Assembly (NCBI GenBank): GCA_965219995.1
Contig: CBDCOX010000002.1
Coordinates: 2,592,001 to 2,656,000, forward strand
Origin: Candidatus Latescibacterota bacterium
GTDB taxonomy: Bacteria; Latescibacterota; UBA2968; GCA-2709665
Direction of reading: 5' to 3'
Length of the DNA: 64,000 bases
Of this stretch, positions 1 to 64,000 are shown piece by piece. How positions within the stretch are numbered: position 1 is the first letter of the stretch; every line of letters begins with the position of its first letter. Below the pieces are notes generated by a model that saw nothing but the letters and a program-made list of their open reading frames with translations, did no database searches and was not told the origin of the DNA. Both the position numbers and the translations under genes were made by a program.

Positions 1-1042
1 CCACCACGCGTATGCGAACCTTGAAGCGCCCGATATACGAATGCTCGCACGAAGCGACCCCCACGCTTTCTTCTCGCACTTCCCGCCGCCCGTAATCATC
101 GACGAGATTCAGCGTGTGCCCGAATTGCTCTCAACGATCCAGGTTCTGGCCGACAGCAGCCGCAAGCGGGGGCAATACATCCTCACAGGCAGTCACCAGC
201 TGGGCCTTCAGGAAGCGGTTGTCCAATCCCTGGCCGGACGCACGGCTCTCTTGCGTCTGCTGCCACTGTCGATCTCGGAGCTCGGCGCAAACGGCATCAC
301 ACACACGCGCGATGAATATATATATCAGGGTTTTATGCCACGACTCTACAGCGAAAAAGTCAATCCCACCCGCCTGTACAGAAGTTACTGTCAGACCTAT
401 ATCGAGCGCGACATCAGACAGATGATCAACCTCAGGCGCCTGGCAGACTTCGAGAACTTTACGCGCCTGCTGGCCGGACGCGTCGGTCAGGTTTTGAATC
501 TGAATTCTCTGTCTAACGACGTGGGTGTCTCAAGTACCACGCTAAAGGAATGGCTCTCCGTGCTCGAAGCGTCTTACACCGTGTTCAGATTAAATCCTTA
601 CTTCGAGAACTTCGGAAAACGCATCATCAAATCGCCTAAAATCTATTTTACCGAAGTCGGGCTTGCGTCCTATTTGCTCGGCATTGAATCGCCAGCGCTT
701 GTTGCCCGTGACCCACTGATCGGTAATCTCTTTGAAAACCTGGTCGTGATCGAAGCGTTGAAGGCCAGGCTGAACGCGGGAAAAGAACCGGAACTCTATT
801 TCTACCGTGACAACAAAGGCAATGAAGTGGACCTGCTGTTCAGGAAGAACAGGCGTTTGGTCCCAATTGAGATCAAATCGGCCATGACGTTTCATCCGGA
901 ATTCGCAAAAGGAATCGCGCGGTTTCGAAAAATCGCGTCAGACACGGTGGAAGGCTATGTCGTATACGCGGGGAATCTGACACCCGAACTGCCCCATGCG
1001 CGCGTATTGCACTTTACGGATGTAAAGAAAATCTTCCGATAG
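1..1042 (+). CDS. AAA+ ATPase with DUF4143 C-terminal domain (5'-truncated by the window edge)
   Basis: Walker B IIDEIQ, LTGS motif, SPKIYFTEVGL, C-terminal EVDLL...PIEIKS (PD-(D/E)xK-like). The frame stays open from base 2 (HHAYANLEAPDIRM), so the true start lies upstream of the window. Confidence 0.9.
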   Translation, partial: HHAYANLEAPDIRMLARSDPHAFFSHFPPPVIIDEIQRVPELLSTIQVLADSSRKRGQYILTGSHQLGLQEAVVQSLAGRTALLRLLPLSISELGANGITHTRDEYIYQGFMPRLYSEKVNPTRLYRSYCQTYIERDIRQMINLRRLADFENFTRLLAGRVGQVLNLNSLSNDVGVSSTTLKEWLSVLEASYTVFRLNPYFENFGKRIIKSPKIYFTEVGLASYLLGIESPALVARDPLIGNLFENLVVIEALKARLNAGKEPELYFYRDNKGNEVDLLFRKNRRLVPIEIKSAMTFHPEFAKGIARFRKIASDTVEGYVVYAGNLTPELPHARVLHFTDVKKIFR

Positions 1043-1141
1043 TCGAAGCCGCCTGGACCGGAGCAAGCTCCCGGACATATCTCACCCTGACAACCGTACT
1101 GGCGCGAGCGCTCTCAATTAGCCGACGTCATCCGGCCCCCG

Positions 1142-2185
1142 TCAAAGGTCGCCCAGCGGCAGCCTTATCGCCTCACCGGTCTGCGACGATCGGTATGCGG
1201 CCAGGGCGATCTCGACCGCCGCCCTGCCGTCTTCTCCGGTAACCGGAGGAACGGTGTCGTTGACGATGCAGTCGATAAAGTCCCGCACCTCGTCTGCAAA
1301 CGCTTTTTGCCGCGGGTCCTCCACCGCCGCGTGGTCGTACACGGTTTCCCAAGCCGACGCGCCGTCGCGGGCGACTCTGACTTTATTGTACGGGTCGACC
1401 TCCATCAGGCCTTTGTCCCCGATGAGTTCAGCGGCGCAACTGAAGCCCCTCCAACCCGGCGGCGGAAGCGCTTCGGAGTAGATGAGATGGGCGCTGCCGC
1501 CGTTCCGGAAGCCGATCATGACCATGTTGGACGTCACGTCTCCCGGCACCTCGGTGCGCAGCGAATAGGACCGGGCGAAGACATAGTCGGCCTCGCTTTC
1601 GAACCACCAGCGCAACCGGTCGATATTGTGTACGCCCCACCCGATAAGGCCGCCCGGACCGTAGAGATCCAGGTCCGTGAACCATGCCCGGTTGGGATCG
1701 GGCTTGCGGTAGCCCGGCGTGGCGAGTGTGTCCCGGCACATCAGAAGCCGGCCGATGGCGCCTTCGTCCAGCAGGCGTTTGGATATCGCGTCCCCTTCCC
1801 AGTACCGGTGGCTCTGTGCAACCATGAGCTTCCGATTCATGCGCCCCGCCGTTTGAATGATGGCGTCGCACTTCTCCAGCGTAATTTCCAACGGTTTTTC
1901 CACGAGGACGTGTTTGCCCGCTTCAAGCGCGGCGGTGGCGTGTTCGGCATGCATGGCATGGGGCGTGGTTACGATCACGGCGTGGATATCGTCTCTGGAA
2001 ACCAGAGATTCCGGGCTTTCCTCGTAGTCCAGGCCGTATTCGCCGGCGAGGGCGGGACCGACTCCAGGCAGGCGGGCCGGGTCGTTCACGGCGACGGCTA
2101 TTCCCTGCGCCACGTCTCTCAGGGCGTCTATATGCGTACGCCCCATTTTACCTGCGCCGACAATGCCCACGCGTACACTTTCCAT
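1142..2185 (-). CDS. Gfo/Idh/MocA family NAD(P)-dependent oxidoreductase
   Basis: VGIVGAGKMG Rossmann motif, AGKHVLVEKP, GVHNID. Confidence 0.92.
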   Translation of the reverse strand: MESVRVGIVGAGKMGRTHIDALRDVAQGIAVAVNDPARLPGVGPALAGEYGLDYEESPESLVSRDDIHAVIVTTPHAMHAEHATAALEAGKHVLVEKPLEITLEKCDAIIQTAGRMNRKLMVAQSHRYWEGDAISKRLLDEGAIGRLLMCRDTLATPGYRKPDPNRAWFTDLDLYGPGGLIGWGVHNIDRLRWWFESEADYVFARSYSLRTEVPGDVTSNMVMIGFRNGGSAHLIYSEALPPPGWRGFSCAAELIGDKGLMEVDPYNKVRVARDGASAWETVYDHAAVEDPRQKAFADEVRDFIDCIVNDTVPPVTGEDGRAAVEIALAAYRSSQTGEAIRLPLGDL

Positions 2186-2493
2186 AGGGTCCTCTCAACT
2201 TTGATCCGTCATTATTCGGGGACGTTAATTCGAAGTTGTGCAAGTGAATAAAGGCGATTTAACTGCTGATTTCAATGAACCTTCAGGTCACTGGACGTGA
2301 ACGGAAAAAAATGTCCTTGCGGACCACCTCTTCGGTCCGGTGAGGAAAGAACTGCAGGGTCACCGCGTTATGACACACGTCGCTTTTCACGGATGCTTAT
2401 TGTGCCTTTTGTGCTTTTTGTGGCCAATTTTTCGATGTTCTTTTTTCGCATTGAGGTTGATCGATGGGCAAGAACAAAAGCGGCGGTTCCGGT

Positions 2494-3390
2494 TTACATC
2501 AGACGTTTGCGTTTGGCCAGGTAGTTGAACAGCACGGTATCGAAGGGTCTGGCGGTATCAAGCAGCACGTAGTCGATGAGGCTTTCCCGGCATTCGAGAC
2601 CGAATTGCCGGGTGAGGGCGTCCATGCGGTCCCTGTAATCGGATGCGATATGCCAGGGCTCGGTGGTCACGGAAGCGCCGGATTCGAGGTCGACGAATCG
2701 GGTTTCGCGACCGAAATGGAGGTCCCGTTCCCTCGGGTCCAGCAGGTGGAAGACGATGACTTCGTGCTTGCGGTGACGGAAGTGTTTCAGGCCGGAAAGC
2801 AGTGAACGCGGGTCGTCCATCAGATCGGAAAGAACGATGATGAGGCCGCGGCGGACAATGCGTTCGGCAAGACTGTGGAAGGTCGCGGCCAGGTCCGTGT
2901 CTTCGCCCTTCGGATCGGTATTCTGAAGCGTTTCCAGCAGGGCCGGCAGATGGGTCCCCGCGGACCTTGGCGGCAGGTAGGACCGGATCCCGCGATCGAA
3001 GGACACCAGACCGACCGCGTCGCGCTGGCGCAGCATCAGGTACGACAGCGCCGCAGCGGTATAGGTGGCGTACTGGAATTTCGTCACGGCGCTCGATCCA
3101 TAGGCCATTGACGCGCTGGCGTCCAGCAGGATGTAGGCCTTGAGGTTGGTTTCCTCTTCGAATTGTTTCACGTAAAGTCTGTCGGTCTTGCCGAAGACCT
3201 TCCAGTCGACGTTACGCAGCGGGTCACCCGGTATATACTGACGATATTCGGAGAACTCAACCGAGAATCCGTGATACGGACTCTGATGCAGGCCCGTGAG
3301 GAAGCCCTCGACCACGAGGCGGGCGACCAGATCGAGGCCCGACAGGCGGGCGACAACTTCGGGCTGGAGATAGGTGCGGAAATCGGGCAT
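2494..3390 (-). CDS. DUF58 domain-containing protein (MoxR-associated, vWA-like)
   Basis: GLHQSPYHGFSVEFSEYRQYIPGD...VDWK, LLDASASM, VLSDL. Confidence 0.93.
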   Translation of the reverse strand: MPDFRTYLQPEVVARLSGLDLVARLVVEGFLTGLHQSPYHGFSVEFSEYRQYIPGDPLRNVDWKVFGKTDRLYVKQFEEETNLKAYILLDASASMAYGSSAVTKFQYATYTAAALSYLMLRQRDAVGLVSFDRGIRSYLPPRSAGTHLPALLETLQNTDPKGEDTDLAATFHSLAERIVRRGLIIVLSDLMDDPRSLLSGLKHFRHRKHEVIVFHLLDPRERDLHFGRETRFVDLESGASVTTEPWHIASDYRDRMDALTRQFGLECRESLIDYVLLDTARPFDTVLFNYLAKRKRLM

Positions 3391-3411
3391 GGACGCGGTG
3401 AGCCTGCCGTG

Positions 3412-4407
3412 TCAGTTGGTTTCATCCAGAAGACGCTGCACGAGTTCAAGTGCCGTGACCCCCTCGGCCTCGGCGTTGAAACTGGTGACGATGCGATGGC
3501 GCAGAACCGGAACGGCGACGAAATTGACGTCGTCGATCGCAGCCGCGTACCGTCCTTCCAGGACGGCACGGGCTTTGGCGCCCAGAATGAGGAACTGAGA
3601 AGCCCGCGGCCCCGCGCCCCAGTTGACCATGCGGGTGACATAGTCCGGCGCGCCGTCCGCGCCCGGCCGGGTCCTGCGGGCCAGGCCCACGGCGTAGTCA
3701 ATGACATAATCGGCGACCGGAACCTTTCGGATGAGATGCTGGAGTTCGACGATTTCACGCGCGTCGAATACCGGTTCGATTTCCGCCGCGTAGGCGCTGG
3801 TGGTCGTGCGAACGATCTGTCTTTCCTCTTCTTCGGCGGGATAGTCGATCCAGAGGTTGAAAATGAACCGGTCGAGCTGCGCTTCCGGAAGCGGATAGGT
3901 GCCTTCCTGCTCGATCGGATTCTGCGTGGCCAGCACAAAAAACGGCTCTTCCAGCCGAAACGTGTCGCCGCCGGCCGTCACCTCGTGCTCCTGCATAGCC
4001 TGGAGCAGTGCCGCCTGGGTCTTCGGCGGCGTGCGGTTGACCTCGTCCGCCAGAATGATGTTCGCAAAGAGGGGGCCCTTCACGAAGCGGAAGGCCTTGT
4101 GGCCGGTTCGCTGGTCTTCTTCCAGGACTTCCGTGCCGGTAATATCCGACGGCATCAGATCCGGCGTGAATTGAATTCGGCTGAAGCGGAGGTCGAGCGC
4201 ATTGGCAAGCGTGCTGATGAGGAGCGTCTTTGCGAGGCCGGGAACCCCCACGAGCAGGCAATGACCGCCGCACAGGAGCGCAATGAGCAATTGGTCCACG
4301 ATCTCCGTCTGCCCCACGATGATCTTGCCGATTTCGTCCCTGATACGGGCGTGAGCGGTCTTCAGTCTTTCGACGGCTTCGAGGTCGTTGGCGGGCTGTT
4401 CTGGCAT
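3412..4407 (-). CDS. moxR: MoxR family AAA+ ATPase
   Basis: GVPGLAKT Walker A, RIQFTPDLMPSDITG, LADEVNRTPPKTQAALL, ATQNPIEQEGTYPLPEAQLDRF. Confidence 0.95.
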   Translation of the reverse strand: MPEQPANDLEAVERLKTAHARIRDEIGKIIVGQTEIVDQLLIALLCGGHCLLVGVPGLAKTLLISTLANALDLRFSRIQFTPDLMPSDITGTEVLEEDQRTGHKAFRFVKGPLFANIILADEVNRTPPKTQAALLQAMQEHEVTAGGDTFRLEEPFFVLATQNPIEQEGTYPLPEAQLDRFIFNLWIDYPAEEEERQIVRTTTSAYAAEIEPVFDAREIVELQHLIRKVPVADYVIDYAVGLARRTRPGADGAPDYVTRMVNWGAGPRASQFLILGAKARAVLEGRYAAAIDDVNFVAVPVLRHRIVTSFNAEAEGVTALELVQRLLDETN

Positions 4408-4475
4408 GATTGGGCATTCCTTCGCGGTGCGAATCCAACCCTGGTCGCGGACGCACCCGGAGGCCGGGGTCGCGT

Positions 4476-5834
4476 TCAGGTTTTCCGTTTCTGTTTTTTT
4501 GCCGCCGGGAACAGGATGTTGTTCAATATAAGGCGATACCCTGGCGAGTTCCGGCGTAGCGCGAGCTGGGTGGGAGGGTCTCCCACGTAGTGGCGATAGT
4601 CTTCCGGGTCGTGTCCGGCGTAAAAGGTAAACGTGCCGCGGCCTACATTTCCGTGGATGTATTTCACCTGATCCGTACCGCTGACCTCGCCCATAATGGT
4701 AACGGACTTCTTGATCCGATTCCTGCGAAATGCCGTGGTCTGACCCAGAAATCCGCGGACGACAGGCACGTGGTTCTGCGTGAGCATGGCGGGCACGGGA
4801 TCGAATTTGGCCGAGAATTCAAACAGGGTGAACGCGTCGGCGTCGGGACCCATAGGCCGCGCGACCGTGGTGGGCGAGACGTCGATGTCCGCGTGTTCAT
4901 ATTCCATCGGGTCCGCGACCAGGGAAAAGTCCTCGAAGGCGACCGTCCTCGAAAAGTCCAGTCTGGACTGCGCCTGAGGGTGGGGCGGGTCGCCGTCGTA
5001 GACGGTATCCACGATGTCGACACCGGTTGCGGCCAGGGCAATATCAAAGGTATCCGTTGCGGAACACATTGCAAACATGAATCCCCCGTTGGAGATGTAT
5101 GCCAGAATGGCGCGGGCAACCGCGCCTTTTTCCTCGGAGACCTTTTTAAATCCCAGGCGCGTGGCGAGGCTTTCGAACTGGGCCTGCTGGCGCCGGTACC
5201 AGAGTTCATGACCATGGCTTCGGTAGAACTTTCCGTACTGACCTGTGAAATCCTCGTGATGCAGATGCAGCCAGTCGTACTCGGCAAGCTTCCCCGCCAG
5301 CACTTCTTCGTCCCAGAGAACGTCGTACGGGATTTCGGCGTATGACAGGGCCAACGTGACGGCGTCGTCCCAGGGCTGTTTGTTGGGCGGCGTATATACC
5401 GCGATTCTCGGCGCCTTCTCCAGGCGCACGGCATTCATGTTTCCCTGCTCGATCTCCGCGTAAATGCGTACGGCATCGGCTCCCGAGATGCGCTCGTAAT
5501 CGACCTCCCGCAGACGCGCTTCGCCGGCCGCCGATTCGACGTAGTCCATCAGGAATGCGCCGCCCCGGTAGTTGAGCAGCCACTCCACCAAGAAGTCCTG
5601 CTCAAGCGCCCAGTAGGCCAGACCGTAGGCCTTGAGGTGATTCGTCTGCCCGAGGTCCATGGGAACGAGCAGCTTGTTCGCTGCCGCACTCGAAGGGGCG
5701 CCCAACAGACACACACTCAGGACGAAAGCCCGGACAATAATGCCGGTGCTGGCGCCAGAAAGGTTCGGTAAGCCCGGTTCTCCGGGCCAAACCGCGCCAT
5801 TCGTCTTTCGGTTCGTCCGTCCGTGAGGTTTCAC
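4476..5834 (-). CDS. Conserved exported protein of the FCB-group family often (mis)labelled 'asparagine synthetase B'; class I glutamine amidotransferase-like fold; start uncertain
   Basis: QTNHLKAYG...WLLNYRGG, QPWDDAVTLAL, YDWLHLHHEDFTGQYGKFY, GHDPEDYRHYVGDPPT, SPGYRLILNNILFPAAKK; signal-peptide-like stretch after about residue 33. Confidence 0.75.
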   Translation of the reverse strand: MKPHGRTNRKTNGAVWPGEPGLPNLSGASTGIIVRAFVLSVCLLGAPSSAAANKLLVPMDLGQTNHLKAYGLAYWALEQDFLVEWLLNYRGGAFLMDYVESAAGEARLREVDYERISGADAVRIYAEIEQGNMNAVRLEKAPRIAVYTPPNKQPWDDAVTLALSYAEIPYDVLWDEEVLAGKLAEYDWLHLHHEDFTGQYGKFYRSHGHELWYRRQQAQFESLATRLGFKKVSEEKGAVARAILAYISNGGFMFAMCSATDTFDIALAATGVDIVDTVYDGDPPHPQAQSRLDFSRTVAFEDFSLVADPMEYEHADIDVSPTTVARPMGPDADAFTLFEFSAKFDPVPAMLTQNHVPVVRGFLGQTTAFRRNRIKKSVTIMGEVSGTDQVKYIHGNVGRGTFTFYAGHDPEDYRHYVGDPPTQLALRRNSPGYRLILNNILFPAAKKQKRKT

Positions 5835-7661
5835 CTATCCGGGCTCCTCGCGGTTGGTTTCCAGGGTCTTGATTTTATCTCGAAGCGCTCGAACCCGTTC
5901 CCGCGCCTCCCCGGCCTCCAGGCTGTGCGGATATGCCGCCAGCACGGACTCGTAGGCCTGTAAAGCGTCCTGGTATTGTCCGAGTTTTCGGTCGTAGATC
6001 CTTCCCGCGGTCAACATCGCCTGGGGACACAGCGGACTCCAGGGGACGCTTGCCAGCAGGCGCCGGGACATCCGAATGGCCTCGCCGTACCTTCCGAGTC
6101 TTTCCAGGAGTGTAATCTGAGTTGCGAGGGCACGGTCCAGAAGGCCCGATTTCGGATGGCTTTCCACAAATCTGCGGAACGCGATCAAAGCCGCTTCGGG
6201 CATCTGCCGGCGAACGAGCCTGGACGCCGCGGCGTAGGTTCGAAGCACCCCGGCATCCTCGCGGTCGGCATGCTCGAGCAGAACCGAAAGCGCCAGCGCG
6301 TCGTTGTACGCGAATCGACTCGACGCCCCCGACAGCAGCGTGTCGATCATGGCCCGGGCGGCAACGATGTCGCCCGAGAGATAACGGCATTCGGCAATGC
6401 TGAAACGAGCCTGGACGGCGTCTTCCGTCCCCTGCTGTTCCCTGGCAACGCGAGCATACACCAATTCGGCCTCGTCAAGCCGGTCCGCAATGACCATGAT
6501 ATCCGCAATTTCGAAGAGGGCTCGATAGCGCCAGGAAGTGCGCCTTTTCGAGCCGGCGACCGCGCGGAATGCATCCAGCGCAGCCGTGGCATCCCCGTAG
6601 TCGCGGCGCAGGAGGCGCCCCAGCCGATACCCGGCCTCCTGGGCATAGCGGGTCCCGGGATATCCGCCAATCAGGCCCCTGTACAGGGCCGCAGCCGTGT
6701 CGACCCTCGCCAATCCCTCGTTGGCCCGACCCAGGCCGAGGAGTACGCCGGGCGGGCCCGCAGCGGTCTCGGAGCCCGCCAGGAGCATCCGATAGCCGGC
6801 GGCCGCCGTCTCGAACCGGCCGGCATAGAAAGCGTGGTTGGCGAGACGCAAGAGAAACGTCTCCTGTACCGGATGAAGACGTGAAGACGCCGCGATAACC
6901 CGCAGCGCCGACGCCTCGCGACCTGCCGCAATGGCGTACTCCGTAAACAGCCTCAGAGAGATGTCGTCCCGCGGATGCGCCCGAATCTCCCGGCCCAGGG
7001 CGGCAAGAATCCGGTCGTGCCGGTCGCCCTCGCGCGCGTAACGCCTGAATCGTGCTTCGATCGACCCGACGGCATGCGGCTGCTGACGAACAAAAACCAG
7101 GTACTCAGCGACAGCATCGGGATAGCGCGCGTGCCGCTCTGCGATTTCAGCCATCTCCCTTGCGAAAAGCAGCGGGTTGTCCAGAGTCTTGCGTCCCTGC
7201 CGGCACACGGACAGCGCCCGCGACGGAAGGTTGTGTTTCAGGAAACGCCGGGCAACCAGCGCAAAGGTGCCCTCGTCGGAAGCATTGGCGACGATACGTT
7301 CCCAGTGGGCAATGGCTCCCTTCAGATCGCCCGTTTCGGACTGGATGTCCGCCAGCCTGAGACGGACCGACCGGTCTTGCGGTCTCTCCTTTAGATGGGA
7401 CTCAAGAAGGCGTCCGGCTTCGACGCGGCGCCCGGTACGGACGAGAATCGATTCAATACGCAGGAGAACGTCTGCTCGGTAAGGAACCCGCTTCAGAACC
7501 TTCCGGTAAAGGCGCAGTGCGCCCCTCAGGTCGCCTGAGGCTTCCATTGCATTGGCCTGTCTCAGGGTTTCTCCGGGCGTGGCGGCGGGGAGATCCACCG
7601 GCGCGATCAGGAGAAGCGCAGCGAGAACGGAAACGGTATGGGGTAGAGACCGCATGTTCAC
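5835..7661 (-). CDS. Exported tetratricopeptide-repeat protein
   Basis: Signal peptide followed by many TPR-like helix pairs (A..YR.LI..YP.T; A..YE.VL..YP.S); overlaps the upstream gene by 4 nt. Confidence 0.85.
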   Translation of the reverse strand: MNMRSLPHTVSVLAALLLIAPVDLPAATPGETLRQANAMEASGDLRGALRLYRKVLKRVPYRADVLLRIESILVRTGRRVEAGRLLESHLKERPQDRSVRLRLADIQSETGDLKGAIAHWERIVANASDEGTFALVARRFLKHNLPSRALSVCRQGRKTLDNPLLFAREMAEIAERHARYPDAVAEYLVFVRQQPHAVGSIEARFRRYAREGDRHDRILAALGREIRAHPRDDISLRLFTEYAIAAGREASALRVIAASSRLHPVQETFLLRLANHAFYAGRFETAAAGYRMLLAGSETAAGPPGVLLGLGRANEGLARVDTAAALYRGLIGGYPGTRYAQEAGYRLGRLLRRDYGDATAALDAFRAVAGSKRRTSWRYRALFEIADIMVIADRLDEAELVYARVAREQQGTEDAVQARFSIAECRYLSGDIVAARAMIDTLLSGASSRFAYNDALALSVLLEHADREDAGVLRTYAAASRLVRRQMPEAALIAFRRFVESHPKSGLLDRALATQITLLERLGRYGEAIRMSRRLLASVPWSPLCPQAMLTAGRIYDRKLGQYQDALQAYESVLAAYPHSLEAGEARERVRALRDKIKTLETNREEPG

Positions 7662-10600
7662 CGGGCATCTTCGCGCGTCAGCGCGTCCTGCATCAATGAC
7701 TCGAAGTAGCTCCGGATGAGCCGCTGGTATTCGATCGCGAACCCTGCATCGAGCGCCTCCCGGAGACGTTTACGGAGCGGGTTGTCGGCTTCGCCCAGAT
7801 TCGGGGGCAACGAGCCCGGACCCCGGTACGCCAGGTCTGAACCCCTCCGTGCGCGCCGTTCCGTGCTTCGGCCGCGTTGGCGGATCGATCGCTGGGCATC
7901 CAGCAGGCGCGAGAGAATCCTGCGCTGGCGCTCCAGCGTTCCACTGCCCGCGCGCCGGTCCTGCATCTCCTGAACGACGGCTTCCATCTCGGATGCGATA
8001 TTGTCCAGATCGCCGAGCAGCGCCTGCCGCCGGCCGCCCATCCGCCGGCGGACTTCCTGTAGCGCCTGCAGGATGGCTCTCTGTCTGGCCGCCATCCGGG
8101 AGAGGCTCATCTGGCCGCCTCGCCCCTCGGACGAGGGGCGCCGCGAATCGAGCAGGGACTCGCTCTGGGCGTTCAGGTCCGACTGTTGGCCGGCCAATTC
8201 CTGCATGCGCTGGAGCATTTCTTCCAGGCCCACCGAAGAACCGGCAGCGGAGATGTCCTCGATAACCTTTCGGAGCGCGAGCGCGGCGTCATTCAGGGCG
8301 CCCATGGCGTCCTTGCCGGCATCGGCGGCCCGGGAACCGGCGCCGGCCTGGATATGACCGGCAGCCTCCCTGATCCCGATGAGCGCCCGACCCAACGAGG
8401 CGCCGGTTTCGGGCGTGACGAAATAGGTCCTGTGAGCGGCTTCCATCAAGTGGTTGGCCAGACGCGTCGCACCGGCCAGTATACGTGCCTGCTCAGTTGC
8501 CAGCACTGCCGGATCGCTGTCCCGGGAGAGTCCTTCCGCCTTGCGCAGGGTCTCTTCCTGAGCGGTGGACAGGCCCAGCAGGTTGTGGATCAACTGACCG
8601 AGTTGACGGGTCAGCGCTTCCTTCCGGCGGTTGACAAAAGCCTGCCTGACCGCGTCTAATTCCTTCGCGAACCGGTCGAGATCTCCGGCGATACGTGCGC
8701 CCCGGGTTCGAGCCGACCGTGCCGATTCCCCGCGCAGGTCGCGGCTGACGAGACGCATTCGTTCGGTTATGCGCTGTGCTTCGAACCGATCCGTCAGGCG
8801 TCCCAGTTGTTCCGCGGCCGCGGGGTGCTCCGCTAACTTCCCGGCGGATTGCGCGAGTTCGTCTTCAAAGGAGTCTGTCCGTTTTCGGATCGCGTCCTGA
8901 CGGCCTGCCAGGGACGAAGGAACGCGTTCATCGCCGATGTTTTCGACCACGCGACGCTGCTCTTCCGAAAGCGCTTCCAGTGCCCGGGCCAGGGCCTCGA
9001 GGGTCTGTTCCGTGCGAAGTTGCCGCAGCAGGTCGATCGTCCGTTCCAGAGACTGCTGGAACCCTTCCTGTTCGCCGCGAAACGCCTTCAGGGCTTCCTC
9101 CACGGCTGCGGGATCGACGCGCTGCATTGCGTCCCGGAGTTCCTCCATAGCTTCTTTCAATCCGGGCGTCTCGATTTCGGTGAGCAGTTCCTGTATCTGG
9201 TGCAGCTTCTGCAGAGTTTCGTCCCCCAGAAGTCCGCTCTGTTCCAGCCTGTCCAGTGTTTCCTCGAGTTTCTCGCTTACATTCTCAAGACGTTCCGCGG
9301 CGTTGGCCTGGTCGTCGACCGCGGTTTCCAGTTCCTTGCCGTGCTGCCATTGCATCTTTCGTTCTTTCAACAGTCGATGTGCGAACGCTTCAAGGCGTTC
9401 CCGTACCGCCTCCCCCTCCTCCCGGATGGCGGTCATCTGTTCCAGACCCTCTTGTTGGGCCTGTTGCGCTTGCCGATGGATCTCCAGCAGAGAAGGAAAA
9501 CGGATGGTGAATCCCGGTGTTTCCGTTATGCCTGGTCCGGAAACCGTGTTGCCGTCGTACGCGCGCAGCCTGAAAACGACCCGATCCCCCGGCAACAGGT
9601 CCAGGCCTGAAAGATCCCACACATAGGTCCGGGTGAGTTCACCGACATCCGGTTCATCGAGGGGAAAGGGGAGGATCTCAGCTGCCTCGTCATCGTTCAG
9701 GCGGTATCGAATTTCGATTTTTGCAACGCCGAAGTCATCACGGGCTTCCGCGAACAGGGGGACCTGCATGTCTTCCCCCAGTTCGGTGTCTTTTCCCGGC
9801 CGGAGCAAGCGGATTTCAGGAGGATGGTCCTGCAGCGCCACGATGCGGTATTCAACAGGATCGGTGCTGGCGATATCGTGCGTATCCCGCAGCGCGACTG
9901 TATATCGCCGGTTCCGGCTGACCATCAGATCGAAGAGAGCGGATCGTCCGTCTGTTCGCGCCCTTGAAGTGACGCTGTCGTCAAAGACGATTTCCGCGGC
10001 GCTCAGCGGCAGGCTGGATTCCACGTGAAGGGTGGTCGAGGTTCCGGCGACGGCCACAATGTCGCCGCCATCCACGTCGCGGACTTCCTCCAGGCGGGTA
10101 TAGGCCGGATAGCGGTTGTCGTGGCGGAGCCGCAACACCATCGGCCGCGGTTTCGCCGTAACCGTGTAGACCGGCGTTTCCGCGTCGTTTGCTTGAAGTC
10201 GGTACTGAAGCGATCGGGTAACGGCGGGAATTCTGTGTTCGATCCGCCCGTTGCGCACCAAAAGCTCGAGGAACGTCCAGGCGTCATCTTCCCGCAGATA
10301 GATCCCGGCCCGGAGGGGCACGAGACCGGTGAGCGTCGCCGTAATTGCAAACGGCTCGCCGGCGATGATTTCAGCGCTTCCGGGATGGACTGCGATAAAC
10401 GTCTCGGGCGGGCGGGCGTAGGCGGTGTGCGGACGAGCCAGCCGGCCGGCGGCAGCGGTCAGCGGCCCGGGAAGTATCGCGAATGCGACGAGAATGGCGA
10501 TGCCGAACGCACCGCAGAGACCGGCCATCCGAAGGGGTTGGTTGCGGGCGACCAGCGGATCCAGGTTCAGCCTCGCGAGGGCTTCGTCCGCCTGAATCAC

Positions 10601-10993
10601 CGCGGCGTCGACCATCCGGGCAGAATGGTCGGCGCGCCTCTCCGGACTCCAGAGCTGCAGCGCGCTGATCAGACGCTGATGAAGTCCGCCGAACGCGTGT
10701 TCGACCTGCAGTGCGACGTCTTCCGGTGAAGGCGGAAGGAATAACGGACGAAAGCAGTACAGTACCGCGAGAACGGCCAGAACAAGCCCCGCAACACCCA
10801 CCACGGCCACCTTGACTGCCGGCGGGAGATAGAGGGCGGTTTCAAGGAGAAGCAGAACGAAAAAGCATCCCAGCGCGCAGCAGAGAGTCAGTCCCGCGCC
10901 GTACATGACGCGGGCGGCAATCTGCCTTTTCCGAAGCGCGTACAGCCTGCGCAGCAGGTTCCGGTACGCGGCATTTGCGGATAATCCGGACAT
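7658..10993 (-). CDS. DUF4175-like membrane-anchored protein with Ig-like and long coiled-coil regions
   Basis: N-terminal TM helices with LHQRLISALQL, YPAYT, D.PP.I...P, ARDDFGV, LLPGD; C-terminal Q/E-rich coiled coil ending in RILSRLLDAQRS...YQRLIRSYF. Confidence 0.8.
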   Translation of the reverse strand: MSGLSANAAYRNLLRRLYALRKRQIAARVMYGAGLTLCCALGCFFVLLLLETALYLPPAVKVAVVGVAGLVLAVLAVLYCFRPLFLPPSPEDVALQVEHAFGGLHQRLISALQLWSPERRADHSARMVDAAVIQADEALARLNLDPLVARNQPLRMAGLCGAFGIAILVAFAILPGPLTAAAGRLARPHTAYARPPETFIAVHPGSAEIIAGEPFAITATLTGLVPLRAGIYLREDDAWTFLELLVRNGRIEHRIPAVTRSLQYRLQANDAETPVYTVTAKPRPMVLRLRHDNRYPAYTRLEEVRDVDGGDIVAVAGTSTTLHVESSLPLSAAEIVFDDSVTSRARTDGRSALFDLMVSRNRRYTVALRDTHDIASTDPVEYRIVALQDHPPEIRLLRPGKDTELGEDMQVPLFAEARDDFGVAKIEIRYRLNDDEAAEILPFPLDEPDVGELTRTYVWDLSGLDLLPGDRVVFRLRAYDGNTVSGPGITETPGFTIRFPSLLEIHRQAQQAQQEGLEQMTAIREEGEAVRERLEAFAHRLLKERKMQWQHGKELETAVDDQANAAERLENVSEKLEETLDRLEQSGLLGDETLQKLHQIQELLTEIETPGLKEAMEELRDAMQRVDPAAVEEALKAFRGEQEGFQQSLERTIDLLRQLRTEQTLEALARALEALSEEQRRVVENIGDERVPSSLAGRQDAIRKRTDSFEDELAQSAGKLAEHPAAAEQLGRLTDRFEAQRITERMRLVSRDLRGESARSARTRGARIAGDLDRFAKELDAVRQAFVNRRKEALTRQLGQLIHNLLGLSTAQEETLRKAEGLSRDSDPAVLATEQARILAGATRLANHLMEAAHRTYFVTPETGASLGRALIGIREAAGHIQAGAGSRAADAGKDAMGALNDAALALRKVIEDISAAGSSVGLEEMLQRMQELAGQQSDLNAQSESLLDSRRPSSEGRGGQMSLSRMAARQRAILQALQEVRRRMGGRRQALLGDLDNIASEMEAVVQEMQDRRAGSGTLERQRRILSRLLDAQRSIRQRGRSTERRARRGSDLAYRGPGSLPPNLGEADNPLRKRLREALDAGFAIEYQRLIRSYFESLMQDALTREDAR

Positions 10994-11029
10994 AGGTGAG
11001 GGGAGCGTTATTACGGAGGCGTCGCGCGG

Positions 11030-11734
11030 TTAGTGGGAAAGCGCCCAGACGATAACGTTTGTGCCCATCTTCAATGCGGCATCCCGCTTTTCAGGCGGAT
11101 CTTCGTGAACATCCGCGTCGTTCCAGCCATCCCCAAGGTCGCATTCGTAATTGTAAAAGACCACAAGCCGTCCTTCGTGAAAGATGCCAAAGGCCTGTGG
11201 TCGTTTCCCGTCGTGCTCGTGGATCTTGGGAAGGCCGTCCGGGAACGGGAACGGGTGTTGAAAGATACCGAACGAGGGCGGCAACTCCACCAGTTCCTTA
11301 TCCGGGAACGTCCGTTTGATTTCACGGCGGAACGCACTGTCGAGTCCGTAGTCGTCGTTGGCAAACAGGAAGCCGCCGTGTTCAAGGTACGTGCGCAGGC
11401 GCCTGACCTCGTCTTCGGAAAATCGGATATTTCCATGCCCGGTGAGGTAGAGAACGGGATAAGCGAAGAGATCCTCGTCCATGATTTCGACCCTGGCTTC
11501 CCGGTCTGCCGTATGGATCGTCGTCTGACTTCGGATGAATGCCAGAAGGTTGGGAATTTCGGTGGGCCCGTTGTACCAGTCGCCCCCGCCGCCGAACTTG
11601 AGCCGTGCTATGGTAAACGTCGCGGGAGGTTCCGGCAGTTGCGCCGGAATGCGGACGGCGCCAACCGCCAGAAGGAAAAACAAGGCACAGGGCACTCCCC
11701 GTCGGCCGGATCGTCCTGCGGCGTTGTATGGCAT
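11030..11734 (-). CDS. DUF4159 domain-containing protein
   Basis: IARLKFGGGGDWY, YPVLYLTGHGNI, GGFLFANDDYG, GLPKIHEHDG, DLGDGW. Confidence 0.92.
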   Translation of the reverse strand: MPYNAAGRSGRRGVPCALFFLLAVGAVRIPAQLPEPPATFTIARLKFGGGGDWYNGPTEIPNLLAFIRSQTTIHTADREARVEIMDEDLFAYPVLYLTGHGNIRFSEDEVRRLRTYLEHGGFLFANDDYGLDSAFRREIKRTFPDKELVELPPSFGIFQHPFPFPDGLPKIHEHDGKRPQAFGIFHEGRLVVFYNYECDLGDGWNDADVHEDPPEKRDAALKMGTNVIVWALSH

Positions 11735-11881
11735 TGAAATCCTGTTTATCCGTCTTCAGGATTGCGACCGGAATCAGTGAAACTGGGGCCGGGCGAGGGG
11801 AACGGAGGCATGTGTGGCCCGCGTTCCGGCGCCCGGCCCCAGTTTAGACGTGACAGGCAATCGGAAGTTCCAGGGCTCCGG

Positions 11882-12247
11882 TCAACCGGAATCGATCTGA
11901 AGCAGTCGTCTCGCCCCGTCCGGCGACGGCGCGGGATTCTTCTCAAAACTGAACGTGCAATCGAACCCCACGTCGGCCAGACATCTTTCGTCGATCGGAA
12001 ACGCGTTGCACTGGAGAGGCCGGTTTTCGTAGATGCTGCAGACCGAGAATCCATCGTCCTGTTTGACCAGGAAGGGACATTTGAAGAGAATCTCGCAGCA
12101 ATTGCCGCACCTGTTGCATTCGCCCGCAAGGAGCGTTGCCTGCTGCGCAACGTAGGACTTCCGAAAATGAACCAGGAACAGTCGGCGAATTTTCCCTGCG
12201 GCCTGACGAGCCCTGAACGGCAAATTCATGCGTGCTCCGTTTTTCAT
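11882..12247 (-). CDS. Small cysteine-cluster protein (YkgJ/CxxCxxCC family)
   Basis: CNRCGNCC...CPFL...CSIYENRPLQCNAFP motif set. Confidence 0.8.
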   Translation of the reverse strand: MKNGARMNLPFRARQAAGKIRRLFLVHFRKSYVAQQATLLAGECNRCGNCCEILFKCPFLVKQDDGFSVCSIYENRPLQCNAFPIDERCLADVGFDCTFSFEKNPAPSPDGARRLLQIDSG

Positions 12248-12269
12248 CTGTCGCAGAGGCTTCTTCAGG

Positions 12270-13793
12270 TTAGCTCCGCGACGTGGGGTCCCGTTCTACA
12301 CCTGCCGGAGTCGACAGCCGGAAGAGTTGCCGGATCTCCTGCCACTCTCCGGTTTCAAGGAAGTTCCAGCCCCACAGCACGAACGGATAGGCCAGCAACA
12401 GAATGCACCGGGTCGCGACACCGGACGGGCTGGCATCGGAAACCGTTCCGGACACGACAAGAAAAACGATGCCCCCGGCGACCGCGACCTTCGCCAGGCG
12501 GGCGTACTCGTAGGAGACCGGGTAAAACCGTCGGGTGTGGAGATAAAGGAAAACGACCATGACCCCGTAGGCGGCCAGCGTACTCCAGGCCGCGCCAAGC
12601 ACGCCTATGCGCGGGATGAGCAATAGGTTGAGTCCCACATTGATGACCGCGCCCAGGCCCACAACGAAGGGCAGCATGCGTGAACGGCCCTCCGCGTAGA
12701 CGCCGGCCGTCAATATAATGTATATGCCGGACAAAAGGAACGCAAGGGTTACAATAGGGATGACGCCCTGTGCCGGCAGGTATTCGGAGGCCCTGTCACC
12801 GCAGCCCAGCAGGATGAGATCCCGGGCAAAGGTGGAAAGTATCAGCAGCAGCAGGGTCGCTCCCGCGGCAAAGTAGGTGGTCATCCGGGCGACGACGTTG
12901 CGGGCCTCCGTTCTGTCCGGAATGGCCAGGACCCCGGGCGCCCACGCGGCGCGGAATACGCGCGTAAGCATCTGCATGGGCAGACAAAAACGGAAGAGGA
13001 TCTGAAGGATCCCGACGGGGTCCTTGCCAATGAAAAGATTCAGAAGCAACCGGTCGGACAGGTTAATCAGCAGAAGGGCCGCGGCGGAGGGAACGAAGGG
13101 CAGGCCAAAGTGCAGAAGCTCGCGCAGGATCGCGGGCGAATAGACGGGCCGGAGTTTGCGAAAACCCACCGGACACAGGGCCAGAAAGGCAAACGTCGAG
13201 CTTGCCAGGTTGCTCCAGAATATGGCACGTACCCCGTGTCCTTCCCAGGCAATCAGATAAACGGTGAGGCCGAGCTGCAATGTGTGCTGGATGAACCGGA
13301 CAGCCGCGTAAATTCCGGAACGTTGCCGCACCCTGCACAGCGTAAAAAAGGGTTCGGAAAGGGTGTCCAGCAGCAGAATGACTGCGATGATCCGGAAGAT
13401 ATCGGCGTAGGACGTGGAATTGAGAAAGAAAACAGCGAGGGGTACCGCGGAAGTCCATACGAGGACAGAAAGCAGGACGCCGACGACCAGAAGTGTCCAA
13501 TATGCCGTGCTGAACTTGAGGCGAATGACTTCGACGCCGCGCTCGACGGAAAGATGGCGGACAAGCGCGTGGTTCAGACCCAGTGCGTACAGGAGAACGC
13601 TGAAACTGACAAAGGCGTACGCCAGGGCCATGTCGCCGTTTTCGGAAGGCGAAAGGAGGCGGGCGTAGACCGGCACCAGCAGGATGCCCGTCGCCTTGCC
13701 GAGCAGGTCGCCCATCCCGTAAACGGCAGTGTGTTTTGCGAGCGATTTGACGTGACGCAAGCGCATGGAAAATTCGCGGCCATCCATCTTCAC
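12270..13793 (-). CDS. Oligosaccharide flippase (Wzx / polysaccharide biosynthesis protein, MOP superfamily)
   Basis: LAKHTAVYG.G, LLVPVYARLLSP, SDR motif, LNLLLIPRIGVLGAAWST; about 14 hydrophobic segments. Confidence 0.88.
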   Translation of the reverse strand: MKMDGREFSMRLRHVKSLAKHTAVYGMGDLLGKATGILLVPVYARLLSPSENGDMALAYAFVSFSVLLYALGLNHALVRHLSVERGVEVIRLKFSTAYWTLLVVGVLLSVLVWTSAVPLAVFFLNSTSYADIFRIIAVILLLDTLSEPFFTLCRVRQRSGIYAAVRFIQHTLQLGLTVYLIAWEGHGVRAIFWSNLASSTFAFLALCPVGFRKLRPVYSPAILRELLHFGLPFVPSAAALLLINLSDRLLLNLFIGKDPVGILQILFRFCLPMQMLTRVFRAAWAPGVLAIPDRTEARNVVARMTTYFAAGATLLLLILSTFARDLILLGCGDRASEYLPAQGVIPIVTLAFLLSGIYIILTAGVYAEGRSRMLPFVVGLGAVINVGLNLLLIPRIGVLGAAWSTLAAYGVMVVFLYLHTRRFYPVSYEYARLAKVAVAGGIVFLVVSGTVSDASPSGVATRCILLLAYPFVLWGWNFLETGEWQEIRQLFRLSTPAGVERDPTSRS

Positions 13794-13894
13794 CGGTGTC
13801 GGACACGACGGCCGCCGCGCCGCGTTGGAACCGGAGAATGCAGGTCGGATTCCGTGCCCGGGCCGGCCTGCGCCGGGTTGGAAGGATGTGATGT

Positions 13895-16324
13895 CTACAA
13901 CATGGAAACAGGATCGATATCCACGTCCAGGGTCACTGCGGCGCGGCGATTTCGGCCGAATTCGCGCATGGCCATGTGGGCGAGGACGTTCAGGTGTCTC
14001 GATGAGGGCGTCTTAAGCACGACCTGCCACCGGTAGCTCCTTCGTATACGGGCAAGCGGCGCCTGCGCGGGGCCCATCACGTCAATGCGCGGCAATGCCA
14101 TTGCGCGCATGGCCTCGGCGCACAGCCCTGCGGTTCGTGCGACGTCATCTTCACGTCTGCCCTTGAAGAGAAGCAAGGCCATACGGCCGAACGGCGGATA
14201 GCTGACGCTGCGTCGTCCTTCGAGTTCAAGTTCGGCGAACCTGTGAAAGTCATGCTTCCGCGCACACTGCACGGCTTCACTCTCCGGCAGGTGAGTCTGT
14301 ATGACGACCTCGCCGGGAGAACGTCCACGACCGGCCCGTCCGCTTACCTGCGTGAGCAGTTGAAACGTGCGCTCGCCGGCTCTGAAGTCCGGCAGATGAA
14401 TGCCGGTATCGGCAGAAATGACGCCGACAAGGGTGACGCCGGGAAAATCCAGGCCCTTGGCTACCATCTGCGTGCCCAGCAGAACGTCAGCCTCGCCGAG
14501 CCTGAAGGACTCGAGAATGCGGTCGTGCGCCCCTTTTCGACGGGTCGTATCGACGTCCATGCGAAGGAGGCGCAATTCAGGGTACTGCTCCTTGAGCGCC
14601 TCTTCCACGCGCTGCGTACCCACACCGGACATCCGCAGATTCGTTCCCTCGCAAGCGCGGCATGCGGACGGCGCAGGCGTTTCGAAAGCGCAGTAGTGAC
14701 ACACCATCCGCCGGCCAGGGGCATGGTAGGTGAGCGTGACCCGACAATTCGGGCATTGTACACCCGCGCCACAATCCAGACATTGGACGAATGGAGCATA
14801 TCCTCTGCGGTTCTGCAGCAGGATGACCCGCTCCTTCTTTGCCAGGCGGTCCCTGAGTTTCTCCCGCAAGATCCCGGAAAAGAGGCCACCGCTCTCTTTC
14901 CTCATATCAACGAGGATGACATCCGGCAGGGGACGGGAATCGATCCGTTCCGGCAGAGGAAGCAGATGGAATTTTTCGGTGTCGACGTTGTGATAGGATT
15001 CGAGCGCGGGCGTTGCCGAGCCTAGAATGATGGGGATATTCTCCATTTTTGCCCGCATCACGGCAACATCGCGCGCGTTGTACCGGGGCGCCGGATCCGA
15101 CTGTTTGTAGGCGCCATCATGTTCCTCGTCCACAACAATAAGGCCAAGATTTGAGACGGGCGCAAAGACCGCGGAACGCGCGCCGATGACAACGGTCCGC
15201 CGGCCCTCCCGGATGTCCCGCCAGGCGTCGTAGCGTTCGCCTTCCGAAAGGGCGCTGTGGATAACGGCGACCCGGTCGCCGAAGTGGGACCTGAAGCTGC
15301 GCACCGTTTGAGGGGTGAGCGAAATCTCGGGTACCAGAATCAATGCGCCAAGTCCGGATCTCAGTACACGTTCGACGGCCCGGATGTAGACCAGCGTCTT
15401 GCCGCTGCCGGTAACTCCGTGAAGGAGAAAGGAACTGAATCTGGGGGGGGTGAGCGAATCCTGGATTTCCTCTAAAGCTCCTTCTTGATGCACGGTGAGC
15501 CTAAGCTGCTCTGGCGTGGCGGACGCCAGGTCCGCGTATGGGTCCCGCCGGACTTCCCGCTGGAAGATCCGAACCAGTCTGCGGTCTGCCAGCGCTTTCA
15601 GGATGCCCGGCGCGATCCCTGCCCGGCTGAGTGCGGCGGCGGACATCGCGCCCCCGCATGCCCGAAGGCGCTTGAGACATTCCGCCTGCCGCGGCGCCCT
15701 GCGTTTCAGCGCGGGCCATTCCACTTCGAACCACCGCGCATCCGGAACCAGTTGAACCACGCGCTCCCGTTTGGACCTGACCCGGGGATCTTCGATGATC
15801 TGATGGGTTGTGAGCATACCCCGTCGAAGCAGGCCGTAGACGGCACTGCGGACCCCGTTCCCGCGCAGACGACGCTGCAGCTGGCGGAGGCTGGCCGGTC
15901 CATGCGACTGCAGGTGGTCGAACACCTGCCGTTGGCCGGGGGTAATCGCATCGCGACCGGCGCCGTTGAGGGCGTTGACGGCGATGCGTTGCCCGCTGTG
16001 GGTATGGATGCCGGCGGGAAGGGCGGCCGTAAGCACTTCGGACAAGGTGCAGACATAATAACCCGCCATCCACCGGCAGAGGTCCAGGACGCCTGGAGAG
16101 ACGACGGGATAGGGGTCGAGCAGGATGCCGATGGACTTGATGTTTTCCAGGTCGGTCGTGTCCTGAAAGCCGACCACGATGCCCGTCGTCCACCTGGGTC
16201 CCAGTGGAACGAGCGCCCTGTATCCGACTTGAACCTGTTGTCTCAGGTCGTCGGGAACCAGATACGTCATCTCGCTGTCGATCGGCGTCGCAAGGGGGAC
16301 AATTTGCGCGTAGTTTGAATCCAT
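13895..16324 (-). CDS. priA: Primosomal protein N' (replication restart helicase)
   Basis: LLHGVTGSGKT, LVPEISLTPQ, VDEEHD, two CxxC pairs, GTQMVAKGLDFP, C-terminal DVDIDP; start placed at ATG 16324 (MDSNYAQI). Confidence 0.96.
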   Translation of the reverse strand: MDSNYAQIVPLATPIDSEMTYLVPDDLRQQVQVGYRALVPLGPRWTTGIVVGFQDTTDLENIKSIGILLDPYPVVSPGVLDLCRWMAGYYVCTLSEVLTAALPAGIHTHSGQRIAVNALNGAGRDAITPGQRQVFDHLQSHGPASLRQLQRRLRGNGVRSAVYGLLRRGMLTTHQIIEDPRVRSKRERVVQLVPDARWFEVEWPALKRRAPRQAECLKRLRACGGAMSAAALSRAGIAPGILKALADRRLVRIFQREVRRDPYADLASATPEQLRLTVHQEGALEEIQDSLTPPRFSSFLLHGVTGSGKTLVYIRAVERVLRSGLGALILVPEISLTPQTVRSFRSHFGDRVAVIHSALSEGERYDAWRDIREGRRTVVIGARSAVFAPVSNLGLIVVDEEHDGAYKQSDPAPRYNARDVAVMRAKMENIPIILGSATPALESYHNVDTEKFHLLPLPERIDSRPLPDVILVDMRKESGGLFSGILREKLRDRLAKKERVILLQNRRGYAPFVQCLDCGAGVQCPNCRVTLTYHAPGRRMVCHYCAFETPAPSACRACEGTNLRMSGVGTQRVEEALKEQYPELRLLRMDVDTTRRKGAHDRILESFRLGEADVLLGTQMVAKGLDFPGVTLVGVISADTGIHLPDFRAGERTFQLLTQVSGRAGRGRSPGEVVIQTHLPESEAVQCARKHDFHRFAELELEGRRSVSYPPFGRMALLLFKGRREDDVARTAGLCAEAMRAMALPRIDVMGPAQAPLARIRRSYRWQVVLKTPSSRHLNVLAHMAMREFGRNRRAAVTLDVDIDPVSML

Positions 16325-16331
16325 TGACGGA

Positions 16332-17261
16332 TCAACGCACGGGGGGTTGGGCCACGGAATCAATCTCTTCAACCCAGATGGTGGATCGGGAGATGAACAG
16401 ACGGTGCTTGCGGCCGTGTTTTGTAGGCAGGGAAACGGGCTTGTCCTGCAGGGAGAGGGAGATGGCTGCGGGGTCTTCAATTTCCACACGGAACCGATCG
16501 CGTGCGGTCCACTGGAGGCTGGTACCGGAGAGCAGGCGATCTGCAAAGGTGGAATCGCCGTCGCTGAAGACGCTCATGCGGGTGTCCACCAGCGCACGTG
16601 CGGAAAGGATGATCTCGTCTTCCCAGATACCCGAATACTGCTGGGGAAGCGAATACGACGAAACCACCTTTTCGCCGCGTGGGGAGTTCCCGGTACTGTC
16701 CGGTTCCAGTGGCGGAGCCGAAACGGATTCCGGGTTCGCTGCGGCCATTTGGACGTCGATCGTTTCACGGGGGATCACGGGCTCAGGCGCCGTTGACGTA
16801 TCCGGAGCGGATGTCGTCGACTGGTTGACGTTCCCCGACATCGGCGTTTCCGTCGCGACGGGTGGCGGGGACGTCGAGTCCTGCCTCAGGAAAACGAACG
16901 CGATTACGACGACGAGCGCCAGCACGCAAAGAATCCCCAGGATGCGCCCGAAAGGCAGGGAACGATCGCGCGGGTGGCGTGCAACGAACTGATTGGATTC
17001 CGGAGAGGGCCTGATTTTATCGTATTTATTCAGAGTTTCATCGACATCGAGACCGACTTCCTGCGCGTACTTTTTGATGAATAGCCGAACATATATATCC
17101 GGAAGAATGGCGTAGTTGCCGGTTTCGATGGCCCGGAGATACTCCGGGTTGATCCGCGTCCGTTCGAACAATTCTTCGAGGGACATCCCGCTGGCTTCAC
17201 GATGTGCCCGCAACTCTGAAGCGAATTCCCGCATTAAAGGCTCCGAAATCAGTCCTTGCAT
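16332..17261 (-). CDS. rodZ: RodZ-like helix-turn-helix membrane protein
   Basis: N-terminal HTH (LRAHREASGMSLEEL...TRI...YLRAIE...LPDIYVRLFIKKYA), a single TM helix and a periplasmic C-terminal domain. Confidence 0.82.
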   Translation of the reverse strand: MQGLISEPLMREFASELRAHREASGMSLEELFERTRINPEYLRAIETGNYAILPDIYVRLFIKKYAQEVGLDVDETLNKYDKIRPSPESNQFVARHPRDRSLPFGRILGILCVLALVVVIAFVFLRQDSTSPPPVATETPMSGNVNQSTTSAPDTSTAPEPVIPRETIDVQMAAANPESVSAPPLEPDSTGNSPRGEKVVSSYSLPQQYSGIWEDEIILSARALVDTRMSVFSDGDSTFADRLLSGTSLQWTARDRFRVEIEDPAAISLSLQDKPVSLPTKHGRKHRLFISRSTIWVEEIDSVAQPPVR

Positions 17262-17854
17262 TGCCCGTCGGCAACCGTCAACGTCGACCCGCCCACCAAG
17301 CGTTCGAGGAGTGAGCAGAAGAGCGAAAGCGGCAACCCCACCACATTGTAGAAACAGCCGGAGATGGAGTGAACGAACGCCGCCGCCCTGCCCTGAACCG
17401 CGTACCCGCCGGCCTTGTCCATGGGTTCCCGCGTTTGAACGTACTGCCGGATTTCCCCGGGTGTGATCGGTCTCATGGAGACATCCGTGACAGCCACGTC
17501 GTGGATTGAACGGCCGGACCCGGTATCGATCAACGCCAGGCCGGTATACACGCGGTGCGTCTTTCCGGAGAGTCTGCCCAGCATTTGTACCGCTTCGTCT
17601 TCCCCTGCCGGCTTTTCAAGAATGTCGCCTTCCAGCACGACAACGGTGTCGGCAGCAAGGACGATTTCCTCGCGAAAACTGGCGGCGACCGCCCGCGCCT
17701 TCCGGCTGGCAATTTCGCGGACGTATTCTGCGGGTGGAATCGATCTGTCCAGGTCTTCCGAAACATGGCTCGGCACAACGTCAAAGGACATGCCGAGAAG
17801 ACGCAGAAGGTCGGACCGCCTCGGTGATGCTGAGGCCAGGATGAGCTTTTTCAT
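17249..17854 (-). CDS. maf: Maf family nucleoside triphosphate pyrophosphatase
   Basis: LILASASPRR, ADTVV, ILEKP, LSGKTH, DKAGGY, NVVGLPL. Confidence 0.95.
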   Translation of the reverse strand: MKKLILASASPRRSDLLRLLGMSFDVVPSHVSEDLDRSIPPAEYVREIASRKARAVAASFREEIVLAADTVVVLEGDILEKPAGEDEAVQMLGRLSGKTHRVYTGLALIDTGSGRSIHDVAVTDVSMRPITPGEIRQYVQTREPMDKAGGYAVQGRAAAFVHSISGCFYNVVGLPLSLFCSLLERLVGGSTLTVADGQCKD

Positions 17855-17905
17855 GGTGGGAAGGGTATTGCCCGGTTCGGCCGCGCGACAGCGACGTCCC
17901 GCATC

Positions 17906-18343
17906 TCAGGTCTCTATCATGAGGGTAACGGGGCCGTCGTTGTGAATCTCAACCTGCATGTTGGCGCCGAACTGCCCCGTGCGTACGGACACGCCCCGGC
18001 TGCGCAGCGCTTCCACGAAATCGTTATAATACGCCTCGGCCATCTCGGGTGGGGCCGCGCCGGAATAGCCGGGGCGGCGGCCCTTCCGGGTATCTCCATA
18101 GAGCGTGAACTGCGAGACAACCAGTGCCTGCCCTCCGACGTCGACGAGGGAACGGTTCATCTTTCCCTGCTCGTCTCCGAATACTCGAAGGTGGATGCAC
18201 TTATCGGCCAAATACTGAACGTTGTCGGGGGTGTCCTGCCGACCGACGCCCAGGAGAATCAGCATCCCCCGGCCAATTTCGGCGCTGAGCTGCCCGTTTA
18301 TGGACACCGCGGAACGGCCGACCCGTTGTACAAGCGCGCGCAC
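17906..18343 (-). CDS. dtd: D-aminoacyl-tRNA deacylase
   Basis: MRALVQRV, VSQFTL, KGRRP, NDGPVT. Confidence 0.96.
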   Translation of the reverse strand: MRALVQRVGRSAVSINGQLSAEIGRGMLILLGVGRQDTPDNVQYLADKCIHLRVFGDEQGKMNRSLVDVGGQALVVSQFTLYGDTRKGRRPGYSGAAPPEMAEAYYNDFVEALRSRGVSVRTGQFGANMQVEIHNDGPVTLMIET

Positions 18344-18514
18344 CCTGGTTCCCGGAAATCGAAAAACGCCACCATCAGGCGGGTTGCGTGGAAAAATCGC
18401 GGCACGCGGCGCAAGCCGTCATGCCAATGTCCAATTTAGCCGATTCACGAGGTCGAAGCAAGGGAAAGAACACGCGGGACGGCGCGGCCGGACCCGGTTC
18501 CCTGACCGCCGTAC

Positions 18515-20887
18515 TCACAGCCCGAAGCCGCCCCGCCGATGTTCCAGTTTGATCTGGGGGAAATCCTTTATATTGACCTTGAAATGGAATCCCTTGTTGA
18601 AGCCCGTGGGATACCAGCTGAACGTGGCCTGCCAGCAGTGAAGGTCTCTGTAGACATAGATGGACTGAGAGATGAGCCGGGTGTTTATCGGATCGAAGTT
18701 GACGGAGTAGTTGACGCGCCAGGCGCGCGTGGGATTCAGGGCCAGATCTGCCTTTACCCATGAGCGCTTCGTGGATCCGAAGCCCGCCACAAGAGACTCC
18801 CGATGGCTGAAATAGTGTCCCAGGTTGAAATGCCACGGTTGTGTGACGTCGCCGAAGTCTCTGTAGATGTCGTCTTCAAAGTTGAAGCCCGTACCGGCAG
18901 AGGGCAGCATGGTTCTGTGGGTTCGGAGCGGATCGGATCCGCGATCGGTCCTGCCGCTGAAGCGAAGGCTGGTGTTGACGGTGAGGCTGCGCAGTCGCGG
19001 GCGATGCAGGTTCAGACGGTCGGCCGCGTCGTAGAACGTGTGGGACATATTGAGCCGAACGTCGATCCGGCGGGCGGGCTTTATCGAAGCTGACGTGCGC
19101 AGATCGCGCCATCGACGCATCGGGTTGGTGTCGAAGTCGTATCCTGTAGAGAAGCTGGCAGTGGCGAATGTGGACCTCCGCACTTTGTCGTCCACCTCGG
19201 TCTTGATTTCGATTGTGTTGTTGAGCCGCATATTGAGGGTTCGCCTGGGGTCGTTCCAGTCGCGGCGGCCGTGAAAGCCCAGAGTAGCGCCCTCGACCCT
19301 CGCGCTTTGGGAATACCTGAAGTCGACCTGGGGCTGAAACCGGTGCCGGATACCCCTGAGCCGCCCAACGTGCGGTTTGAAGATGCCATACAGTGCGGTA
19401 CCGGCGGCGAGACTGGCGTTGTAGGATTCCCGGCGCGTGCGCGCATCCCGGTTCAGACGCGAGGAGGACTGACTGACGTTGACTCGATGAGCGAGATCCA
19501 GCCATCCGAATGGGCGGTGCTGGCTGCTGAGCCCGAAGCGGGAGTTGAGCGCCAGATTGTGCGTGTTGTCCGACTCGTCCTCGTTTCGTGTGAAGGCGTT
19601 CGTGAGGCCGCCGGAAAGGTCGTAGTAAAACGCGTGGTACCATTGGGCTTCGTTCGTTTTTTCAGGCTGGCCGAAAACACGCCGCCTTCCCTGGCGGAAC
19701 GACAGGCGGGGAAATCCCTGATACCGGTTCTGGTTCTGGTCGAGGTCCCGGTAGTAGTTGAGATTGAAATCCATGCTTCTCCGGGCTTCCGTCCAGCGCT
19801 TGTCCATGGAAAAAGACGACCTGAGTTGTCGATTCAGATATCGATAGAGGTTGTTGGAATTGTGACGGTCGAAACTGGAGCTGTTCGTAAAGTCCCCCCT
19901 GGCCCTCATGTTGAGCGTGGGGTTCAGGCGGTGTTGATGGTGGAAGTTCAATCGCCAGGCCCGGTGCGAATCACCCGACGGCCGACGGCCCCTCTCAAGG
20001 GAAAAATTCATATATCCGCTGAGTCGTCGACGCACGGCGTAGTCGATGCCCGTGTCAAAGAGGAACCCGTTGTGCTCGCGCAGGGCCGTCTTCAATGTAG
20101 CGTCCCAATAGTCGCTGGGCGCCCAATAGTAGCCGACATTGCTTACGGTGATTCCGTCGCGGCTGTTGCTGCCGATACGTGGGGTCAGAATTCCGGAACG
20201 CCTGCCCTGCGTGAGCGGAAAGACGTAGAACGGAAGCCACATTATCGGGACCGGACCGACGCGAAAGGTAACCGAGCGTGCAATGGCCTTGTCGTTCTCA
20301 ACCACCTTCAGCGCCTGGCACAGAAAGTCGTAGTGGGTGTGGTCCTTGTCGCAGGAGGACATGGAAATTGTACGGGCGTGAAGTTCACGCTGGCGATCGA
20401 GGAGGATCTGCTCGCCCCGATAATATCGACGCCGGTGACGCGCCCGGCCCCCCTGCACCCGGCCGCGGCCGGTCTCCAGGTTGTAGACCATCGACGAACC
20501 GGTGAACCGTTCTCTGCCGCGGACGAACTCGGGCATTCCAATGGTTTTCGCCCCGGAAGAATCCGGCAGAGCCTCGGCCTCCAGGCGCTTCGCTTCCCGG
20601 TACAGGACGATACGACCGGCCCGCAGTTCCACGTCTCTATATTTGAGGACGACGTTCCCCGTGAAGACGACGCGACCCGCCGCAACGTCGTCCTCAATCC
20701 GGTCCGCCGAATACTCGTAGAGCATCGAGTCCATCGCGGTTGCCGCCGGACGGAAGAGAAAGGGCCCGGGCGCCGTCCGCGCAATCGTCGTACTGACCAG
20801 AAACGGCGCCAGGAAGAGAAGCGCGCCGGAAGCGCGGCGGATCGCCTTCCAGCGAGCGGTTGCAGGATGTAGCTGATGCGAGTTCAT
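18515..20887 (-). CDS. lptD: Putative LPS-assembly protein LptD (outer-membrane beta-barrel, FCB-type)
   Basis: Signal peptide, OstA-like N-domain (YSADRI...GNVVLKY), SSCD...HYDF, RRSGILTP, GYYWAPSDYWD, C-terminal YRDLHCW. Confidence 0.85.
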   Translation of the reverse strand: MNSHQLHPATARWKAIRRASGALLFLAPFLVSTTIARTAPGPFLFRPAATAMDSMLYEYSADRIEDDVAAGRVVFTGNVVLKYRDVELRAGRIVLYREAKRLEAEALPDSSGAKTIGMPEFVRGRERFTGSSMVYNLETGRGRVQGGRARHRRRYYRGEQILLDRQRELHARTISMSSCDKDHTHYDFLCQALKVVENDKAIARSVTFRVGPVPIMWLPFYVFPLTQGRRSGILTPRIGSNSRDGITVSNVGYYWAPSDYWDATLKTALREHNGFLFDTGIDYAVRRRLSGYMNFSLERGRRPSGDSHRAWRLNFHHQHRLNPTLNMRARGDFTNSSSFDRHNSNNLYRYLNRQLRSSFSMDKRWTEARRSMDFNLNYYRDLDQNQNRYQGFPRLSFRQGRRRVFGQPEKTNEAQWYHAFYYDLSGGLTNAFTRNEDESDNTHNLALNSRFGLSSQHRPFGWLDLAHRVNVSQSSSRLNRDARTRRESYNASLAAGTALYGIFKPHVGRLRGIRHRFQPQVDFRYSQSARVEGATLGFHGRRDWNDPRRTLNMRLNNTIEIKTEVDDKVRRSTFATASFSTGYDFDTNPMRRWRDLRTSASIKPARRIDVRLNMSHTFYDAADRLNLHRPRLRSLTVNTSLRFSGRTDRGSDPLRTHRTMLPSAGTGFNFEDDIYRDFGDVTQPWHFNLGHYFSHRESLVAGFGSTKRSWVKADLALNPTRAWRVNYSVNFDPINTRLISQSIYVYRDLHCWQATFSWYPTGFNKGFHFKVNIKDFPQIKLEHRRGGFGL

Positions 20888-20941
20888 ATTCTCAAGGCGC
20901 CGGACGGGAACGACACCGCGTTCAGGAGAAGACGATAGCGG

Positions 20942-20971
20942 TTGACTTTTTTGTGGTTTTCACGTTATTAT
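20942..20971 (+). promoter_or_regulatory. Probable sigma-70 promoter of tRNA-Leu
   Basis: TTGACT-N18-TATTAT about 80 nt upstream of the tRNA. Confidence 0.5.
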
Positions 20972-21053
20972 AGTCGGTTGCTCTATAGTACGACATCTTT
21001 TCGAGATGATTGGCAGTGCGGATGATTTCGAGGGGTAACGCACTGTAATTCAT

Positions 21054-21139
21054 GCGGAAGTGGTGGAATTGGCAGACACGTCAGATTTAGGATCTGGTGG
21101 GCATTGCCCGTGGGGGTTCGAATCCCCCCTTCCGCACCA
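21054..21139 (+). tRNA. tRNA-Leu (anticodon TAG)
   Basis: GCGGAAG/CTTCCGC acceptor stem, D-arm TGGTGGAATTGGCAGACAC, anticodon arm TCAGA-TTTAGGA-TCTGG, long variable arm, GGTTCGAATCC T-loop, encoded CCA. Confidence 0.97.
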
Positions 21140-21325
21140 TTGTTAAAGCCGGTCGCCGGGCTCCGAAGCCTCGGGCCGTGCGCTGCTGCACTTCTGGCGC
21201 ACGGCTTTTCCATTTTACAGACGGGAGGCGGACCTGCCCGCAGCACCGGATGATTTTATCAATATTCCGTTTTTCGGAAAGTGAGTCAAGCCGAATTCCG
21301 GAAATTCGAATCCCGGGGAGCGACG

Positions 21326-22612
21326 ATGGATCAGCTTGCATTCTTGACCGAGGAAAAAATCCGTGAGATCGGGCGCCGGTTCGACACGCCTGTCTTCGTC
21401 TACGACCAGGCGACTTTGGAGGCCCGGGCGAGGGACGTGCTGGATTTTCCGCATGCCTTTGGATTGACCGCCAGGTACGCAATGAAGGCGTTACCGACAG
21501 CGGCCGTTGTGCGGATTCTCAACCGGGCGGGGTTGCACATCGATGCCAGCAGCGGGTTCGAAGTGGAGCGGGCCATGCGGGCCGGCGTACCTCCCGAGCA
21601 GATCCAGCTTACCGCTCAGCGGACGCCCGGAAATCTGGAGAGCCTGGTGAGACAGGGCGTCAGATTCAATGCCTGTTCTCTGCAGCAGCTAAGGGATTAC
21701 GGGGAACTGTTTCCTGGATGTTCCCTGACCGTACGAATGAACCCCGGTCTTGGATCGGGCCATAGCAAGAAAACCAATGTGGGCGGTCCGTCCGCCAGTT
21801 TCGGAATCTGGCACGAGCATCTGGATGATCTGCTGGCAATCGCCCGGGCGTGCAACTTGAGGATTTCGAGTATGCATACCCACATCGGTTCGGGCAACGA
21901 TCCCGAGGTCTGGGAACACTGCGCGATGATTTCTCTGCGCATCGCTGCCAGGCTGCCGGAGGTGGAAGTGCTCAGCCTGGGAGGCGGATTCAAGGTGGGA
22001 CGTATGCCAGGGGAGGCGTCTACCGACCTGAAGCGGATCGGGACGCATGTTATGGAGGCGTTTCGGGCCTTTCGAGGCGAGCATGGGCGCAGGCTTCGGC
22101 TGGAGGTCGAACCCGGCACCTTCCTGGTAGCCAATGCGGGAGTGCTGATCTGTTCGGTGATCGATTGTGTCGATACGGGCAGGGACGGGTACGAGTTCCT
22201 GAAGGTCGATGCCGGTATGACCGAGCTATTGCGAATCAGCCTCTACGGTGCGCAGCACCCGATCATGACCGTTCCCGCGCGGCCGGGGTCGCGGCGCCAG
22301 AGAGAATACCTGGTTGCGGGACATTGCTGCGAGAGCGGGGATGTGCTGACGCCGGCCCCTGGAGATCCCGAGGGATTGCGGCCCCGGCTGCTCGCCGAAG
22401 CCGGCATTGGCGATTTGCTGGCGGTGGGCGGGTCCGGCGCGTACTGTTCCGGCATGGCGTCGAAGAATTACAATTCGTTTCCCGAGGCCGCAGAGGTTCT
22501 GCAGGCTTCCGACGGCACGCTGCACCTGATTCGGAAACGACAAACGCTTGAGCAGATCACGGCGAACGAGGTGATGCCGGACCTGCCGGATACCGGGCCC
22601 GGCCGTTTCTGA
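21326..22612 (+). CDS. lysA: Diaminopimelate decarboxylase
   Basis: TPVFVYD, YAMKA (PLP lysine), DASS, HTHIGS, LGGGF, EPG, GHCCESGD, GAYC...NYNS; start at MDQLAFL. Confidence 0.92.
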   Translation: MDQLAFLTEEKIREIGRRFDTPVFVYDQATLEARARDVLDFPHAFGLTARYAMKALPTAAVVRILNRAGLHIDASSGFEVERAMRAGVPPEQIQLTAQRTPGNLESLVRQGVRFNACSLQQLRDYGELFPGCSLTVRMNPGLGSGHSKKTNVGGPSASFGIWHEHLDDLLAIARACNLRISSMHTHIGSGNDPEVWEHCAMISLRIAARLPEVEVLSLGGGFKVGRMPGEASTDLKRIGTHVMEAFRAFRGEHGRRLRLEVEPGTFLVANAGVLICSVIDCVDTGRDGYEFLKVDAGMTELLRISLYGAQHPIMTVPARPGSRRQREYLVAGHCCESGDVLTPAPGDPEGLRPRLLAEAGIGDLLAVGGSGAYCSGMASKNYNSFPEAAEVLQASDGTLHLIRKRQTLEQITANEVMPDLPDTGPGRF

Positions 22613-22750
22613 ACGCGTCACGTTTCTCAACCCAGGCGCGTTCCCCAGAGAAGACTGCCTGCCGAATTTCCTCCGACCCGCGTGCGGACAATCCACTCCC
22701 ATCGTCGGCGGCTACTGCCCTTCAGGGAACGAAAGTGCATCCGTGATTTC

Positions 22751-24613
22751 CTACGCTTCCGGGACCCTGTAGCTGTAAACGTGGGACCCGCTGCCGAAAT
22801 AGATGCGGCCGTTGAGGATGTCTCCTCCCGGACCGATGGGCACGGGCGATTCCGCCAGCATCCGGATGGCGTATGTATCGGTTTCCACGACGGCGACACC
22901 CTTCGTGAAGAGGATGTAAACGGCGCCGTCCGGCGCGGTGACGAACACCCTCGGACCCTGCTGGGACGTTGTGGGTCCGAACTCGGATTCGAGCTCCTCC
23001 TGGTGGACCACCCTCCTGTCTCCGGGATCGAAGACGAAAAAGCGCCTGCGATTGACGATGCCGTAGACGACGCCATGCGGCCCCGAACACAGGTCGGTAT
23101 ACCCCTGCACGCCGGGGAACACCGCGGCGTGCCAGTCGAGCCGCTTCGTTTCCATGTCCATGATGTAGAGTTCCGCTTCGCGGGCTTTCTGTTCGCCGCC
23201 CGTACCGGCGCTGGTCGTGGTGCCCCCGAGTAGTTTGCCGCCGGGCAGAGGCACCAGGCTCATTGTGGATTGGTCGGGCAGGACGTCGGTATGCTCGAGC
23301 AGGGTGTGCTTGCGGGTCTGCCTGTCCCAGAACAGCATCCCGCCGCCTGTCAGCCCGTAACCGGGGGTACCGGCAAGCACGACGGTTCTGCCGTTCGGAT
23401 GAGCAAGCAGCATGTGAGGCCGGTTGATCACCTCATGGCATTCGAATAGCAGATCCGGGTTGCAGCCGGTTTTGCCACGCTCGGTGTGTACCCACGGTCT
23501 GGCCGGGTCCCACTCTTCAAGCAGTCCGTGGGTGTATGCGCCAATGAAGAACATGCCACCTTCTCTGGCGACGGTATTCCACTGCCCCAGTGCCGGTCGA
23601 TTCGTCCAGGTATCGTCTTCCGGATTGAAGCTGAAGAAGTGCATGGGAAAGGCGGTGCCCCCGCAGACGGTATTGTCGGGAGCCGTTGCCACGCCCATAA
23701 TGTGGGCGCCTTCGCTCGAATAGTCGAATGAAACCCGGCGGGTTTCCCCGGAACGGGGATCCTCCACGTCCAGAGTACGGTCGACCAGGCTGCATGCGAC
23801 CATACGCCTGCCGTCGGGGAAATCGGTGTGGAAGAGGCCCTGGCTGCCGGCGATGATGGGTTTCTCACGTCTGTTCTCGATCTTGCCGACGTCCGTTCTC
23901 ACACCTCGATACAGCTCCATCCACCCATCTTCCGATCCGCCGCTTGTGTGCCCGTAGACCTTACCGTTCAGGTCACGATACACCGGCGCGTGGGCCTGGC
24001 TTCGCTCGCTTTCTACAAGGAGGGGTTCCGCCTTTCCGGTATCCGGATCCAGGGAAATGATCTGACTGGCGGTGCTGCCAATTCCGAAATAGACCCAACC
24101 GGTATCGTCGGCTGCGATGGCCCGGGGATACTGACGCCAGTTCTGGTCGTAGAGGTTGCCGTAGTCGCGAAACTCGCCGGTCCGCGGGTTGTAGGATGCC
24201 ACCGCGCTGTTCGGATACGTTCCGGACCAGATGCGGCCGTCGTCGTCCTCGGTCATGCTCATGGCCATCTGCGGCACGGTCTTGTGATGGAAGGTGAATG
24301 TGCGCTTTTCGGGGTCGAATTCCACAAAGTGGCTGTTGAAGTGGGTGTAGTACCTGTTGCGGTTGGACAGGATGGCCGCAAAGGGACCGTCGCCGCCCGG
24401 CGGATACGGCATGGGGAATTCTTCGCTCTTGCCGGTTTCCGCATCGATCATGAGGAGTGCGTATCCGCCGCGGTGGTCGTAGAGCCAGATCAGAACGACA
24501 TTACGCCCCTCGCCGTCCACCGTTACGGCCGTGCCGCGATGGTTGCTGATCGGTGTGGCCACGCCGTGATGAAAAAAGCCGTTTCCCATCGCTTCGGTAA
24601 TGGGACCAGACAT
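22751..24613 (-). CDS. Beta-propeller repeat protein, function unknown
   Basis: Repeated blade-like motifs (D.DGRIWSGT...YNP.TG; DDTGWVYFG; PDGAVY); no signal peptide; start at MSGPITE after a GGAGG RBS. Confidence 0.7.
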   Translation of the reverse strand: MSGPITEAMGNGFFHHGVATPISNHRGTAVTVDGEGRNVVLIWLYDHRGGYALLMIDAETGKSEEFPMPYPPGGDGPFAAILSNRNRYYTHFNSHFVEFDPEKRTFTFHHKTVPQMAMSMTEDDDGRIWSGTYPNSAVASYNPRTGEFRDYGNLYDQNWRQYPRAIAADDTGWVYFGIGSTASQIISLDPDTGKAEPLLVESERSQAHAPVYRDLNGKVYGHTSGGSEDGWMELYRGVRTDVGKIENRREKPIIAGSQGLFHTDFPDGRRMVACSLVDRTLDVEDPRSGETRRVSFDYSSEGAHIMGVATAPDNTVCGGTAFPMHFFSFNPEDDTWTNRPALGQWNTVAREGGMFFIGAYTHGLLEEWDPARPWVHTERGKTGCNPDLLFECHEVINRPHMLLAHPNGRTVVLAGTPGYGLTGGGMLFWDRQTRKHTLLEHTDVLPDQSTMSLVPLPGGKLLGGTTTSAGTGGEQKAREAELYIMDMETKRLDWHAAVFPGVQGYTDLCSGPHGVVYGIVNRRRFFVFDPGDRRVVHQEELESEFGPTTSQQGPRVFVTAPDGAVYILFTKGVAVVETDTYAIRMLAESPVPIGPGGDILNGRIYFGSGSHVYSYRVPEA

Positions 24614-24862
24614 GGGATTGCCTCCGTTGGGTTTCCGCGCGGGATCGGGGAGCGGATGTTTCAGATGGAAGGATTGATCGATCGGGTCAAATATAACAAC
24701 GGGACACCCGGAGAAAAACCAAAATTGGCGCACGGTTTCTGATGATACCGCGTACGTTTTCGGATTCAGTTTCGGGGTATCCCGGGTTGGTTTCGCAGGG
24801 AGAACGGCGTGCAGATCCCGCAGACGCGGTGGGCCGGCCGGCCCTGGCAGGGAGAGATTACG

Positions 24863-26374
24863 CTATTTGGGATGGGCGGGCGCCGTCATAGGGCAATGCC
24901 AATATGAATGCGCTTCGCAATCGGCAACAGGCCGGGTGGCGCGAGGGCTCTGAGCCGCTGGAATTCCGTGCTCTTGTTCCGGTGCGATCGGCCGGATGTG
25001 CGCAAGGGCGAGCGTCAGCGCGGCTTCAGGATCAGCCGCCGCGAGGAGCCCGCAGGCGAACAAAACGTGATTCCGGTCCAGCAGCAGCCGCGGCTTCCCG
25101 GGTTTCAGCGAGAATGGATCCCCGGAATCCGCGACGGCCGTTTCAAGGATTTCTTCAGGCTTTTCAGATGCGGCCAGAGCGCCGCCCGTACCCACAACGA
25201 CGCCGACGTCGGAAAGGTCTTTGCCCCGCTGGACGACGACCGACCCGTTTGCCGTTGGGACGGCTTCGACCGTTCCTGTATGCCGGCCCACGGCAATGCG
25301 AACCGCCGCGCGGGCGAGGGCGCGGTCGACCTTCCGTTCGTCGCTGTCGCCCGGCAACCGCGCTGCGCAACCGTGAACGGCGCGGACGATTGACTTCACC
25401 CGGCTGGCCGGAAGTCCGGCTGCGGAGGCCAGTGCGTCCAGACCCTCCGCCTCCACGATCGATAACGCGTTTCTTCGCATCCCCAGGTCGCCCTCCACCG
25501 TTCGCTTCGCACGGGGTTCGGGCAACGGGTCGGCCGACACGCTGCCCAGCGTGGACGTACCCGAGCAGATGGAGTGGACGTCGGTCGTCGTTCCGCCCAC
25601 GTCGATCGCCAACAAGGTTCCAACCCCCGGGCGCCGACCGTCGCCGTCCGCCAGCAGTCGCGCACCTTCCAGGACGGCAGCCGGGGTGGGCATCAGCACC
25701 AGATCGAACATTCCCGCCGCGCGATCGATTCCTTTGGTGTGTCCGATGCGATTGATGAAGATTCGACGGATTTCGTCGCGTGCAGGCTCGATATTCAACA
25801 TGCCGTACGACGGCATTACGTTTTCCGCGATGGCAACCGGCTTGCCGGCGGCTGTGAACACGTCGTGAATCGCGGCGGCGGCGGTCCGGTTTCCCGCGAC
25901 CACCACCGGGCAGCAAATCGGAAGGCTCGCCAGCATCCGCGCATTGGCGACGATGATCTCGCTGTTTCCCCCGTCCGTGCCGCCAGCCAGCAGAATGATG
26001 TCCGGCCCGAGGCGGTCGATCCTGTCGACGTCCGCCGCGGTCAGTTCATACGCGAATGTGTCGATCAGCCTGGCGCCGGCCCCCAGGGCCGCCCTGCGCG
26101 CCGCTTCCGCGGTCAATTCCCGAACCAGGCCCACAGCAACAAGACGGAGGCCCCCGGCCGCGCTGCTGCAGGCCAACCGGTAGCGGATGCGCGGCGATTC
26201 CCGAAGACGCCGGCGGAGGTCCATAAACGCCTCGGCATACCCCCGTGTGACGTCGGTGTCTACCGTGGAAGGCGCCTGGCTGGCCGCCAGAAGTCGTCCG
26301 TTGGCCAGATCGACGGCTCTCAGCTTGGTATAGGCATTTCCGAAATCGATGAGCAGTGCGACCGCAGCGCTCAT
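24863..26374 (-). CDS. glmL: Glutamate mutase accessory ATPase GlmL/MutL
   Basis: LIDFG.AYTK, ACSSAAGGL, AALGAGA, LLAGGTDGGN, MPTPAAV, DVGGTTTDVHS, KRTVEGDLGMR, GTGG. Confidence 0.9.
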   Translation of the reverse strand: MSAAVALLIDFGNAYTKLRAVDLANGRLLAASQAPSTVDTDVTRGYAEAFMDLRRRLRESPRIRYRLACSSAAGGLRLVAVGLVRELTAEAARRAALGAGARLIDTFAYELTAADVDRIDRLGPDIILLAGGTDGGNSEIIVANARMLASLPICCPVVVAGNRTAAAAIHDVFTAAGKPVAIAENVMPSYGMLNIEPARDEIRRIFINRIGHTKGIDRAAGMFDLVLMPTPAAVLEGARLLADGDGRRPGVGTLLAIDVGGTTTDVHSICSGTSTLGSVSADPLPEPRAKRTVEGDLGMRRNALSIVEAEGLDALASAAGLPASRVKSIVRAVHGCAARLPGDSDERKVDRALARAAVRIAVGRHTGTVEAVPTANGSVVVQRGKDLSDVGVVVGTGGALAASEKPEEILETAVADSGDPFSLKPGKPRLLLDRNHVLFACGLLAAADPEAALTLALAHIRPIAPEQEHGIPAAQSPRATRPVADCEAHSYWHCPMTAPAHPK

Positions 26375-26811
26375 GGATGGCCCCTGCGAATTCCGCCGGC
26401 GCGTCCCCGGACGTCGCAATCCAGCGCGGAATTGATGACGTATGCAGGCGTTTCCGGTGGAAACGCACGGTCGAATCCCATGTTCAGGAGACGTACTTCC
26501 ACGTCGCGCCAGTCTTCGTTGCCTTCAAGCAGGTTGCCGCCGACATAGACCAGAATCTCTCCGATGCCCGCTTCGATGCAACGTTCGCGGAAGCCGCGGC
26601 AGTCGAGTCGGCCCTGTGCGTACAGAGAGAAAATAAGGATCGCGTCCGCATTCGTTTCCACAGCCGCGCTGACGAAATCAACCGGCGGAGCGAGGGACGC
26701 CATCGACACGACACGGTATCCCGCCCTTTCCAGAGCGCTGCCGAAACTCCGCGTGTCCGCGGTATGTCGGTCCGATCCGATTGCTGCGATGATCAGTGTT
26801 TTTCGATTCAA
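26371..26811 (-). CDS. glmS: Methylaspartate (glutamate) mutase S subunit, B12-binding, with a degenerate motif
   Basis: KTLI..IGSD.H, AAVETNADAIL.SLY.QG..DC.GFRERCIEAG, YVGGNL, MGFDRAFPP; ATGA overlap with glmL. Confidence 0.85.
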   Translation of the reverse strand: MNRKTLIIAAIGSDRHTADTRSFGSALERAGYRVVSMASLAPPVDFVSAAVETNADAILIFSLYAQGRLDCRGFRERCIEAGIGEILVYVGGNLLEGNEDWRDVEVRLLNMGFDRAFPPETPAYVINSALDCDVRGRAGGIRRGHP

Positions 26812-26875
26812 TGGACTGCACCGAACACAACCGGTCGTCTCTTCGTGAAATCAGATTGGTCCGGAGGCGGACGTT

Positions 26876-28072
26876 TCAAACGTACCGCCACGCCCATCGG
26901 CGCACAGCGCGGCTCAATCTGGCGAGGCGGACCCGCCCCACGAGGGGGTAAACAGGAAGGAACAGGAGTTGGGGCCACAGCGCCAATACGCTGGTTGGCG
27001 CCTGGTCCGGCAGATTCCGGTATGGCGGAACTACGCAAAGAGACGGTGGCCACAGATGTGCGTCAAAGCCGGCGTCCCAGAGTCGCCGGCACAGGTCCGC
27101 GGCATTACCGACGCGGACGACGAAGAGCCAGTAGGAGTGGTCCGCGCGACGACCCGGATAACAGAGCTCCGGAACGCTTCGGTGAAACGCCATGGCCTCC
27201 GTACGGCAGCCTGTGCGCTCCGGTGCATTGGAGCGCAGTCGCCTCGACAATAAATACAAATGGGCGCCGCATGGTTGACGGCGGATTTTCTTGAGCAGTT
27301 CCAACCCCCGGAAACCGCGGGTTGCGCGGTAACTCACGGCATCGTGCGACCTTCCCAACAGACGGCACGCGGCGCATAGAAGCGTATATGGACCGGGCAT
27401 GTTGAGCAGGAGAACGACGCCGTATTTCGCGAGGCGCAAGAAGAACCGCGCCTTGCCCTGGACCGGATAGCTGTAATGCAGCCGTCTGACCTCGTCCCTA
27501 AGGTCGGGATCGCGCACAAAGAGCAGGCCGCCGCCCAACGCGGTATTGTATTTGATCGGGCCGAAGCTGAACATACGCACGTGGCTCTCAGGATGTCCTG
27601 TAAAGTCGTCACCCCGATAGGCCTGGGCGCAGTCCTCGAACAGCACAAGGCCATGCTTCCTGGCGAAGCGTACCACAGGATCCATGGGGATCCGGGCGCC
27701 GAACAAATGGGTGGCCAGCAGCGCAACGGCTTTCGGCGTAAGCCCGTCGTTCAGGCTGTCCGGGTCGGGTTCGAGCGTTTGGGGATCCAGATCGACCGGA
27801 ACGGGTACGAGACCGTGGCTCCGGATGATTTCGAGTATGTCGGGGATGGTGATGGCGGACACCAGGATGTGCGAACCACGCGGAAATCGGGCAGCCTGGA
27901 GAACGGCATCGAAGCCGCTGCGAAGCGAAAGGAAGAAAAGGGCCTCGTCCGGATTGCCGGTGCTTTCGCGGCAGGCATCGTGCCCTTTCGCGCGACGGTC
28001 GCCCGAGAGGCATTGGCCCATGCCGAAAAGGAGATCGCGCCAGCCGATATCCAATCTCTTACGGGGAATCAT
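26876..28072 (-). CDS. DegT/DnrJ/EryC1/StrS family PLP-dependent aminotransferase
   Basis: SLRSGFD, THLFG, FEDCAQA, FSFGPIK (PLP lysine), GGG; start at MIPRKRLDIG. Confidence 0.85.
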   Translation of the reverse strand: MIPRKRLDIGWRDLLFGMGQCLSGDRRAKGHDACRESTGNPDEALFFLSLRSGFDAVLQAARFPRGSHILVSAITIPDILEIIRSHGLVPVPVDLDPQTLEPDPDSLNDGLTPKAVALLATHLFGARIPMDPVVRFARKHGLVLFEDCAQAYRGDDFTGHPESHVRMFSFGPIKYNTALGGGLLFVRDPDLRDEVRRLHYSYPVQGKARFFLRLAKYGVVLLLNMPGPYTLLCAACRLLGRSHDAVSYRATRGFRGLELLKKIRRQPCGAHLYLLSRRLRSNAPERTGCRTEAMAFHRSVPELCYPGRRADHSYWLFVVRVGNAADLCRRLWDAGFDAHLWPPSLCVVPPYRNLPDQAPTSVLALWPQLLFLPVYPLVGRVRLARLSRAVRRWAWRYV

Positions 28073-28425
28073 GGACGATTCACTCGTTCGCGGGCGCGGT
28101 CGGACACGATGATGCGGTATGGGAGGACTGATGCAGCATGGGGTGAACGCTTTGTCGGGTTGTGCAAGTTCTTCCGGCCCCGTAGAATCATACATCCTCA
28201 ATATTTGCGCATGAACATCCCGATTCCCTCCAAAATACCGACATCCTGTCGCAATCTGCAACACATTAATTGACTTCGAAATCGCAATGCAGGGACGCCG
28301 ACGTGCGCTATCCATGTTTCGCATGCGTGGATCGTAGACGCGCGTTTCTTCCCCTGCTTCGTCCTTTTCCCGGGAGAGCGTCGTAGACGATTGCCCGGGC
28401 GAGGGCATCTGTGCGGGACGTGCCA

Positions 28426-29253
28426 TCAGGCGGGCTCCTGTTCATCGGGCGTTTCGACCGGCTTCGCTTCGCGCTGCGCCATTTGATTGAACCACCACAG
28501 ACCGGCCACGGCCAGGACGATGCCACTCACAAACAACCACCAGGGAAGAAACTCTACAACCTGCCAATCCTCGATAGGTCGGAATAATTCCATACGCACC
28601 GTAATCAACGACAGAAAATTGTTCAGCGCGTGACCGAACAACGCGGGCAGCAAGGAACCTGTATGTACGACCCACCACGCAAATGCGAGACCCAGTGTCA
28701 GAGATCCCGGAAATTGCCAGGGATTCATATGGAGCGCGGCAAACAGAAACGCGGACCACAGAATGGCACGCCGCCGGGTACCGTGGGCTAACAGCCCGCC
28801 CAGAATAACACCTCTGCAGAGGACCTCCTCGGTAAGAGGCGCTTGAATCGCCAGAACATAAAACGCAAGACCAAATGGTGTTTTGCTGCCCATTATATCA
28901 AGGAACATGTCGAGAAATTCTTTGGGGACTGGAATCAGATACTGCACGAAGCTTGCAAGGTTGGACAAGAAAATGCCCAATCCCACGATCGAGACGGAAA
29001 CGGGTAAGTACAACTTCCACGGAACTGGCTTGAAAAGCAGGACGTCGGACCACGGCCGACCGGACCGACGTTGCGCATATAGCACGATCAGACCAATAGC
29101 GGGCAGATTTACAATCAATACCAGGTAATCGAAGATCCGTGTCGCATTGCCCGACGCGACGCCGAGGAAATGAAGCGCCAACCCCAATGCGTTCATTGCT
29201 ACCAAAAGCAGGACCATCAACCAGACGGATTGCTTCAGATTCGGATAAGCCAT
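28426..29253 (-). CDS. CPBP/Abi (CAAX-type) intramembrane glutamic protease, paralogue 1
   Basis: EEVLCRG, FAALH, HALNN motifs; multiple TM helices; GAGG RBS before MAYPNLKQSVW. Confidence 0.92.
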   Translation of the reverse strand: MAYPNLKQSVWLMVLLLVAMNALGLALHFLGVASGNATRIFDYLVLIVNLPAIGLIVLYAQRRSGRPWSDVLLFKPVPWKLYLPVSVSIVGLGIFLSNLASFVQYLIPVPKEFLDMFLDIMGSKTPFGLAFYVLAIQAPLTEEVLCRGVILGGLLAHGTRRRAILWSAFLFAALHMNPWQFPGSLTLGLAFAWWVVHTGSLLPALFGHALNNFLSLITVRMELFRPIEDWQVVEFLPWWLFVSGIVLAVAGLWWFNQMAQREAKPVETPDEQEPA

Positions 29254-29391
29254 CCTCTTCCTCGTTTCTTGTTGAACGGATGACAACACATCGAGCGGTC
29301 CGTTTTCCCTTAGAGTCGGGCGACGATGTGTGCCCTGTCTTCTTTGCTGACTCATACAACCTGCAGCGACTGATCTTCCCTTTGACGCCGG

Positions 29392-30231
29392 TTACAACGC
29401 AGCGCCATCAGACTCGTCGTCAACCGGTGTTTCCACTTGCGCCTCGTGGCCTTTCGCCATCCTGCAAAACCACGTCAATCCGATAACGGCCAGCGCGATC
29501 CCGCACAACTGCAGCCACCAGGGAAGATACACCAGAACATCCCAATTCTCCATGGGTCCGAACAATTCCAAACGAACTGACGTCAGCGACAGGAAATTGT
29601 TCAGCGCGTGTCCGACCAGTGCCGGTATCAGCGAACCGGTCTGGATCACCCACCAGGCGAAAACCAACCCCAATATAAGCGCGACAGGGAATTGCCACGC
29701 GTTTGCATGGAACAGCGCAAACAGGACCGCCGACCAGACAATGGCCCTGTTTCGCGTTCGGTGGGCCAGCAACCCCCCGAGGATGACCCCTCTGAAAAAA
29801 ACTTCCTCCGCGAGCGGCGCCTTAACTACCATCACAAAAAAGGCAAATGGATAGGGAGTTTCCTTCCCTGCCAGATCCCCGATTAGATTCAGCAATATTT
29901 CCGGCACCGGGATCAGCTGCCGCATCAGAGTTCCAAGGTCCGTGCAGACGATCGCCAATCCGACAACCGACACGACGAGCGGAAGGTACAGCATCCGGGA
30001 AACTGGTTTGAGGAGCAGAATCTCGTCCCAGTTCCGATCGGTTCGTCGGTGTGCGTAGATCACGGTCAAAACGAAGCTTGCCAAACTCAGGATCCACATT
30101 AGATATGGACTCTGTTGTAACGGCACGTCGAGGATAAATTCCAGTATCGCAACAGGTACACCAAGTGCCATGCCAATAAGCAAGAGCAATATCAGTAGCC
30201 ATACGGATTGCTTCAGGTTCGGATACGCCAT
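29392..30231 (-). CDS. CPBP/Abi intramembrane glutamic protease, paralogue 2
   Basis: EEVFFRG, FALFH, HALNN; same N-terminus MAYPNLKQSVWL as paralogue 1; GGAGG RBS. Confidence 0.92.
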   Translation of the reverse strand: MAYPNLKQSVWLLILLLLIGMALGVPVAILEFILDVPLQQSPYLMWILSLASFVLTVIYAHRRTDRNWDEILLLKPVSRMLYLPLVVSVVGLAIVCTDLGTLMRQLIPVPEILLNLIGDLAGKETPYPFAFFVMVVKAPLAEEVFFRGVILGGLLAHRTRNRAIVWSAVLFALFHANAWQFPVALILGLVFAWWVIQTGSLIPALVGHALNNFLSLTSVRLELFGPMENWDVLVYLPWWLQLCGIALAVIGLTWFCRMAKGHEAQVETPVDDESDGAAL

Positions 30232-30273
30232 TGATTCCCTCCTCGTTCGAACATCATCTGCCGGCAGGTTCAT

Positions 30274-30402
30274 TTATCCGGATGCCGCAGCGGCCGCGGA
30301 AGAATCTTCGTTTTCCACTAAATCCAGGTTCGCGCGCCCGAATCGAGCGGCGGGCTTCTCGAGTTCATCATTCCGGAAAATCCCTTGCAGGGAACGGGTC
30401 AT
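30274..30402 (-). CDS. 42-aa small ORF (MTRSLQGIFRNDELEKPAARFGRANLDLVENEDSSAAAAASG)
   Basis: AGAGGAG RBS directly before the ATG and a sigma-54 consensus about 37 nt upstream; no recognisable family. Confidence 0.5.
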   Translation of the reverse strand: MTRSLQGIFRNDELEKPAARFGRANLDLVENEDSSAAAAASG

Positions 30403-30438
30403 GTCTCCTCTTGCGATCGTGAACAACCCGAATCGACG

Positions 30439-30455
30439 TGCAAGAAACAGGCCAG
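30439..30455 (-). promoter_or_regulatory. Sigma-54 (-24/-12) promoter for the small ORF and the CPBP pair
   Basis: Minus strand CTGGCCTGTTTCTTGCA = GG-N10-GC with TTGC; AT-rich, IHF-like tract immediately upstream (30471-30500). Confidence 0.7.
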
Positions 30456-31169
30456 ACTTGAGATAAATGGCAATGTATCGTCTATACATCATTTAATTGA
30501 AGGATTCCGGATCGAAGGAGCCCGGCTGTGTCGCAAAAAGCGCCTGACCGCGGTGACGGGTATTCCAGTACGCGCGCACGGAGGGACATAGGCTGCGGTC
30601 CGTGAAGAGATTTGGTGGGCAGTCGAGGGGGCGTACGAAAAAGCGGTGCATTCTGCAGCGCCGGATGCATTCTGCAACGATCGGCGCCGGCCGGAAACCG
30701 CGCGGAAGCGCACGGATCGGCGAGCGGGCATAAAAAAATCCCGTTCCATCCCCTCGCGATTCAGCAATGAACTTTCCGGCGGCACCCCGATTAAAGGGTG
30801 CCGGGCAGTGTCACCACTCACGCAGCTTTGAGGATGCGGGAAGGTCCTGCGTATTCGCCGGGAACGTGGGAGCTACCCATGCCCCTTTGAGTCGGCTGTT
30901 GTATTCGGCAGGCTACCCGACATACGGGTACTGCCCGAGTGGTGACAACCGGAATATAGATTCCGAGACCGGGAATGACAAGGGTTAATTTGCGACTCTC
31001 AAAAAGGGAAATCGCGGAGCCGTCCGAACGCGTGCATCACCAGGGCCGAAAACCGCATTGACGACGGGCTGCAGATGAATTTCTTGCCCGGAAACGGAAG
31101 TCGCACAGCGAGAGGTTGACCGTCGCCGTTGGCGAATGGAACCGCGACGCGCCTCCTCTTCGCCTGACA

Positions 31170-31982
31170 TCACGTGTCCGGCATCCGCGACGCCAGCACT
31201 GGATAGCGTATATCCGCCCTCTGTAACTCCCGCTGCAGCCACTGGCTGAACAATGTGTCGCGAATCTCATTGACGACACGATCGTCCAGCGTTGCCGGAT
31301 AGCGCCGCTGCAGCAAATACAGCGCGAAACCGCCCGGCGCCTTTTCAGGACCGAAGATCTCGCCCGGTTCAGCAGCGAAGAGTCGCGCGGCAATACCCTT
31401 CGGCAACTGCTCCCGTCGCAACCGCCCCATAAACCCGCCGGCCGGCCGCGTGCGCTCATCCTGTGAGAACTCGCGCGCCATTGCGCAGAAATCCGCGCCG
31501 TCCTCTCTCGTATGCAGTCCGATTTCGTCTATTACGCCTCGATCCCGGTGGTGAATCCAGCAGACTTCCGCCTCGTCGAAATCCAGCGTGTGCTGTGCGA
31601 AGTACGGTTCGATCCGTCCCTCCGAGACTTTTTCGGACATCATGCGCTCCGATCGCCTCGCGTGGGCGTCTTCCGCAACGTCGCCGAGCGTAATTCCTCC
31701 GGACCGGAGCCAGGCTTCCGTATCTTCCACGCTTTCAAGGCGGTGTCGATACCGCCAGTCGTCGACGTCGCTCTGGATGTCTTCGGGCTTCGGGTGGATG
31801 CCCTCCCTCTCCGCGAGTTGCCGCACGAGTTCTCTTCGAGCGTACTCGCCGAAGAACCCGAGCTTGTCTGCAACGCCCAGATGTCGTACAACCTGCGTCA
31901 GGGACACGTCGATGCCATTGACCCGAACCAGCGATACAGCCCTGGCCGCGTTTGCGGAGTCGTGTTCCTCCGGACGGCGCAT
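31170..31982 (-). CDS. PpiC-type peptidylprolyl isomerase / SurA-like foldase associated with the type I exporter
   Basis: DFCAMAREFSQD...GGFMG rotamase motif, GEIFGP, C-terminal IRDTLFSQWL; TGATG overlap with the HlyD stop. Confidence 0.85.
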   Translation of the reverse strand: MRRPEEHDSANAARAVSLVRVNGIDVSLTQVVRHLGVADKLGFFGEYARRELVRQLAEREGIHPKPEDIQSDVDDWRYRHRLESVEDTEAWLRSGGITLGDVAEDAHARRSERMMSEKVSEGRIEPYFAQHTLDFDEAEVCWIHHRDRGVIDEIGLHTREDGADFCAMAREFSQDERTRPAGGFMGRLRREQLPKGIAARLFAAEPGEIFGPEKAPGGFALYLLQRRYPATLDDRVVNEIRDTLFSQWLQRELQRADIRYPVLASRMPDT

Positions 31983-33382
31983 CACGTCCCGTCCTGGCGC
32001 GCGGACGGCTTTGTCGCGGCATCGTACGTTGCGGACTCGTACAGCTTTCGCAACGGACTCAGCAGCAGCAACAGGACCGACTGCCTGTCCGTCATGATTT
32101 CGGCCGTGCCCTTCATGCCGAAGAGGAGCGGCTTCTCCTGTCCTTTCACGGCCATCGTGGTCTCCTCCAATTCAACGACGCCCTTGAATATCGGCCCGAC
32201 GGTCTCGTCGATGACGGCATCCGGCGAGATCTGCTTGAGCAATCCGCGTTTAATTCCAAAGTCCTGGAACGCGAAAGCGTCGTATTTCAGTTTGACGATC
32301 TGTCCCGGCTTGAGCAGACCCACGTCCTTGTTCAAAACAGTCAGTTCGGCGACAATCGGCGCGGACGCCGGCGCCAGAGTCGCCAGAGCCTGTCCTTTAT
32401 TAATGACCTGTCCGAGCGCATTTACCTCCACCCGGGTTACAATTCCGGCCTCAGGGGCCAGAATCAGGTCCGATTCGGCATCGAGCTGGCGATCGACGCG
32501 TTTGCGCGCCTGATCCAGTCTCAGCCGCGCGGTATTGTGCGCGTGTTTGATCTGGGCGGCCTCGCGACCGTGGGCGATGCGAGCCTCGAGGATCTGGCGC
32601 TTGAGGTCCTGGACCGCCGTTTCGTTCCTGTAGATTTCCGACATGCGTCCGGGAAGCGCCGCGAGGGCGTTCAGATACCTGACGCGCGCGCGATTGATCT
32701 CCGCCCTGCTGATCAGTTGGCGTTCGTACAGCATCTTCTGTTGCAGGTAGTCCTGTTTCAGATGGTCGATTTCGGCCTGGCGAAAGCCGATCTGCGCCTG
32801 CAATTCCGTATCCGATGGGCTCCTTCCGGTACGCTCGAGGCCACCCACGTCGGTCTGGTAATCCTCCAGTGCATTCTGGTGGGCTACCGTGAACCGTTCC
32901 AGAACGGAAAGCCTTTTCTTCAGCGAAGCGATCGTCTCCCGGTTCAATTCAGTCCTTTGAGGCAATACACGGTGGAAATCGTACTCGGCCTTCTGAAACG
33001 CCATTTCCGCCTGTTCGAGTTCACGCAGGTCTCCCCAGGTTTCCCACGATTTGAGCTTGAACAGCAGCGCGCCTTCTTCGATGCGGTCGCCTTCCGTAAT
33101 ACCGATGTATTCGATTTCACCTCCACGGCGGGCCTGCAACGTCTTCACTTTTCCGAGCGGTACGAGCCTGAATGGGGCTGACGCGACTACGTCCACCTTG
33201 CCCCACCACGCCCAGACGACCGCGATGCCGACAAAAAGCAGCACGATATATAGCAGCGCCCGACCCCAAAACGGTCGCAGAGACCCGACAAACGCGCGCA
33301 TGTCATCGGCCGCGTCTTCCCGTTGCCCGGCAACGACCGGCGGCGCTGTACCCGGTGTGGGTTTCGGCGGGCGCCCCGTCAT
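31982..33382 (-). CDS. HlyD family membrane fusion protein of a type I secretion system
   Basis: Single TM helix, VDVVASA..RLVP, EGD.IEEG..L lipoyl half, coiled coil, AP.AG.V, NKDVG...GQ.VKLKYDAF.FQDFG...ISPDA, GMKGTAEI. Confidence 0.93.
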   Translation of the reverse strand: MTGRPPKPTPGTAPPVVAGQREDAADDMRAFVGSLRPFWGRALLYIVLLFVGIAVVWAWWGKVDVVASAPFRLVPLGKVKTLQARRGGEIEYIGITEGDRIEEGALLFKLKSWETWGDLRELEQAEMAFQKAEYDFHRVLPQRTELNRETIASLKKRLSVLERFTVAHQNALEDYQTDVGGLERTGRSPSDTELQAQIGFRQAEIDHLKQDYLQQKMLYERQLISRAEINRARVRYLNALAALPGRMSEIYRNETAVQDLKRQILEARIAHGREAAQIKHAHNTARLRLDQARKRVDRQLDAESDLILAPEAGIVTRVEVNALGQVINKGQALATLAPASAPIVAELTVLNKDVGLLKPGQIVKLKYDAFAFQDFGIKRGLLKQISPDAVIDETVGPIFKGVVELEETTMAVKGQEKPLLFGMKGTAEIMTDRQSVLLLLLSPLRKLYESATYDAATKPSARQDGT

Positions 33383-33409
33383 AGCGCCGGCTCCTCGTGG
33401 GCAGGAAGT

Positions 33410-36400
33410 TCAAGCCACCTGCAACTGCTGGCTGGACATGTGGTAGTAAAGGCCGCGGCGATCCATGAGTTCTTCATGCGTCCCCGTGTCGACGATATGG
33501 CCCTTTTCAAGCACGACAATCACGTCGGCATCCCGCACGGTACTCAAACGATGAGCAATGATCATCGCCGTTCGGTTTTCGAGGAATAGGTCCAGGTTGG
33601 CCTGGATCGCGGCTTCGGAGTCCGTATCCAGTGCGTTTGTGGCTTCGTCGAAGATCAGGATTCCCGGATCGCGATAAAGCGCTCTCGCGATCGCAATCCG
33701 TTGCCGCTGTCCCCCGGACAATCCGATTCCCTGCTCACCGACTTTTGTCTCATATCCCAGGGGCATCTCGGTCACAAAGTCCTGTACACAGGCCATTCTC
33801 GCCACTTCAAGGACCCGATCCATATCGGCGTCCGCTTCTCCGACCGCAATGTTCTCCGCAATCGTACCGCTGAACAGGAACGGATCCTGCATCACCATGC
33901 CCACCTGGCGCCGAAGCCAGTGCGGATCCAGGTCGCGCACGTCCATCCCGTCGAGGGTCACCCGCCCTTCAGAGGGATCGAACAGGCGCGGCACCAGCTT
34001 CACCAGCGTGGTCTTGCCCGCCCCGCTCCGCCCTACGATTGCGACTTTGCGTCCCGGTTCGAGGACGAGGTTGATATTGTTCAACACGTAGGGTTCGTCG
34101 GAGCCCACGCCGTACCTGAAAAACACCTCGTCGAATTCCACGCGCCCTCTCACCCGTTTCAGTCTCATGCCTTGTCCTCGCTGGCGCGCGTCCTCCATCT
34201 TCGCGTCGTACACGTCGTTCAGCCTGTCCAGTGCGACGCGGGCTTCCTGCACTTCCGGCCAGACGCCGATCAACCCCATTACAGGTCCCATCACGTTGCC
34301 AATGAGCGCGTTGAACGCCATCAACTGCCCCACGGACAATTCCCCTTCCATGACCAGGGATGCGCCGTACCACAGGATCACGGTTGAGCTCAACAGATTG
34401 ATCATGCTACCCCCCGCGCCGAACAGCATCTCCATTTTCAGGCGCTTGAACCCGATCTGGACTTCTTTCGTGAACTTCCCTTCCCATTGCCACCGGGTGA
34501 CGCGTTCGACGGCCTCGGCCTTCACCACGTCGACGCCGTGCAATGAGTCGATCAGCACGGACGATTGTTCCGCGCGGGCAAGAAAGGCGCGCTGGCTGAA
34601 GGACTTCAATATCGGCGTATAGATCAGCGTGAGACCCACGGATAGCGGCACGAAAATCAACATCACGAGCGTCAACTCCCAGTTGTAATAGAACATCAGC
34701 CCGAGGTAGACGAATAACATGATGAAGTCCAGTATCGCGGACACGGTTGTATCCGTAAACAGGCGCTGGATTGTTGCGTTCTCCTTGAACCGCGTGGTCA
34801 GATCGCCGGTGCGCCTGAGCGCGAAGAACCGCATGGACAGACCCAGCAGGTGCCGGTAGAACCTGGACAGCATGGTCAGGCTGAGACGCGCGCTGATATA
34901 GCCGATCAGATAGGCGCGTAACGTCGACGTGCCCATCTGGAACAGCGCCACAACGACCATACCCGCCAGCATCAGGTTCAACAGATCCCTGTCATGATGC
35001 ACAAGCACCTGGTCCACGATTGTCTGCGTGAATACCGGTGAAGCCAGCCCGAACAGGCTGAGCACGAGGGACGCCAGCAACACCTCGATCAGGATGGGCG
35101 TATAGGGTTTGATCAACGGGAAGAATCGTCTGAAGGAAGACCTGGAGGGTTCATTCTCGGATACCTGATCCGTGTATTCCAGCAAGAGGGCCATATTTGT
35201 CCAGCTTTTCTCGAACTCCGCACGGGAGAGCGTGCGGATACCCAGGCCGGGGTCGGCGATTCTCACCTTCTTTTTGAATATTTCATACAACACCACGAAA
35301 TGGTTGCCTTCCCAGTGCAGAATCGCCGGAAGCCCGGTCCGCATCAGCGCTTCGTACCCCGTGCGCACGCCCCGCGTGACGAACCCGAGCGTCTCCGCCG
35401 CCTCGGCCAGCGCCGCCATCGACGTGCCCTCGCGGGAAACGTTGCACATATCGCGCAGCCGGTTCAACCCGATCGGCATCTTGTAATACTTGCAGATCAT
35501 TCCCAGACTCGCCGCCCCGCAATCGGACTGATCATGCTGTTTCAGGAATGGATAGCGGAACGACGACGGCGCGCCGTTTCTTCCATCATCCGATTCACCG
35601 CTCCCGGTTCCGTTTGCCGTTCCACTCGCGTCGGCGACGATCTTCCCCTCTGGCGATCGGGCTGCGACCGGGGCGTGCACTTCGGAAGGGCGGGGCCCGC
35701 GGGACGGCGACGCGTTCGAATTTGCTCCTGCATGCAATTGACGCACCAGGGACGTCGCGGACCCGAACGCGGCAGCCGCTTCGCCAAGGTCACGAAAGTC
35801 GCTCTCGTCCAGGTAAAACAGAACACTATCCTGGGTACTGCGGACAACCCGCGGCCCGCCTTCGGAGCGATCGGTTTCTTCGAAGAAATCACCCGCGACC
35901 AAATGACGGGTCCCGCCATCCCCGGACATCATCTCCAGTTCGCCGCTTCCGACCGCGCAGAACCGCCCTCGCGACTGACCGGGACCTGCAACCGTCGCTC
36001 CCTTCGCAATCTCCTCCCGCTTCATACGACGGAACAACCTCCGCATCCCGTCACCGGAAACGGACCCCTTCAGGTATCGGGTGAAATTCCGGTACGCGAT
36101 ATTCGCCACCTGATCCTGGAGATGCGCCTTCAGTTCGGGTTCTCTCTTCATCACGTTGACGAAATCATCCCGTGACACCCGCAACACGTCGGAATTCTCC
36201 ACCGCGCGCACCGTTGCCCGATGCCCGCGACCGGTCAGCAGCGCCCCCTCGCCGAAGTGGTCGCCGGAATACAGGAAACCCAGGGTTTCAGGAAGGCCGT
36301 CCGCATTCCGCCTGATCACTCGCAACCGGCCGGCCTGCACAATGTAGAACGCATCGCCGGATCCCCCCTGATCAAAGACGACCGACCCGAAGGGAAAACG

Positions 36401-36451
36401 AGCGGTTTCAGACTGAATCGGCGACTGTTTAAAGCGGGATAACACGTCCAT
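33410..36451 (-). CDS. Peptidase-containing ABC transporter: two cNMP-binding domains + C39 peptidase + ABC TMD/NBD
   Basis: cNMP domain (DQGGSGDAFYIV..G...GDHFGE..LL....RATVRA); C39 QHDQSDCGAASL with catalytic Cys, HWEGNHFVV His, IADP Asp; GRSGAGKT, LSGGQRQ, IFDEAT, IAHRLST. Confidence 0.95.
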   Translation of the reverse strand: MDVLSRFKQSPIQSETARFPFGSVVFDQGGSGDAFYIVQAGRLRVIRRNADGLPETLGFLYSGDHFGEGALLTGRGHRATVRAVENSDVLRVSRDDFVNVMKREPELKAHLQDQVANIAYRNFTRYLKGSVSGDGMRRLFRRMKREEIAKGATVAGPGQSRGRFCAVGSGELEMMSGDGGTRHLVAGDFFEETDRSEGGPRVVRSTQDSVLFYLDESDFRDLGEAAAAFGSATSLVRQLHAGANSNASPSRGPRPSEVHAPVAARSPEGKIVADASGTANGTGSGESDDGRNGAPSSFRYPFLKQHDQSDCGAASLGMICKYYKMPIGLNRLRDMCNVSREGTSMAALAEAAETLGFVTRGVRTGYEALMRTGLPAILHWEGNHFVVLYEIFKKKVRIADPGLGIRTLSRAEFEKSWTNMALLLEYTDQVSENEPSRSSFRRFFPLIKPYTPILIEVLLASLVLSLFGLASPVFTQTIVDQVLVHHDRDLLNLMLAGMVVVALFQMGTSTLRAYLIGYISARLSLTMLSRFYRHLLGLSMRFFALRRTGDLTTRFKENATIQRLFTDTTVSAILDFIMLFVYLGLMFYYNWELTLVMLIFVPLSVGLTLIYTPILKSFSQRAFLARAEQSSVLIDSLHGVDVVKAEAVERVTRWQWEGKFTKEVQIGFKRLKMEMLFGAGGSMINLLSSTVILWYGASLVMEGELSVGQLMAFNALIGNVMGPVMGLIGVWPEVQEARVALDRLNDVYDAKMEDARQRGQGMRLKRVRGRVEFDEVFFRYGVGSDEPYVLNNINLVLEPGRKVAIVGRSGAGKTTLVKLVPRLFDPSEGRVTLDGMDVRDLDPHWLRRQVGMVMQDPFLFSGTIAENIAVGEADADMDRVLEVARMACVQDFVTEMPLGYETKVGEQGIGLSGGQRQRIAIARALYRDPGILIFDEATNALDTDSEAAIQANLDLFLENRTAMIIAHRLSTVRDADVIVVLEKGHIVDTGTHEELMDRRGLYYHMSSQQLQVA

Positions 36452-36540
36452 TGTATCTCTTCGCAAATGGCAGGTCTATTCGAACGTTTGGCTGTTAACC
36501 AATGTCACATTGTATACTGTGCGTCAACTATCGGTCCATA

Positions 36541-36560
36541 ACATACTATATATAGTATGT
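36541..36560. promoter_or_regulatory. Perfect 20-bp palindrome upstream of the transporter operon (putative operator)
   Basis: ACATACTATATATAGTATGT is its own reverse complement; lies about 90 bp upstream of the PCAT start. Confidence 0.6.
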
Positions 36561-36615
36561 ATCTGCTCGTAATCCACCGTTTTCAGCCGAAGAAATGTAC
36601 CCCCAATCGACGCTG

Positions 36616-37370
36616 CTACTCCGAGGGTCGGGCTCGGTCCGTCAGTTCCTTCCCTCCATCAGTCCGGTCATCGTCAGGCGGGACCTCACCCTCAGAAACG
36701 GGCTGAACGGGTTTCGCAACCCGGGAAAACCACCACAGTCCAAGCACAGCCAACGCCACCCCGGCCGCGCTGAACCACCACGGATTGAAAAACACAACAT
36801 TGAAGTCTTCCGCTACCTCTAGATATGGTATATCGAAGTGCAACGTCGTGACTCCGATGAGATTGTTCAATGCGTGGCCGAAAAGCGCAGGCCACAAGGA
36901 TCCCGTCCGGAAATACCACCAGGCGAATACGAACCCGTACAATACGGCCGGTGGAAATTGCCAGGGATTGAGATGACCCACGCCAAACAGAAACGCCGAC
37001 CAGAAAATCGCCCTGTTCCTGGTATGGTGTGCCAGCAAACCGGCAAATATCGCGCCTCTGTATAGAAACTCTTCAACGGTCGGGGCGACAAACACGGACC
37101 GGAACACGGCTGAGGAGTAGGATGTTTTGCGCCCGAACTCCGATTTGAAAATGTCCTGGATGAAATCGGGAATAGGAATCAACCGAATTACCGCTTTGTC
37201 CAATTCAAGTAGAACCATCCCGAGACCAGCGATCGAAATTGCCACACAAGGCCACACGCGCCAACTAAAGTCAGTGTTGAACAGTCGACGTATATTTTCC
37301 AGTCCAACTCAGCTCGGCTTGCCAAGTAACCCAAAATGACCAGCAGACTTACGTACGACAGAATCGACCG
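36616..37370 (-). pseudogene. CPBP/Abi protease paralogue 3, frameshifted near 37295 (catalytic part intact at 36616-37257)
   Basis: EEFLYRG, FGVGH and HALNN are present. Upstream sequence in another frame reads SILSYVSLLVILGYLASRAELDW, matching the paralogue segment IYAHRRTDRNW, then shifts into NIRRLFNTDFSWRVW. No intact start is visible. Confidence 0.7.
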
Positions 37371-37587
37371 TAAATTTCGTCGATGAGGCTGTCTGTTAGT
37401 CTTCTAAGTTCACATCGATGCCGAATCGCCTTCCAGGTGATCCGGCATCGACGTGACGACGAAAGACGACGCATTGAACAATTAGTACGCTTGTCTCTCG
37501 GTGATTAAGCCAGTTTACCTGATTGGGTCCGTGTGGAAACCCTATTCCCCCTTCAGATAAACCGACAGCCAGCTTCGGCGATGTCTC

Positions 37588-37866
37588 CTATGTTTTCGTG
37601 CTGCTATCGGCGGAACGCCGGAAGAGCCGGGCCATCACGCTGTCCGCCCATTCCCAATACGACTTTAGAATCCACGGCGTCGCGATCAGACCTCCCGCCA
37701 AACCACCACTTAGCCCAAAGATTACGCTCAGACTTAGTCCAGGAAAGGCATATTCAAGCACCGCGATCAACTGAGGTCCTACAAAGATGGTCCAAAATAG
37801 AACCAAGAGGGCGGTACCGAAAATCGCGCCTTGCCACGTGTCGGAAAGGAAAAATCTACGTTCCAT
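37588..37866 (-). CDS. 92-aa membrane protein, candidate immunity protein
   Basis: GGAGG RBS; two hydrophobic helices, the second with a GLSGGLAGG glycine zipper; directly downstream of the large precursor. Confidence 0.7.
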   Translation of the reverse strand: MERRFFLSDTWQGAIFGTALLVLFWTIFVGPQLIAVLEYAFPGLSLSVIFGLSGGLAGGLIATPWILKSYWEWADSVMARLFRRSADSSTKT

Positions 37867-38045
37867 TTGAGACCTCCACAACGCTTGATGGGACTTCACG
37901 CGGAAATCAAGACGTAACTTCCCGTCTAAATTCCAACGCTTGTGGACACTTCTGAGTACCCAATTCGACCTGAAACACCAAGTATTGTGTTGTTTTACGA
38001 CTCCTCATACACCTGATTAAAAGCGTACGGCGTGAATCCTGCCTT

Positions 38046-38426
38046 TCAACCAGCACACTTGCAGGTACAGGCTGCCTTTTCTGGCGGATCAAGTTCTTTC
38101 TTCAATTCATTAAGGGTATAGCCGACTACACCAACCAACGCACCCGTCCCTGCTGCAATTGCGATTGCTGTTCCGCCGATGGCAGTTCCCGCTGGACCAC
38201 CCAACGCTGACGCGATCGCTGCCGTCCCGTATACGGTCGCTACGCCACCCACGGCACCAGCACCGGCCGCCCAGAGAGCGTCTCCCCAATCCCAGAGACC
38301 ATCGATGCCCGCCATTTCTTCGAAAGTGAGCGTCGACTGATGTATGGGTAACGCCTCGCAAGCATTGTATGTGCCACTTGATTCGAAGTGAGTTCCCAAG
38401 CGATTGTCCAAGGCGATTGTGTTCAT
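38046..38426 (-). CDS. Double-glycine-type precursor peptide A (bacteriocin/microcin-like, 126 aa)
   Basis: TAAGGAGG RBS; leader ends LTFEEMAGIDG(L); Gly/Ala-rich hydrophobic core; C-terminal ACTCKCAG. Confidence 0.85.
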   Translation of the reverse strand: MNTIALDNRLGTHFESSGTYNACEALPIHQSTLTFEEMAGIDGLWDWGDALWAAGAGAVGGVATVYGTAAIASALGGPAGTAIGGTAIAIAAGTGALVGVVGYTLNELKKELDPPEKAACTCKCAG

Positions 38427-38968
38427 GACTTCCTCCTTAAAGACCGATAAAATTAAACGTTAGTAGTTCTGGTAACTTCGGGTACATCCAGTTACACCGC
38501 AATGTTTCATTCCACGCGGTCGTGGGTTTTCGAAACGGTTTTTAGCAATCGACGCGAAAGAACCTGCTGCACAGGACCGTGTCCATGATTATTCCGTTGA
38601 AAACAGACTACAGGATAAGGCCTTGCTTTTAATATAACTAGCTCAGCCATCTTTTTCTGGTTGGTTTCTGAACGGCCTCGACAAGCCCCACGCAACGTTC
38701 GCCCATGTGTTAACTGATGGCTGTTTGGCAACTGGATGAATTGCTGGGCAGAGGACAATGTCTTACGTGTTTTGCCGCCGCTTCAGCCAGATTCGTTGTC
38801 AAACCGACACAACAGGGCATCTCGTCACCCCTTTCTTACATTCTCAGCGATTCGCAGACCCGCCTCATTTGGCGTCCTTGTGAAGAGTCCATCTAACTCT
38901 CCGACAACGGATCACTGGGAAATTATGTAGAGTCAAGTGACGATTCCGTATTGGATGCAACAGGACAA

Positions 38969-39172
38969 CTAAAATGTACCTCTTGGCCTTTCCGGCTCCG
39001 GCAACGTTACGCCGAATATCTCCGCGACCCAATTTCTGAGAAGACGGCCCAACCCGGCGTCGCCACCGGAAATCTGCGCGGTCTGGCCTGCGGTCAGGTC
39101 TTCCGTCTGAACCGGCAGACGGGCCGGAACTTCGTGAGACGCCGCAGGGCTCGATGCAATTCTTCTGTTCAT
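38969..39172 (-). CDS. Double-glycine precursor peptide B (67 aa; 30-aa core DAGLGRLLRNWVAEIFGVTLPEPERPRGTF)
   Basis: AAAGGAGGTG RBS before ATG 39172; leader ends LPVQTEDLTAGQTAQISGG; hidden inside the longer 177-aa ORF of the track. Confidence 0.8.
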   Translation of the reverse strand: MNRRIASSPAASHEVPARLPVQTEDLTAGQTAQISGGDAGLGRLLRNWVAEIFGVTLPEPERPRGTF

Positions 39173-39398
39173 GTCTCTCACCTCCTTTCTCCAGCATCCT
39201 CGCGACGTCCGGACAATCGTGTTGCCCCTCCGATCACCGGATTCGCGCCGCGCGGATGCATTGATGTCCGAAGCGTCTGTAACCCTTCTTCCTCCCGAGG
39301 CATTCGCCCCTCGGGAGGCGGCTTCGGCTTTGAACCAATGGGTACGTTTTGTTGCAGAACGCGAGCGCGGTCTGCAACGCTGTCGACGCATTGGAACC

Positions 39399-39413
39399 GC
39401 AAGGACTGTGCCA
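39399..39413 (-). promoter_or_regulatory. Sigma-54 (-24/-12) promoter upstream of the precursor genes
   Basis: Minus strand TGGCACAGTCCTTGC = TGGCAC-N5-TTGC consensus. Confidence 0.75.
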
Positions 39414-39584
39414 CTCGCGACACCCCCCGGCATAACTGTCTGGCCTGCAAATGCGAATCGATTTGGAGGCTTCCGGGAGGCCGACGTCTCTCGGCGAATC
39501 ATTGAAATTTGTGTTCCATTCTGCGTCAGTCAGATGAAAACATATTGCCTGTGGCGCCTCAGAGAATCCACCCGGGACCGATGC

Positions 39585-39615
39585 AAAAAAACACCGGCGA
39601 CATAGGTCACCGGTG
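39585..39615 (-). terminator. Possible intrinsic terminator (or palindromic regulator site)
   Basis: Minus strand CACCGGTGAC-CTAT-GTCGCCGGTG followed by T7. Confidence 0.5.
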
Positions 39616-39885
39616 CATTCATCGAGAACAAAAAGGGGTTATGTCACCCCTTGTTCCGCCGAGAATGATCGGATAGGCAGGAAGACAATGAGAAGCGAAG
39701 AGGACCCGCAATCGGCCGTTTCAAATGACAAGAATTCCGGTTGCCGAGGTTCTGGGATATCGTTAAACTTGGAGACAATGTGGTAGAGCGCGCAACGGAA
39801 CGCCAGTTTGATGAAGCTCTTCGAACTGCAGCGTCTCCAATGGGCCCGAACTGCGTCCCACCTCCACGCCAGCCCAACGAAATCC

Positions 39886-40329
39886 ATGCCTCAATTCGGA
39901 AAAATCCTGTCTCCCACGTTCGGGAAATTCCTGGTCACCGGTCTGGGCGGCGTATTCGTCAATCTCGGTTCGTTTCAACTGATGCTCACGCTCGGCGTGC
40001 ACCCGCTGCTGGCGTCGCCAATTGCGATCGAGCTTTCGATCATCTCCAATTTCCTGCTCAACAACTACTGGACCTTCCGCGACCGCTCGCTGTCCGGAAG
40101 GCGGCGGATCCGGGGGTTGAAGTATCATGTTGTTTCGTTTGTGACGCTGTTGCTGAGCTACGGCACCTTCGTGTTGCTCTCCGTGTTGTTCACGGATGTG
40201 CCGCTGATCATCCTGCAGGGATGCGCGATCGCCCCGGCCGGCGTGCTGAACTACTCCGCCAACTCTCTCTGGACGTTTCGTGAAGCAGCGAATGAGGATA
40301 GCAGCGACGTCCGGGACGGAACGGGATGA
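39886..40329 (+). CDS. GtrA family protein (lipid-linked sugar translocase)
   Basis: KFLVTGLGGVFVNLG, ELSIISNFLLNNYWTFR, NY..N..WTF; ATGA overlap with the next gene. Confidence 0.9.
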   Translation: MPQFGKILSPTFGKFLVTGLGGVFVNLGSFQLMLTLGVHPLLASPIAIELSIISNFLLNNYWTFRDRSLSGRRRIRGLKYHVVSFVTLLLSYGTFVLLSVLFTDVPLIILQGCAIAPAGVLNYSANSLWTFREAANEDSSDVRDGTG

Positions 40330-42407
40330 ATCGCGCGCGCGCCAGGCCTGAAGCATTCGAACCGACCCGCGACGCCGCCGCTCTGGCCGCGTCCATCCTT
40401 GGTCCCCTCGCCCTGTACGTGCTTACGATGCCGCGAACCGTTGTTCTGGAAGACGACGGTTTGTTTCTGATGGCCGGCGCGCACCTGGGCGTGGCCCATC
40501 CGCCTGGATACCCTCTTTACACGTTTATTGTCTATCTCTTCACCCTGTTGCCCTTCGGCAGCGCCGCCTTCCTCGGCCATCTGTCCAGTGCGGTGCTCGG
40601 AGCCTCCGCGTGCGGCTGTGTTTACGTCTGCGGTCGCCTGATCGGCACCTCCCCCATTCCCGCCCTGACGGCCGCCTTGCTTTTTGCCGCCTCGGAGCAT
40701 GTCTGGGCTCAGGCCATTGTCACCGAGGTCTACACGCTCAATGCGCTGTTTTTCTTCGGCATCTACGCACTGCTTTTGTATGGCGTCCGCCACCCTGACA
40801 GCGCCGGTATCTGGATCGCCGCCGCGGCCGCCTACGGATTGAGCCTGGCCAATCACGTGCCTCTTATGGTGCTGTCTGCGCCGGGGCTGGCATTGCTCGC
40901 CTTTTCCGTACGGCGGCGTCTATACAGCAAACTTCCACTGCTCCTGGCCATTCTCGTGTGCGGAGCCGCATTGCCCTATGCCTGGATGGTATGGCGGTCG
41001 CATCAGGAACCCTTGATCAATTTCTACGGCTCTATCGATTCCCTGAAGGACTTCTGGTTCTACTTCAGCAGGAAGGGGTACATCGAAGTCGATATCAGCC
41101 CCAGCGCTGGTTGGATCGACCGATTCAGGTTCATGCATTGGCTTGGCAACGAGTTTCTGTGGCAACTCACGCTGCCGGGATTCGCGCTCGCCGTACTCGG
41201 CCTGGTCGTTCTTTTGCGGAGGCGGCAGGTCGCGGTTGCTGCATCGGGACTGCTGGTCTTCCTGGCAAACAGCGTACTGCTGATCGTGCTGCTCCGCTTC
41301 GATTTCGACTATTTCCAGGTTGCGGTCTTCCGGCCCTATTCAATCTTGTGTTACGGTCTGCTGGCGTTGTGGCTGGGCATTGGATTGCAGTTTGCCTTCA
41401 ACCGGTTGAGATGGACGCCGGCCAACCGTCCTTCGCGCAAGAAGATGATTAATTCGGGTGCGACAACGCTCGCCTGCATTCTTCTGGTCGGGTGGACGGT
41501 ACGTGCGCACTGGCAGGCCAACGATAGAGCCGACGCCGTGTTCGCGGAACACTACGCTGAACTGCAGTTCGACCTCCTGCCAAGAGACGCGGTACTGTTC
41601 GTATTCGGCGACGCCACCGGCCCGACAGGCTACTACAGATATGTCGAACAGCGGCGTCCGGATGTCACGCTGTACAATCTGCAGGGACTCGTCTACGGCG
41701 ATCGCCTGTTCAACCCGTTCATGTCGACGAAGAAGAAGAATGAGGTCCTCGAACGATTCATCGATTCGAACGAACGGGCGATATTCCTGCCGCTGGACGT
41801 CGATACGTATCCCAGCCGCGAACTACGGATCTATGGCTTGCTAATGGAGGCGGCCAGGGGCGGCAAACCCGGAACGATAAAGTTGAAGCGCCATCCCCGC
41901 GGAGAGGAATTCTTCGTCCAGCTCGTCAATCAGCGTCCCACGGACCGCTGGGAGCGCGTCCGGCGAAACGAAATGTTGTTCCACTACGGGCGTTATCTGG
42001 GGTTGGCCTTTTTCACCGGAGACCCGATATTCCAACAGATGCAGGAACCGTTCCGGCTCGCGCACGAGAGCTATGCAAGCCTCATCGGGATGGCTACCGT
42101 CGTCCTTGATAACGGAAATGCCGCTCATTGGCCGCAGGTCGCCGAATGGCTGACCCGCGCGGAGGGCCTCAGGCACGAAGCACTGAAAAAGAAAACCCTT
42201 GCGGAACTGTATTTCCACAAGGGAAGACTGCTGCAGAATCAGGGACGAACGAACGCCGCCGTCGCGTCGTTCAGGAAGTCCCGGGACATTTATCCCCATC
42301 CACGGAACAAGGCGCTCAAAGCCCTGGATCAATACAAAATCGACTTCAAGCGGGTCGTTCCCGCCGGTCCAAAAACCCCGAATCCCAGTGTGCCCTCGCC
42401 CCGATAG
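40326..42407 (+). CDS. DUF2723/TMEM260-like GT-C membrane glycosyltransferase with a C-terminal TPR
   Basis: LYVLT.P.TV..ED.G, LGVAHPPGYPLY, WAQAIVTEVYTLN, GLSLANH, FGD, RRPDV. Confidence 0.88.
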   Translation: MNRARARPEAFEPTRDAAALAASILGPLALYVLTMPRTVVLEDDGLFLMAGAHLGVAHPPGYPLYTFIVYLFTLLPFGSAAFLGHLSSAVLGASACGCVYVCGRLIGTSPIPALTAALLFAASEHVWAQAIVTEVYTLNALFFFGIYALLLYGVRHPDSAGIWIAAAAAYGLSLANHVPLMVLSAPGLALLAFSVRRRLYSKLPLLLAILVCGAALPYAWMVWRSHQEPLINFYGSIDSLKDFWFYFSRKGYIEVDISPSAGWIDRFRFMHWLGNEFLWQLTLPGFALAVLGLVVLLRRRQVAVAASGLLVFLANSVLLIVLLRFDFDYFQVAVFRPYSILCYGLLALWLGIGLQFAFNRLRWTPANRPSRKKMINSGATTLACILLVGWTVRAHWQANDRADAVFAEHYAELQFDLLPRDAVLFVFGDATGPTGYYRYVEQRRPDVTLYNLQGLVYGDRLFNPFMSTKKKNEVLERFIDSNERAIFLPLDVDTYPSRELRIYGLLMEAARGGKPGTIKLKRHPRGEEFFVQLVNQRPTDRWERVRRNEMLFHYGRYLGLAFFTGDPIFQQMQEPFRLAHESYASLIGMATVVLDNGNAAHWPQVAEWLTRAEGLRHEALKKKTLAELYFHKGRLLQNQGRTNAAVASFRKSRDIYPHPRNKALKALDQYKIDFKRVVPAGPKTPNPSVPSPR

Positions 42408-42513
42408 TCTCAGCCCCGTTCCCCCAAATTCAGCGAACCATTCCCGGGTCAGGTGCTCCGAATCGCCCGCAGGAACAATGGCGATCTGACCCACGATCAT
42501 GCCGCGAGCTACC

Positions 42514-42927
42514 TCAGCCGTGTATCTGGTCCAACTCCGGTAGCAGCCGGACGCTTTCCTGCTCGTTCGGATCTGTGCGGGCGATCACGGCGGTGCAGGT
42601 TTCGGTGTCGCTGGCGTTGTAAGGAAGATGTGGCACGCCGGGCGGGATATAGACGAAATCTCCGCTGTTGACGGACACGTGCTCCTCCAGGCTGTCTCCG
42701 TACCACATTCCCGACTTGCCGCTGATGACATAGACCGCGGTCTCGTGGTCTTCGTGCAGGTGTGCCCTGGCGCGTTCGCCGGGCGGAATCGACAGCAGGT
42801 GCATGCACAAACCGCGGGCGCCGGTGTTCTCGGCCATGACACCCTCGCGATACGTAAAGTCCTGCTTGCCGGTGAAGCGTTTCTGCGAGCGAATCAGCTT
42901 GCATGTCGGAGCGGTTGTCGACGGCAT
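42514..42927 (-). CDS. Cupin domain protein
   Basis: AHLHEDHETAVYVISG and GDFVYIPPGVPHLP cupin motifs. Confidence 0.92.
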   Translation of the reverse strand: MPSTTAPTCKLIRSQKRFTGKQDFTYREGVMAENTGARGLCMHLLSIPPGERARAHLHEDHETAVYVISGKSGMWYGDSLEEHVSVNSGDFVYIPPGVPHLPYNASDTETCTAVIARTDPNEQESVRLLPELDQIHG

Positions 42928-43000
42928 GATTTCAATCTCCAGGATTCGATGGTAAATGCGAACCGATTTAGAGTCGTTTCAGAGTCTTCCGACCTCCCGT

Positions 43001-43768
43001 TCAGGTCTTCACCGCCCGACAGCAGAAAACCGGCCAGCAAAACGCGAAGTCGTCGTTGCCCGAACGGCAAATCCCGAACTCGCTCTTCACCTTCTCCGGC
43101 GCCGCGGCGAAGTCCCGATGCAAGGCTGCCGATGCCGATGCAGGCGTACCGGACCTGTCAACCCACTCTCGAAGCGTCATGTCCACCCGTGTCGCAGCGT
43201 CATGCGTGATGTCGAAACCGGTGTGGGAGACGTACCTGCGCCACTCGGACGGCGTTTGCGCCGTTGCATGCGTGGGGTCCCGCGCAACCTCCACCCGATG
43301 ATGCCAGGCCGCGACGTCCGGGTCTTCCGACGTCGTGGTGTCACAAAGAAGAAAGACGCCTCCGGGTCTCAACACCCGGTGGACCTCCGACAGAAACCTC
43401 CCGATGTCCTGAAAATGGTGGGGCGCGGTCCGGCAGGTGACCAGGTCGATCGAAGCGTCCGGATACGGAATGTCGCCGGCATCGATTTTCTCGAACCGGA
43501 CGTTTGCGATGCCGCGTTCCGCCGCGATCCTCCGGGCCTGCTCCAGCATCCCCCGCGCGATGTCCGAAGCGACAATTGTGTCACAGAACTCCGCAACCGC
43601 GAACGCGGTGAAGCCGGGACCGGTGGCGATATCCAGACCCAGCGGGTAGCGATCGAGCGATGCCCACGCCTTCATGATGCGCAGACTGTCTCCTGACGAA
43701 TGCGCCTCGCTCGCCGCGTACTTCGCCGCCTGGCGATGGAACTGCTCCCCTGCTGAATTCAATCTCAT
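43001..43768 (-). CDS. Class I SAM-dependent methyltransferase
   Basis: LDIATGPG, DLVTCRTAPHHF, RVLRPGG. Confidence 0.92.
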   Translation of the reverse strand: MRLNSAGEQFHRQAAKYAASEAHSSGDSLRIMKAWASLDRYPLGLDIATGPGFTAFAVAEFCDTIVASDIARGMLEQARRIAAERGIANVRFEKIDAGDIPYPDASIDLVTCRTAPHHFQDIGRFLSEVHRVLRPGGVFLLCDTTTSEDPDVAAWHHRVEVARDPTHATAQTPSEWRRYVSHTGFDITHDAATRVDMTLREWVDRSGTPASASAALHRDFAAAPEKVKSEFGICRSGNDDFAFCWPVFCCRAVKT

Positions 43769-43823
43769 TCCCGCAGTTGTACCTTGTTCCTCAGGTCAAA
43801 CCACCATAATCCGACACGGCCGC

Positions 43824-44960
43824 TCACGCCGCGCCCAGGACCTCCCGCAGGCGTCGGGCGACGACGGCAAGGTCTTCGTCCGTCAACGTGGGCACCGACA
43901 CGTGGAGCGCGTTTGCGCTTTCCCCGAGCACGATACGGGGCCGGCCGGCCTTCAATTCGGCCAGGACCTGCGACCGGGTCTTACCCACTGCATTCTCGTC
44001 GAACCGGATCAGCAGCCCGCTTCCGAGCCCGCGTCGTTCGGTTACATGCTCAACTTCGATGTCAGAAATTCCTTCCAACTTGCGGTATAGTTCGTCTGCC
44101 TTGCGCCGGTGATCGGCGAAGCGCGCGTCGTGGTCCATTTCGAACCATTCCTTCAGCGCGGTGGTGACGGCGATCACCTCCTGCCGGTCCACCTTCATCG
44201 GGCGGCCCACCGTGCGCCGTTCCTCGGTCTCGAATCCGATGAAACCCTGCGTGAAAGCCGCGTCCACCAGATCCTTCCGCCCGCACATGATCCCGGTGGA
44301 GTTGCACGCGCCGAAGTATTTCGCACCGTACCCCACCACGTCCGCGCCCATCCCCGGATACCGGCACATTTCGTCCAGCGGGAATATCCGTGAGGCAGCG
44401 TCTACGAGAACGGGCACACCATGCGCTTTTGCGATATCGATCGCGTCCACCAGCGGCACGACGCCTTCACCGCCTCCGGGCGCGACGTAGAGCAGGCCGG
44501 CCGTTCGCCCGGTCATCCCCGCCTCCAACTGGCTTCCGGTCGTGCCGTTCGCGTCTCCCACCTCCACCAGCTTTCCGCCGTACACGGTCACACAGCGTTC
44601 GTATTTGTAACGCTGCCGGGACTGAATCAGGAACTCGTCGCGCATCCCTGTGGTGTCCGGCAACCGTTCCATCTTTCCGGGGTCGTTGCCCGTCATGCAC
44701 GCCGCCGACCCCAGCGACAGCACCGAGGCGCATCCGGGCGTAACAAGGGCCGCCTCCGCCCCCAGCATCCCGGCGATCACGTCGCCCGAACGCTTCAGCA
44801 GTTCCTTCATATCCACAAAATACCGGTTCGCGTCCTGCATGGCCCGGAGCACGCCCGGAGACAGCCGCGAACCGCCCAGTACGGTCTGGCTGCCCATCGC
44901 GTTGATCACGGGGTTCACACCCAGGTCCTCGTAGATCCTGCGTCCTCTTTCGCTGTCCAT
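43824..44960 (-). CDS. SelA-like PLP-dependent enzyme (DgaE/D-glucosaminate-6-phosphate ammonia-lyase-like)
   Basis: PVINAMGSQTVLGGS, PVLVDAA, GAD...YGAK, GRPMKVDRQE; lacks the SelA N-terminal domain. Confidence 0.8.
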   Translation of the reverse strand: MDSERGRRIYEDLGVNPVINAMGSQTVLGGSRLSPGVLRAMQDANRYFVDMKELLKRSGDVIAGMLGAEAALVTPGCASVLSLGSAACMTGNDPGKMERLPDTTGMRDEFLIQSRQRYKYERCVTVYGGKLVEVGDANGTTGSQLEAGMTGRTAGLLYVAPGGGEGVVPLVDAIDIAKAHGVPVLVDAASRIFPLDEMCRYPGMGADVVGYGAKYFGACNSTGIMCGRKDLVDAAFTQGFIGFETEERRTVGRPMKVDRQEVIAVTTALKEWFEMDHDARFADHRRKADELYRKLEGISDIEVEHVTERRGLGSGLLIRFDENAVGKTRSQVLAELKAGRPRIVLGESANALHVSVPTLTDEDLAVVARRLREVLGAA

Positions 44961-45094
44961 ACGCACCTCTTTTACAGGAAATGTCCGACGCGCAGACTGA
45001 AGATCGGCGGCGGCATTCGGTTCCGACGCCGCCGACAAGATACCTTTGGCGATTTAATCGATCAATTTCTTTCTGACAGCAGACCATACGACAA

Positions 45095-45117
45095 AGGGCG
45101 ACCACAAGGGTCGCCCC
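45095..45117. repeat. REP-like palindromic element
   Basis: AGGGCGACC-ACAAG-GGTCGCCCC hairpin in intergenic DNA, resembling GTAG-type REP stems; the GTAG tail is degenerate. Confidence 0.5.
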
Positions 45118-45366
45118 GGCATTCGAAGACGCAACGGTGCGACGGTTTCACTACACAAGGCAGTTCAGCCCTGCGTCAACGTCATCACTCGCCAACGGGC
45201 TTCCAGCGCCGGCCCGTCGCGCCGACGTATTCCGCCCGCGCGCACGGTACGTGGGCGAACTCCCGGAGGAGACAACGTCGACCCGATAACGCATGAAAAA
45301 CGGGGATCCCGTTCCCGATCCACCGGAAGGAATCCCCGCGCCATTCGCGCCTTCAATCGGCTCTTG

Positions 45367-46476
45367 CTATAGCCGAGGGCGGCTGCCCGTCCCGTACCCC
45401 ACGAGTTCCACGTAACCCCGCCCCATCGGCCTGCCGTCCAGGCCGGTGATTTTCACCGCGCCCTCCCAGTAGAACATGGACTTCATCAGGTCGCTGCGAT
45501 TCTCCTGGTCCGCCATCACCGGCAGGACGAGCATTCGCAATCCCTCGCCCGGCAGCGCGACCTCCCACCCCGCGGGGTAGACCGCATCCGTCCGGGGACT
45601 CTCCCACGTTGCGGTCGACCGCACGGAAAACTCATCGGGCGCCAGGTACCGCGCCTCGCCCGACGTCGGGACCAATGTCCCTCGCGAAAAATCCACGGCG
45701 CCAGTCGTATCGCGAAGCACGTACAGCATCGCTTCACGGCCGTCGTCAAGCTGCAGGCTGAACCAGTCCCATCCCGCCTGATGGGGTTCGAGTTGTTGCG
45801 ACCCGAATTCCTTGTCCATCCAGCTCTGGCCGGTTACCGCCAACCGCTCATCGGCCAGCCTGATCTCGCCGGTCGTCTCCAGGCGCGTAAAGCTGTAATA
45901 CTGGCTGGCAGACGACGGTCCCTCTCCTTTTCGGCTGTATCCGTCCGGACCCTGAAACACCAGCGGCTTTGCCGGTCGGGTCGACAGCGAAAACGCGATT
46001 CCCTGCCGGACGTCCATCATCGAAAAATCGAAACCGGACCCGTTCCAGCGCAGGGTCCAAATGCCTTCCGTACCCGCGGGTGCCCGGCTCCAGGCGATAA
46101 GCGTACCGGGATACGCGCCGAACCCGCCCAGCAGCGGCGTGACCCGGTAGATGACCTCGCTGAACAAATGCCGTCCCGCAGCCGGGTCGCCGATGGCCGC
46201 GTGGCCCATGATCAGTTCGCCGGTCGCCCATTCCGATGCCAGCGAAGGCGTGCGGGGCAACATCCCGACCCTGAAGAAGGTGAACTGGTACCCGAAACGC
46301 CGGCCGTCCGCGGACGCCAGATGCCCTGTAAAGTACCACCATTCGGTCTTGTATCCGTCTCTTGCCCAGTGATCGCGCGGGAACGCCCACGCGTAATCGG
46401 GTCGTGCCGCCTTCCACTCCCCGGCATGGACCGAGGATGCGGCGGCGAGCAGGCAAAGAGCGAGCGCGACCCTCAT
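45367..46476 (-). CDS. AttH/CrtC-like lipocalin-domain exported protein (carotenoid 1,2-hydratase family)
   Basis: Signal peptide, FPRDH, EWWYFTGHL, FGYQFTFFR, YYS.TRL, SWMDKEF, GWDWFSLQL, YWEGAV, GYVELVGY. Confidence 0.88.
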   Translation of the reverse strand: MRVALALCLLAAASSVHAGEWKAARPDYAWAFPRDHWARDGYKTEWWYFTGHLASADGRRFGYQFTFFRVGMLPRTPSLASEWATGELIMGHAAIGDPAAGRHLFSEVIYRVTPLLGGFGAYPGTLIAWSRAPAGTEGIWTLRWNGSGFDFSMMDVRQGIAFSLSTRPAKPLVFQGPDGYSRKGEGPSSASQYYSFTRLETTGEIRLADERLAVTGQSWMDKEFGSQQLEPHQAGWDWFSLQLDDGREAMLYVLRDTTGAVDFSRGTLVPTSGEARYLAPDEFSVRSTATWESPRTDAVYPAGWEVALPGEGLRMLVLPVMADQENRSDLMKSMFYWEGAVKITGLDGRPMGRGYVELVGYGTGSRPRL

Positions 46477-46529
46477 TCTGTTAAACCACGAGCGGGCGCG
46501 CTTGATTTTTATCGTCACAGAGGTCAACC

Positions 46530-47972
46530 CTATACCAGCCCCGCGAAGCCTTCCCGCCCTCGGCGGAAGAGTTCCCGCACGTCTTCCCGCTGCCGGTCGG
46601 TGTTGTAGCGTCCCCAGGTGTCGATCCATTTCAGCGAGTCGTCGATTCCGTTCATGAAATATCGGGCGGAATCGACTCTTTCGACGGGCGGACGGCCGCA
46701 CGAAAAATAGACCGGGCTGCTGTGGGCGTAGATGGACTGGTCGAAGCTGTCGCGACCGTCACCCCAGAGCCGCGCGGCGATCCAGCCGTCGCGATCGACC
46801 TCCACGCGGTGGCGGACGGCGCCGTTGCGTCCGCCTTCCGCATCGCTCTCGCTGTGAATCACGCGGCCGTTCATCACGATCTCCGCGCGATGAACCGGGT
46901 AGAATGACGTATAATTCGCCTCGACGTCGAGCGAACCGCCGGTGGGCAACTGAACCGTAGATCCCATCGGTTGGTCGTTGACGCGCAGGTCGACGGCGGG
47001 GCCATTGGTGATGAACGTATTGCCCGCCTTCATGCCGGCGATCCAGTTTTCGTAGGAGAATGTATCACTGGTGTTGACGTACACCCGGTTGTTGGAGCAG
47101 ACAAACCAGTCCGTACCTGTGGAGGCGGGCAGGGCGATGCCGCAGTTGAGCAGCTTGTACCAGAGATCGTATTCGGGGTCCATCCAGAAGGGATCGAACA
47201 GATTGAAGGCGTCCAGCTTCCCAAGCACCGCGGCAACCGGGGCCTCCATCCCGCGGCCGTTGTGGCACCAGATGACAATGCCGCCCTGGTCGCGGGCTTC
47301 GTCGCAGCAGAAACACAGGGGAGGGTAGTCCGGGTCGAACTGCGCGGTGAGGATGTGGCCGCGGCTCACGGGCTGGACGAGATTCCGGATGTTGAGAAAC
47401 ATCACGTGGCCGTATCCGAAGCCCCATGGCGAGTTTTCGCCGTAGTGGCGGTTCTCTTCGCCGATGTCGAGGACGTGATGGGCGGTGGTGAAGTCGTTCA
47501 TCACGCCGATGGGATATTTGTTGCTGGCGTACGGAAGTTGCCGCCTGTCCAGAACGCTGACGGCGGTCACATTATAGCCTTCGACGCTGCAGTCGATGGC
47601 CAGCCTGTCGTCGGGGCGCGTTTCCTTTTCGTCGTAGTGGATGTGGGTGTTACCGGGATACCAGTTGTTTTCCTGCGGGAAATACCACCGGTTCAGGACG
47701 ATTTCGACGTCCTTCGCCCCGTGTTCGGGCATGTCGACAACCGTGCGCAGGGGCTCGTATTCGGTTCCGCGCTCCACCAGTACGTCGGTACGGCCGCGAC
47801 CCGTCCGAACCTCGAAGGAACCGTCACTGAAGAAAAACGGCGTACCGGGGCCACGCTTGAGCACGGCGTCGCGTGGATGCGTAAAACGGCCGTCGGAAGT
47901 CAGAACGTGGACCTTGGCGTCGATTGGCTCTCCCGTCGCGCCGTCGACAATTTGCCCTCTCAAGATACCCAT
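46530..47972 (-). CDS. CehA/McbA family PHP-like metallohydrolase
   Basis: VERGTEY, WYPGNTHIH, GEE, GH, WYKLLNCG...ASTGTD, GNTFITNGP, AHSSPVY. Confidence 0.85.
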   Translation of the reverse strand: MGILRGQIVDGATGEPIDAKVHVLTSDGRFTHPRDAVLKRGPGTPFFFSDGSFEVRTGRGRTDVLVERGTEYEPLRTVVDMPEHGAKDVEIVLNRWYFPQENNWYPGNTHIHYDEKETRPDDRLAIDCSVEGYNVTAVSVLDRRQLPYASNKYPIGVMNDFTTAHHVLDIGEENRHYGENSPWGFGYGHVMFLNIRNLVQPVSRGHILTAQFDPDYPPLCFCCDEARDQGGIVIWCHNGRGMEAPVAAVLGKLDAFNLFDPFWMDPEYDLWYKLLNCGIALPASTGTDWFVCSNNRVYVNTSDTFSYENWIAGMKAGNTFITNGPAVDLRVNDQPMGSTVQLPTGGSLDVEANYTSFYPVHRAEIVMNGRVIHSESDAEGGRNGAVRHRVEVDRDGWIAARLWGDGRDSFDQSIYAHSSPVYFSCGRPPVERVDSARYFMNGIDDSLKWIDTWGRYNTDRQREDVRELFRRGREGFAGLV

Positions 47973-48002
47973 AGTAGACTCCTGGATTGGACGTACGCCG
48001 GC

Positions 48003-49172
48003 CTACCTGCCGAAGGCGCTGGCAAAGAGCAGAAAATCGCCGAATCCGACGACGCCGTCGCCGTCGATATCATAGCCCGTATCGTAACCGACGTCGCCAA
48101 AACTCAACCCGAAATGCGCGGCGAACTGCAAAAAGTCGGCAAAGTCAACGGCGCCATTGTCATCGAAGTCCGGATTGGCGGGTTGCGGGGCGATATGCGG
48201 AGACATATTCCAGAGGACAATCGTGCCGTCCTTACCCGCACTGGCGAGAATCCTCCCGTCCGGCGAAAACAACACGGAATTAACCCAACCCGTATGCCCC
48301 CGGAGGGTGGCCTTCTCTTCTCCGCTTGCCGGATCCCACAATCGGACCGTATGGTCTTCGCCTCCGCTGGCGAGAGTACTCCCGTCCGGCGAGAACGACA
48401 GGGTCGATACCCAGCCCGTATGCCCCAGTAATGTTGCCTTCTTCCGTCCGGTGGCCACGTCCCGCAATCGAATCGAAACGTCTTTGCCGGCACTGGCGAG
48501 AACTGTCCCGTCCGGAGAGAACAACACGGTGCCAACCGCGCCCGCGTTATCCCAATACGTGGCTTTCTGCCGACCCGTGTCCGCGTCCCACAATCGAACC
48601 GAAGCGTCATTGCCGCCGCTGGCAATCGTTCGCCCATCCGGCGAAAACATCACGGCAAAAGCGCTGGGCCCGTGTTCTCCCAACCTGGCTGTTTCCCGAC
48701 GGCTGGCCACGTCCCACAAATGAACACCTCCAAGACATGCGGCGAGCGTACGTCCGTCCGGAGAAAACGTCAATTCGGAAAAAGCCCTCGCATGCCCCTC
48801 CAGCGGCTCCTTCTCCTGACCGCTGACCACGTCCCACAGTCGAACGTCTTCGTGACTGCTGGCCAGGGTTTTCCCGTCCGGCGAGAACGCCACGGAAATG
48901 ACACGCTCCGCGTGTCCCGCAAGTCTGGTCTTCTCGCGAAGCGCGGCCACGTCCCACAGTCGGATCATCGCGTCATCACCCCCGCTCGCAAGCGTTCTCC
49001 CGTCAGGCGAAAACGACACGGACGAAACCCCCCCGGTATGCCCCCGCAGCACAGCTTTCTCCTGCCCGTTGGCCGGCGATCCCCCCTCCTGCGAAAACGA
49101 AAGGGAACCCGCATACGCCGACAGGGCGCAGACAAACAAAAAGCAGAAAACAAACCTGTAGCGCTTACTCAT
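48003..49172 (-). CDS. Secreted WD40-repeat protein with a C-terminal EF-hand/dockerin-like domain
   Basis: Signal peptide, seven GH...V..V.FSPDG..LAS.G.D..IRLWD repeats, then [14 protein letters not shown]...[14 protein letters not shown]. Confidence 0.93.
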
Positions 49173-49461
49173 CGGTTAACTCCTTTACGGTTTCAGATGA
49201 AGAGGTATTCACGAGCACTTCCACGCCCTCCTGGCGTCAACCCGCCTTTGAATACGACAATCTGGACAGCCATTAGATCGTCGAGAAACGACCAAAACCC
49301 ACATAATCGAACGCGGCGGCCCCTAGAATGTCGCACGATAACCGTTCCGAACCCTTCTTTGCATGTTCGTACTCATCCTAAACAAAGAAACTGGAATGGA
49401 GTCGGCCATTCAAGCCGATGTATCGAGAAAGTCTCATATGCGATCGAATCGTACATATGGT

Positions 49462-49491
49462 GTTGACAATTCGATCAACGGCGGATATATT
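49462..49491 (+). promoter_or_regulatory. Sigma-70 promoter of the R-M gene with an inverted repeat overlapping -35
   Basis: TTGACA-N17-TATATT; GTTGA-N8-TCAAC spans the -35 box. Confidence 0.7.
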
Positions 49492-49551
49492 AGAAATGGC
49501 CGCTTTGGATATTATGCGTCTGTCGGCAGATTTCATTGACGAAGGAGACAA

Positions 49552-52404
49552 ATGGAAATTGGCGAGTACATGCGTTCGCTGAGAGAAAGGGAACATATCA
49601 GCTTACGGTCACTCTCTTCTGCCATTGGAGTCGACCCGGCTCACATGTCACGAATCGAAGCGGGAAAGGTCCAGCCATCTGAATCGTTAATCGAACGGCT
49701 GACCCAGATTCTAAATTGCGATCCGGAGGAACTGCTGCTTCTGTCCGGCAGACAGACAACGTCGATGAGGGAGTTTATTAAGAATGATCCTGAATATGCT
49801 ACATCCGTCCTGCGCCGTTTGTCTATGACGTCCGTCGCCGAGAGCGTCACCACCTATCGCGTACCGGATTTAGTGGATTTCAGTCTTAAGTCGGGTGAAG
49901 ACGCTCTGTCAGAAAGGCCTATTGCCCACAGAAAGCAAAACGGGCAATTCCTCACGCCGGAGCTGGTTGGCCGCTTTATGGCCAAGCAACTCGGGCACGT
50001 GCGAGACGGTGAAAGATTGCTTGATCCATCCATTGGTTCCGGCGTTCTGGCATGTGCGCTAATTGAACGCGCAATAATTAAAGGACAACCAATGGAACTA
50101 TGGATCGATGGATATGAAGTCGACAAGGGTTTATACCAAGTTGCCTGCAAGGCGCTTGAACGGGCTGCAAGACGCGCTCAAGAAAGAGGCATTACCGTTC
50201 ACGCACAGGTATACAATCGCGATTTTATCGTGGATTGCGTCCCATCGTCTCAGCCTTCGCTCTTCCAGGTCGACAGTTCAGTTAAACCGAGAAAGCCAAT
50301 ACTGTATGACAAAATTATCGCGAATCCACCGTATTTCAAACTTAACAGCAACGACCCTCGTGTAAAAGCAGTAGCGGGCCAGATAAAAGGACATTCCAAT
50401 ATCTATACACTGTTCATGGCACTCTCCGCGAGGTTGCTTGCGCCTATGGGGTGCGCATGTTTTATCGTCCCACGGAGCTTTTGTTCGGGTGCTTACTTTT
50501 CCGAATTCAGGCGGGAGTTTGTCGACCTAACGCTCCCTGCGTCAGTTCACTTGTTTGAATCGCGACACGACACGTTTAGCAAAGATTCAGTACTTCAAGA
50601 GAATGTAATCGTTACATACCGAAGATTACAAGACCCAAAGGTGGTACCCGAATCGGCGTTCATTAAGATTTCATCATCAAAGAATGCGCTGGATTTGGGC
50701 GAATCGACAGCCCGCATGGTGTCCATGCGGCATTTCATTCGGGAGTACAAGAACAAGGTCTATTTCAGATTGCCCACGAGCGAGTTCGACGAGCAGGTTA
50801 TTGAAATCGTGGATAGCTGGCCGGGCACCCTGCAGAAATACGGTTTGGAAGTGTCAACGGGTCCGGTGGTAGGCTTCCGTGCCAGAAAGTCTCTGACAAA
50901 TGAAATCGCAGTTGAAGGAGACCGCGCGGTCCCGCTTCTGTGGATGAATAATGTACGACGCCGAAAGGTTGAATGGCCCGCGTTAAAAAGCGCCAAACCC
51001 CAGGGCATTTCTCTCGGTGAATCCGCTGAGGATCTGTCCGTCCCGGTTTCGAACTACGTCCTGCTTTGCCGGTTTAGTGCAAAGGAAGAACCACGTCGTC
51101 TGATTTCAGCGCCGTTACTGAAGGACCAATTTAGCCATAAGAGGATCGGGCTTGAGAACCATCTCAATTACATATACAAGAAGAACGGCGAACTCGATGA
51201 CGAAGAAACGATTGGACTGTCAGCTTTGTTAAATTGCGCGCTATTGGATCGGTATTTCCGCATCTCAAGTGGAAACACCCAGGTAAACGCAATGGAGTTG
51301 CGCGCACTGCCGCTTCCGCCCCGAGAAGTCATCAGGCGAATTGGAGAACGGCATCGGTCCGTCGAAGAATCTAAAAATGGAGTGGATTTAGACGCGCTGG
51401 TTTTTTCAACATTGAGAGAAACCGGATGTATTCCGAGAGATTTCCCTACAATAAAGGAATCCCGTATGTCGAACGGAAGAATACAGGAGGCTCAAGAGGG
51501 TTTGAAATCCTTAGGGCTGCCACCCGCACAACAAAACGAAATGTCGGCTCTGACATTGCTTGCCCTGGCGCAACTTTCTGAAGATACCCCCTGGGCTGAA
51601 GCGAGATCCCGTAGTTTGCGGATACATGACATATTGGAAGAAATCAGGCACAGATTCGATCGCGAATACGCGGAGAATACCCGAGAGACGATTCGTCGTC
51701 AGGTCATTCATCAGTTTGAGCAGGCAGGTCTTGTCGTTCGGAACCCTTATGACTTGTCCCTGCCGACAAACAGCCCACGCACCCATTACGCCCTGACTGA
51801 TTCCGCTATTCAGACAATTGGCACGTACGGTACCGAGATGTGGCAACAAGCGATCGCATCATTCAATGAGGTAAAAGGCGCACTCCTTGAAGTCTATCAG
51901 AATCGTCGAGATCAACATAGAGTGCCGCTAAGATTATCAACGGGCGAGGAATTTCATCTCTCTGCCGGTCCACACAATGAATTACAGGCCGCCGTTGTGG
52001 AGGAATTCGGACCACGGTTTGCCCCTGGCGCCCAACTTCTCTACCTTGGCGATGCAGAAAATAAGTCGTTGATCCTCAATGAAAAAGGTTTCGAGGGGCT
52101 TGGTCTACCGATTCCGAATCACGATAAACTGCCGGATATCGTACTATATGAAGAAAGTCAGAATCGACTGTACTTGATTGAAGCGGTCACTTCTCACGGT
52201 CCGGTGTCTCCGAAACGCCACGTCGAACTTGAGGAGATTTTTGAGGATTGTCCTGCCACCCGAGTTTACGTGAGTGCATTCCCCGACTTCAACATCTTCA
52301 AGAATTTCATTACCGAAATCGCTTGGGAGACGGAAGTCTGGTTATCCGAAATACCGGATCATATGATTCATTTCAACGGCGATCGGCTCTTGGCTCCGAG
52401 GTAG
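49552..52404 (+). CDS. Fused XRE-HTH + N6-adenine DNA methyltransferase + BsuBI/PstI-family restriction endonuclease
   Basis: N-terminal HTH; GQFLTP, LLDPSIGSG, IANPPY, IVPRSFCSG.YF, ENHLN, G.TQVNA; C-terminal ENTRETIRRQ..HQF, PTNSP, GPHNELQ..VVEEF..RF, HDKLPD, IEAVTSHGP, IAWETEVW, HMIHFNG. Confidence 0.92.
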   Translation: MEIGEYMRSLREREHISLRSLSSAIGVDPAHMSRIEAGKVQPSESLIERLTQILNCDPEELLLLSGRQTTSMREFIKNDPEYATSVLRRLSMTSVAESVTTYRVPDLVDFSLKSGEDALSERPIAHRKQNGQFLTPELVGRFMAKQLGHVRDGERLLDPSIGSGVLACALIERAIIKGQPMELWIDGYEVDKGLYQVACKALERAARRAQERGITVHAQVYNRDFIVDCVPSSQPSLFQVDSSVKPRKPILYDKIIANPPYFKLNSNDPRVKAVAGQIKGHSNIYTLFMALSARLLAPMGCACFIVPRSFCSGAYFSEFRREFVDLTLPASVHLFESRHDTFSKDSVLQENVIVTYRRLQDPKVVPESAFIKISSSKNALDLGESTARMVSMRHFIREYKNKVYFRLPTSEFDEQVIEIVDSWPGTLQKYGLEVSTGPVVGFRARKSLTNEIAVEGDRAVPLLWMNNVRRRKVEWPALKSAKPQGISLGESAEDLSVPVSNYVLLCRFSAKEEPRRLISAPLLKDQFSHKRIGLENHLNYIYKKNGELDDEETIGLSALLNCALLDRYFRISSGNTQVNAMELRALPLPPREVIRRIGERHRSVEESKNGVDLDALVFSTLRETGCIPRDFPTIKESRMSNGRIQEAQEGLKSLGLPPAQQNEMSALTLLALAQLSEDTPWAEARSRSLRIHDILEEIRHRFDREYAENTRETIRRQVIHQFEQAGLVVRNPYDLSLPTNSPRTHYALTDSAIQTIGTYGTEMWQQAIASFNEVKGALLEVYQNRRDQHRVPLRLSTGEEFHLSAGPHNELQAAVVEEFGPRFAPGAQLLYLGDAENKSLILNEKGFEGLGLPIPNHDKLPDIVLYEESQNRLYLIEAVTSHGPVSPKRHVELEEIFEDCPATRVYVSAFPDFNIFKNFITEIAWETEVWLSEIPDHMIHFNGDRLLAPR

Positions 52405-52714
52405 CGGTTGATCGGCTTGTTACCTTGATCCGATACCGAGACTCACCCGAATTGTCGGACAAACCCAATCTGACAACAGATTCGCGGGTTTCAAATCGCG
52501 TCTTGGATTAGAATTTCGACATGGTGGATAGGCGGTTACTACCCTTTCGGGACCCGCCATCTCCATTCACAAGATTTCACGCGGAAACTCCTCAAACAAC
52601 GAACGTCCTCTGCTGATATCTTAGAAATTCCTCCGCCTAAATCTCCTGTTTTCCTCTAAACATTCCTACTCGCCAGCCAAAATCGCGGCGGTCGAGACGG
52701 ACCGGCACGAAGGT

Positions 52715-52879
52715 CTATGCGCCCCTAAGCTTTGGTTCTTCACAAAGCGCAAGCTTCGTATCCGCGGTTGGGTCATTGACCATTCGGCAGGTGATATCGA
52801 TTTCGCCACGCACGTGGACGAGTAATTATCCAATTGCCGCCTCAATTTCCTGGCCTAACGGAATTCGATCAGTTGACAC
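52715..52879 (-). pseudogene. Remnant of a small XRE/YiaG-like antitoxin-type regulator
   Basis: After an AAAGG RBS: VSTDRIPLGQEIEAAIG*LLVHVRGEIDITCRMVNDPTA..., which resembles the N-terminus of such antitoxins; in-frame TAA and loss of the HTH. Confidence 0.45.
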
Positions 52880-52949
52880 TTGCCTTTCTCACGTCCCACA
52901 AAATACAGCATAGATGCCGTCGTCTCGCGTCAATCTGAGCAGGTTGAAA

Positions 52950-53990
52950 TCAGCGTTCCTCTTCCGGAATTCCCGACATGGCTTCTTCGTATACGGCAAT
53001 CCATTTATCGGCTTCTTTTACCGTGTAGGCCCCCGTAACGGCTTCACTGTATCCTGCCGGTAGTTCTTCTCTCTTCGGCTGACCAATGTGCGGTTGCAAC
53101 TTCCCTCGGAGCTTTTCTGCTCCTTCGTCAGGCAAGTCTTTGGCGAAGGAGTCCACTTGCTCCCGACTCAGGTCACCCGCGAAGATTACGTCGTGTAGTT
53201 CGGTTTTTTTGCCAATTTGATTCCGCATACGATCTGCAAACCTGTGAGGTGCACGGCTACCACATACACCCTGTAGTTGCGCTTGGAAGAGATCGGCCCC
53301 TTGCAGATGCGCCTCCCGAAAATTGGCTCTTTGCAGGTGTGCCTTATAGAAAATGGTCCCTTGCAGGTGCGCACTTGCCAGGTCAGCCTTTTCCATATGC
53401 GCTTCCCTGACGTCCGCACCGTTCAGGTAGCTTTCCTTTAAGTTTACGTGGAGACCTCTGAAGATCTCATGGTTCTTAACGAACAGCAGGGTCAGTAGAC
53501 TCTGCACTTCCTCCGAGGGTTTCGATTTTTGCTCTTTCCGATATTCATCCTCGCCTGTCGTCTGACGAATATGAGCGCAGAGAATGTCCAGTACCGTCTG
53601 TCTCAATGCGGCAGTATCGTCCGCCAGATGGACGAGTTCGTAGGCCCCGCCCAGCCGAACTGATTCGGATACGTGCCCCAGATGTTCAATGGCATTCTTC
53701 ATGCGCTCTTGCAGCAGTCCTTGTTCAGCGGATACAGTTCTATCCTCCATCGCTTTTGCACGTCTGTTAGAAGCATGAGCTTGCAGGGCGATCAGAATTC
53801 CGCCCATGGCTATTCCAACGAACTTTAGGATTTCAGATTTTTCGGACACTCCAAGATGCTCAGAGACCTTTGTCTCGAAACTATCGAAGAAAAGAACACC
53901 CACGAAAACCGCGAGAGTCAGAACAAGCACGGCGATCAACGTGTTCTGAAGAGTGCAATGTCCGGTAATCACATAACTAAGGCGTTCCAT
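52950..53990 (-). CDS. Pentapeptide-repeat membrane protein, paralogue 1
   Basis: Two TM helices, AIEHLGH.SESVRLGGAYEL...ILCAHIR, A(D/H)LxG repeats. Confidence 0.88.
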   Translation of the reverse strand: MERLSYVITGHCTLQNTLIAVLVLTLAVFVGVLFFDSFETKVSEHLGVSEKSEILKFVGIAMGGILIALQAHASNRRAKAMEDRTVSAEQGLLQERMKNAIEHLGHVSESVRLGGAYELVHLADDTAALRQTVLDILCAHIRQTTGEDEYRKEQKSKPSEEVQSLLTLLFVKNHEIFRGLHVNLKESYLNGADVREAHMEKADLASAHLQGTIFYKAHLQRANFREAHLQGADLFQAQLQGVCGSRAPHRFADRMRNQIGKKTELHDVIFAGDLSREQVDSFAKDLPDEGAEKLRGKLQPHIGQPKREELPAGYSEAVTGAYTVKEADKWIAVYEEAMSGIPEEER

Positions 53991-54054
53991 AACTGACCTC
54001 GTAGGAATTCAAATTGCATATCGTGCAAGACATCCGTCTGCCCTGATCTCACCA

Positions 54055-55320
54055 TCAGCCTCCTTCCTCCTCCGACTCCGCCGCGGTGGCATCCTCGTAT
54101 TCCGCGATCCATTTCCCGGCTTCTTCGTCGGTGTACATTCCGGTAACCGCGCCGCATTGTTCCGGAAGTTCATAGGACGTGCTCTTGCCGACGTGGGGCG
54201 TCAACTTTTCTCTCAGCGCGTTCGCCGTTTCGTGGTACATCCCATCCAGAATGGACTCCACCTCCTCCAGCGTCATCCCGCCGCCGAAAATCGCCCCGCT
54301 CAGGTCGGTCTCTTCGCCGACAGACTGCGTGATACGCTGCTCGAAGGAATCGGGGTAATCCACGTGACTCCTTACGCCCTGGAACTGCGCCTCCGTGAGA
54401 TCCGCGCCCTGCAGATTCGCCCCGACGATAAAGGCCCCTTGCAGATGCGTGCGGGACAGCGCCGCGCCGCGCAACATCGACCGGGCAAGATCGGCTCCCT
54501 GGAGATTCGCCCGGGAAAGGCTTGCAGCGTCGAGTCGCGCCCCAACCAGATCGGCGCCCTGCAGCCTCGCCCATGAAAGACCGGCCCCATGCAGGCGCGC
54601 CCATGACAGATCGGCGCCCTGGAGATGCGCGCCGACAAGGTCGGCGCCGTGCAGCCTCGCCTCCGCGAGGTTTGCGCCACAGAGATACGCGCCACAAAGT
54701 GTCGCTCCGTTCAGCCAGCTACCCTGCAGGTCGATCTGAAGCCCTTTGCAGATCCCGCGACGGGAGACGAACAGCAGACTGAGCAGGCTCTGGACCTCCT
54801 CCGAAGGATTCGACCTGTGCCTTCTCCGGTAAATATCCTGTCCGGTGGTGCGGCGTATATGCGAGCAGAGAATGTCCAGCACCGGCTGTCGCAGCGATTC
54901 AGTATCCTCCGCAAGGTGGAAGAGTTCGTAAGCGCCGCCCAGACGAACCGCGACGGATTCGTGTCCGAGGTGTTCAACGCCGTTATGCAGGCGTTCGTGT
55001 CTCCGCCCCAGTTCCGCGTCCAGGCTTGCCCGCGACTGCTCCGTTGCGGCCCTGGCCTGCTCAGACGCAGCCTCGGCCTGTGCCTTCACGACTTCATCCA
55101 ACTGACGGGAACGTCTGTGGGCCATCAAAGCGTTCAGCGCCAACAGGAGACCCGCAGTACCGATGGCGGTTAATTTGAACGCTTCGGATTTCTGGTGCAG
55201 ACTCAGACGCGCTGAAATTTGTACTCCTGCGCCCGGAACAAACAGGAGGAACACGAATGCCGCCAGCGCAAGGACAAGCAGGGCGATCAGAATGGTTTGC
55301 AGAATCGAAGACAAATTCAT
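54055..55320 (-). CDS. Pentapeptide-repeat membrane protein, paralogue 2
   Basis: Same architecture (VEHLGHESVAVRLGGAYEL, ILCSHIR, PSEEVQSLL) with a longer A.L.GA.L array; GGAGG RBS before MNLSSILQ. Confidence 0.88.
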   Translation of the reverse strand: MNLSSILQTILIALLVLALAAFVFLLFVPGAGVQISARLSLHQKSEAFKLTAIGTAGLLLALNALMAHRRSRQLDEVVKAQAEAASEQARAATEQSRASLDAELGRRHERLHNGVEHLGHESVAVRLGGAYELFHLAEDTESLRQPVLDILCSHIRRTTGQDIYRRRHRSNPSEEVQSLLSLLFVSRRGICKGLQIDLQGSWLNGATLCGAYLCGANLAEARLHGADLVGAHLQGADLSWARLHGAGLSWARLQGADLVGARLDAASLSRANLQGADLARSMLRGAALSRTHLQGAFIVGANLQGADLTEAQFQGVRSHVDYPDSFEQRITQSVGEETDLSGAIFGGGMTLEEVESILDGMYHETANALREKLTPHVGKSTSYELPEQCGAVTGMYTDEEAGKWIAEYEDATAAESEEEGG

Positions 55321-55483
55321 CGGGTCCTCCGGGTTAAGTGGCGGCTCAATGGAACGAACTCGCATTAAGTCGGTCACAATGTGGTATCGATATCCTGCAT
55401 CAATAATGTATCGAACTTAATGTCGCTATCCAGCATTTTTCGACACGGAACCGAGCGACCGTACCAATCTGTCGCTTCTCCTT

Positions 55484-55999
55484 TCATTCAAGCAACAGTT
55501 TCCTGAAACTCTTGAGCCTGGATCTGAAGCGGTGTTTCGTCGCCCACTCGACGAGAAAAACATCGGCTTCATCGAGGGTCAAATCACCTGTCCGGATAAG
55601 TCTCAATACAAGGTCCTCCGTCTGACAGAGTTCAAGGTCGTTGTCCAGTCTGCGGCCTTCAATCCGTGCCCTCCTATCCTGGAGCCCGGCGATCCACCGT
55701 CGCCTGATAGCAACCGCCAGTACGGCGCACTCGCCGGCTCCCAGACGCCCGCCTTTCCGGAGATGCACATATAGCGCAAGTTCATCGGAATCACGAACGC
55801 TTTGCAAGTTAAATATTCCCGAGGCCAAGGCGTCTTCAACCGCTTTCCTGTGTCCGGGACGCCTCACTTCATCGAAAACCTGGTCCGGCAGGACGATCGG
55901 CGATTCGATATTGCCGAGTAACTGTATTCGACCGATATTCACGAAGTTCAGCAGTACCGAAGCATCGAGCACAATCGGCTTTGGGCTAGTCGGTCGCAC
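55484..55999 (-). CDS. PIN-domain protein (DUF3368-like), putative toxin
   Basis: IVLDASVLLNF, V.DEV, LGAGECAVLAVA, DRRAR. Confidence 0.85.
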   Translation of the reverse strand: MRPTSPKPIVLDASVLLNFVNIGRIQLLGNIESPIVLPDQVFDEVRRPGHRKAVEDALASGIFNLQSVRDSDELALYVHLRKGGRLGAGECAVLAVAIRRRWIAGLQDRRARIEGRRLDNDLELCQTEDLVLRLIRTGDLTLDEADVFLVEWATKHRFRSRLKSFRKLLLE

Positions 56000-56009
56000 T
56001 CAGCAAGCC

Positions 56010-57233
56010 TCAATCGGCCAATTCCAGGATCGTTTCGTCCTCAATATCCAGAAGGCGGCCCACTTCGAGCAGGCGGTCCTTCGAAATTTCACCCTGCCAC
56101 CAGGCTTCCAGCGCCAGAGACAGAATCTGCCAATCCAGTTCGTGGTCCCAATTCGACTCATCATCGCGTCGTTCCGTGTCCGACTCAGCTCTTACGGAGC
56201 GCAGGTATCGATTGGCTTCATCGGTCTGATTCAGCAACGTCTGGGTGTGTTCGTGGCTGAGGAGATTCAGACCGCGAAGCCGCCACACCGCCGCAGCGTA
56301 ACTGACCTCAAAATGCCAGGCCAGAAGTGCCACGTCTGCGTAGGTTATATTTCGCGACCGTCCAGTGCTGCGCAACTGGCCGCGTATACCCTGTCCCGAC
56401 ACGGCATCCACAACTGCTTCTTCACGACGAGTTCCCCGTCCCTTACCCAGGCTTTGCAGAAATTCACGCACACCCTCTTCCGGCAAGAGGAAAGCTGCAG
56501 CGAATGCATTAGCCCGTTGTTCGGTCTTTGTGCTGGCGTTTTGGGAACTCGTTACCGTAGCCCGCGTGTCCCGGTCCATCAGCGCATGACCGTGTTCGTG
56601 GGCGTACGAAAACCGTCGTCGAACCACCGATTGGGTGAGGTTGGTCAAAATTGCCAGACCAAAGTCGGGGCTGCTTAAGAAGAGACCCGAGATTTCGTCG
56701 GGCAACGGAAGAGCCGCCGTCCAGATATTCTGTCGGGCAAGGGTCTCAGGCACTTTGACGGGCGCATTTCCCAGATTGAGTCGGCGGCGCTCGTGTTCGG
56801 CCACCTGTTGTCCCTGCGCGATGGCCTGTCCTCCCGAGCCGGGATAGGATAGTTCGTACCGAGGCAAGGACGCAGCGACCCCCCTGCCCGCCAGTTCTCT
56901 AAGCGTGGCACCTTCTCGAAGCAAACGAAGACAACGGGAAGATTGTTCCTGCACAACGTCACCCTGCAGGCCCGGCTCGGCTCGAAAGAGGGTAACGACC
57001 GGATCTTCCTGCTGAACGGAAGAGTCCAGGTTTACGAACCATCCGACCGCCCGGCCGTAAAGGTCGGCAAGACGGGTCAGTTCAAGCGTTGAGACCTGAC
57101 GCTGTCCGGATTCCATAAGACTGATGGCCGACCTCTGCAGGCCCAATGCCGCCCCGGCCATTTCCTGGGTAATGTGACGGCTTTCGCGCGCCAATCGCAG
57201 TCGTCGACCGATCTCTTCTGAGGTTATGGCCAT
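56010..57233 (-). CDS. XRE-HTH + ImmA/IrrE family metallopeptidase
   Basis: IGRRLRLARE...TQE...ISLMESGQR HTH; ISGL, RRRFSYAHEHGH (HExxH), EQRANAFAAAFLLP, FEVSYAA. Confidence 0.93.
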   Translation of the reverse strand: MAITSEEIGRRLRLARESRHITQEMAGAALGLQRSAISLMESGQRQVSTLELTRLADLYGRAVGWFVNLDSSVQQEDPVVTLFRAEPGLQGDVVQEQSSRCLRLLREGATLRELAGRGVAASLPRYELSYPGSGGQAIAQGQQVAEHERRRLNLGNAPVKVPETLARQNIWTAALPLPDEISGLFLSSPDFGLAILTNLTQSVVRRRFSYAHEHGHALMDRDTRATVTSSQNASTKTEQRANAFAAAFLLPEEGVREFLQSLGKGRGTRREEAVVDAVSGQGIRGQLRSTGRSRNITYADVALLAWHFEVSYAAAVWRLRGLNLLSHEHTQTLLNQTDEANRYLRSVRAESDTERRDDESNWDHELDWQILSLALEAWWQGEISKDRLLEVGRLLDIEDETILELAD

Positions 57234-57323
57234 TTCGCACCTCCGAGTCAGGGGGGTTCCTCGGTGTCAAAGCAGTCAGACGCGCATGTCGAAACCGACT
57301 TCCGCAGCACGCATCTTGATATT

Positions 57324-57352
57324 AATTTAGATATCCAAACTATATTTGTCAA
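57324..57352 (-). promoter_or_regulatory. Sigma-70 promoter of the IrrE/PIN operon
   Basis: Minus strand TTGACA-N17-TAAATT in an AT-rich tract; an imperfect palindrome ATGTTCGA-TTT-TCGAAACAT lies just upstream. Confidence 0.65.
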
Positions 57353-57447
57353 TATTTTTATGTTATGTTCGATTTTCGAAACATACATTTTTTAGTATTT
57401 CTACACGAAGACGCGCCACCAGGCTCTTCGACTACGCGCGCCGCGCT

Positions 57448-59979
57448 TCACGCCGTCAGGTCGTCGCGGCCCAACTCGGCGGCCGGCGTACGGCACGCGC
57501 GCATGGCCGGATAGAGACTTGCCAGCAAGGCCGCGCCCAGAATGGCCGCCGCCTGCTGAAGGACAGGCCCCCACGGCCAGTAAACCTGTATGGTCCATCC
57601 GAAATACGCCCGGTTGATCTCGAAAACCAGGACCCCGGCCAGCAGAACGCCCCCCACAAGCCCCAGCCCCAGGCCCAGCAATCCGAATCCCATCCCCTGG
57701 CCCAGGAACACACCGAAGACCTGCCTGCGCTTTGCGCCCACCGCGCGGTACAGCGCCAGTTCGGTCACCTGCTCGCGCACGAGCACCAGCAGCATCAACA
57801 TGATCCCGCACACGGCAATCAGCAGACTCATGCCCTTCAGAATGCGTGTGACCAGAAACGTCTGGTCGAATATCCGGAACACCTCGTCTCTCAGCCGGCG
57901 ATTGCTGCGAATCCGGAGCGGCGATTCCGAAAAACGGGCTTTAAGACTCTCGATGACGGCATCCCCGTCCCAGCCTGACTGCAGAAAGAGCGCCGCGCCA
58001 TTCACCGGTCCGGGGCCGATGAATTTCTCCAGGGCAGTCAGATCCATGACGACCGCGCCGCCGCCCGTATGGTAGTCGTAGTAAACGCCCGCAACGGAAA
58101 ACCGGACCTCCCCTTCCGGCCCGGAAACCGCGATTTCGTCGCCGGTCCACTTGTTGACCCCCCTGGCCAGCGTTTCGCCGACGAGAACCGCCCCCTCCTC
58201 ACGTACCCGCCGAAACGCTTCATCCACATTCCCGTCCAGCAGCGGAAAACGCACCTCGCCCCCGGGGAGCGCCATGTCCACGCCCGCCAGTCCGATCTGA
58301 CGGTCGCCGGACCACGCCGGGAAACCGCGGAGGCGGTCCACCGCCGCCACGCCCGGATGACTCTCCAGGGCCTCGACCAGCTCATCCTCCAGGGTACCCG
58401 CGGTTCCGCGCCCCCGCCACGACGCGGGCGAGATGTATACGTCCGCCCGGATCGACGAGTTGACCCACACCTCCATGGTCCGGCGGAAACTCCCGATCAT
58501 CAGCGTGATGCCCACCAGCATGCTCACCGCAATGGCCAACGACGCCACCGCGAATGACGCGGTGCGGATCCGGACGCTCAGCCCTCTCAGGCTGTACCCC
58601 GGCCCGAATCCCCTGACACGCACCCGTCCGCAAACCTGGCGGATGGCGAACGGCGCGCACAACGGCAGCCCGATCAGGAGCGCCACGCAGAGTACGAACC
58701 CCGCGTGCTTCCATTCCCTCCCCCATCCCGCGTACCAGAGGCCCGAAACCGCCAGAATGCCCGTGCCTGCCGCAAAAAGACGGACCACCTGCGATTCCGT
58801 CCGCTCCTGAAGCGGAACCGCCGAAAGCAAGGCGCGGGGTTCCCGCCGGCTCATATCCAGCGCCGGGGCCAGGGCGCCCGCCAGGGCGCCGCCCATCCCG
58901 ATCGCCGCACCCAACCCGTACAGCCAGCGAGGCAACGCCAGGGATGAAATCTCCTCCAGCAGGTACAGATTCGTGAGCGTGGCGCTCACCACCTCGATGT
59001 TCGCATCGGCGGCCCAGTACCCCAGCGGCAGCCCAAGCAACACCCCCAGCGCCCCCAGGAGCGCTACCTCCCCGAGGATCAGCGCGAGCACCTGAGCCCG
59101 CGTGGCGCCAAGAGATCGCAGCAGCCCGAATTCCGTCCGCCGCCGTATCAACCCCGCCTGCGTGCTGCTGTAGACGAGGAACAGCCCCACGAACAGGCTG
59201 ATGAGGCTCATCGCGGACAGGTTCAGCCGAAACGCCGAAAGCAACCCTTCCGCCTGCTCCGAACGCTGCCCGGGCGTAACAACACGCATCCCCGGGCCGA
59301 GCCGGTCCTGCAATCGTCTCCGGACACCCTTTGCGTCCGCGCCGCGAGCCGTACGCACGTCGATCTGATGGAGTTCGCCCCGCCGCCCCAGCAGCGCCTG
59401 CGCCTGCGCGATATCCATCACCACCAGCTTCCGGCTGGCCAACGGGCTCAACTCCTGGAAGTCCACCATCGCACCAACGCGCAGCCGCACCCGTCGAACC
59501 CCGCTGTAGACTTCGAACGTATCGCCCACGGACCAGCCGAACCGCGCGGCAAGGTCCGGCGTTACCGCGCTCCATCCGTCTCCCGCGAGCGCTGCAGAAA
59601 GGCTGTCCGGGTCGCCGCGCCACGGGATTCGCATGGGCGTAAAGAAGTCGACTCCCAACACCTCCAGATAGAACCTGTCCCGGTCCGCCAGCGCCACGTC
59701 CGCCCGATAGAGCGGCCAGGCCGCCGCCACCCCCTCCACGGACAGCACCTCTGCGTACAGTTGCTCCGAAAACGCCGGCGTTCTTCCGAAAACGCTTATT
59801 TCGGCCTCGCCGCTTACGGCCCGTACCGTCCCCTCGAATGCGGCCAGTGCGTTGTAATTCACAATCTGAATGGAAAGCACCGACGCAACGCCCAGCGCCA
59901 CGCCGAAAACCGTCAGCAGGGTAAGGCTGCCTCCCGAGCGAAGTTGCGCGCCCAGCGAATTTGCAAAGTATCGGACCAA
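57448..59979 (-). CDS. FtsX/MacB-like ABC transporter permease (AttF/G-type, duplicated architecture)
   Basis: GVALGVA, MDIAQAQ, AFRLNLSA, RR.EFGLLRSLGA, IGSFR, IFDQTF, INRAYFGWT; start placed at TTG 59979. Confidence 0.9.
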   Translation of the reverse strand: MVRYFANSLGAQLRSGGSLTLLTVFGVALGVASVLSIQIVNYNALAAFEGTVRAVSGEAEISVFGRTPAFSEQLYAEVLSVEGVAAAWPLYRADVALADRDRFYLEVLGVDFFTPMRIPWRGDPDSLSAALAGDGWSAVTPDLAARFGWSVGDTFEVYSGVRRVRLRVGAMVDFQELSPLASRKLVVMDIAQAQALLGRRGELHQIDVRTARGADAKGVRRRLQDRLGPGMRVVTPGQRSEQAEGLLSAFRLNLSAMSLISLFVGLFLVYSSTQAGLIRRRTEFGLLRSLGATRAQVLALILGEVALLGALGVLLGLPLGYWAADANIEVVSATLTNLYLLEEISSLALPRWLYGLGAAIGMGGALAGALAPALDMSRREPRALLSAVPLQERTESQVVRLFAAGTGILAVSGLWYAGWGREWKHAGFVLCVALLIGLPLCAPFAIRQVCGRVRVRGFGPGYSLRGLSVRIRTASFAVASLAIAVSMLVGITLMIGSFRRTMEVWVNSSIRADVYISPASWRGRGTAGTLEDELVEALESHPGVAAVDRLRGFPAWSGDRQIGLAGVDMALPGGEVRFPLLDGNVDEAFRRVREEGAVLVGETLARGVNKWTGDEIAVSGPEGEVRFSVAGVYYDYHTGGGAVVMDLTALEKFIGPGPVNGAALFLQSGWDGDAVIESLKARFSESPLRIRSNRRLRDEVFRIFDQTFLVTRILKGMSLLIAVCGIMLMLLVLVREQVTELALYRAVGAKRRQVFGVFLGQGMGFGLLGLGLGLVGGVLLAGVLVFEINRAYFGWTIQVYWPWGPVLQQAAAILGAALLASLYPAMRACRTPAAELGRDDLTA

Positions 59980-60037
59980 AGGACCTGTCCTGATCTTCAG
60001 AAGAAGCACTGCCGCCGGGAACGCGGCCTCCGGCGGG

Positions 60038-60748
60038 TCACGCGGAGGGGCGGGGCGGGAGACCCATTCTGCCGCTGTGCAGTTCCAAGACCTCATCGGC
60101 CAGCGAGGCGAATTCCCGGCTGTGGGTCACGTAGACCAGCGTCGCGCCCTCATTCTCAACAAGGTCCATCATCAGGTTCATCACCCGCCGCCCGTTTTCG
60201 TCGTCCAGATTGCCGGTCGGTTCATCCGCCAGCAACAAACCGGGCCGGCGCAATAACGCCCGGCAGATGGCCACCCGCTGCTGTTCGCCGCCGGACAGCT
60301 TCTGCACCGGGTCCTGCGCCCGGTCCGCCAGTTCCACGCGCTCCAGAAGCTCCCGGACCCGCGGACGGTACGTTCGCGGCTTCTCACCTGCGATCATCGC
60401 GGGCAACGCGACGTTCTCGGCAACGGGCAGGTGCGGCATCAGATAGAAGAACTGGAAGATGAGGCCCACCTCGTCCCGTCTCACCATCGTTCGCGATTCT
60501 TCAGACAACGCGCTCAGGTCCCGTTGCCGCACCCGCACCACCCCTTCGGTGGGAACGTCAATTCCCGCCGCAAGGTGCAGCAGGGTGGATTTCCCGCTGC
60601 CGCTGCGCCCCACCACGGCCACCCTTCGGCCGGGCTCGACGTCGAAGGACACGTCGCGCAGCGCGTAACGCAGCCCGCTTCCCGCGTCGTACGCCCTGGA
60701 AACGCTTTCGAACGAGAGCGCGGGCGCCGTGTCAATTCGATCGTTCAT
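60038..60748 (-). CDS. ABC transporter ATP-binding protein (LolD/MacB-like, AttE-type)
   Basis: GRSGSGKST, LSGGEQQRVAI, LLADEPTGNLD, VTHS. Confidence 0.93.
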   Translation of the reverse strand: MNDRIDTAPALSFESVSRAYDAGSGLRYALRDVSFDVEPGRRVAVVGRSGSGKSTLLHLAAGIDVPTEGVVRVRQRDLSALSEESRTMVRRDEVGLIFQFFYLMPHLPVAENVALPAMIAGEKPRTYRPRVRELLERVELADRAQDPVQKLSGGEQQRVAICRALLRRPGLLLADEPTGNLDDENGRRVMNLMMDLVENEGATLVYVTHSREFASLADEVLELHSGRMGLPPRPSA

Positions 60749-60894
60749 AAGGGGCCATACCGTGGAGACCGGACGGAACCGTGCCGAGGGTCCGGCTGGT
60801 ATTCGCCGTTGGATTGGGGTTGCGATCGGGGGGGTTTTCCCGTATGCTGTCTCAATATCGACCGCGATACATGTCAACTTCAGGAGGCGTCCGG

Positions 60895-61953
60895 GTGTTT
60901 TCTATCTTCAGGAAAAAACACACCCTTACAGGCCTTGCGAGGACCTGCGGCTGAGCGGCCAAAGTCAGTCCGGTCGGACTGAAGCAACTTCTGGACCGCC
61001 TGCCTCAAAACGTCGATCCGAACCTGTTGGTGGGATTTCATACCAGCGACGACGCCGGTGTCTACCGGATAGACGATGAGACGGCGCTCGTGCTCACGGC
61101 GGACTTTATCACGCCGCCGGTGGACGATCCGTACCTGTTCGGTCAGATCGGCGCGGCCAACGCCCTCAGCGACGTCTACGCGATGGGCGGGCGGCCCGTT
61201 GCGTGCCTGAACCTGATCGGATTTCCATCCCGGAACCTGGGGCCGGAGGTCCTGGAGGGCATCGTCGAGGGGGCGCTCAACAAAATCACGGAAGCCGGAG
61301 CCGTGCTGGCGGGCGGGCACACCACGGACGACGACGAACCCAAATTCGGCCTTTCAGTGACCGGGGTCGTGCGCCCCGATAAATACTGGCACAACGCCGG
61401 CGCCCGTCCGGGAGACCTGCTCATCCTGACCAAACCCGTTGGCAGCGGCGTTCTCTTCAATGCAAATCTAAAAGGATGGGTATCGGACGCGGCGATGCGG
61501 GAATGCCTGGACACCGCTGCCGCGCTCAACAGAACCGCGGCTGAGGTCATGGCCGGGTTCGATATTCACGCGGCCACCGACGTCACCGGCTTCGGACTGG
61601 CCGGCCACGCCCTGGAAATCGCCAGGGGTTCGGGCCGCACCCTGGAGATCTCAACCGCCGACGTCCCCGTGATGCCGGAGGCGCTCGAGATGTACGAGAA
61701 AGGCGTGGGCACGGGCGCCAACGCCGCCAACCGGGAACTCATCCGTGACGCGGTACGTTTTGACGCGGCCGAGGCTGAACGTCGCAAAGAGATATTCGTC
61801 GATCCCCAGACCAGCGGAGGTCTGCTGGTCTCGGTTCCCGCCGATCAGGCCCGGGGCCTCCTGTCCGCATTGAACGACGCGGGGGAAACCGGCGCCCGCG
61901 TCATCGGGTCCGTCAGACCCCTGGAGGGCGCCGCGCAGATCGTCTTTGCCTGA
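60895..61953 (+). CDS. selD: Selenide, water dikinase; selenoprotein with in-frame UGA (Sec) at codon 20
   Basis: AGGAGG RBS and GTG start; MFSIFRKKHTLTGLARTCG-U-AAKVSP continues in frame into LLVGFHTSDDAGV, TADFITP, ANALSDVYAMGG, GGHT, TDVTGFGL.GH, DPQTSGGLL. Confidence 0.95.
60965..60982 (+). promoter_or_regulatory. Bacterial SECIS hairpin of selD
   Basis: TCAGTCC-GGTC-GGACTGA; the G-initiated loop starts 17 nt after the UGA at 60952-60954. Confidence 0.8.
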
Positions 61954-62000
61954 TGGCCGATTCGGAAGACTGAACGAAGCGACCCGCCCCCGAAAGTCGC

Positions 62001-63020
62001 CTATCGCCCGACCGCGCTTTCCGCCACCCTCAGCCCGGAGCATTTCGCCAAGACCAGTTCTCCCACCCTGCCCACCGCCTGCTTCACCCCCCAGGTAGGC
62101 CGCGGCTGCCCGATCGGGGACAATTTAACCAGCACACGGTTACCGGGACGCGCCAGAACCAGAACGCCAAAGTGCTGGGAGAACGCGCCCTCCTTCACCA
62201 TCGTCTCCACCAGACAGTCCCCGTTCCGGTCGGTGTACACGGACACCAGCTTGATCACCACGGTTACGCCGTGGTGGTCCGTCTGCCACGAACAGGGCTG
62301 AAAACCCGCCGGCAATCGGGCACGGTCGTACATTCCTTCCAGCAACATATTCGGCATGGTTCCGACCTTTTCAACGGGCCTCGGGAGGGTCGCGCAAGCG
62401 TCTCGCCGCCAGACGAAATAACGGACGGGCACGCCGGCATCCAGGGCCTTCCGTTCGTATTTGGTAGGCTTCCTTCCGCGCAGCCCCGGCACCGATGCGG
62501 ACGGGAAGACGGATCGCAGAAGCGGCTGAGCTTCCAGTACCTCTGAAATCCACGACGCGTATTCCCCATGGTCCGTCGCCACGGTCACCTCGGCGCCCGG
62601 AGACAGACGTTCCGCCAGCGCCCTGACGAATGCCGGCTGAATGAGGCGCCTGCCGTGATGCCGCTCCTTCGGCCAGGGATCCGGAAAGTTGATATAGGCC
62701 TCTGCGACACTATCCACCGGGAAGAGGCGTTCGAACGCAAAATCCGCCCCGCCGTGAACCACCCGCACGTTCTCCGGACCCTCCCGGTCCAATCGCCGGA
62801 ACAGCCTCTGAACGGACACCCATGACCGCTCGATGCCAACGAAATCCATCTCCGGATACGCAAGGGCCCGATCGACCAGAAACTCGCCGGTTCCGAAGCC
62901 GATCTCCACGACAAGCGGTCCCGAACGTCCGAAAACAGCCTCCCAATCCGTCGGCCAGTCCGCCCGGGTCCAGGAGACCATGTAATTCAGAATGGCTTCG
63001 CTAAGCGGCCTGGCAGCCAT
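62001..63020 (-). CDS. trmB: tRNA (guanine-N7)-methyltransferase with a C-terminal extension
   Basis: VEIGFGTG, FVGIE, INFPDPWPKERH, ATDH..Y, TKYE.K; start uncertain (63020 or 62981). Confidence 0.92.
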   Translation of the reverse strand: MAARPLSEAILNYMVSWTRADWPTDWEAVFGRSGPLVVEIGFGTGEFLVDRALAYPEMDFVGIERSWVSVQRLFRRLDREGPENVRVVHGGADFAFERLFPVDSVAEAYINFPDPWPKERHHGRRLIQPAFVRALAERLSPGAEVTVATDHGEYASWISEVLEAQPLLRSVFPSASVPGLRGRKPTKYERKALDAGVPVRYFVWRRDACATLPRPVEKVGTMPNMLLEGMYDRARLPAGFQPCSWQTDHHGVTVVIKLVSVYTDRNGDCLVETMVKEGAFSQHFGVLVLARPGNRVLVKLSPIGQPRPTWGVKQAVGRVGELVLAKCSGLRVAESAVGR

Positions 63021-63235
63021 AACACCGCTCCATGTGGGAGAATGCCTTTCTCGCAATCATTGTTGAATGTAGGGGATATGTGAACCCGAATCAAGGGGCG
63101 CGTTCTCCCGATGCCGACGCCGCGGAAAACCGTTGACAACGACCCTGGCGGGCCTCATGTTTTGTTCCGTTCGCGTGTTCTGGTTTGAAGATAAATAAAA
63201 TCAATTAGATAGGATTTTCCACAGGAGGCATTGCA

Positions 63236-63874
63236 ATGAACGTGTTGGTCCTTTCGGGAGCGAATCACGGGTTCGATCAGAGCGCCGGGTTGATCCGGGG
63301 CTTTCTGGATGCCCAGGCCGATATATCGGTGGACTTGAGCACGGACAAGGACCTGCTGGCGGGCGGGATGGACCCGTACGACGTTTGCGTGTTCGGAACG
63401 GGATTCACCCGCACGGGTAAACGGGAGGACGGTTCGATCGCGCGCGAACCGGACCTGACCTCCGCCCAGGAGGACGGTCTCTTCGAGTTCGTTTCGGGCG
63501 GCAAAGGCCTGGTTGGGATTCACGGATCGGGATGGTGGATCGGCGGTCGGGCGGCGGATCTGCTGGGCGGGCATGCCAATTGGCACCCGCCGGGGTTGAC
63601 ATTCACCGTCCGGGTGGAAGATGAGGCCCACCCTGCTATGGAAGGTATCCGGGATTTCGAGGTGGACGATGAAATCTACATATCGGCATATGAACCCCGG
63701 CTGCAGATCCTCGCGTCCGCCCAGTGGCACGGCGGCACGTTTCCGGTTGTCTGGGTGAAAACCTACGGATCGGGGCGCGTCTTCTACACGGCGCTCGGCC
63801 ACGGCCCGGGGACGTTCGCGAGGCCCCCGGTTCAGGCGATGCTCTGCCAGGGCGTGCGCTGGGCGGCAGGCTGA
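63236..63874 (+). CDS. ThuA-like (class I glutamine amidotransferase-like) domain protein
   Basis: CAGGAGG RBS; FV.GGKGLVGIH, GG....HPP, HP.M, DEIY, YGSGRVFYTALGH. Confidence 0.9.
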   Translation: MNVLVLSGANHGFDQSAGLIRGFLDAQADISVDLSTDKDLLAGGMDPYDVCVFGTGFTRTGKREDGSIAREPDLTSAQEDGLFEFVSGGKGLVGIHGSGWWIGGRAADLLGGHANWHPPGLTFTVRVEDEAHPAMEGIRDFEVDDEIYISAYEPRLQILASAQWHGGTFPVVWVKTYGSGRVFYTALGHGPGTFARPPVQAMLCQGVRWAAG

Positions 63875-64000
63875 ACGTCACGGGCTGAATGACGCGCTTC
63901 GGGCGGCCTGGAATGTCGTCAGGGACGGGTCCGATTGCATGGGGATACTCAAGCCAGGGTTGGCAGGGAAGGAGGATTGAGATGCTGGAGTTGAATCTGT

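Follow-up and report, generated by a model that had tools for sequence, protein, structure and literature searches.

Export of colicin V and of class IIa microcins relies on a PCAT (CvaB), a HlyD-type adaptor (CvaA) and TolC, with a small membrane immunity protein alongside. In class IIb operons (plantaricin EF-PlnI, plantaricin JK-PlnL, sakacin 23K-SkkI), the precursors are followed by a CPBP/Abi membrane protein, and the available part of the source describes the Abi/CPBP proteins of sakacin 23K and plantaricins EF/JK as immunity factors (PMC8538875). CPBP proteins can also be peptide processors instead, an example being the Streptococcus anginosus CAAX protease SilX, which is reported to be required for signal-peptide maturation and not for immunity (PMC9298176). 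HetC of Nostoc PCC 7120 joins an N-terminal cyclic-nucleotide-binding-type domain, a C39 domain and an ABC exporter in one protein; HetC reportedly does not function without this domain, which binds ppGpp in vitro, and no double-glycine-leader gene is reported nearby (PMC10986499). MirC (TIGR04500), from the rosaritide graspetide cluster, belongs to a peptide cluster that includes a PCAT and is described as a partner resembling a chaperone (PMC13097080). Finally, NHLP/Nif11-type cassettes (TIGR03796/TIGR03794) combine long-leader double-glycine peptides with C39-ABC and HlyD proteins. An earlier note on the DNA discussed below took the trio of cNMP-C39-ABC, HlyD and PPIase to be known mainly from cyanobacterial bacteriocin-like clusters; a cyanobacterial mining paper (PMC3140520) makes no mention of cyclic nucleotide, isomerase, CAAX or immunity, and the TIGR04500 member that has been characterised comes from an actinobacterium.

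A locus built from such parts

The locus considered here spans 28426-39615 of the window (the whole 64-kb stretch of DNA analysed), which comes from an uncultured marine bacterium of the Latescibacterota. Every gene in it has (-) orientation, and all the parts that the earlier note had listed were located on that strand; they follow with their control elements and the adjoining gene.

39591..39616 (-): intrinsic-terminator-like hairpin with an 11-bp stem and a T-run, lying immediately before the locus
39500..39552 (-): a pair of imperfect palindromes, GCAAyA..GTTTCA and TGGAACAC..TTCA, conserved when the window and 13 loci are aligned
39399-39413 (-): sigma-54 -24/-12 promoter element TGGCACAGTCCTTGC, exact consensus match
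39173..39388 (-): long conserved 5' leader of about 215 nt, with predicted structure
38969-39172 (-): preB precursor, 67 aa, RBS GGAGG; 37-aa leader and 30-aa core DAGLG...RGTF
38046-38426 (-): preA precursor, 126 aa, RBS AAGGAGG; 44-aa leader and 82-aa core
37588-37866 (-): small membrane protein with two TM segments, 92 aa when started at M12, in a frame open from 37899
36616-37373 (-): CPBP1 pseudogene, frameshift near 37296-37299, first ~39 codons absent
33410-36466 (-): PCAT, 1018 aa; two cNMP-binding domains, C39, ABC_membrane, ABC_tran
31982-33382 (-): HlyD-family periplasmic adaptor, 466 aa (HlyD_3, HlyD_D23), placed beside the PCAT stop region as is typical of an operon
31170-31985 (-): PpiC-type protein, 271 aa (Rotamase), SurA/PrsA-like parvulin
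30440..30454 (-): second sigma-54-like element TGGCCTGTTTCTTGC, GG and GC kept, 2 mismatches
30274-30402 (-): 42-aa ORF MTRSLQG...AAAASG, preceded by a GAGGAG RBS and running up to the CPBP2 start; uncertain whether it is coding
29392-30273 (-): CPBP2, 293 aa, intact Rce1-like/CPBP intramembrane protease with EEVFFR, FALFH and HALNN motifs
28426-29355 (-): CPBP3, 309 aa, intact CPBP
26876-28426: DegT-family gene, its ATG overlapping the CPBP3 stop by one base

Like the colicin V system, the locus sits in a diderm host, its C39-ABC transporter and HlyD protein adjoin double-glycine-leader genes, the TolC-type channel is unlinked and a small membrane protein gene lies beside a precursor. Unlike that system, it has two N-terminal cNMP-binding domains and a dedicated SurA/PrsA-like parvulin, its immunity candidates are CPBP proteins (DUF3267 proteins in relatives), its promoter is of sigma-54 type and its leaders (37-44 aa) belong to no library family. 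With class IIb operons it shares, as far as their description is available (PMC8538875), the order of precursors and then a CPBP/Abi membrane protein, as well as GG leaders and a preA core rich in GxxxG-type motifs; the class IIb hosts, however, are monoderm Firmicutes (lactic acid bacteria) with three-component regulation and without HlyD/TolC, and Pfam Bacteriocin_IIc does not match the window peptides. The PCAT resembles HetC but carries two cNMP-type domains, and its cargo genes are adjacent and conserved. The parvulin recalls MirC in being SurA-like and in sharing a leader-peptide cluster with a PCAT gene, but lacks the ~80-residue N-domain that MirC needs (88 bits against a TIGR04500 cut-off of 180, over profile positions 83-335 only), and the rosaritide cluster's ATP-grasp, or any other modifying enzyme, has no counterpart in the window locus. 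TIGR03796 and TIGR03794 are the second-best NCBIfam matches but score far under their cut-offs (592 vs 853 and 34.6 vs 156), and the NHLP/Nif11 leader models do not match the window leaders at E<=0.01. On balance we favour, as the probable reading of the sequence, a sigma-54-dependent microcin-like operon for multi-peptide export and immunity, resembling a colicin-V/class-II-bacteriocin system.

The export core and its probable cargo genes

The PCAT is the genome's only C39-bearing ABC transporter. Its Cys/His/Asp had been noted earlier as intact, which alignment confirms while adding a glutamine: Gln310, Cys316, His389 and Asp405 align with the catalytic positions of LahT150, PCAT1 and ComA, and the NBD has Walker A at 812, LSGGQ at 916 and Walker B at 936. 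The first cNMP domain retains an FGE...RAT pattern, which we take to be that of a phosphate-binding cassette; the 98.6%-complete genome yielded no nucleotide cyclase of class I or class III, which makes cyclic-nucleotide regulation of the PCAT doubtful. The PCAT, HlyD and PpiC-type proteins all fall under the curated NCBIfam cut-offs of named families (HlyD scoring 200.6 against 208.65 for TIGR01843). The PpiC-type protein has no evident signal peptide and is predicted to be cytoplasmic; its predicted model (pLDDT 73.6) matches SurA, PrsA and PEB4/Cj1289 in Foldseek at E about 1e-8 to 1e-6, and it is likely a precursor chaperone. Seven TolC-like genes lie elsewhere in the genome, none linked to the locus. 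Neither TolC nor a tailoring enzyme was found among the genes scanned (radical-SAM, LanM, YcaO and ATP-grasp domains being absent), in agreement with the earlier note.

The synteny search that the note had proposed found PCAT, HlyD and PpiC co-linear in 37/37 related loci, namely all those, out of 39, whose contig reaches far enough. Gene maps across these loci are modular, with precursor genes and then membrane-protein genes; L019 has three preB-p-CPBP units. The proposed association of a double-glycine export core with CPBP and small precursor ORFs thus held up in the comparison of related Latescibacterota loci and, at the level of sequence, the gene cluster is real and conserved and the arrangement of PCAT-HlyD-PpiC with upstream leader frames exceeds chance.

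Both leaders are of the double-glycine type, preB ending in ...QISGG (...LTAGQTAQISGG) and preA in ...EEMAGIDGL (...LTFEEMAGIDGL). In the 39 related loci, leaders are conserved and cores hypervariable, a pattern seen over 20 and 25 sequences of the two leader families, and leader conservation at the protein level spans two genera while cores diverge. The invariant hydrophobic and Gly positions of both families (invariant residues being L19, P20, L26, G36 and G37 for preB, and N8, C23, L26, Q30, L33 and G43 for preA) fit the register of LSxxELxxIxGG, the double-glycine leader consensus. The predicted -1 residue of preA is Leu, not Gly/Ala/Ser, which counts against the double-glycine reading; at the end of its preA-type leader, L023 has GG in place of the GL seen in the other loci, and the same cassettes also contain other leader subfamilies that end in GG (ASGG, ISGG, TYGG and others). 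The preA core is hydrophobic and Gly/Ala-rich, with abundant GxxxG-type motifs and a C-terminal CTCKCAG tail. Each precursor has one copy in the genome; Pfam and NCBIfam hold no family for either, while preA has 71 related "hypothetical" proteins and its relatives give sub-threshold Gly-zipper and Bacteriocin_IIc matches. Leader HMMs retrieved 80 frames at E<0.05, of which ~48 strong matches are circular, the models being built from the same loci, and ~32 weaker ones independent; all are co-oriented and upstream of the PCAT, in 39/40 loci, against 0/9017 frames on the opposite strand.

Promoter and upstream region

The element TGGCACAGTCCTTGC, 241 nt upstream of preB, is the sole 0-mismatch sigma-54 match in the 64-kb window. 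A single site is not significant by itself because looser matches (<=2 mismatches) are not above the shuffle mean (47 vs 60). A 0-mismatch site recurs 241-245 nt before the preB ATG in 13/13 same-clade loci, and over all upstream regions 49 sites fall on the operon strand vs 7 on the other. This conservation, together with an rpoN gene in the genome, supports the sigma-54 control predicted earlier. Fourteen strong bEBP matches also lie elsewhere in the genome; bEBP similarity is absent from the window and appears in 1/40 related loci searched (L043), and apart from that case, searches of the window and of up to 10 kb around the related loci showed no histidine kinase, response regulator or bEBP.

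The palindromes precede the -24 element by about 90-140 nt and are candidate enhancer (bEBP) sites, while the hairpin probably insulates the locus from upstream transcription. The 5' leader matched no Rfam family; its structure has 30 predicted pairs, 6 with compensatory changes, for a covariation term of only -1.86 kcal/mol, and the model faintly suggests that the Shine-Dalgarno region might pair with a CUUC/CUUU stretch. The second element TGGCCTGTTTCTTGC precedes the 42-aa ORF by 38 nt and CPBP2 by 167 nt. It is identical in L009, and TGGCTCGyATTTTGC occupies the same place in L012, L014, L015, L016, L037 and L041 (8/14 loci with the window counted, none being found there in the remaining 6). 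RNA-library contigs span the CPBP2, CPBP3, HlyD, PCAT 3' and small-TM/preA regions, one covering 37680-38306 in the preA region; they are a weak hint of transcription, being assembled contigs from which strand, start and level are not readable and in which DNA carry-over is possible.

Membrane proteins and the fate of the peptides

The two-TM protein, whose true start is likely M12 at 37866 judging from relatives, is 55-60% identical to proteins in L012, L014, L016 and L032 and matched no family in domain and profile searches. Its gene directly follows 6/6 Gly/Ala-rich preA-type genes (the window and five related loci), making it a candidate immunity protein for the preA-type core; orphan copies occur in related loci. 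Three of the genome's five CPBP matches fall in this locus. The earlier note counted three CPBP proteases: CPBP2 and CPBP3 are indeed intact, but CPBP1, which the note had marked as frameshifted, is a pseudogene, with residues 40-65 in one frame, 65-280 in another and its catalytic motifs still readable. Contig record 6 of X5 reads through the frameshift site without a gap and is identical to the window there. The C-terminal tail of CPBP1 matches a different paralogue, which makes the gene a recombinant. In relatives, DUF3267 proteins are immunity candidates. The 42-aa ORF begins at an internal Met of a 72-aa frame; the only loci with a similar sequence are L009 (59%), L017 (37%) and L039 (67% across the final 39 aa).

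Could the peptides, especially preB, be secreted signals (pheromones or autoinducers), the CPBP proteins serving signal processing and not immunity? preB is always first after the sigma-54 promoter, occurs once per same-clade locus with few core types and is the least variable cargo; SilX matures a signal peptide (PMC9298176, in excerpt), and HetC, a cNMP-PCAT, is proposed in the available text to export a developmental signal (PMC10986499). We nevertheless find this unlikely, given the lack of nearby regulatory genes described above, preA-type cores that are 60-90-aa hydrophobic glycine-zipper-like peptides, and hypervariable cores, several of them in a locus, together with paired genes for membrane proteins and orphan small TM copies, the usual signature of toxin/immunity turnover.

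The earlier note also called the peptides unmodified, and the locus does lack a tailoring enzyme; the term is unproven because sister-clade loci carry a conserved glycosyltransferase pair (GT28-like and GT1) immediately ahead of the precursor cassettes and co-oriented with them. Among L018-L048, 23 loci have GT28 and 25 have GT1, with a sigma-54-like site 86-141 nt before GT28 in about 8 sister-clade loci. The peptides could then be products of a RiPP pathway, glycosylated for example, or modified at C-terminal cysteines, by enzymes encoded outside 28426-39615, the export part overlapping with our favoured explanation; Cys-rich core tails are common (CTCKCAG in the window, CCCCCCCDD elsewhere), and divergent GtrA and TMEM260-like glycosyltransferase genes border the window locus, as does the DegT-family gene. 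We regard such modification as quite improbable: GT28/GT1 homologues are absent from the window and the 13 same-clade loci, as are the tailoring domains from the genes scanned, and the GtrA/TMEM260/DegT synteny, within one genus, may be merely inherited, L039 keeping the peptide locus with only a fragment of the flank. That the small ORFs are not cargo at all, being chance or regulatory frames beside a transporter for another, unlinked substrate, is hardly credible even though window preA and preB lack family annotation and the characterised cNMP-PCAT HetC has no known substrate in the available text (PMC10986499), since the leaders are conserved over two genera while cores diverge, RBSs are strong, matches lie on the operon strand only and each leader family is confined to this locus within the genome.

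The microcin-like export and immunity operon is thus the reading we retain, and it builds on what sequence comparison can establish: gene content, catalytic residues, leader/core pattern, promoter conservation and cassette modularity. We propose that an unlinked enhancer-binding protein would switch on the -24/-12 promoter at 39399-39413, from which preB (30-aa core) and preA (82-aa glycine-zipper-like core) would be expressed first; their long double-glycine-type leaders are plain in the sequence itself. The cytoplasmic SurA/PrsA-like parvulin would hold the precursors, the C39 domain would cleave preB after GG and preA after G-L, and the ABC part would send the cores out through HlyD and an unlinked TolC-like channel, the N-terminal nucleotide-binding domains gating it in answer to a ligand, perhaps one other than cAMP or cGMP. 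The small two-TM protein and the CPBP intramembrane proteases would shield the producer as immunity factors, CPBP2 and CPBP3 possibly under their own sigma-54-like promoter. The earlier note did not recognise this combination as described, and we likewise found no description in the literature of PCAT, HlyD, PpiC, CPBP and small precursors together under sigma-54; in a combination without a published description that we could find, the locus joins known parts of double-glycine export.

Gene array, promoter and expression

The locus forms a single co-oriented array on the minus strand, running from 39616 to 28426, and inspection of the ORFs and of the Pfam and NCBIfam matches of the window found all of the parts claimed in the earlier note, in one orientation and on that strand. 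In the direction of reading, the array and its borders comprise:

39808-42407, plus: divergent GtrA and TMEM260-like (GT-C type) genes, beyond the promoter
39591-39616, minus: terminator-like hairpin at the 5' end of the array
39399-39413, minus: exact sigma-54 -24/-12 element, TGGCACAGTCCTTGC, preceded by a conserved block
39173-39388, minus: leader region of ~215 nt upstream of preB
38969-39172, minus: preB, small precursor ORF of 67 aa
38046-38426, minus: preA, small precursor ORF of 126 aa
37588-37866/37899, minus: small two-TM protein
36616-37373, minus: CPBP1 remnant
33410-36466, minus: PCAT (cNMP-cNMP-C39-ABC transporter), 1018 aa
31982-33382, minus: HlyD
31170-31985, minus: PpiC-type protein
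30440-30454, minus: second sigma-54-like element, inside a 680-nt spacer
30274-30402, minus: 42-aa ORF
29392-30273, minus: CPBP2, intact
28426-29355, minus: CPBP3, intact
26876-28426, minus: DegT-family aminotransferase gene, whose ATG begins with the final base of the CPBP3 stop

G+C content is 0.53-0.55 at the precursor and membrane-protein ends, 0.585-0.60 in the export core and 0.60-0.63 in the flanks. Elsewhere in the window, a low-G+C stretch (50001-54000; 0.50 against ~0.60 elsewhere) is the site of a plus-strand gene (49552-52404) whose 950-aa product joins an HTH domain to an Eco57I-type N6-adenine methylase and a BsuBI/PstI restriction endonuclease. Its neighbours are an HTH-M78 (IrrE-like) gene (56010-57233) and pentapeptide-repeat genes (52950-55377).

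The sequence supports the sigma-54 control proposed earlier: the GG/GC spacing of the promoter element is exact, the element lies 241 nt ahead of the preB ATG, all 13 same-clade loci carry a 0-mismatch element 241-245 nt before preB, and RpoN is encoded. The extended -12 region and the RBS are likewise conserved when the same-clade promoters are aligned, and two conserved imperfect palindromes ~90-140 nt upstream of the element are candidate enhancer sites. Across all 40 upstream regions analysed (383 kb; at most one mismatch), 49 sites fall on the operon strand versus 7 on the opposite one, with at least one such site in 33/40 loci. The second element, before the downstream CPBP genes, reads TGGCCTGTTTCTTGC in the window and in the related locus L009, and a TGGCTCGyATTTTGC variant is found in six more (8 of 14 loci in total). 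The genome holds one rpoN, 14 strong matches to sigma-54 enhancer-binding proteins (bEBPs) and 7 TolC-like genes; none of these was linked to the locus when the window and its neighbourhood were scanned, all seven TolC-like genes lying elsewhere in agreement with the earlier claim. An AAA+ probe for linked bEBPs in the 40 related loci returned a single fragment-like match (L043, at 22 kb).

Two non-coding stretches of the array drew attention in their own right. The preB 5' leader (39173-39388) is conserved in length, and in its predicted consensus fold a CUUC/CUUU stretch could base-pair with the Shine-Dalgarno region; this fold has weak covariation (6/30 pairs), and no Rfam family matches the leader. 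The 680-nt spacer (30493-31169, from the PpiC-type gene to the second sigma-54-like site) contains no credible ORF, and several short contigs from other runs match a ~39-nt stretch within it (30891-30930). The sole match in an Rfam scan of 28000-40000, sRNA-Xcc1 at 30792-30921, was dropped because it is sub-threshold (28 bits versus 53, E 0.2) and because the 161-nt region around it (30780-30940) is single-copy in the genome.

Transcription of the locus is weakly hinted at by one RNA-library run (coral-metagenome sample), which gave contigs over CPBP3, CPBP2, HlyD, the 3' end of the transporter gene and 37680-38306, the last being identical over the small TM gene and the preA core; these are assembled contigs, from which strand, start or level cannot be read and which may include DNA carry-over. 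In run X9, RNA contigs do not cover 34105-36139 or 38582-40200.

Precursors, exporter and PpiC-type protein

Both precursor genes have strong ribosome-binding sites. PreB consists of a leader, MNRRIASSPAASHEVPARLPVQTEDLTAGQTAQISGG, followed by DAGLGRLLRNWVAEIFGVTLPEPERPRGTF; in preA, a 44-residue N-terminal part ending LTFEEMAGIDGL is followed by an 82-residue Gly/Ala-rich hydrophobic part with a CTCKCAG end. Neither window precursor has a Pfam or NCBIfam match, PF10439 (Bacteriocin_IIc) included, and three relatives (P0040, P0041, P0050) reach Bacteriocin_IIc at a sub-threshold 10-17 bits versus a cut-off of 27.1, and also have a sub-threshold Gly-zipper match. By tblastn and ORF extraction, conservation is confined to the N-terminal 37-55 residues, the rest of the proteins falling into several unrelated core types. 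Within these leaders, N8, C23, L26, Q30, L33 and G43 are invariant in the preA family (alignment A1, 20 sequences) and M1, L19, P20, L26, G36 and G37 in the preB family (A2, 25 sequences). The classical double-glycine leader register is LSxxELxxIxGG. PreB fits it (L at -12, I at -4, GG at -2/-1); preA reads L at -12, E at -8, M at -7, I at -4 and G at -2, whereas position -1 is Leu. We place the predicted cleavage of preA after G-L, with reservations, because the register matches and because a preA-type leader in L023 has GG where the window has GL.

As a control for chance, HMMs of both leaders were run against every stop-to-stop frame in the 40 loci (E<0.05). On the transporter strand they matched 80 distinct frames, every one (80/80) upstream of the transporter and together covering 39/40 loci (the exception is L033), versus 0/9017 frames on the opposite strand; some 48 of the 80 are strong matches to the sequences from which the models were built and ~32 are new. 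Related transporters do, then, have GG-leader ORFs beside them, as the peptide-export reading of the earlier note supposed. The new frames form further subfamilies ending ASGG, ISGG, VSGG, TYGG, FQGG or LHGG, and among their cores are glycine-zipper-like helices and tails of the CCCCCCCDD kind. The genome of the window has a single copy of each leader family, at this locus, and an A1 profile search of 5.8 billion proteins found 71 clusters, all unnamed or 'hypothetical' and all from metagenome assemblies.

The poly-cysteine core ends (CCCCCCCDD, RCRCCCCDD) belong to leader-HMM matches starting at L019:3693 and 5556 and at L048:4541; related Cys-rich tails occur in window preA (CTCKCAG), L021, L032 and L039. 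A CAAX-type C-terminal processing signal in preA was considered and set aside, as these tails do not show a uniform CaaX spacing from one relative to the next. Nor is there support for a degenerate third precursor in the interval from preB to preA (38500-38900): tblastn with the preC/preD peptides of L009 and L039 gave chance-level matches and the leader HMMs gave none there.

The transporter carries PF00027 in two stretches (5.3e-27), PF03412 (5.4e-39), PF00664 (6.6e-54) and PF00005 (2.3e-33). The intact C39 Cys/His/Asp reported from the sequence is borne out: C316, H389 and D405 are kept, together with the oxyanion Gln310, and all four align with the catalytic positions of LahT150, PCAT1 and ComA. 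In the C316 column one PCAT1 peptidase-domain entry, 7n87, has Ala, the remaining PCAT1 entries having Cys; this alignment comes from a PDB search with the C39 domain alone, the full-length query having ranked eukaryotic ABCB proteins first. The nucleotide-binding domain has Walker A at 812, the LSGGQ signature at 916 and Walker B at 936. Among 17 ABC matches in the genome it alone spans residues 1-440, making it the sole C39-bearing ABC transporter, and it stays under every curated NCBIfam cut-off (TIGR01846, 627 versus 726; TIGR03796, NHLP export, 592.4 versus 853.3; TIGR01193, 511.3 versus 523.85). HlyD passes Pfam HlyD_3 and HlyD_D23 and falls slightly short of TIGR01843 (200.6 versus 208.65). 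When preA residues 1-62 (A1) and the C39 domain (A4) were modelled as a complex, the scores were 0.18 and 0.12 (mark, 0.32), which counts neither for nor against an interaction.

The first cNMP-type domain keeps an FGEGALL...RATVRA pattern, and the same stretch is found in L040. A word-index search with PCAT residues 1-300 returned ~110 related clusters that combine PF00027, PF03412, PF00664 and PF00005, almost exclusively from the same lineage, so that it does not inform on cyanobacterial relatives. A cyclic nucleotide is a doubtful ligand of these domains: neither a class I (PF01295) nor a class III (PF00211) nucleotide cyclase was found in the 98.6%-complete genome. The closest studied precedent is HetC of Nostoc PCC 7120, which likewise has a cNMP-binding-type domain N-terminal to its C39-ABC part; according to the accessible text of that study, this domain is required in vivo and can bind ppGpp in vitro, the authors found no GG-leader gene in the vicinity of hetC, and the HetC substrate is unknown (PMC10986499). 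Unlike HetC, the window transporter has conserved putative cargo genes adjoining.

The PpiC-type protein is taken to be cytoplasmic because it lacks an N-terminal hydrophobic segment. It matches PF00639 Rotamase (4.1e-10) and reaches 88 bits versus a cut-off of 180 for TIGR04500, the match being limited to profile positions 83-335 of 340. Its AlphaFold model (24-sequence alignment, pLDDT 73.6, pTM 0.56) has SurA, PrsA and PEB4/Cj1289 as top Foldseek matches (E 1e-8 to 1e-5); global TM-scores do not exceed 0.38, as expected because of two mobile domains. The predicted fold is thus that of the SurA/PrsA-like parvulin chaperones, in which a helical chaperone domain carries the parvulin domain as an insert. 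The one studied TIGR04500 protein, MirC of the rosaritide graspetide cluster, is described in the portions available as a chaperone-like partner of the graspetide synthetase that requires its N-domain, in a cluster that also has a PCAT (PMC13097080). The window protein, unlike MirC, is without that N-domain. On the strength of the SurA/PrsA-like fold and of the MirC precedent, we propose by analogy that it might hold the precursors.

Membrane-protein cassettes and related loci

CPBP proteins are recognised by the motifs EExxxR, FxxxH and HxxxN/D. All three copies in the locus pass PF02517 (65-73 bits versus 22.4) and the motifs are readable in their translations, so that the number of copies in the earlier description stands; one of the three proteases it counted is, however, dead. 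CPBP1 is a pseudogene: compared with intact orthologues in L009 and L039, its residues 40-65 lie in one frame (37373-37296) and 65-280 in another (37299-36652), and nothing in it corresponds to the first ~39 codons. A sequencing error confined to this assembly is unlikely, because a contig from an independent run (X5, record 6) spans the frameshift with no difference and no gap among the rows listed. CPBP1 looks like a product of recombination between two paralogues, since its body is 80% identical to one L009 paralogue and its C-terminal tail matches the other, which suggests that intervening cassette genes were deleted. The genome has five CPBP matches, 3/5 in this locus, and CPBP genes occur in the precursor cassettes of most related loci. 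A myxosortase-type CPBP sorting system was rejected, NCBIfam Mrt-type matches being far under their cut-offs and the peptides having no passenger domain.

The small TM gene lies directly 3' of all six Gly/Ala-rich preA-type genes (window, L021, L025, L032, L043, L044); no other preA core type directly precedes it, and orphan copies are found in L012, L014 and L016. A variable peptide, a cognate membrane protein and orphan copies would together make the usual toxin/immunity pattern. A third kind of cassette membrane protein is DUF3267, a 'putative zincin peptidase' with an HEALH motif (L009:6121-6819 and 8081-8950; L012, L014, L016, L039). Published precedents, as far as the available portions of these papers go, document both Abi/CPBP immunity in Firmicutes (PMC8538875) and a signal-processing role for a CPBP protein (PMC9298176).

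A transporter scan with one genome per species gave 58 loci; the analysis covered 40 of them (L009-L048), and 39 of these are true relatives with the full architecture. Every one stems from a Latescibacterota-type MAG, a few of these MAGs having been deposited under the name Gemmatimonadota. The export core is retained throughout: transporter, HlyD and PpiC-type genes are co-linear in 37/37 loci with sufficient contig, L023 and L045 being cut by contig ends. The part upstream of the transporter is a mosaic in which membrane-protein genes (CPBP, small TM, DUF3267) follow precursor genes, L019 having three consecutive units of preB, second precursor and CPBP. In the window clade (the window and 13 loci), two or three CPBP genes and the DegT gene follow the PpiC-type gene. 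When the N-terminal 440 residues of the PCAT were sought in 168 genomes of the phylum, 42 matched: 14/14 genomes of the window's genus, 21/21 of a genus that shares its order but belongs to a second family, 3 that represent two additional genera, and elsewhere three weak matches to the C39 domain only. Many genomes carry 2-6 transporter matches.

The earlier view of the peptides as unmodified is not established. Sister-clade loci among L018-L048 have glycosyltransferase genes immediately ahead of the precursor cassettes and co-oriented with them, GT28-like in 23 loci and GT1 in 25 (for example L040:6273-7562 and 7724-9127), a placement repeated even across several locus copies within one genome, and a sigma-54-like site precedes the first glycosyltransferase by 86-141 nt in ~8 of these loci. 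Because of this pair, peptide modification may have a place in the locus family; neither GT28 nor GT1 was found in the window or its 13 clade-mates. There, GtrA is syntenic in 12/13 clade-mates and DegT in 13/13, and these sugar-gene brackets (GtrA/TMEM260-like on one side, DegT on the other) may reflect envelope or peptide glycosylation, or inherited synteny.

Overall reading and significance

The gene content and its conservation support the overall interpretation of the earlier note, with three corrections: CPBP1 is dead, 'unmodified' is unproven and the cNMP ligand is doubtful. The locus probably works like a microcin or class II bacteriocin export-and-immunity system. Its proteins fall short of named NCBIfam thresholds and its leaders belong to no library family; as far as the accessible parts of the sources go, we found no description of the combination in the literature on cNMP/C39/HlyD, Latescibacter bacteriocins, CPBP immunity or sigma-54 PCATs, consistent with the first impression that it is undescribed. 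A joint reading, which we put forward tentatively and think rather unlikely to be correct, would make this a lineage-specific, undescribed class of peptide weapon in diderms, in which (i), the PCAT would be gated by a nucleotide other than cAMP or cGMP (ppGpp-like, as in HetC); (ii), sigma-54 would control the release of a recombining peptide cocktail drawn from a new GG-leader superfamily, including glycine-zipper peptides with Cys-rich or poly-Cys tails, which sister loci would glycosylate via GT28 and GT1; (iii), CPBP and DUF3267 intramembrane peptidases would act as an immunity layer; and (iv), a cytoplasmic SurA-like chaperone would hand the precursors to the exporter.

A cNMP-domain PCAT here gains its probable cargo, whereas HetC, the one studied member, is without a known substrate; because the transporter adjoins conserved substrates, the roles of its nucleotide-binding domains and of its SurA-like partner could be tested in vitro. 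New GG-leader families with hypervariable cores are defined in an uncultured phylum, candidate immunity proteins of the CPBP/Abi type known from Firmicutes are paired with a T1SS-type exporter in a diderm, and a bacteriocin-like locus is added to the sigma-54 regulon. That the transporter is universal in two genera (14/14 and 21/21) and often multi-copy suggests that the locus is important for competition in the habitat of both.

Follow-up and report, generated by a model that had tools for sequence, protein, structure and literature searches.

The window analysed here is a stretch of 64,000 nucleotides from a Candidatus Latescibacterota bacterium (GenBank assembly GCA_965219995.1, contig CBDCOX010000002.1, positions 2,592,001 to 2,656,000). 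Its minus strand carries precA (38046..38426, stop codon included), a precursor gene recognized from the list of open reading frames, its relatives and its synteny. The gene starts with an ATG at 38426, ends with a stop codon at 38046-38048 and is preceded by a strong Shine-Dalgarno sequence, AAGGAGG (38432..38438, minus strand), read from the sequence 5 nt 5' of the ATG. An earlier note on this DNA, made from the letters alone, had placed the open reading frame at exactly these coordinates, and the leader, the core and the ACTCKCAG end that it quoted are all present in the 126-aa product. Residues 1-44 (38295..38426) form the leader, as delimited by alignments, hhalign and AF2, and end in Gly43-Leu44 (38295..38300), which homology suggests to be the -2/-1 pair, with a proposed scissile bond at Leu44-Trp45. 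The core that follows spans residues 45-126 (82 aa). On the basis of the sequence and the AF2 model, its residues 45-118 (38073..38294) comprise a WDW start, two Gly/Ala-zipper segments split by GGPAG and the charged linker NELKKELDPPEKAA. The product finishes with the Cys tail ACTCKCAG (38049..38072), seen in the sequence and in alignments, which holds Cys120, Cys122 and Cys124.

Downstream of precA, on the same strand, lie in order tm103 (37588..37899), a gene for a CPBP (Rce1-like) intramembrane protease (36616..37257; PF02517, E 2.3e-20), a C39-ABC exporter (PCAT) of the long type (33410..36466), an HlyD-type membrane-fusion protein (HlyD_3; 31982..33382), a PpiC/SurA-like parvulin (Rotamase; 31170..31985) that matches TIGR04500 weakly (88 bits, cut-off 180) and, after a gap, two further CPBP genes assigned by Pfam (28426..29355 and 29392..30273, together 28426..30273). 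The tm103 gene was taken from the open reading frame list and from co-occurrence, and encodes 103 aa with two hydrophobic segments, a candidate cognate immunity protein. The PCAT and the HlyD-type protein were identified with Pfam and NCBIfam. In its 1018 aa the PCAT unites cNMP-binding domain(s), a C39 peptidase and an ABC exporter (PF00027, PF03412 with E 5.4e-39, PF00664 and PF00005). On the other side of precA, also on the minus strand, lies precB (38969..39172), a 67-aa precursor of a second family identified from its sequence and from related loci, with its own AGGAGG and a canonical ISGG leader end.

A single-sequence search (219 candidates) returned 22 relatives of precA at E<=0.01, a profile search (8000 scored candidates) returned 77 at E<=0.001, and 11 were returned at E<=0.001 when 1.84 billion cluster representatives were scanned exhaustively. 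The census used below consists of 85 distinct sequences, of which 78 are database proteins and seven were translated from loci; P0002, a truncated copy of the window protein, and P0080, in which nothing matches the leader, were left out. All eight related loci come from species genomes titled Latescibacterota, a phylum that to our knowledge has no cultured members. Matches to precA were present in 21 of 168 Latescibacterota genomes. Eighteen of the 21 fall in a single genus, in which 18 of 21 genomes carry a match, and in the window's own genus a match was found in two of 15 genomes, the window's genome included. No paralogue of precA was found in the window or in the genome. Against Pfam, precA (P0001) matched no family at E<=0.01, and against NCBIfam its sole match was NF041559, the T6SS effector BTH_I2691 family, at E 0.03 and 12.9 bits with a cut-off of 150; this identity was rejected, and the match was taken as common glycine-zipper composition. 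The NHLP and Nif11 leader models of NCBIfam gave no match at E<=0.1 to any of six family members scanned.

The gene neighborhood is shared across the family. A PCAT with 74-76% identity to that of the window adjoins the precursors in 8/8 related loci, accompanied by HlyD in seven, by the PpiC-like protein in six and by at least one CPBP gene in six, with the available stretches of L004 and L005 ending early. Since relatives were found and a C39-ABC exporter adjoins them in all eight loci, precA is not a chance open reading frame. The conserved homologues near PCATs that the earlier note had proposed to look for are therefore present, and its reading of precA as a PCAT substrate is upheld by them; the sequence evidence supports the view that the product is a precursor-type substrate of the C39-ABC exporter. 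A hint of transcription comes from an RNA-library run, in which contigs of 164 and 627 bases identical to the window span 37526-38306 and so take in tm103 together with two-thirds of precA from its 3' end, although strand, transcript start and ends, and level are not readable from these contigs. The DNA run of the same sample holds a version with 128 differing bases and four gaps over 3.3 kb. RNA run X9 is without contigs over 22 of 30 bins and has no bearing on expression there.

The leader is the part of the product that defines the family. In a 22-row alignment, no variation occurs at N8, R9, C23, L26, P27, I28, L33, E37, M38, D42 or G43, L44 reaches at least 90% conservation, and the conserved N-terminal block was recovered in alignments of 22 and of 36 members. 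Taking Leu44 as -1 places Leu33 at -12, Glu37 at -8, Met38 at -7, Ile41 at -4 and Gly43 at -2, which matches the published consensus register of -12, -8, -7, -4 and -2 as described in PMC6363468 and PMC6959990. The two alignments (22 and 36 sequences) agree in that Leu33, Glu37, Met38 and Gly43 never vary and that Ile41 is kept in at least 90% of the sequences. An AF2 model of precA built from the 36-row alignment (pLDDT 67, pTM 0.47) has a helix over residues 35-41, which corresponds to -10 to -4, a span seen as a helix bound on C39 domains according to the same two reports (PMC6959990, PMC6363468). The departure from the known pattern lies at -1, where a double-glycine leader requires Gly, Ala or Ser and precA has Leu44. 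Across the 85 sequences the -2/-1 pair is GL in 74, GM in two, GV in one and GG in three; the remaining five carry GRGG, in which the -2/-1 register is ambiguous. The -1 residue, whose conservation the earlier note had wanted examined, is thus kept as Leu in 74/85 homologues, with Met in two and Val in one. The residue after the Leu tracks the core class (W in 41, C in 25, G in 15, N in three and T in one), so the shared conserved block ends at Leu44.

The register of the Gly-Leu pair was supported by comparison with the second precursor family, which has canonical SGG leader ends and sits just upstream in related loci. The segment LPIHQSTLTFEEMAGIDGL of precA and LPVQTEDLTAGQTAQISGG of precB are colinear without gaps over 19 residues, and hhalign aligned the two families at E 5.4e-5 (probability 67%), placing Gly43 of precA opposite the first Gly of SGG, which is Gly36 in precB. 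Additionally, in three members with a precA-type N-terminal leader, the Gly43-Leu44 columns hold the Gly pair of an EGG or SGG end. The double-glycine register with Leu at -1 that the earlier note had read from the leader is upheld by this homology to GG leaders.

The peptidase that would process both precursor types could be narrowed to one domain. The C39 domain of the PCAT is the sole C39 domain of the genome, which is 98.6% complete, and therefore any C39 processing of precA (GL) and precB (GG) would be the work of this PCAT. The domain matches LahT150 at E 1.9e-22 and also aligns with PCAT1 and ComA, and its catalytic residues Q310, C316, H389 and D405 are intact in the alignment with LahT150 and PCAT1. 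It is about 95% identical to the C39 domains of two sister species with GG-only loci. When the C39 domains of 10 G-L loci were compared with those of four GG-only loci of the window's genus, only one of 156 columns separated the groups, so no remodelled pocket is evident. The separating column corresponds to PCAT residue 346, where the G-L loci have E, Y or Q and the GG-only loci have D. It aligns to PCAT1 residue 51, one helical turn before Ala55, and Ala55 is reported to touch Leu(-7) (PMC6959990). Because the compared loci are related to each other, residue 346 is a lead and not a test.

On the evidence of leader conservation and register, we consider it rather likely that the C39 domain cuts precA after Leu44. 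According to PMC12457901, all PCATs characterized until 2025 cut after GG, GA or GS, and solved structures are described as having a very narrow C39 cleft at the scissile bond (PMC6959990, PMC6363468). However, the same 2025 account gives experimental evidence for Gly-Lys cleavage of a glycocin precursor by the C39 domain OrgT156, with anchors at -9/-14 (PMC12457901), so a bulky -1 residue is possible; this was the only precedent that we found in the literature. Relaxed C39 specificity, one of the options named in the earlier note, was for this reason kept as the best remaining explanation of Leu at -1. The narrow cleft, the GG/GA/GS sites known from the published systems and the lack of an evident pocket change also fit a different view, in which the C39 domain cannot cut Gly-Leu and the leader serves only for targeting, to be kept or removed by another protease such as CPBP. 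The three CPBP genes of the window operon, and the presence of at least one such gene in 6/8 related loci, are in line with it. Nevertheless, we judge a leader without a C39 cut to be unlikely. Secretion of PCAT cargo is reported to need cleavage (PMC6959990), a bulky Lys at -1 is cut in the glycocin case, and little or no variation is seen at Gly43 or at the -4, -7 and -12 anchors, as expected with the leader in the active site. The CPBP genes themselves do not follow the Gly-Leu pair, as they also occur in 4/4 loci of the genus with GG precursors only, are missing from the 20 kb examined around the G-L precursors of L007 and L008, and shift in number with the cassette, as immunity genes do. 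CPBP-assisted maturation, another suggestion of the earlier note, is disfavored on these grounds.

The note had also raised cleavage after Asp-Gly, one residue earlier, which would give every mature peptide an N-terminal Leu. Gly43 is invariant, and a Gly at -1 would be canonical, yet we regard a cut after Asp42-Gly43 as very unlikely because it would put Asp at -2, where all known sites in the published work have Gly, and would put the leader out of line with the GG paralogues, whose Gly-Gly aligns onto Gly43-Leu44 and not onto Asp42-Gly43. The hydrophobic anchors would in addition shift to -3, -6 and -11, and a Leu common to unrelated core classes is better explained as a part of the shared leader.

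Beyond the leader, the family splits into unrelated core classes with hypervariable sequences: glycine zippers with a WDW or WSW start, cores with a Cys start and an LIIPNKMLF end, acidic and proline-rich cores with a YCSYSIW end, and cores with a CLCP-like end. Unrelated classes behind one leader indicate that one leader serves many cargos. The precA core is 44% Gly plus Ala and contains four GxxxG motifs and 18 small-xxx-small spacings, so that the bacteriocin-like make-up described in the earlier note was supported for a glycine-zipper type. The AF2 model, of moderate confidence (pLDDT 67), shows a long helix over residues 47-112 and leaves room for either a hairpin or a single extended helix. 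A homology search with the core only (residues 45-126) found only the truncated copy of the same protein, and the label of bacteriocin therefore rests on composition, context and analogy. Homologues scored 10.6-17.1 bits against Bacteriocin_IIc (PF10439), below its gathering score of 27.1, and precA itself had no match there at E<=0.01; their other weak Pfam matches, to Gly-zipper families and DUF6861, were all below cut-offs. A language-model atlas gave class II bacteriocins at 0.81-0.85, values that count as leads only; like the weak Pfam matches, they agree in direction with a toxin. By analogy, the product of precA is probably a Cdz-like or class II glycine-zipper bacteriocin that would be cut after Leu44 and exported.

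The presence of a cognate immunity protein was examined through co-occurrence. All six loci whose precursor is a WxW glycine zipper hold a tm103 homologue (the window, L002, L004, L005, L017 and, by a weak match, L003), against 0/8 of the loci that lack such a precursor (L006-L009 and L013-L016), and tm103 is probably the immunity protein for the precA core. Together with precA and a 542-bp spacer, it makes up a variable cassette of 1.7 kb (37279..38967), delimited by alignment to the sister species G053 and by GC content. The cassette has no counterpart in the orthologous locus of G053, where the PCAT is 93% identical and the flanks show 88-93% DNA identity, and its GC content of 0.47-0.53 is lower than the value of about 0.58-0.65 in the PCAT and upstream genes. 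An orthologous PCAT is present in 15/15 genomes of the window's genus at 61-93% identity, and the other loci bear different GG-type precursors.

These features also bear on whether the product is a toxin at all. Long-type PCATs such as HetC are described as acting in development (PMC10986499), which would suit a peptide that serves the producer itself as a signal, as a structural element or at its surface. However, the core contains a 58-residue hydrophobic glycine zipper unlike known pheromones, the cores are hypervariable under a fixed leader, and precA co-varies with a small membrane protein with which it is swapped as a cassette between close species. Hypervariability, co-variation with a membrane protein and cassette exchange are the usual marks of toxin-immunity pairs, and they make a peptide for the producer's own use highly improbable in our view.

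At least two Cys residues within the last 12 positions were found in 22 of the 85 sequences. Half of these 22 belong to the CLCP class, and the other 11 follow glycine-zipper cores in two leader subclades, one beginning MN-IALDN with ends such as CKCSCACCR and the other beginning MSVIALNN or MSAVTLKN with the end CTCSCN. The CxCxC tail is therefore not read-through, since it is kept in two leader subclades; its conservation was among the points that the earlier note had put forward for checking. The tail is absent from 31 of the 41 WxW glycine-zipper members. A CAAX-type tail was considered and rejected, as precA ends in CKCAG and homologues in CACCK, CSCRQ, CTCRR and the like, with no common C-a-a-X end. 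Separately, a hydrophobic peptide with a GG leader from a sister species (L015, 4760-5044) ends in GGGSCCCKK.

The recurrence of Cys-rich C-terminal ends in three unrelated core classes, the long leader (44 aa) with a conserved N-terminal half beyond the known C39 contacts, and the relative of a PpiC-like "peptide maturation" protein that accompanies the loci (seen in 6/8, given the early ends of L004 and L005) would all be expected if precA were a RiPP precursor whose Cys residues or core receive a thioether, lipid or other modification from enzymes with genes elsewhere, the active product then being something other than the plain peptide. However, the 13 proteins scanned from 22751 to 42407 gave no LanM, LanB/C, radical-SAM, prenyltransferase or acyltransferase domain with Pfam and NCBIfam, and the modifying-enzyme domains expected of such a pathway are thus missing from the genes examined there. 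Among the related loci only L002 combines a Cys tail with full context, and apart from the export set it has no further gene in common with the window. The 31 tailless WxW members have the same operon type. A modified product is consequently quite unlikely. The Cys tail is here read as an optional, probably unmodified handle that may serve thiol cross-linking or metal binding.

Taken together, these observations are best explained, with moderate probability, by precA being the precursor of an exported glycine-zipper bacteriocin. Residues 1-44 would direct secretion as a double-glycine-type leader whose second Gly is replaced by Leu. The leader helix (residues 35-41) and the anchors Leu33, Met38 and Ile41 would dock on the C39 domain of the PCAT in the operon, which most likely cuts after Leu44, and the PCAT and HlyD would then export the 82-aa core. 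The core, with two hydrophobic Gly/Ala-zipper helices, is predicted to insert into and damage the membranes of competitors in the manner of Cdz-type and class II bacteriocins, and the adjoining two-helix membrane protein tm103 would protect the producer. The toxin-immunity pair would constitute a swappable cassette within a conserved export locus. The C-terminal CxCxC tail would be a conserved accessory module, probably unmodified by operon enzymes and most likely used for thiol cross-linking of oligomers or for metal binding.

The kind of system is already known, namely a PCAT-exported glycine-zipper bacteriocin with an immunity gene. Our literature searches found no report of the precA family or of a Gly-Leu C39 site. 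As far as these searches go, the new elements are a conserved leader family with an aliphatic -1 residue and a canonical register, set beside GG paralogues and one peptidase; the long conserved N-terminal half of the leader, with an invariant Cys and Leu-Pro; and the recurrent Cys-rich C-terminal ends. Leader motifs offer a route to finding bacteriocins and RiPPs in genomes and to predicting final products, and the Gly-Leu leader suggests that the C39 peptidase that cuts off this tag is less strict than assumed. If the precA leader is cut at Leu44, at least one branch of C39 exporters accepts more than the G[G/A/S] rule allows. A wider proposal is that Gly-(Leu/Met/Val) leaders form an overlooked class of C39 substrates, in which long-type PCATs accept an aliphatic -1 residue beside Gly, and that the Cys-rich ends are a metal or thiol handle reused across cargo classes. 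We hold this generalization to be doubtful. If it were true, genome mining that demands G[G/A/S] would have missed cargo of long-type PCATs, which would help to explain the apparent lack of substrates for cyanobacterial group I clusters and HetC. The pair of precA and precB provides natural substrates for studying specificity at the residue before the cut. The precA locus also lends itself to the study of long-type exporters that have a SurA-like partner, a combination common in cyanobacteria whose substrates, that of HetC included, are mostly unknown. Finally, the locus documents the exchange of putative toxin-immunity cassettes in Latescibacterota.

Several characterized systems resemble the precA locus in part. 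Class IIb (siderophore) microcins join a double-glycine-type leader to a Gly-rich hydrophobic core and finish in a short, compositionally distinct C-terminal handle, which is Ser-rich and enzymatically linked to a siderophore. The architecture of precA is similar, although its handle is Cys-rich and no modifying genes were present among the neighbors scanned. At the level of the leader, the GG leaders of the LahT150, PCAT1 and ComA systems, as described in PMC6363468, PMC6959990 and PMC10885120, have in common with precA the Leu at -12, the Glu at -8, hydrophobic residues at -7 and -4, the Gly at -2, a helix from -10 to -4 (predicted in precA) and an adjoining PCAT with intact Q, C, H and D residues. 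These leaders have Gly, Ala or Ser at -1, whereas the precA family has Leu and also Met or Val, and precA possesses about 25 extra conserved residues upstream that include the invariant Cys23 and Leu26-Pro27. The glycocin peptidase OrgT156 resembles the proposed precA processing in accepting a bulky -1 residue after Gly at -2. In the published description, however, that family is Gram-positive and its hydrophobic anchors are shifted to -9/-14, whereas precA has a canonical register and an aliphatic residue at -1, and the GG precursors in the operon would have to be processed by the same peptidase.

Cdz-like bacteriocins (CdzC/CdzD of Caulobacter) are a near analogue of the whole locus, and precA agrees with three of the four search criteria given in the published account (PMC5380434). 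Its 126 aa lie within the size range of 60-151 residues. Each Cdz protein contains a glycine-zipper segment, or two, with Pro or charged residues at the borders, and precA likewise has two hydrophobic Gly/Ala-rich segments split by GGPAG. The region expected after the zipper is represented by NELKKELDPPEKAA, which is then followed by the Cys cluster. The exception is the leader end, which is G-L in precA in place of G[G/A/S] (PMC5380434). According to that account, the Cdz leader is removed on export through a type I system of an ABC exporter and an adaptor, as is predicted for precA, and a small membrane immunity protein lies beside a gene of patchy strain distribution, which is likewise the arrangement at the precA locus with its putative immunity protein. 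Surface aggregates and contact-dependent killing are further marks of the Cdz system. The likeness is without a significant sequence match. Compared to Cdz, precA has a 44-aa leader with a conserved N-terminal half, a long-type exporter with cNMP domains and a PpiC-like partner, and a Cys cluster after the charged region.

The export genes themselves are similar in composition to clusters of cyanobacteria. Groups I, II and VI of these clusters are described as combining a long-type PCAT with HlyD and a rotamase (PMC3140520, PMC4558948), and the window, with its long-type PCAT, HlyD and SurA-like rotamase, fits the definition of a group I-type export cluster. The exporter is of the same long type (N-terminal cNMP/CAP_ED, C39 and ABC) in these groups and in HetC, and the groups also share with the window the HlyD and the protein with the SurA/rotamase domain. 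HetC, with the same exporter architecture, has no known substrate according to PMC10986499. The cyanobacterial systems belong to another phylum, and only at the Latescibacterota locus are CPBP genes added. Compared to an average of 0.35 precursors recognized per cyanobacterial group I cluster in the published surveys, precursors are plainly identifiable at the Latescibacterota locus.

Within the leader of precA, the 126-aa precursor whose leader ends in Gly-Leu, two features of the upstream half were conserved (Leu26-Pro27 and Cys23; 38349..38351 and 38358..38360, minus strand). The Leu-Pro pair at positions -19/-18 showed no variation in either leader family, and Cys23 is invariant within leader family 1. 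Both features are N-terminal to the leader region known to contact the C39 domain. The operon always includes a parvulin-type, Pro-directed protein.

In a sister species (genome G056, L015 4760-5044, plus strand), the orthologous locus encodes a hydrophobic peptide that has a GG leader and the C terminus GGGSCCCKK, so that a Cys-rich end recurs with a different leader and core. In genome G045 the export locus is present a second time (L017); this copy includes the candidate immunity gene tm103 and a precA-like gene (P0024) with a Cys tail. In the PCAT exporter gene of this copy, two TGA stops are read through in the part encoding the cNMP domain, and the C39-ABC part is intact with 89% identity.

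A database copy of precA (P0002, 105 aa) is the same as precA through residue 101 and then ends in RLYP, an end that fits a one-base indel deleting the linker and Cys tail; this entry, from a 2.2-kb contig, may be naturally truncated or may reflect an error in sequencing. The weakest match of the profile search (P0080) lacks the family-1 leader and carries a WTWGDF glycine-zipper core after an N-terminal hydrophobic segment that, read by eye, looks like a signal peptide. With such a segment in place of the leader, P0080 suggests that the core module may exist outside the precA leader family. One low-depth contig in run X5 links 37877 to 38400 and is missing 522 bases, a segment that contains most of precA; as its shorter side spans only 29 letters, this contig may derive from another strain or organism.

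The second precursor family is represented by precB (38969..39172, minus strand), a 67-aa precursor that has its own AGGAGG and a leader with the canonical ending ISGG. In all eight related loci, a member of this family precedes the Gly-Leu precursor on its upstream side, and precB orthologues are present in the four GG-only loci of the window's genus. Second-family cores in g11-type loci are mostly very acidic, with a Cys start and Trp-rich motifs at the end.

A conserved stretch (30485..30984) that separates the PpiC-like gene from the CPBP gene next to it showed 88% DNA identity with sister species G053, and the interval 30723-30993 showed 85-91% with two further species of the genus. The likeness extends to every reading frame, stops included, and the stretch looks non-coding. 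Rfam returned only a weak sRNA-Xcc1 match (30792-30921, minus strand; 28 bits versus a cut-off of 53, E 0.016).

On the exporter side, a single C39-domain column of PCAT distinguished the two types of loci. Residue 346 (codon 35429..35431, minus strand) is Glu, Tyr or Gln in 10 loci with Gly-Leu precursors, whereas it is Asp in the four GG-only loci. By alignment, this residue maps one helical turn ahead of the PCAT1 residue that touches Leu(-7).
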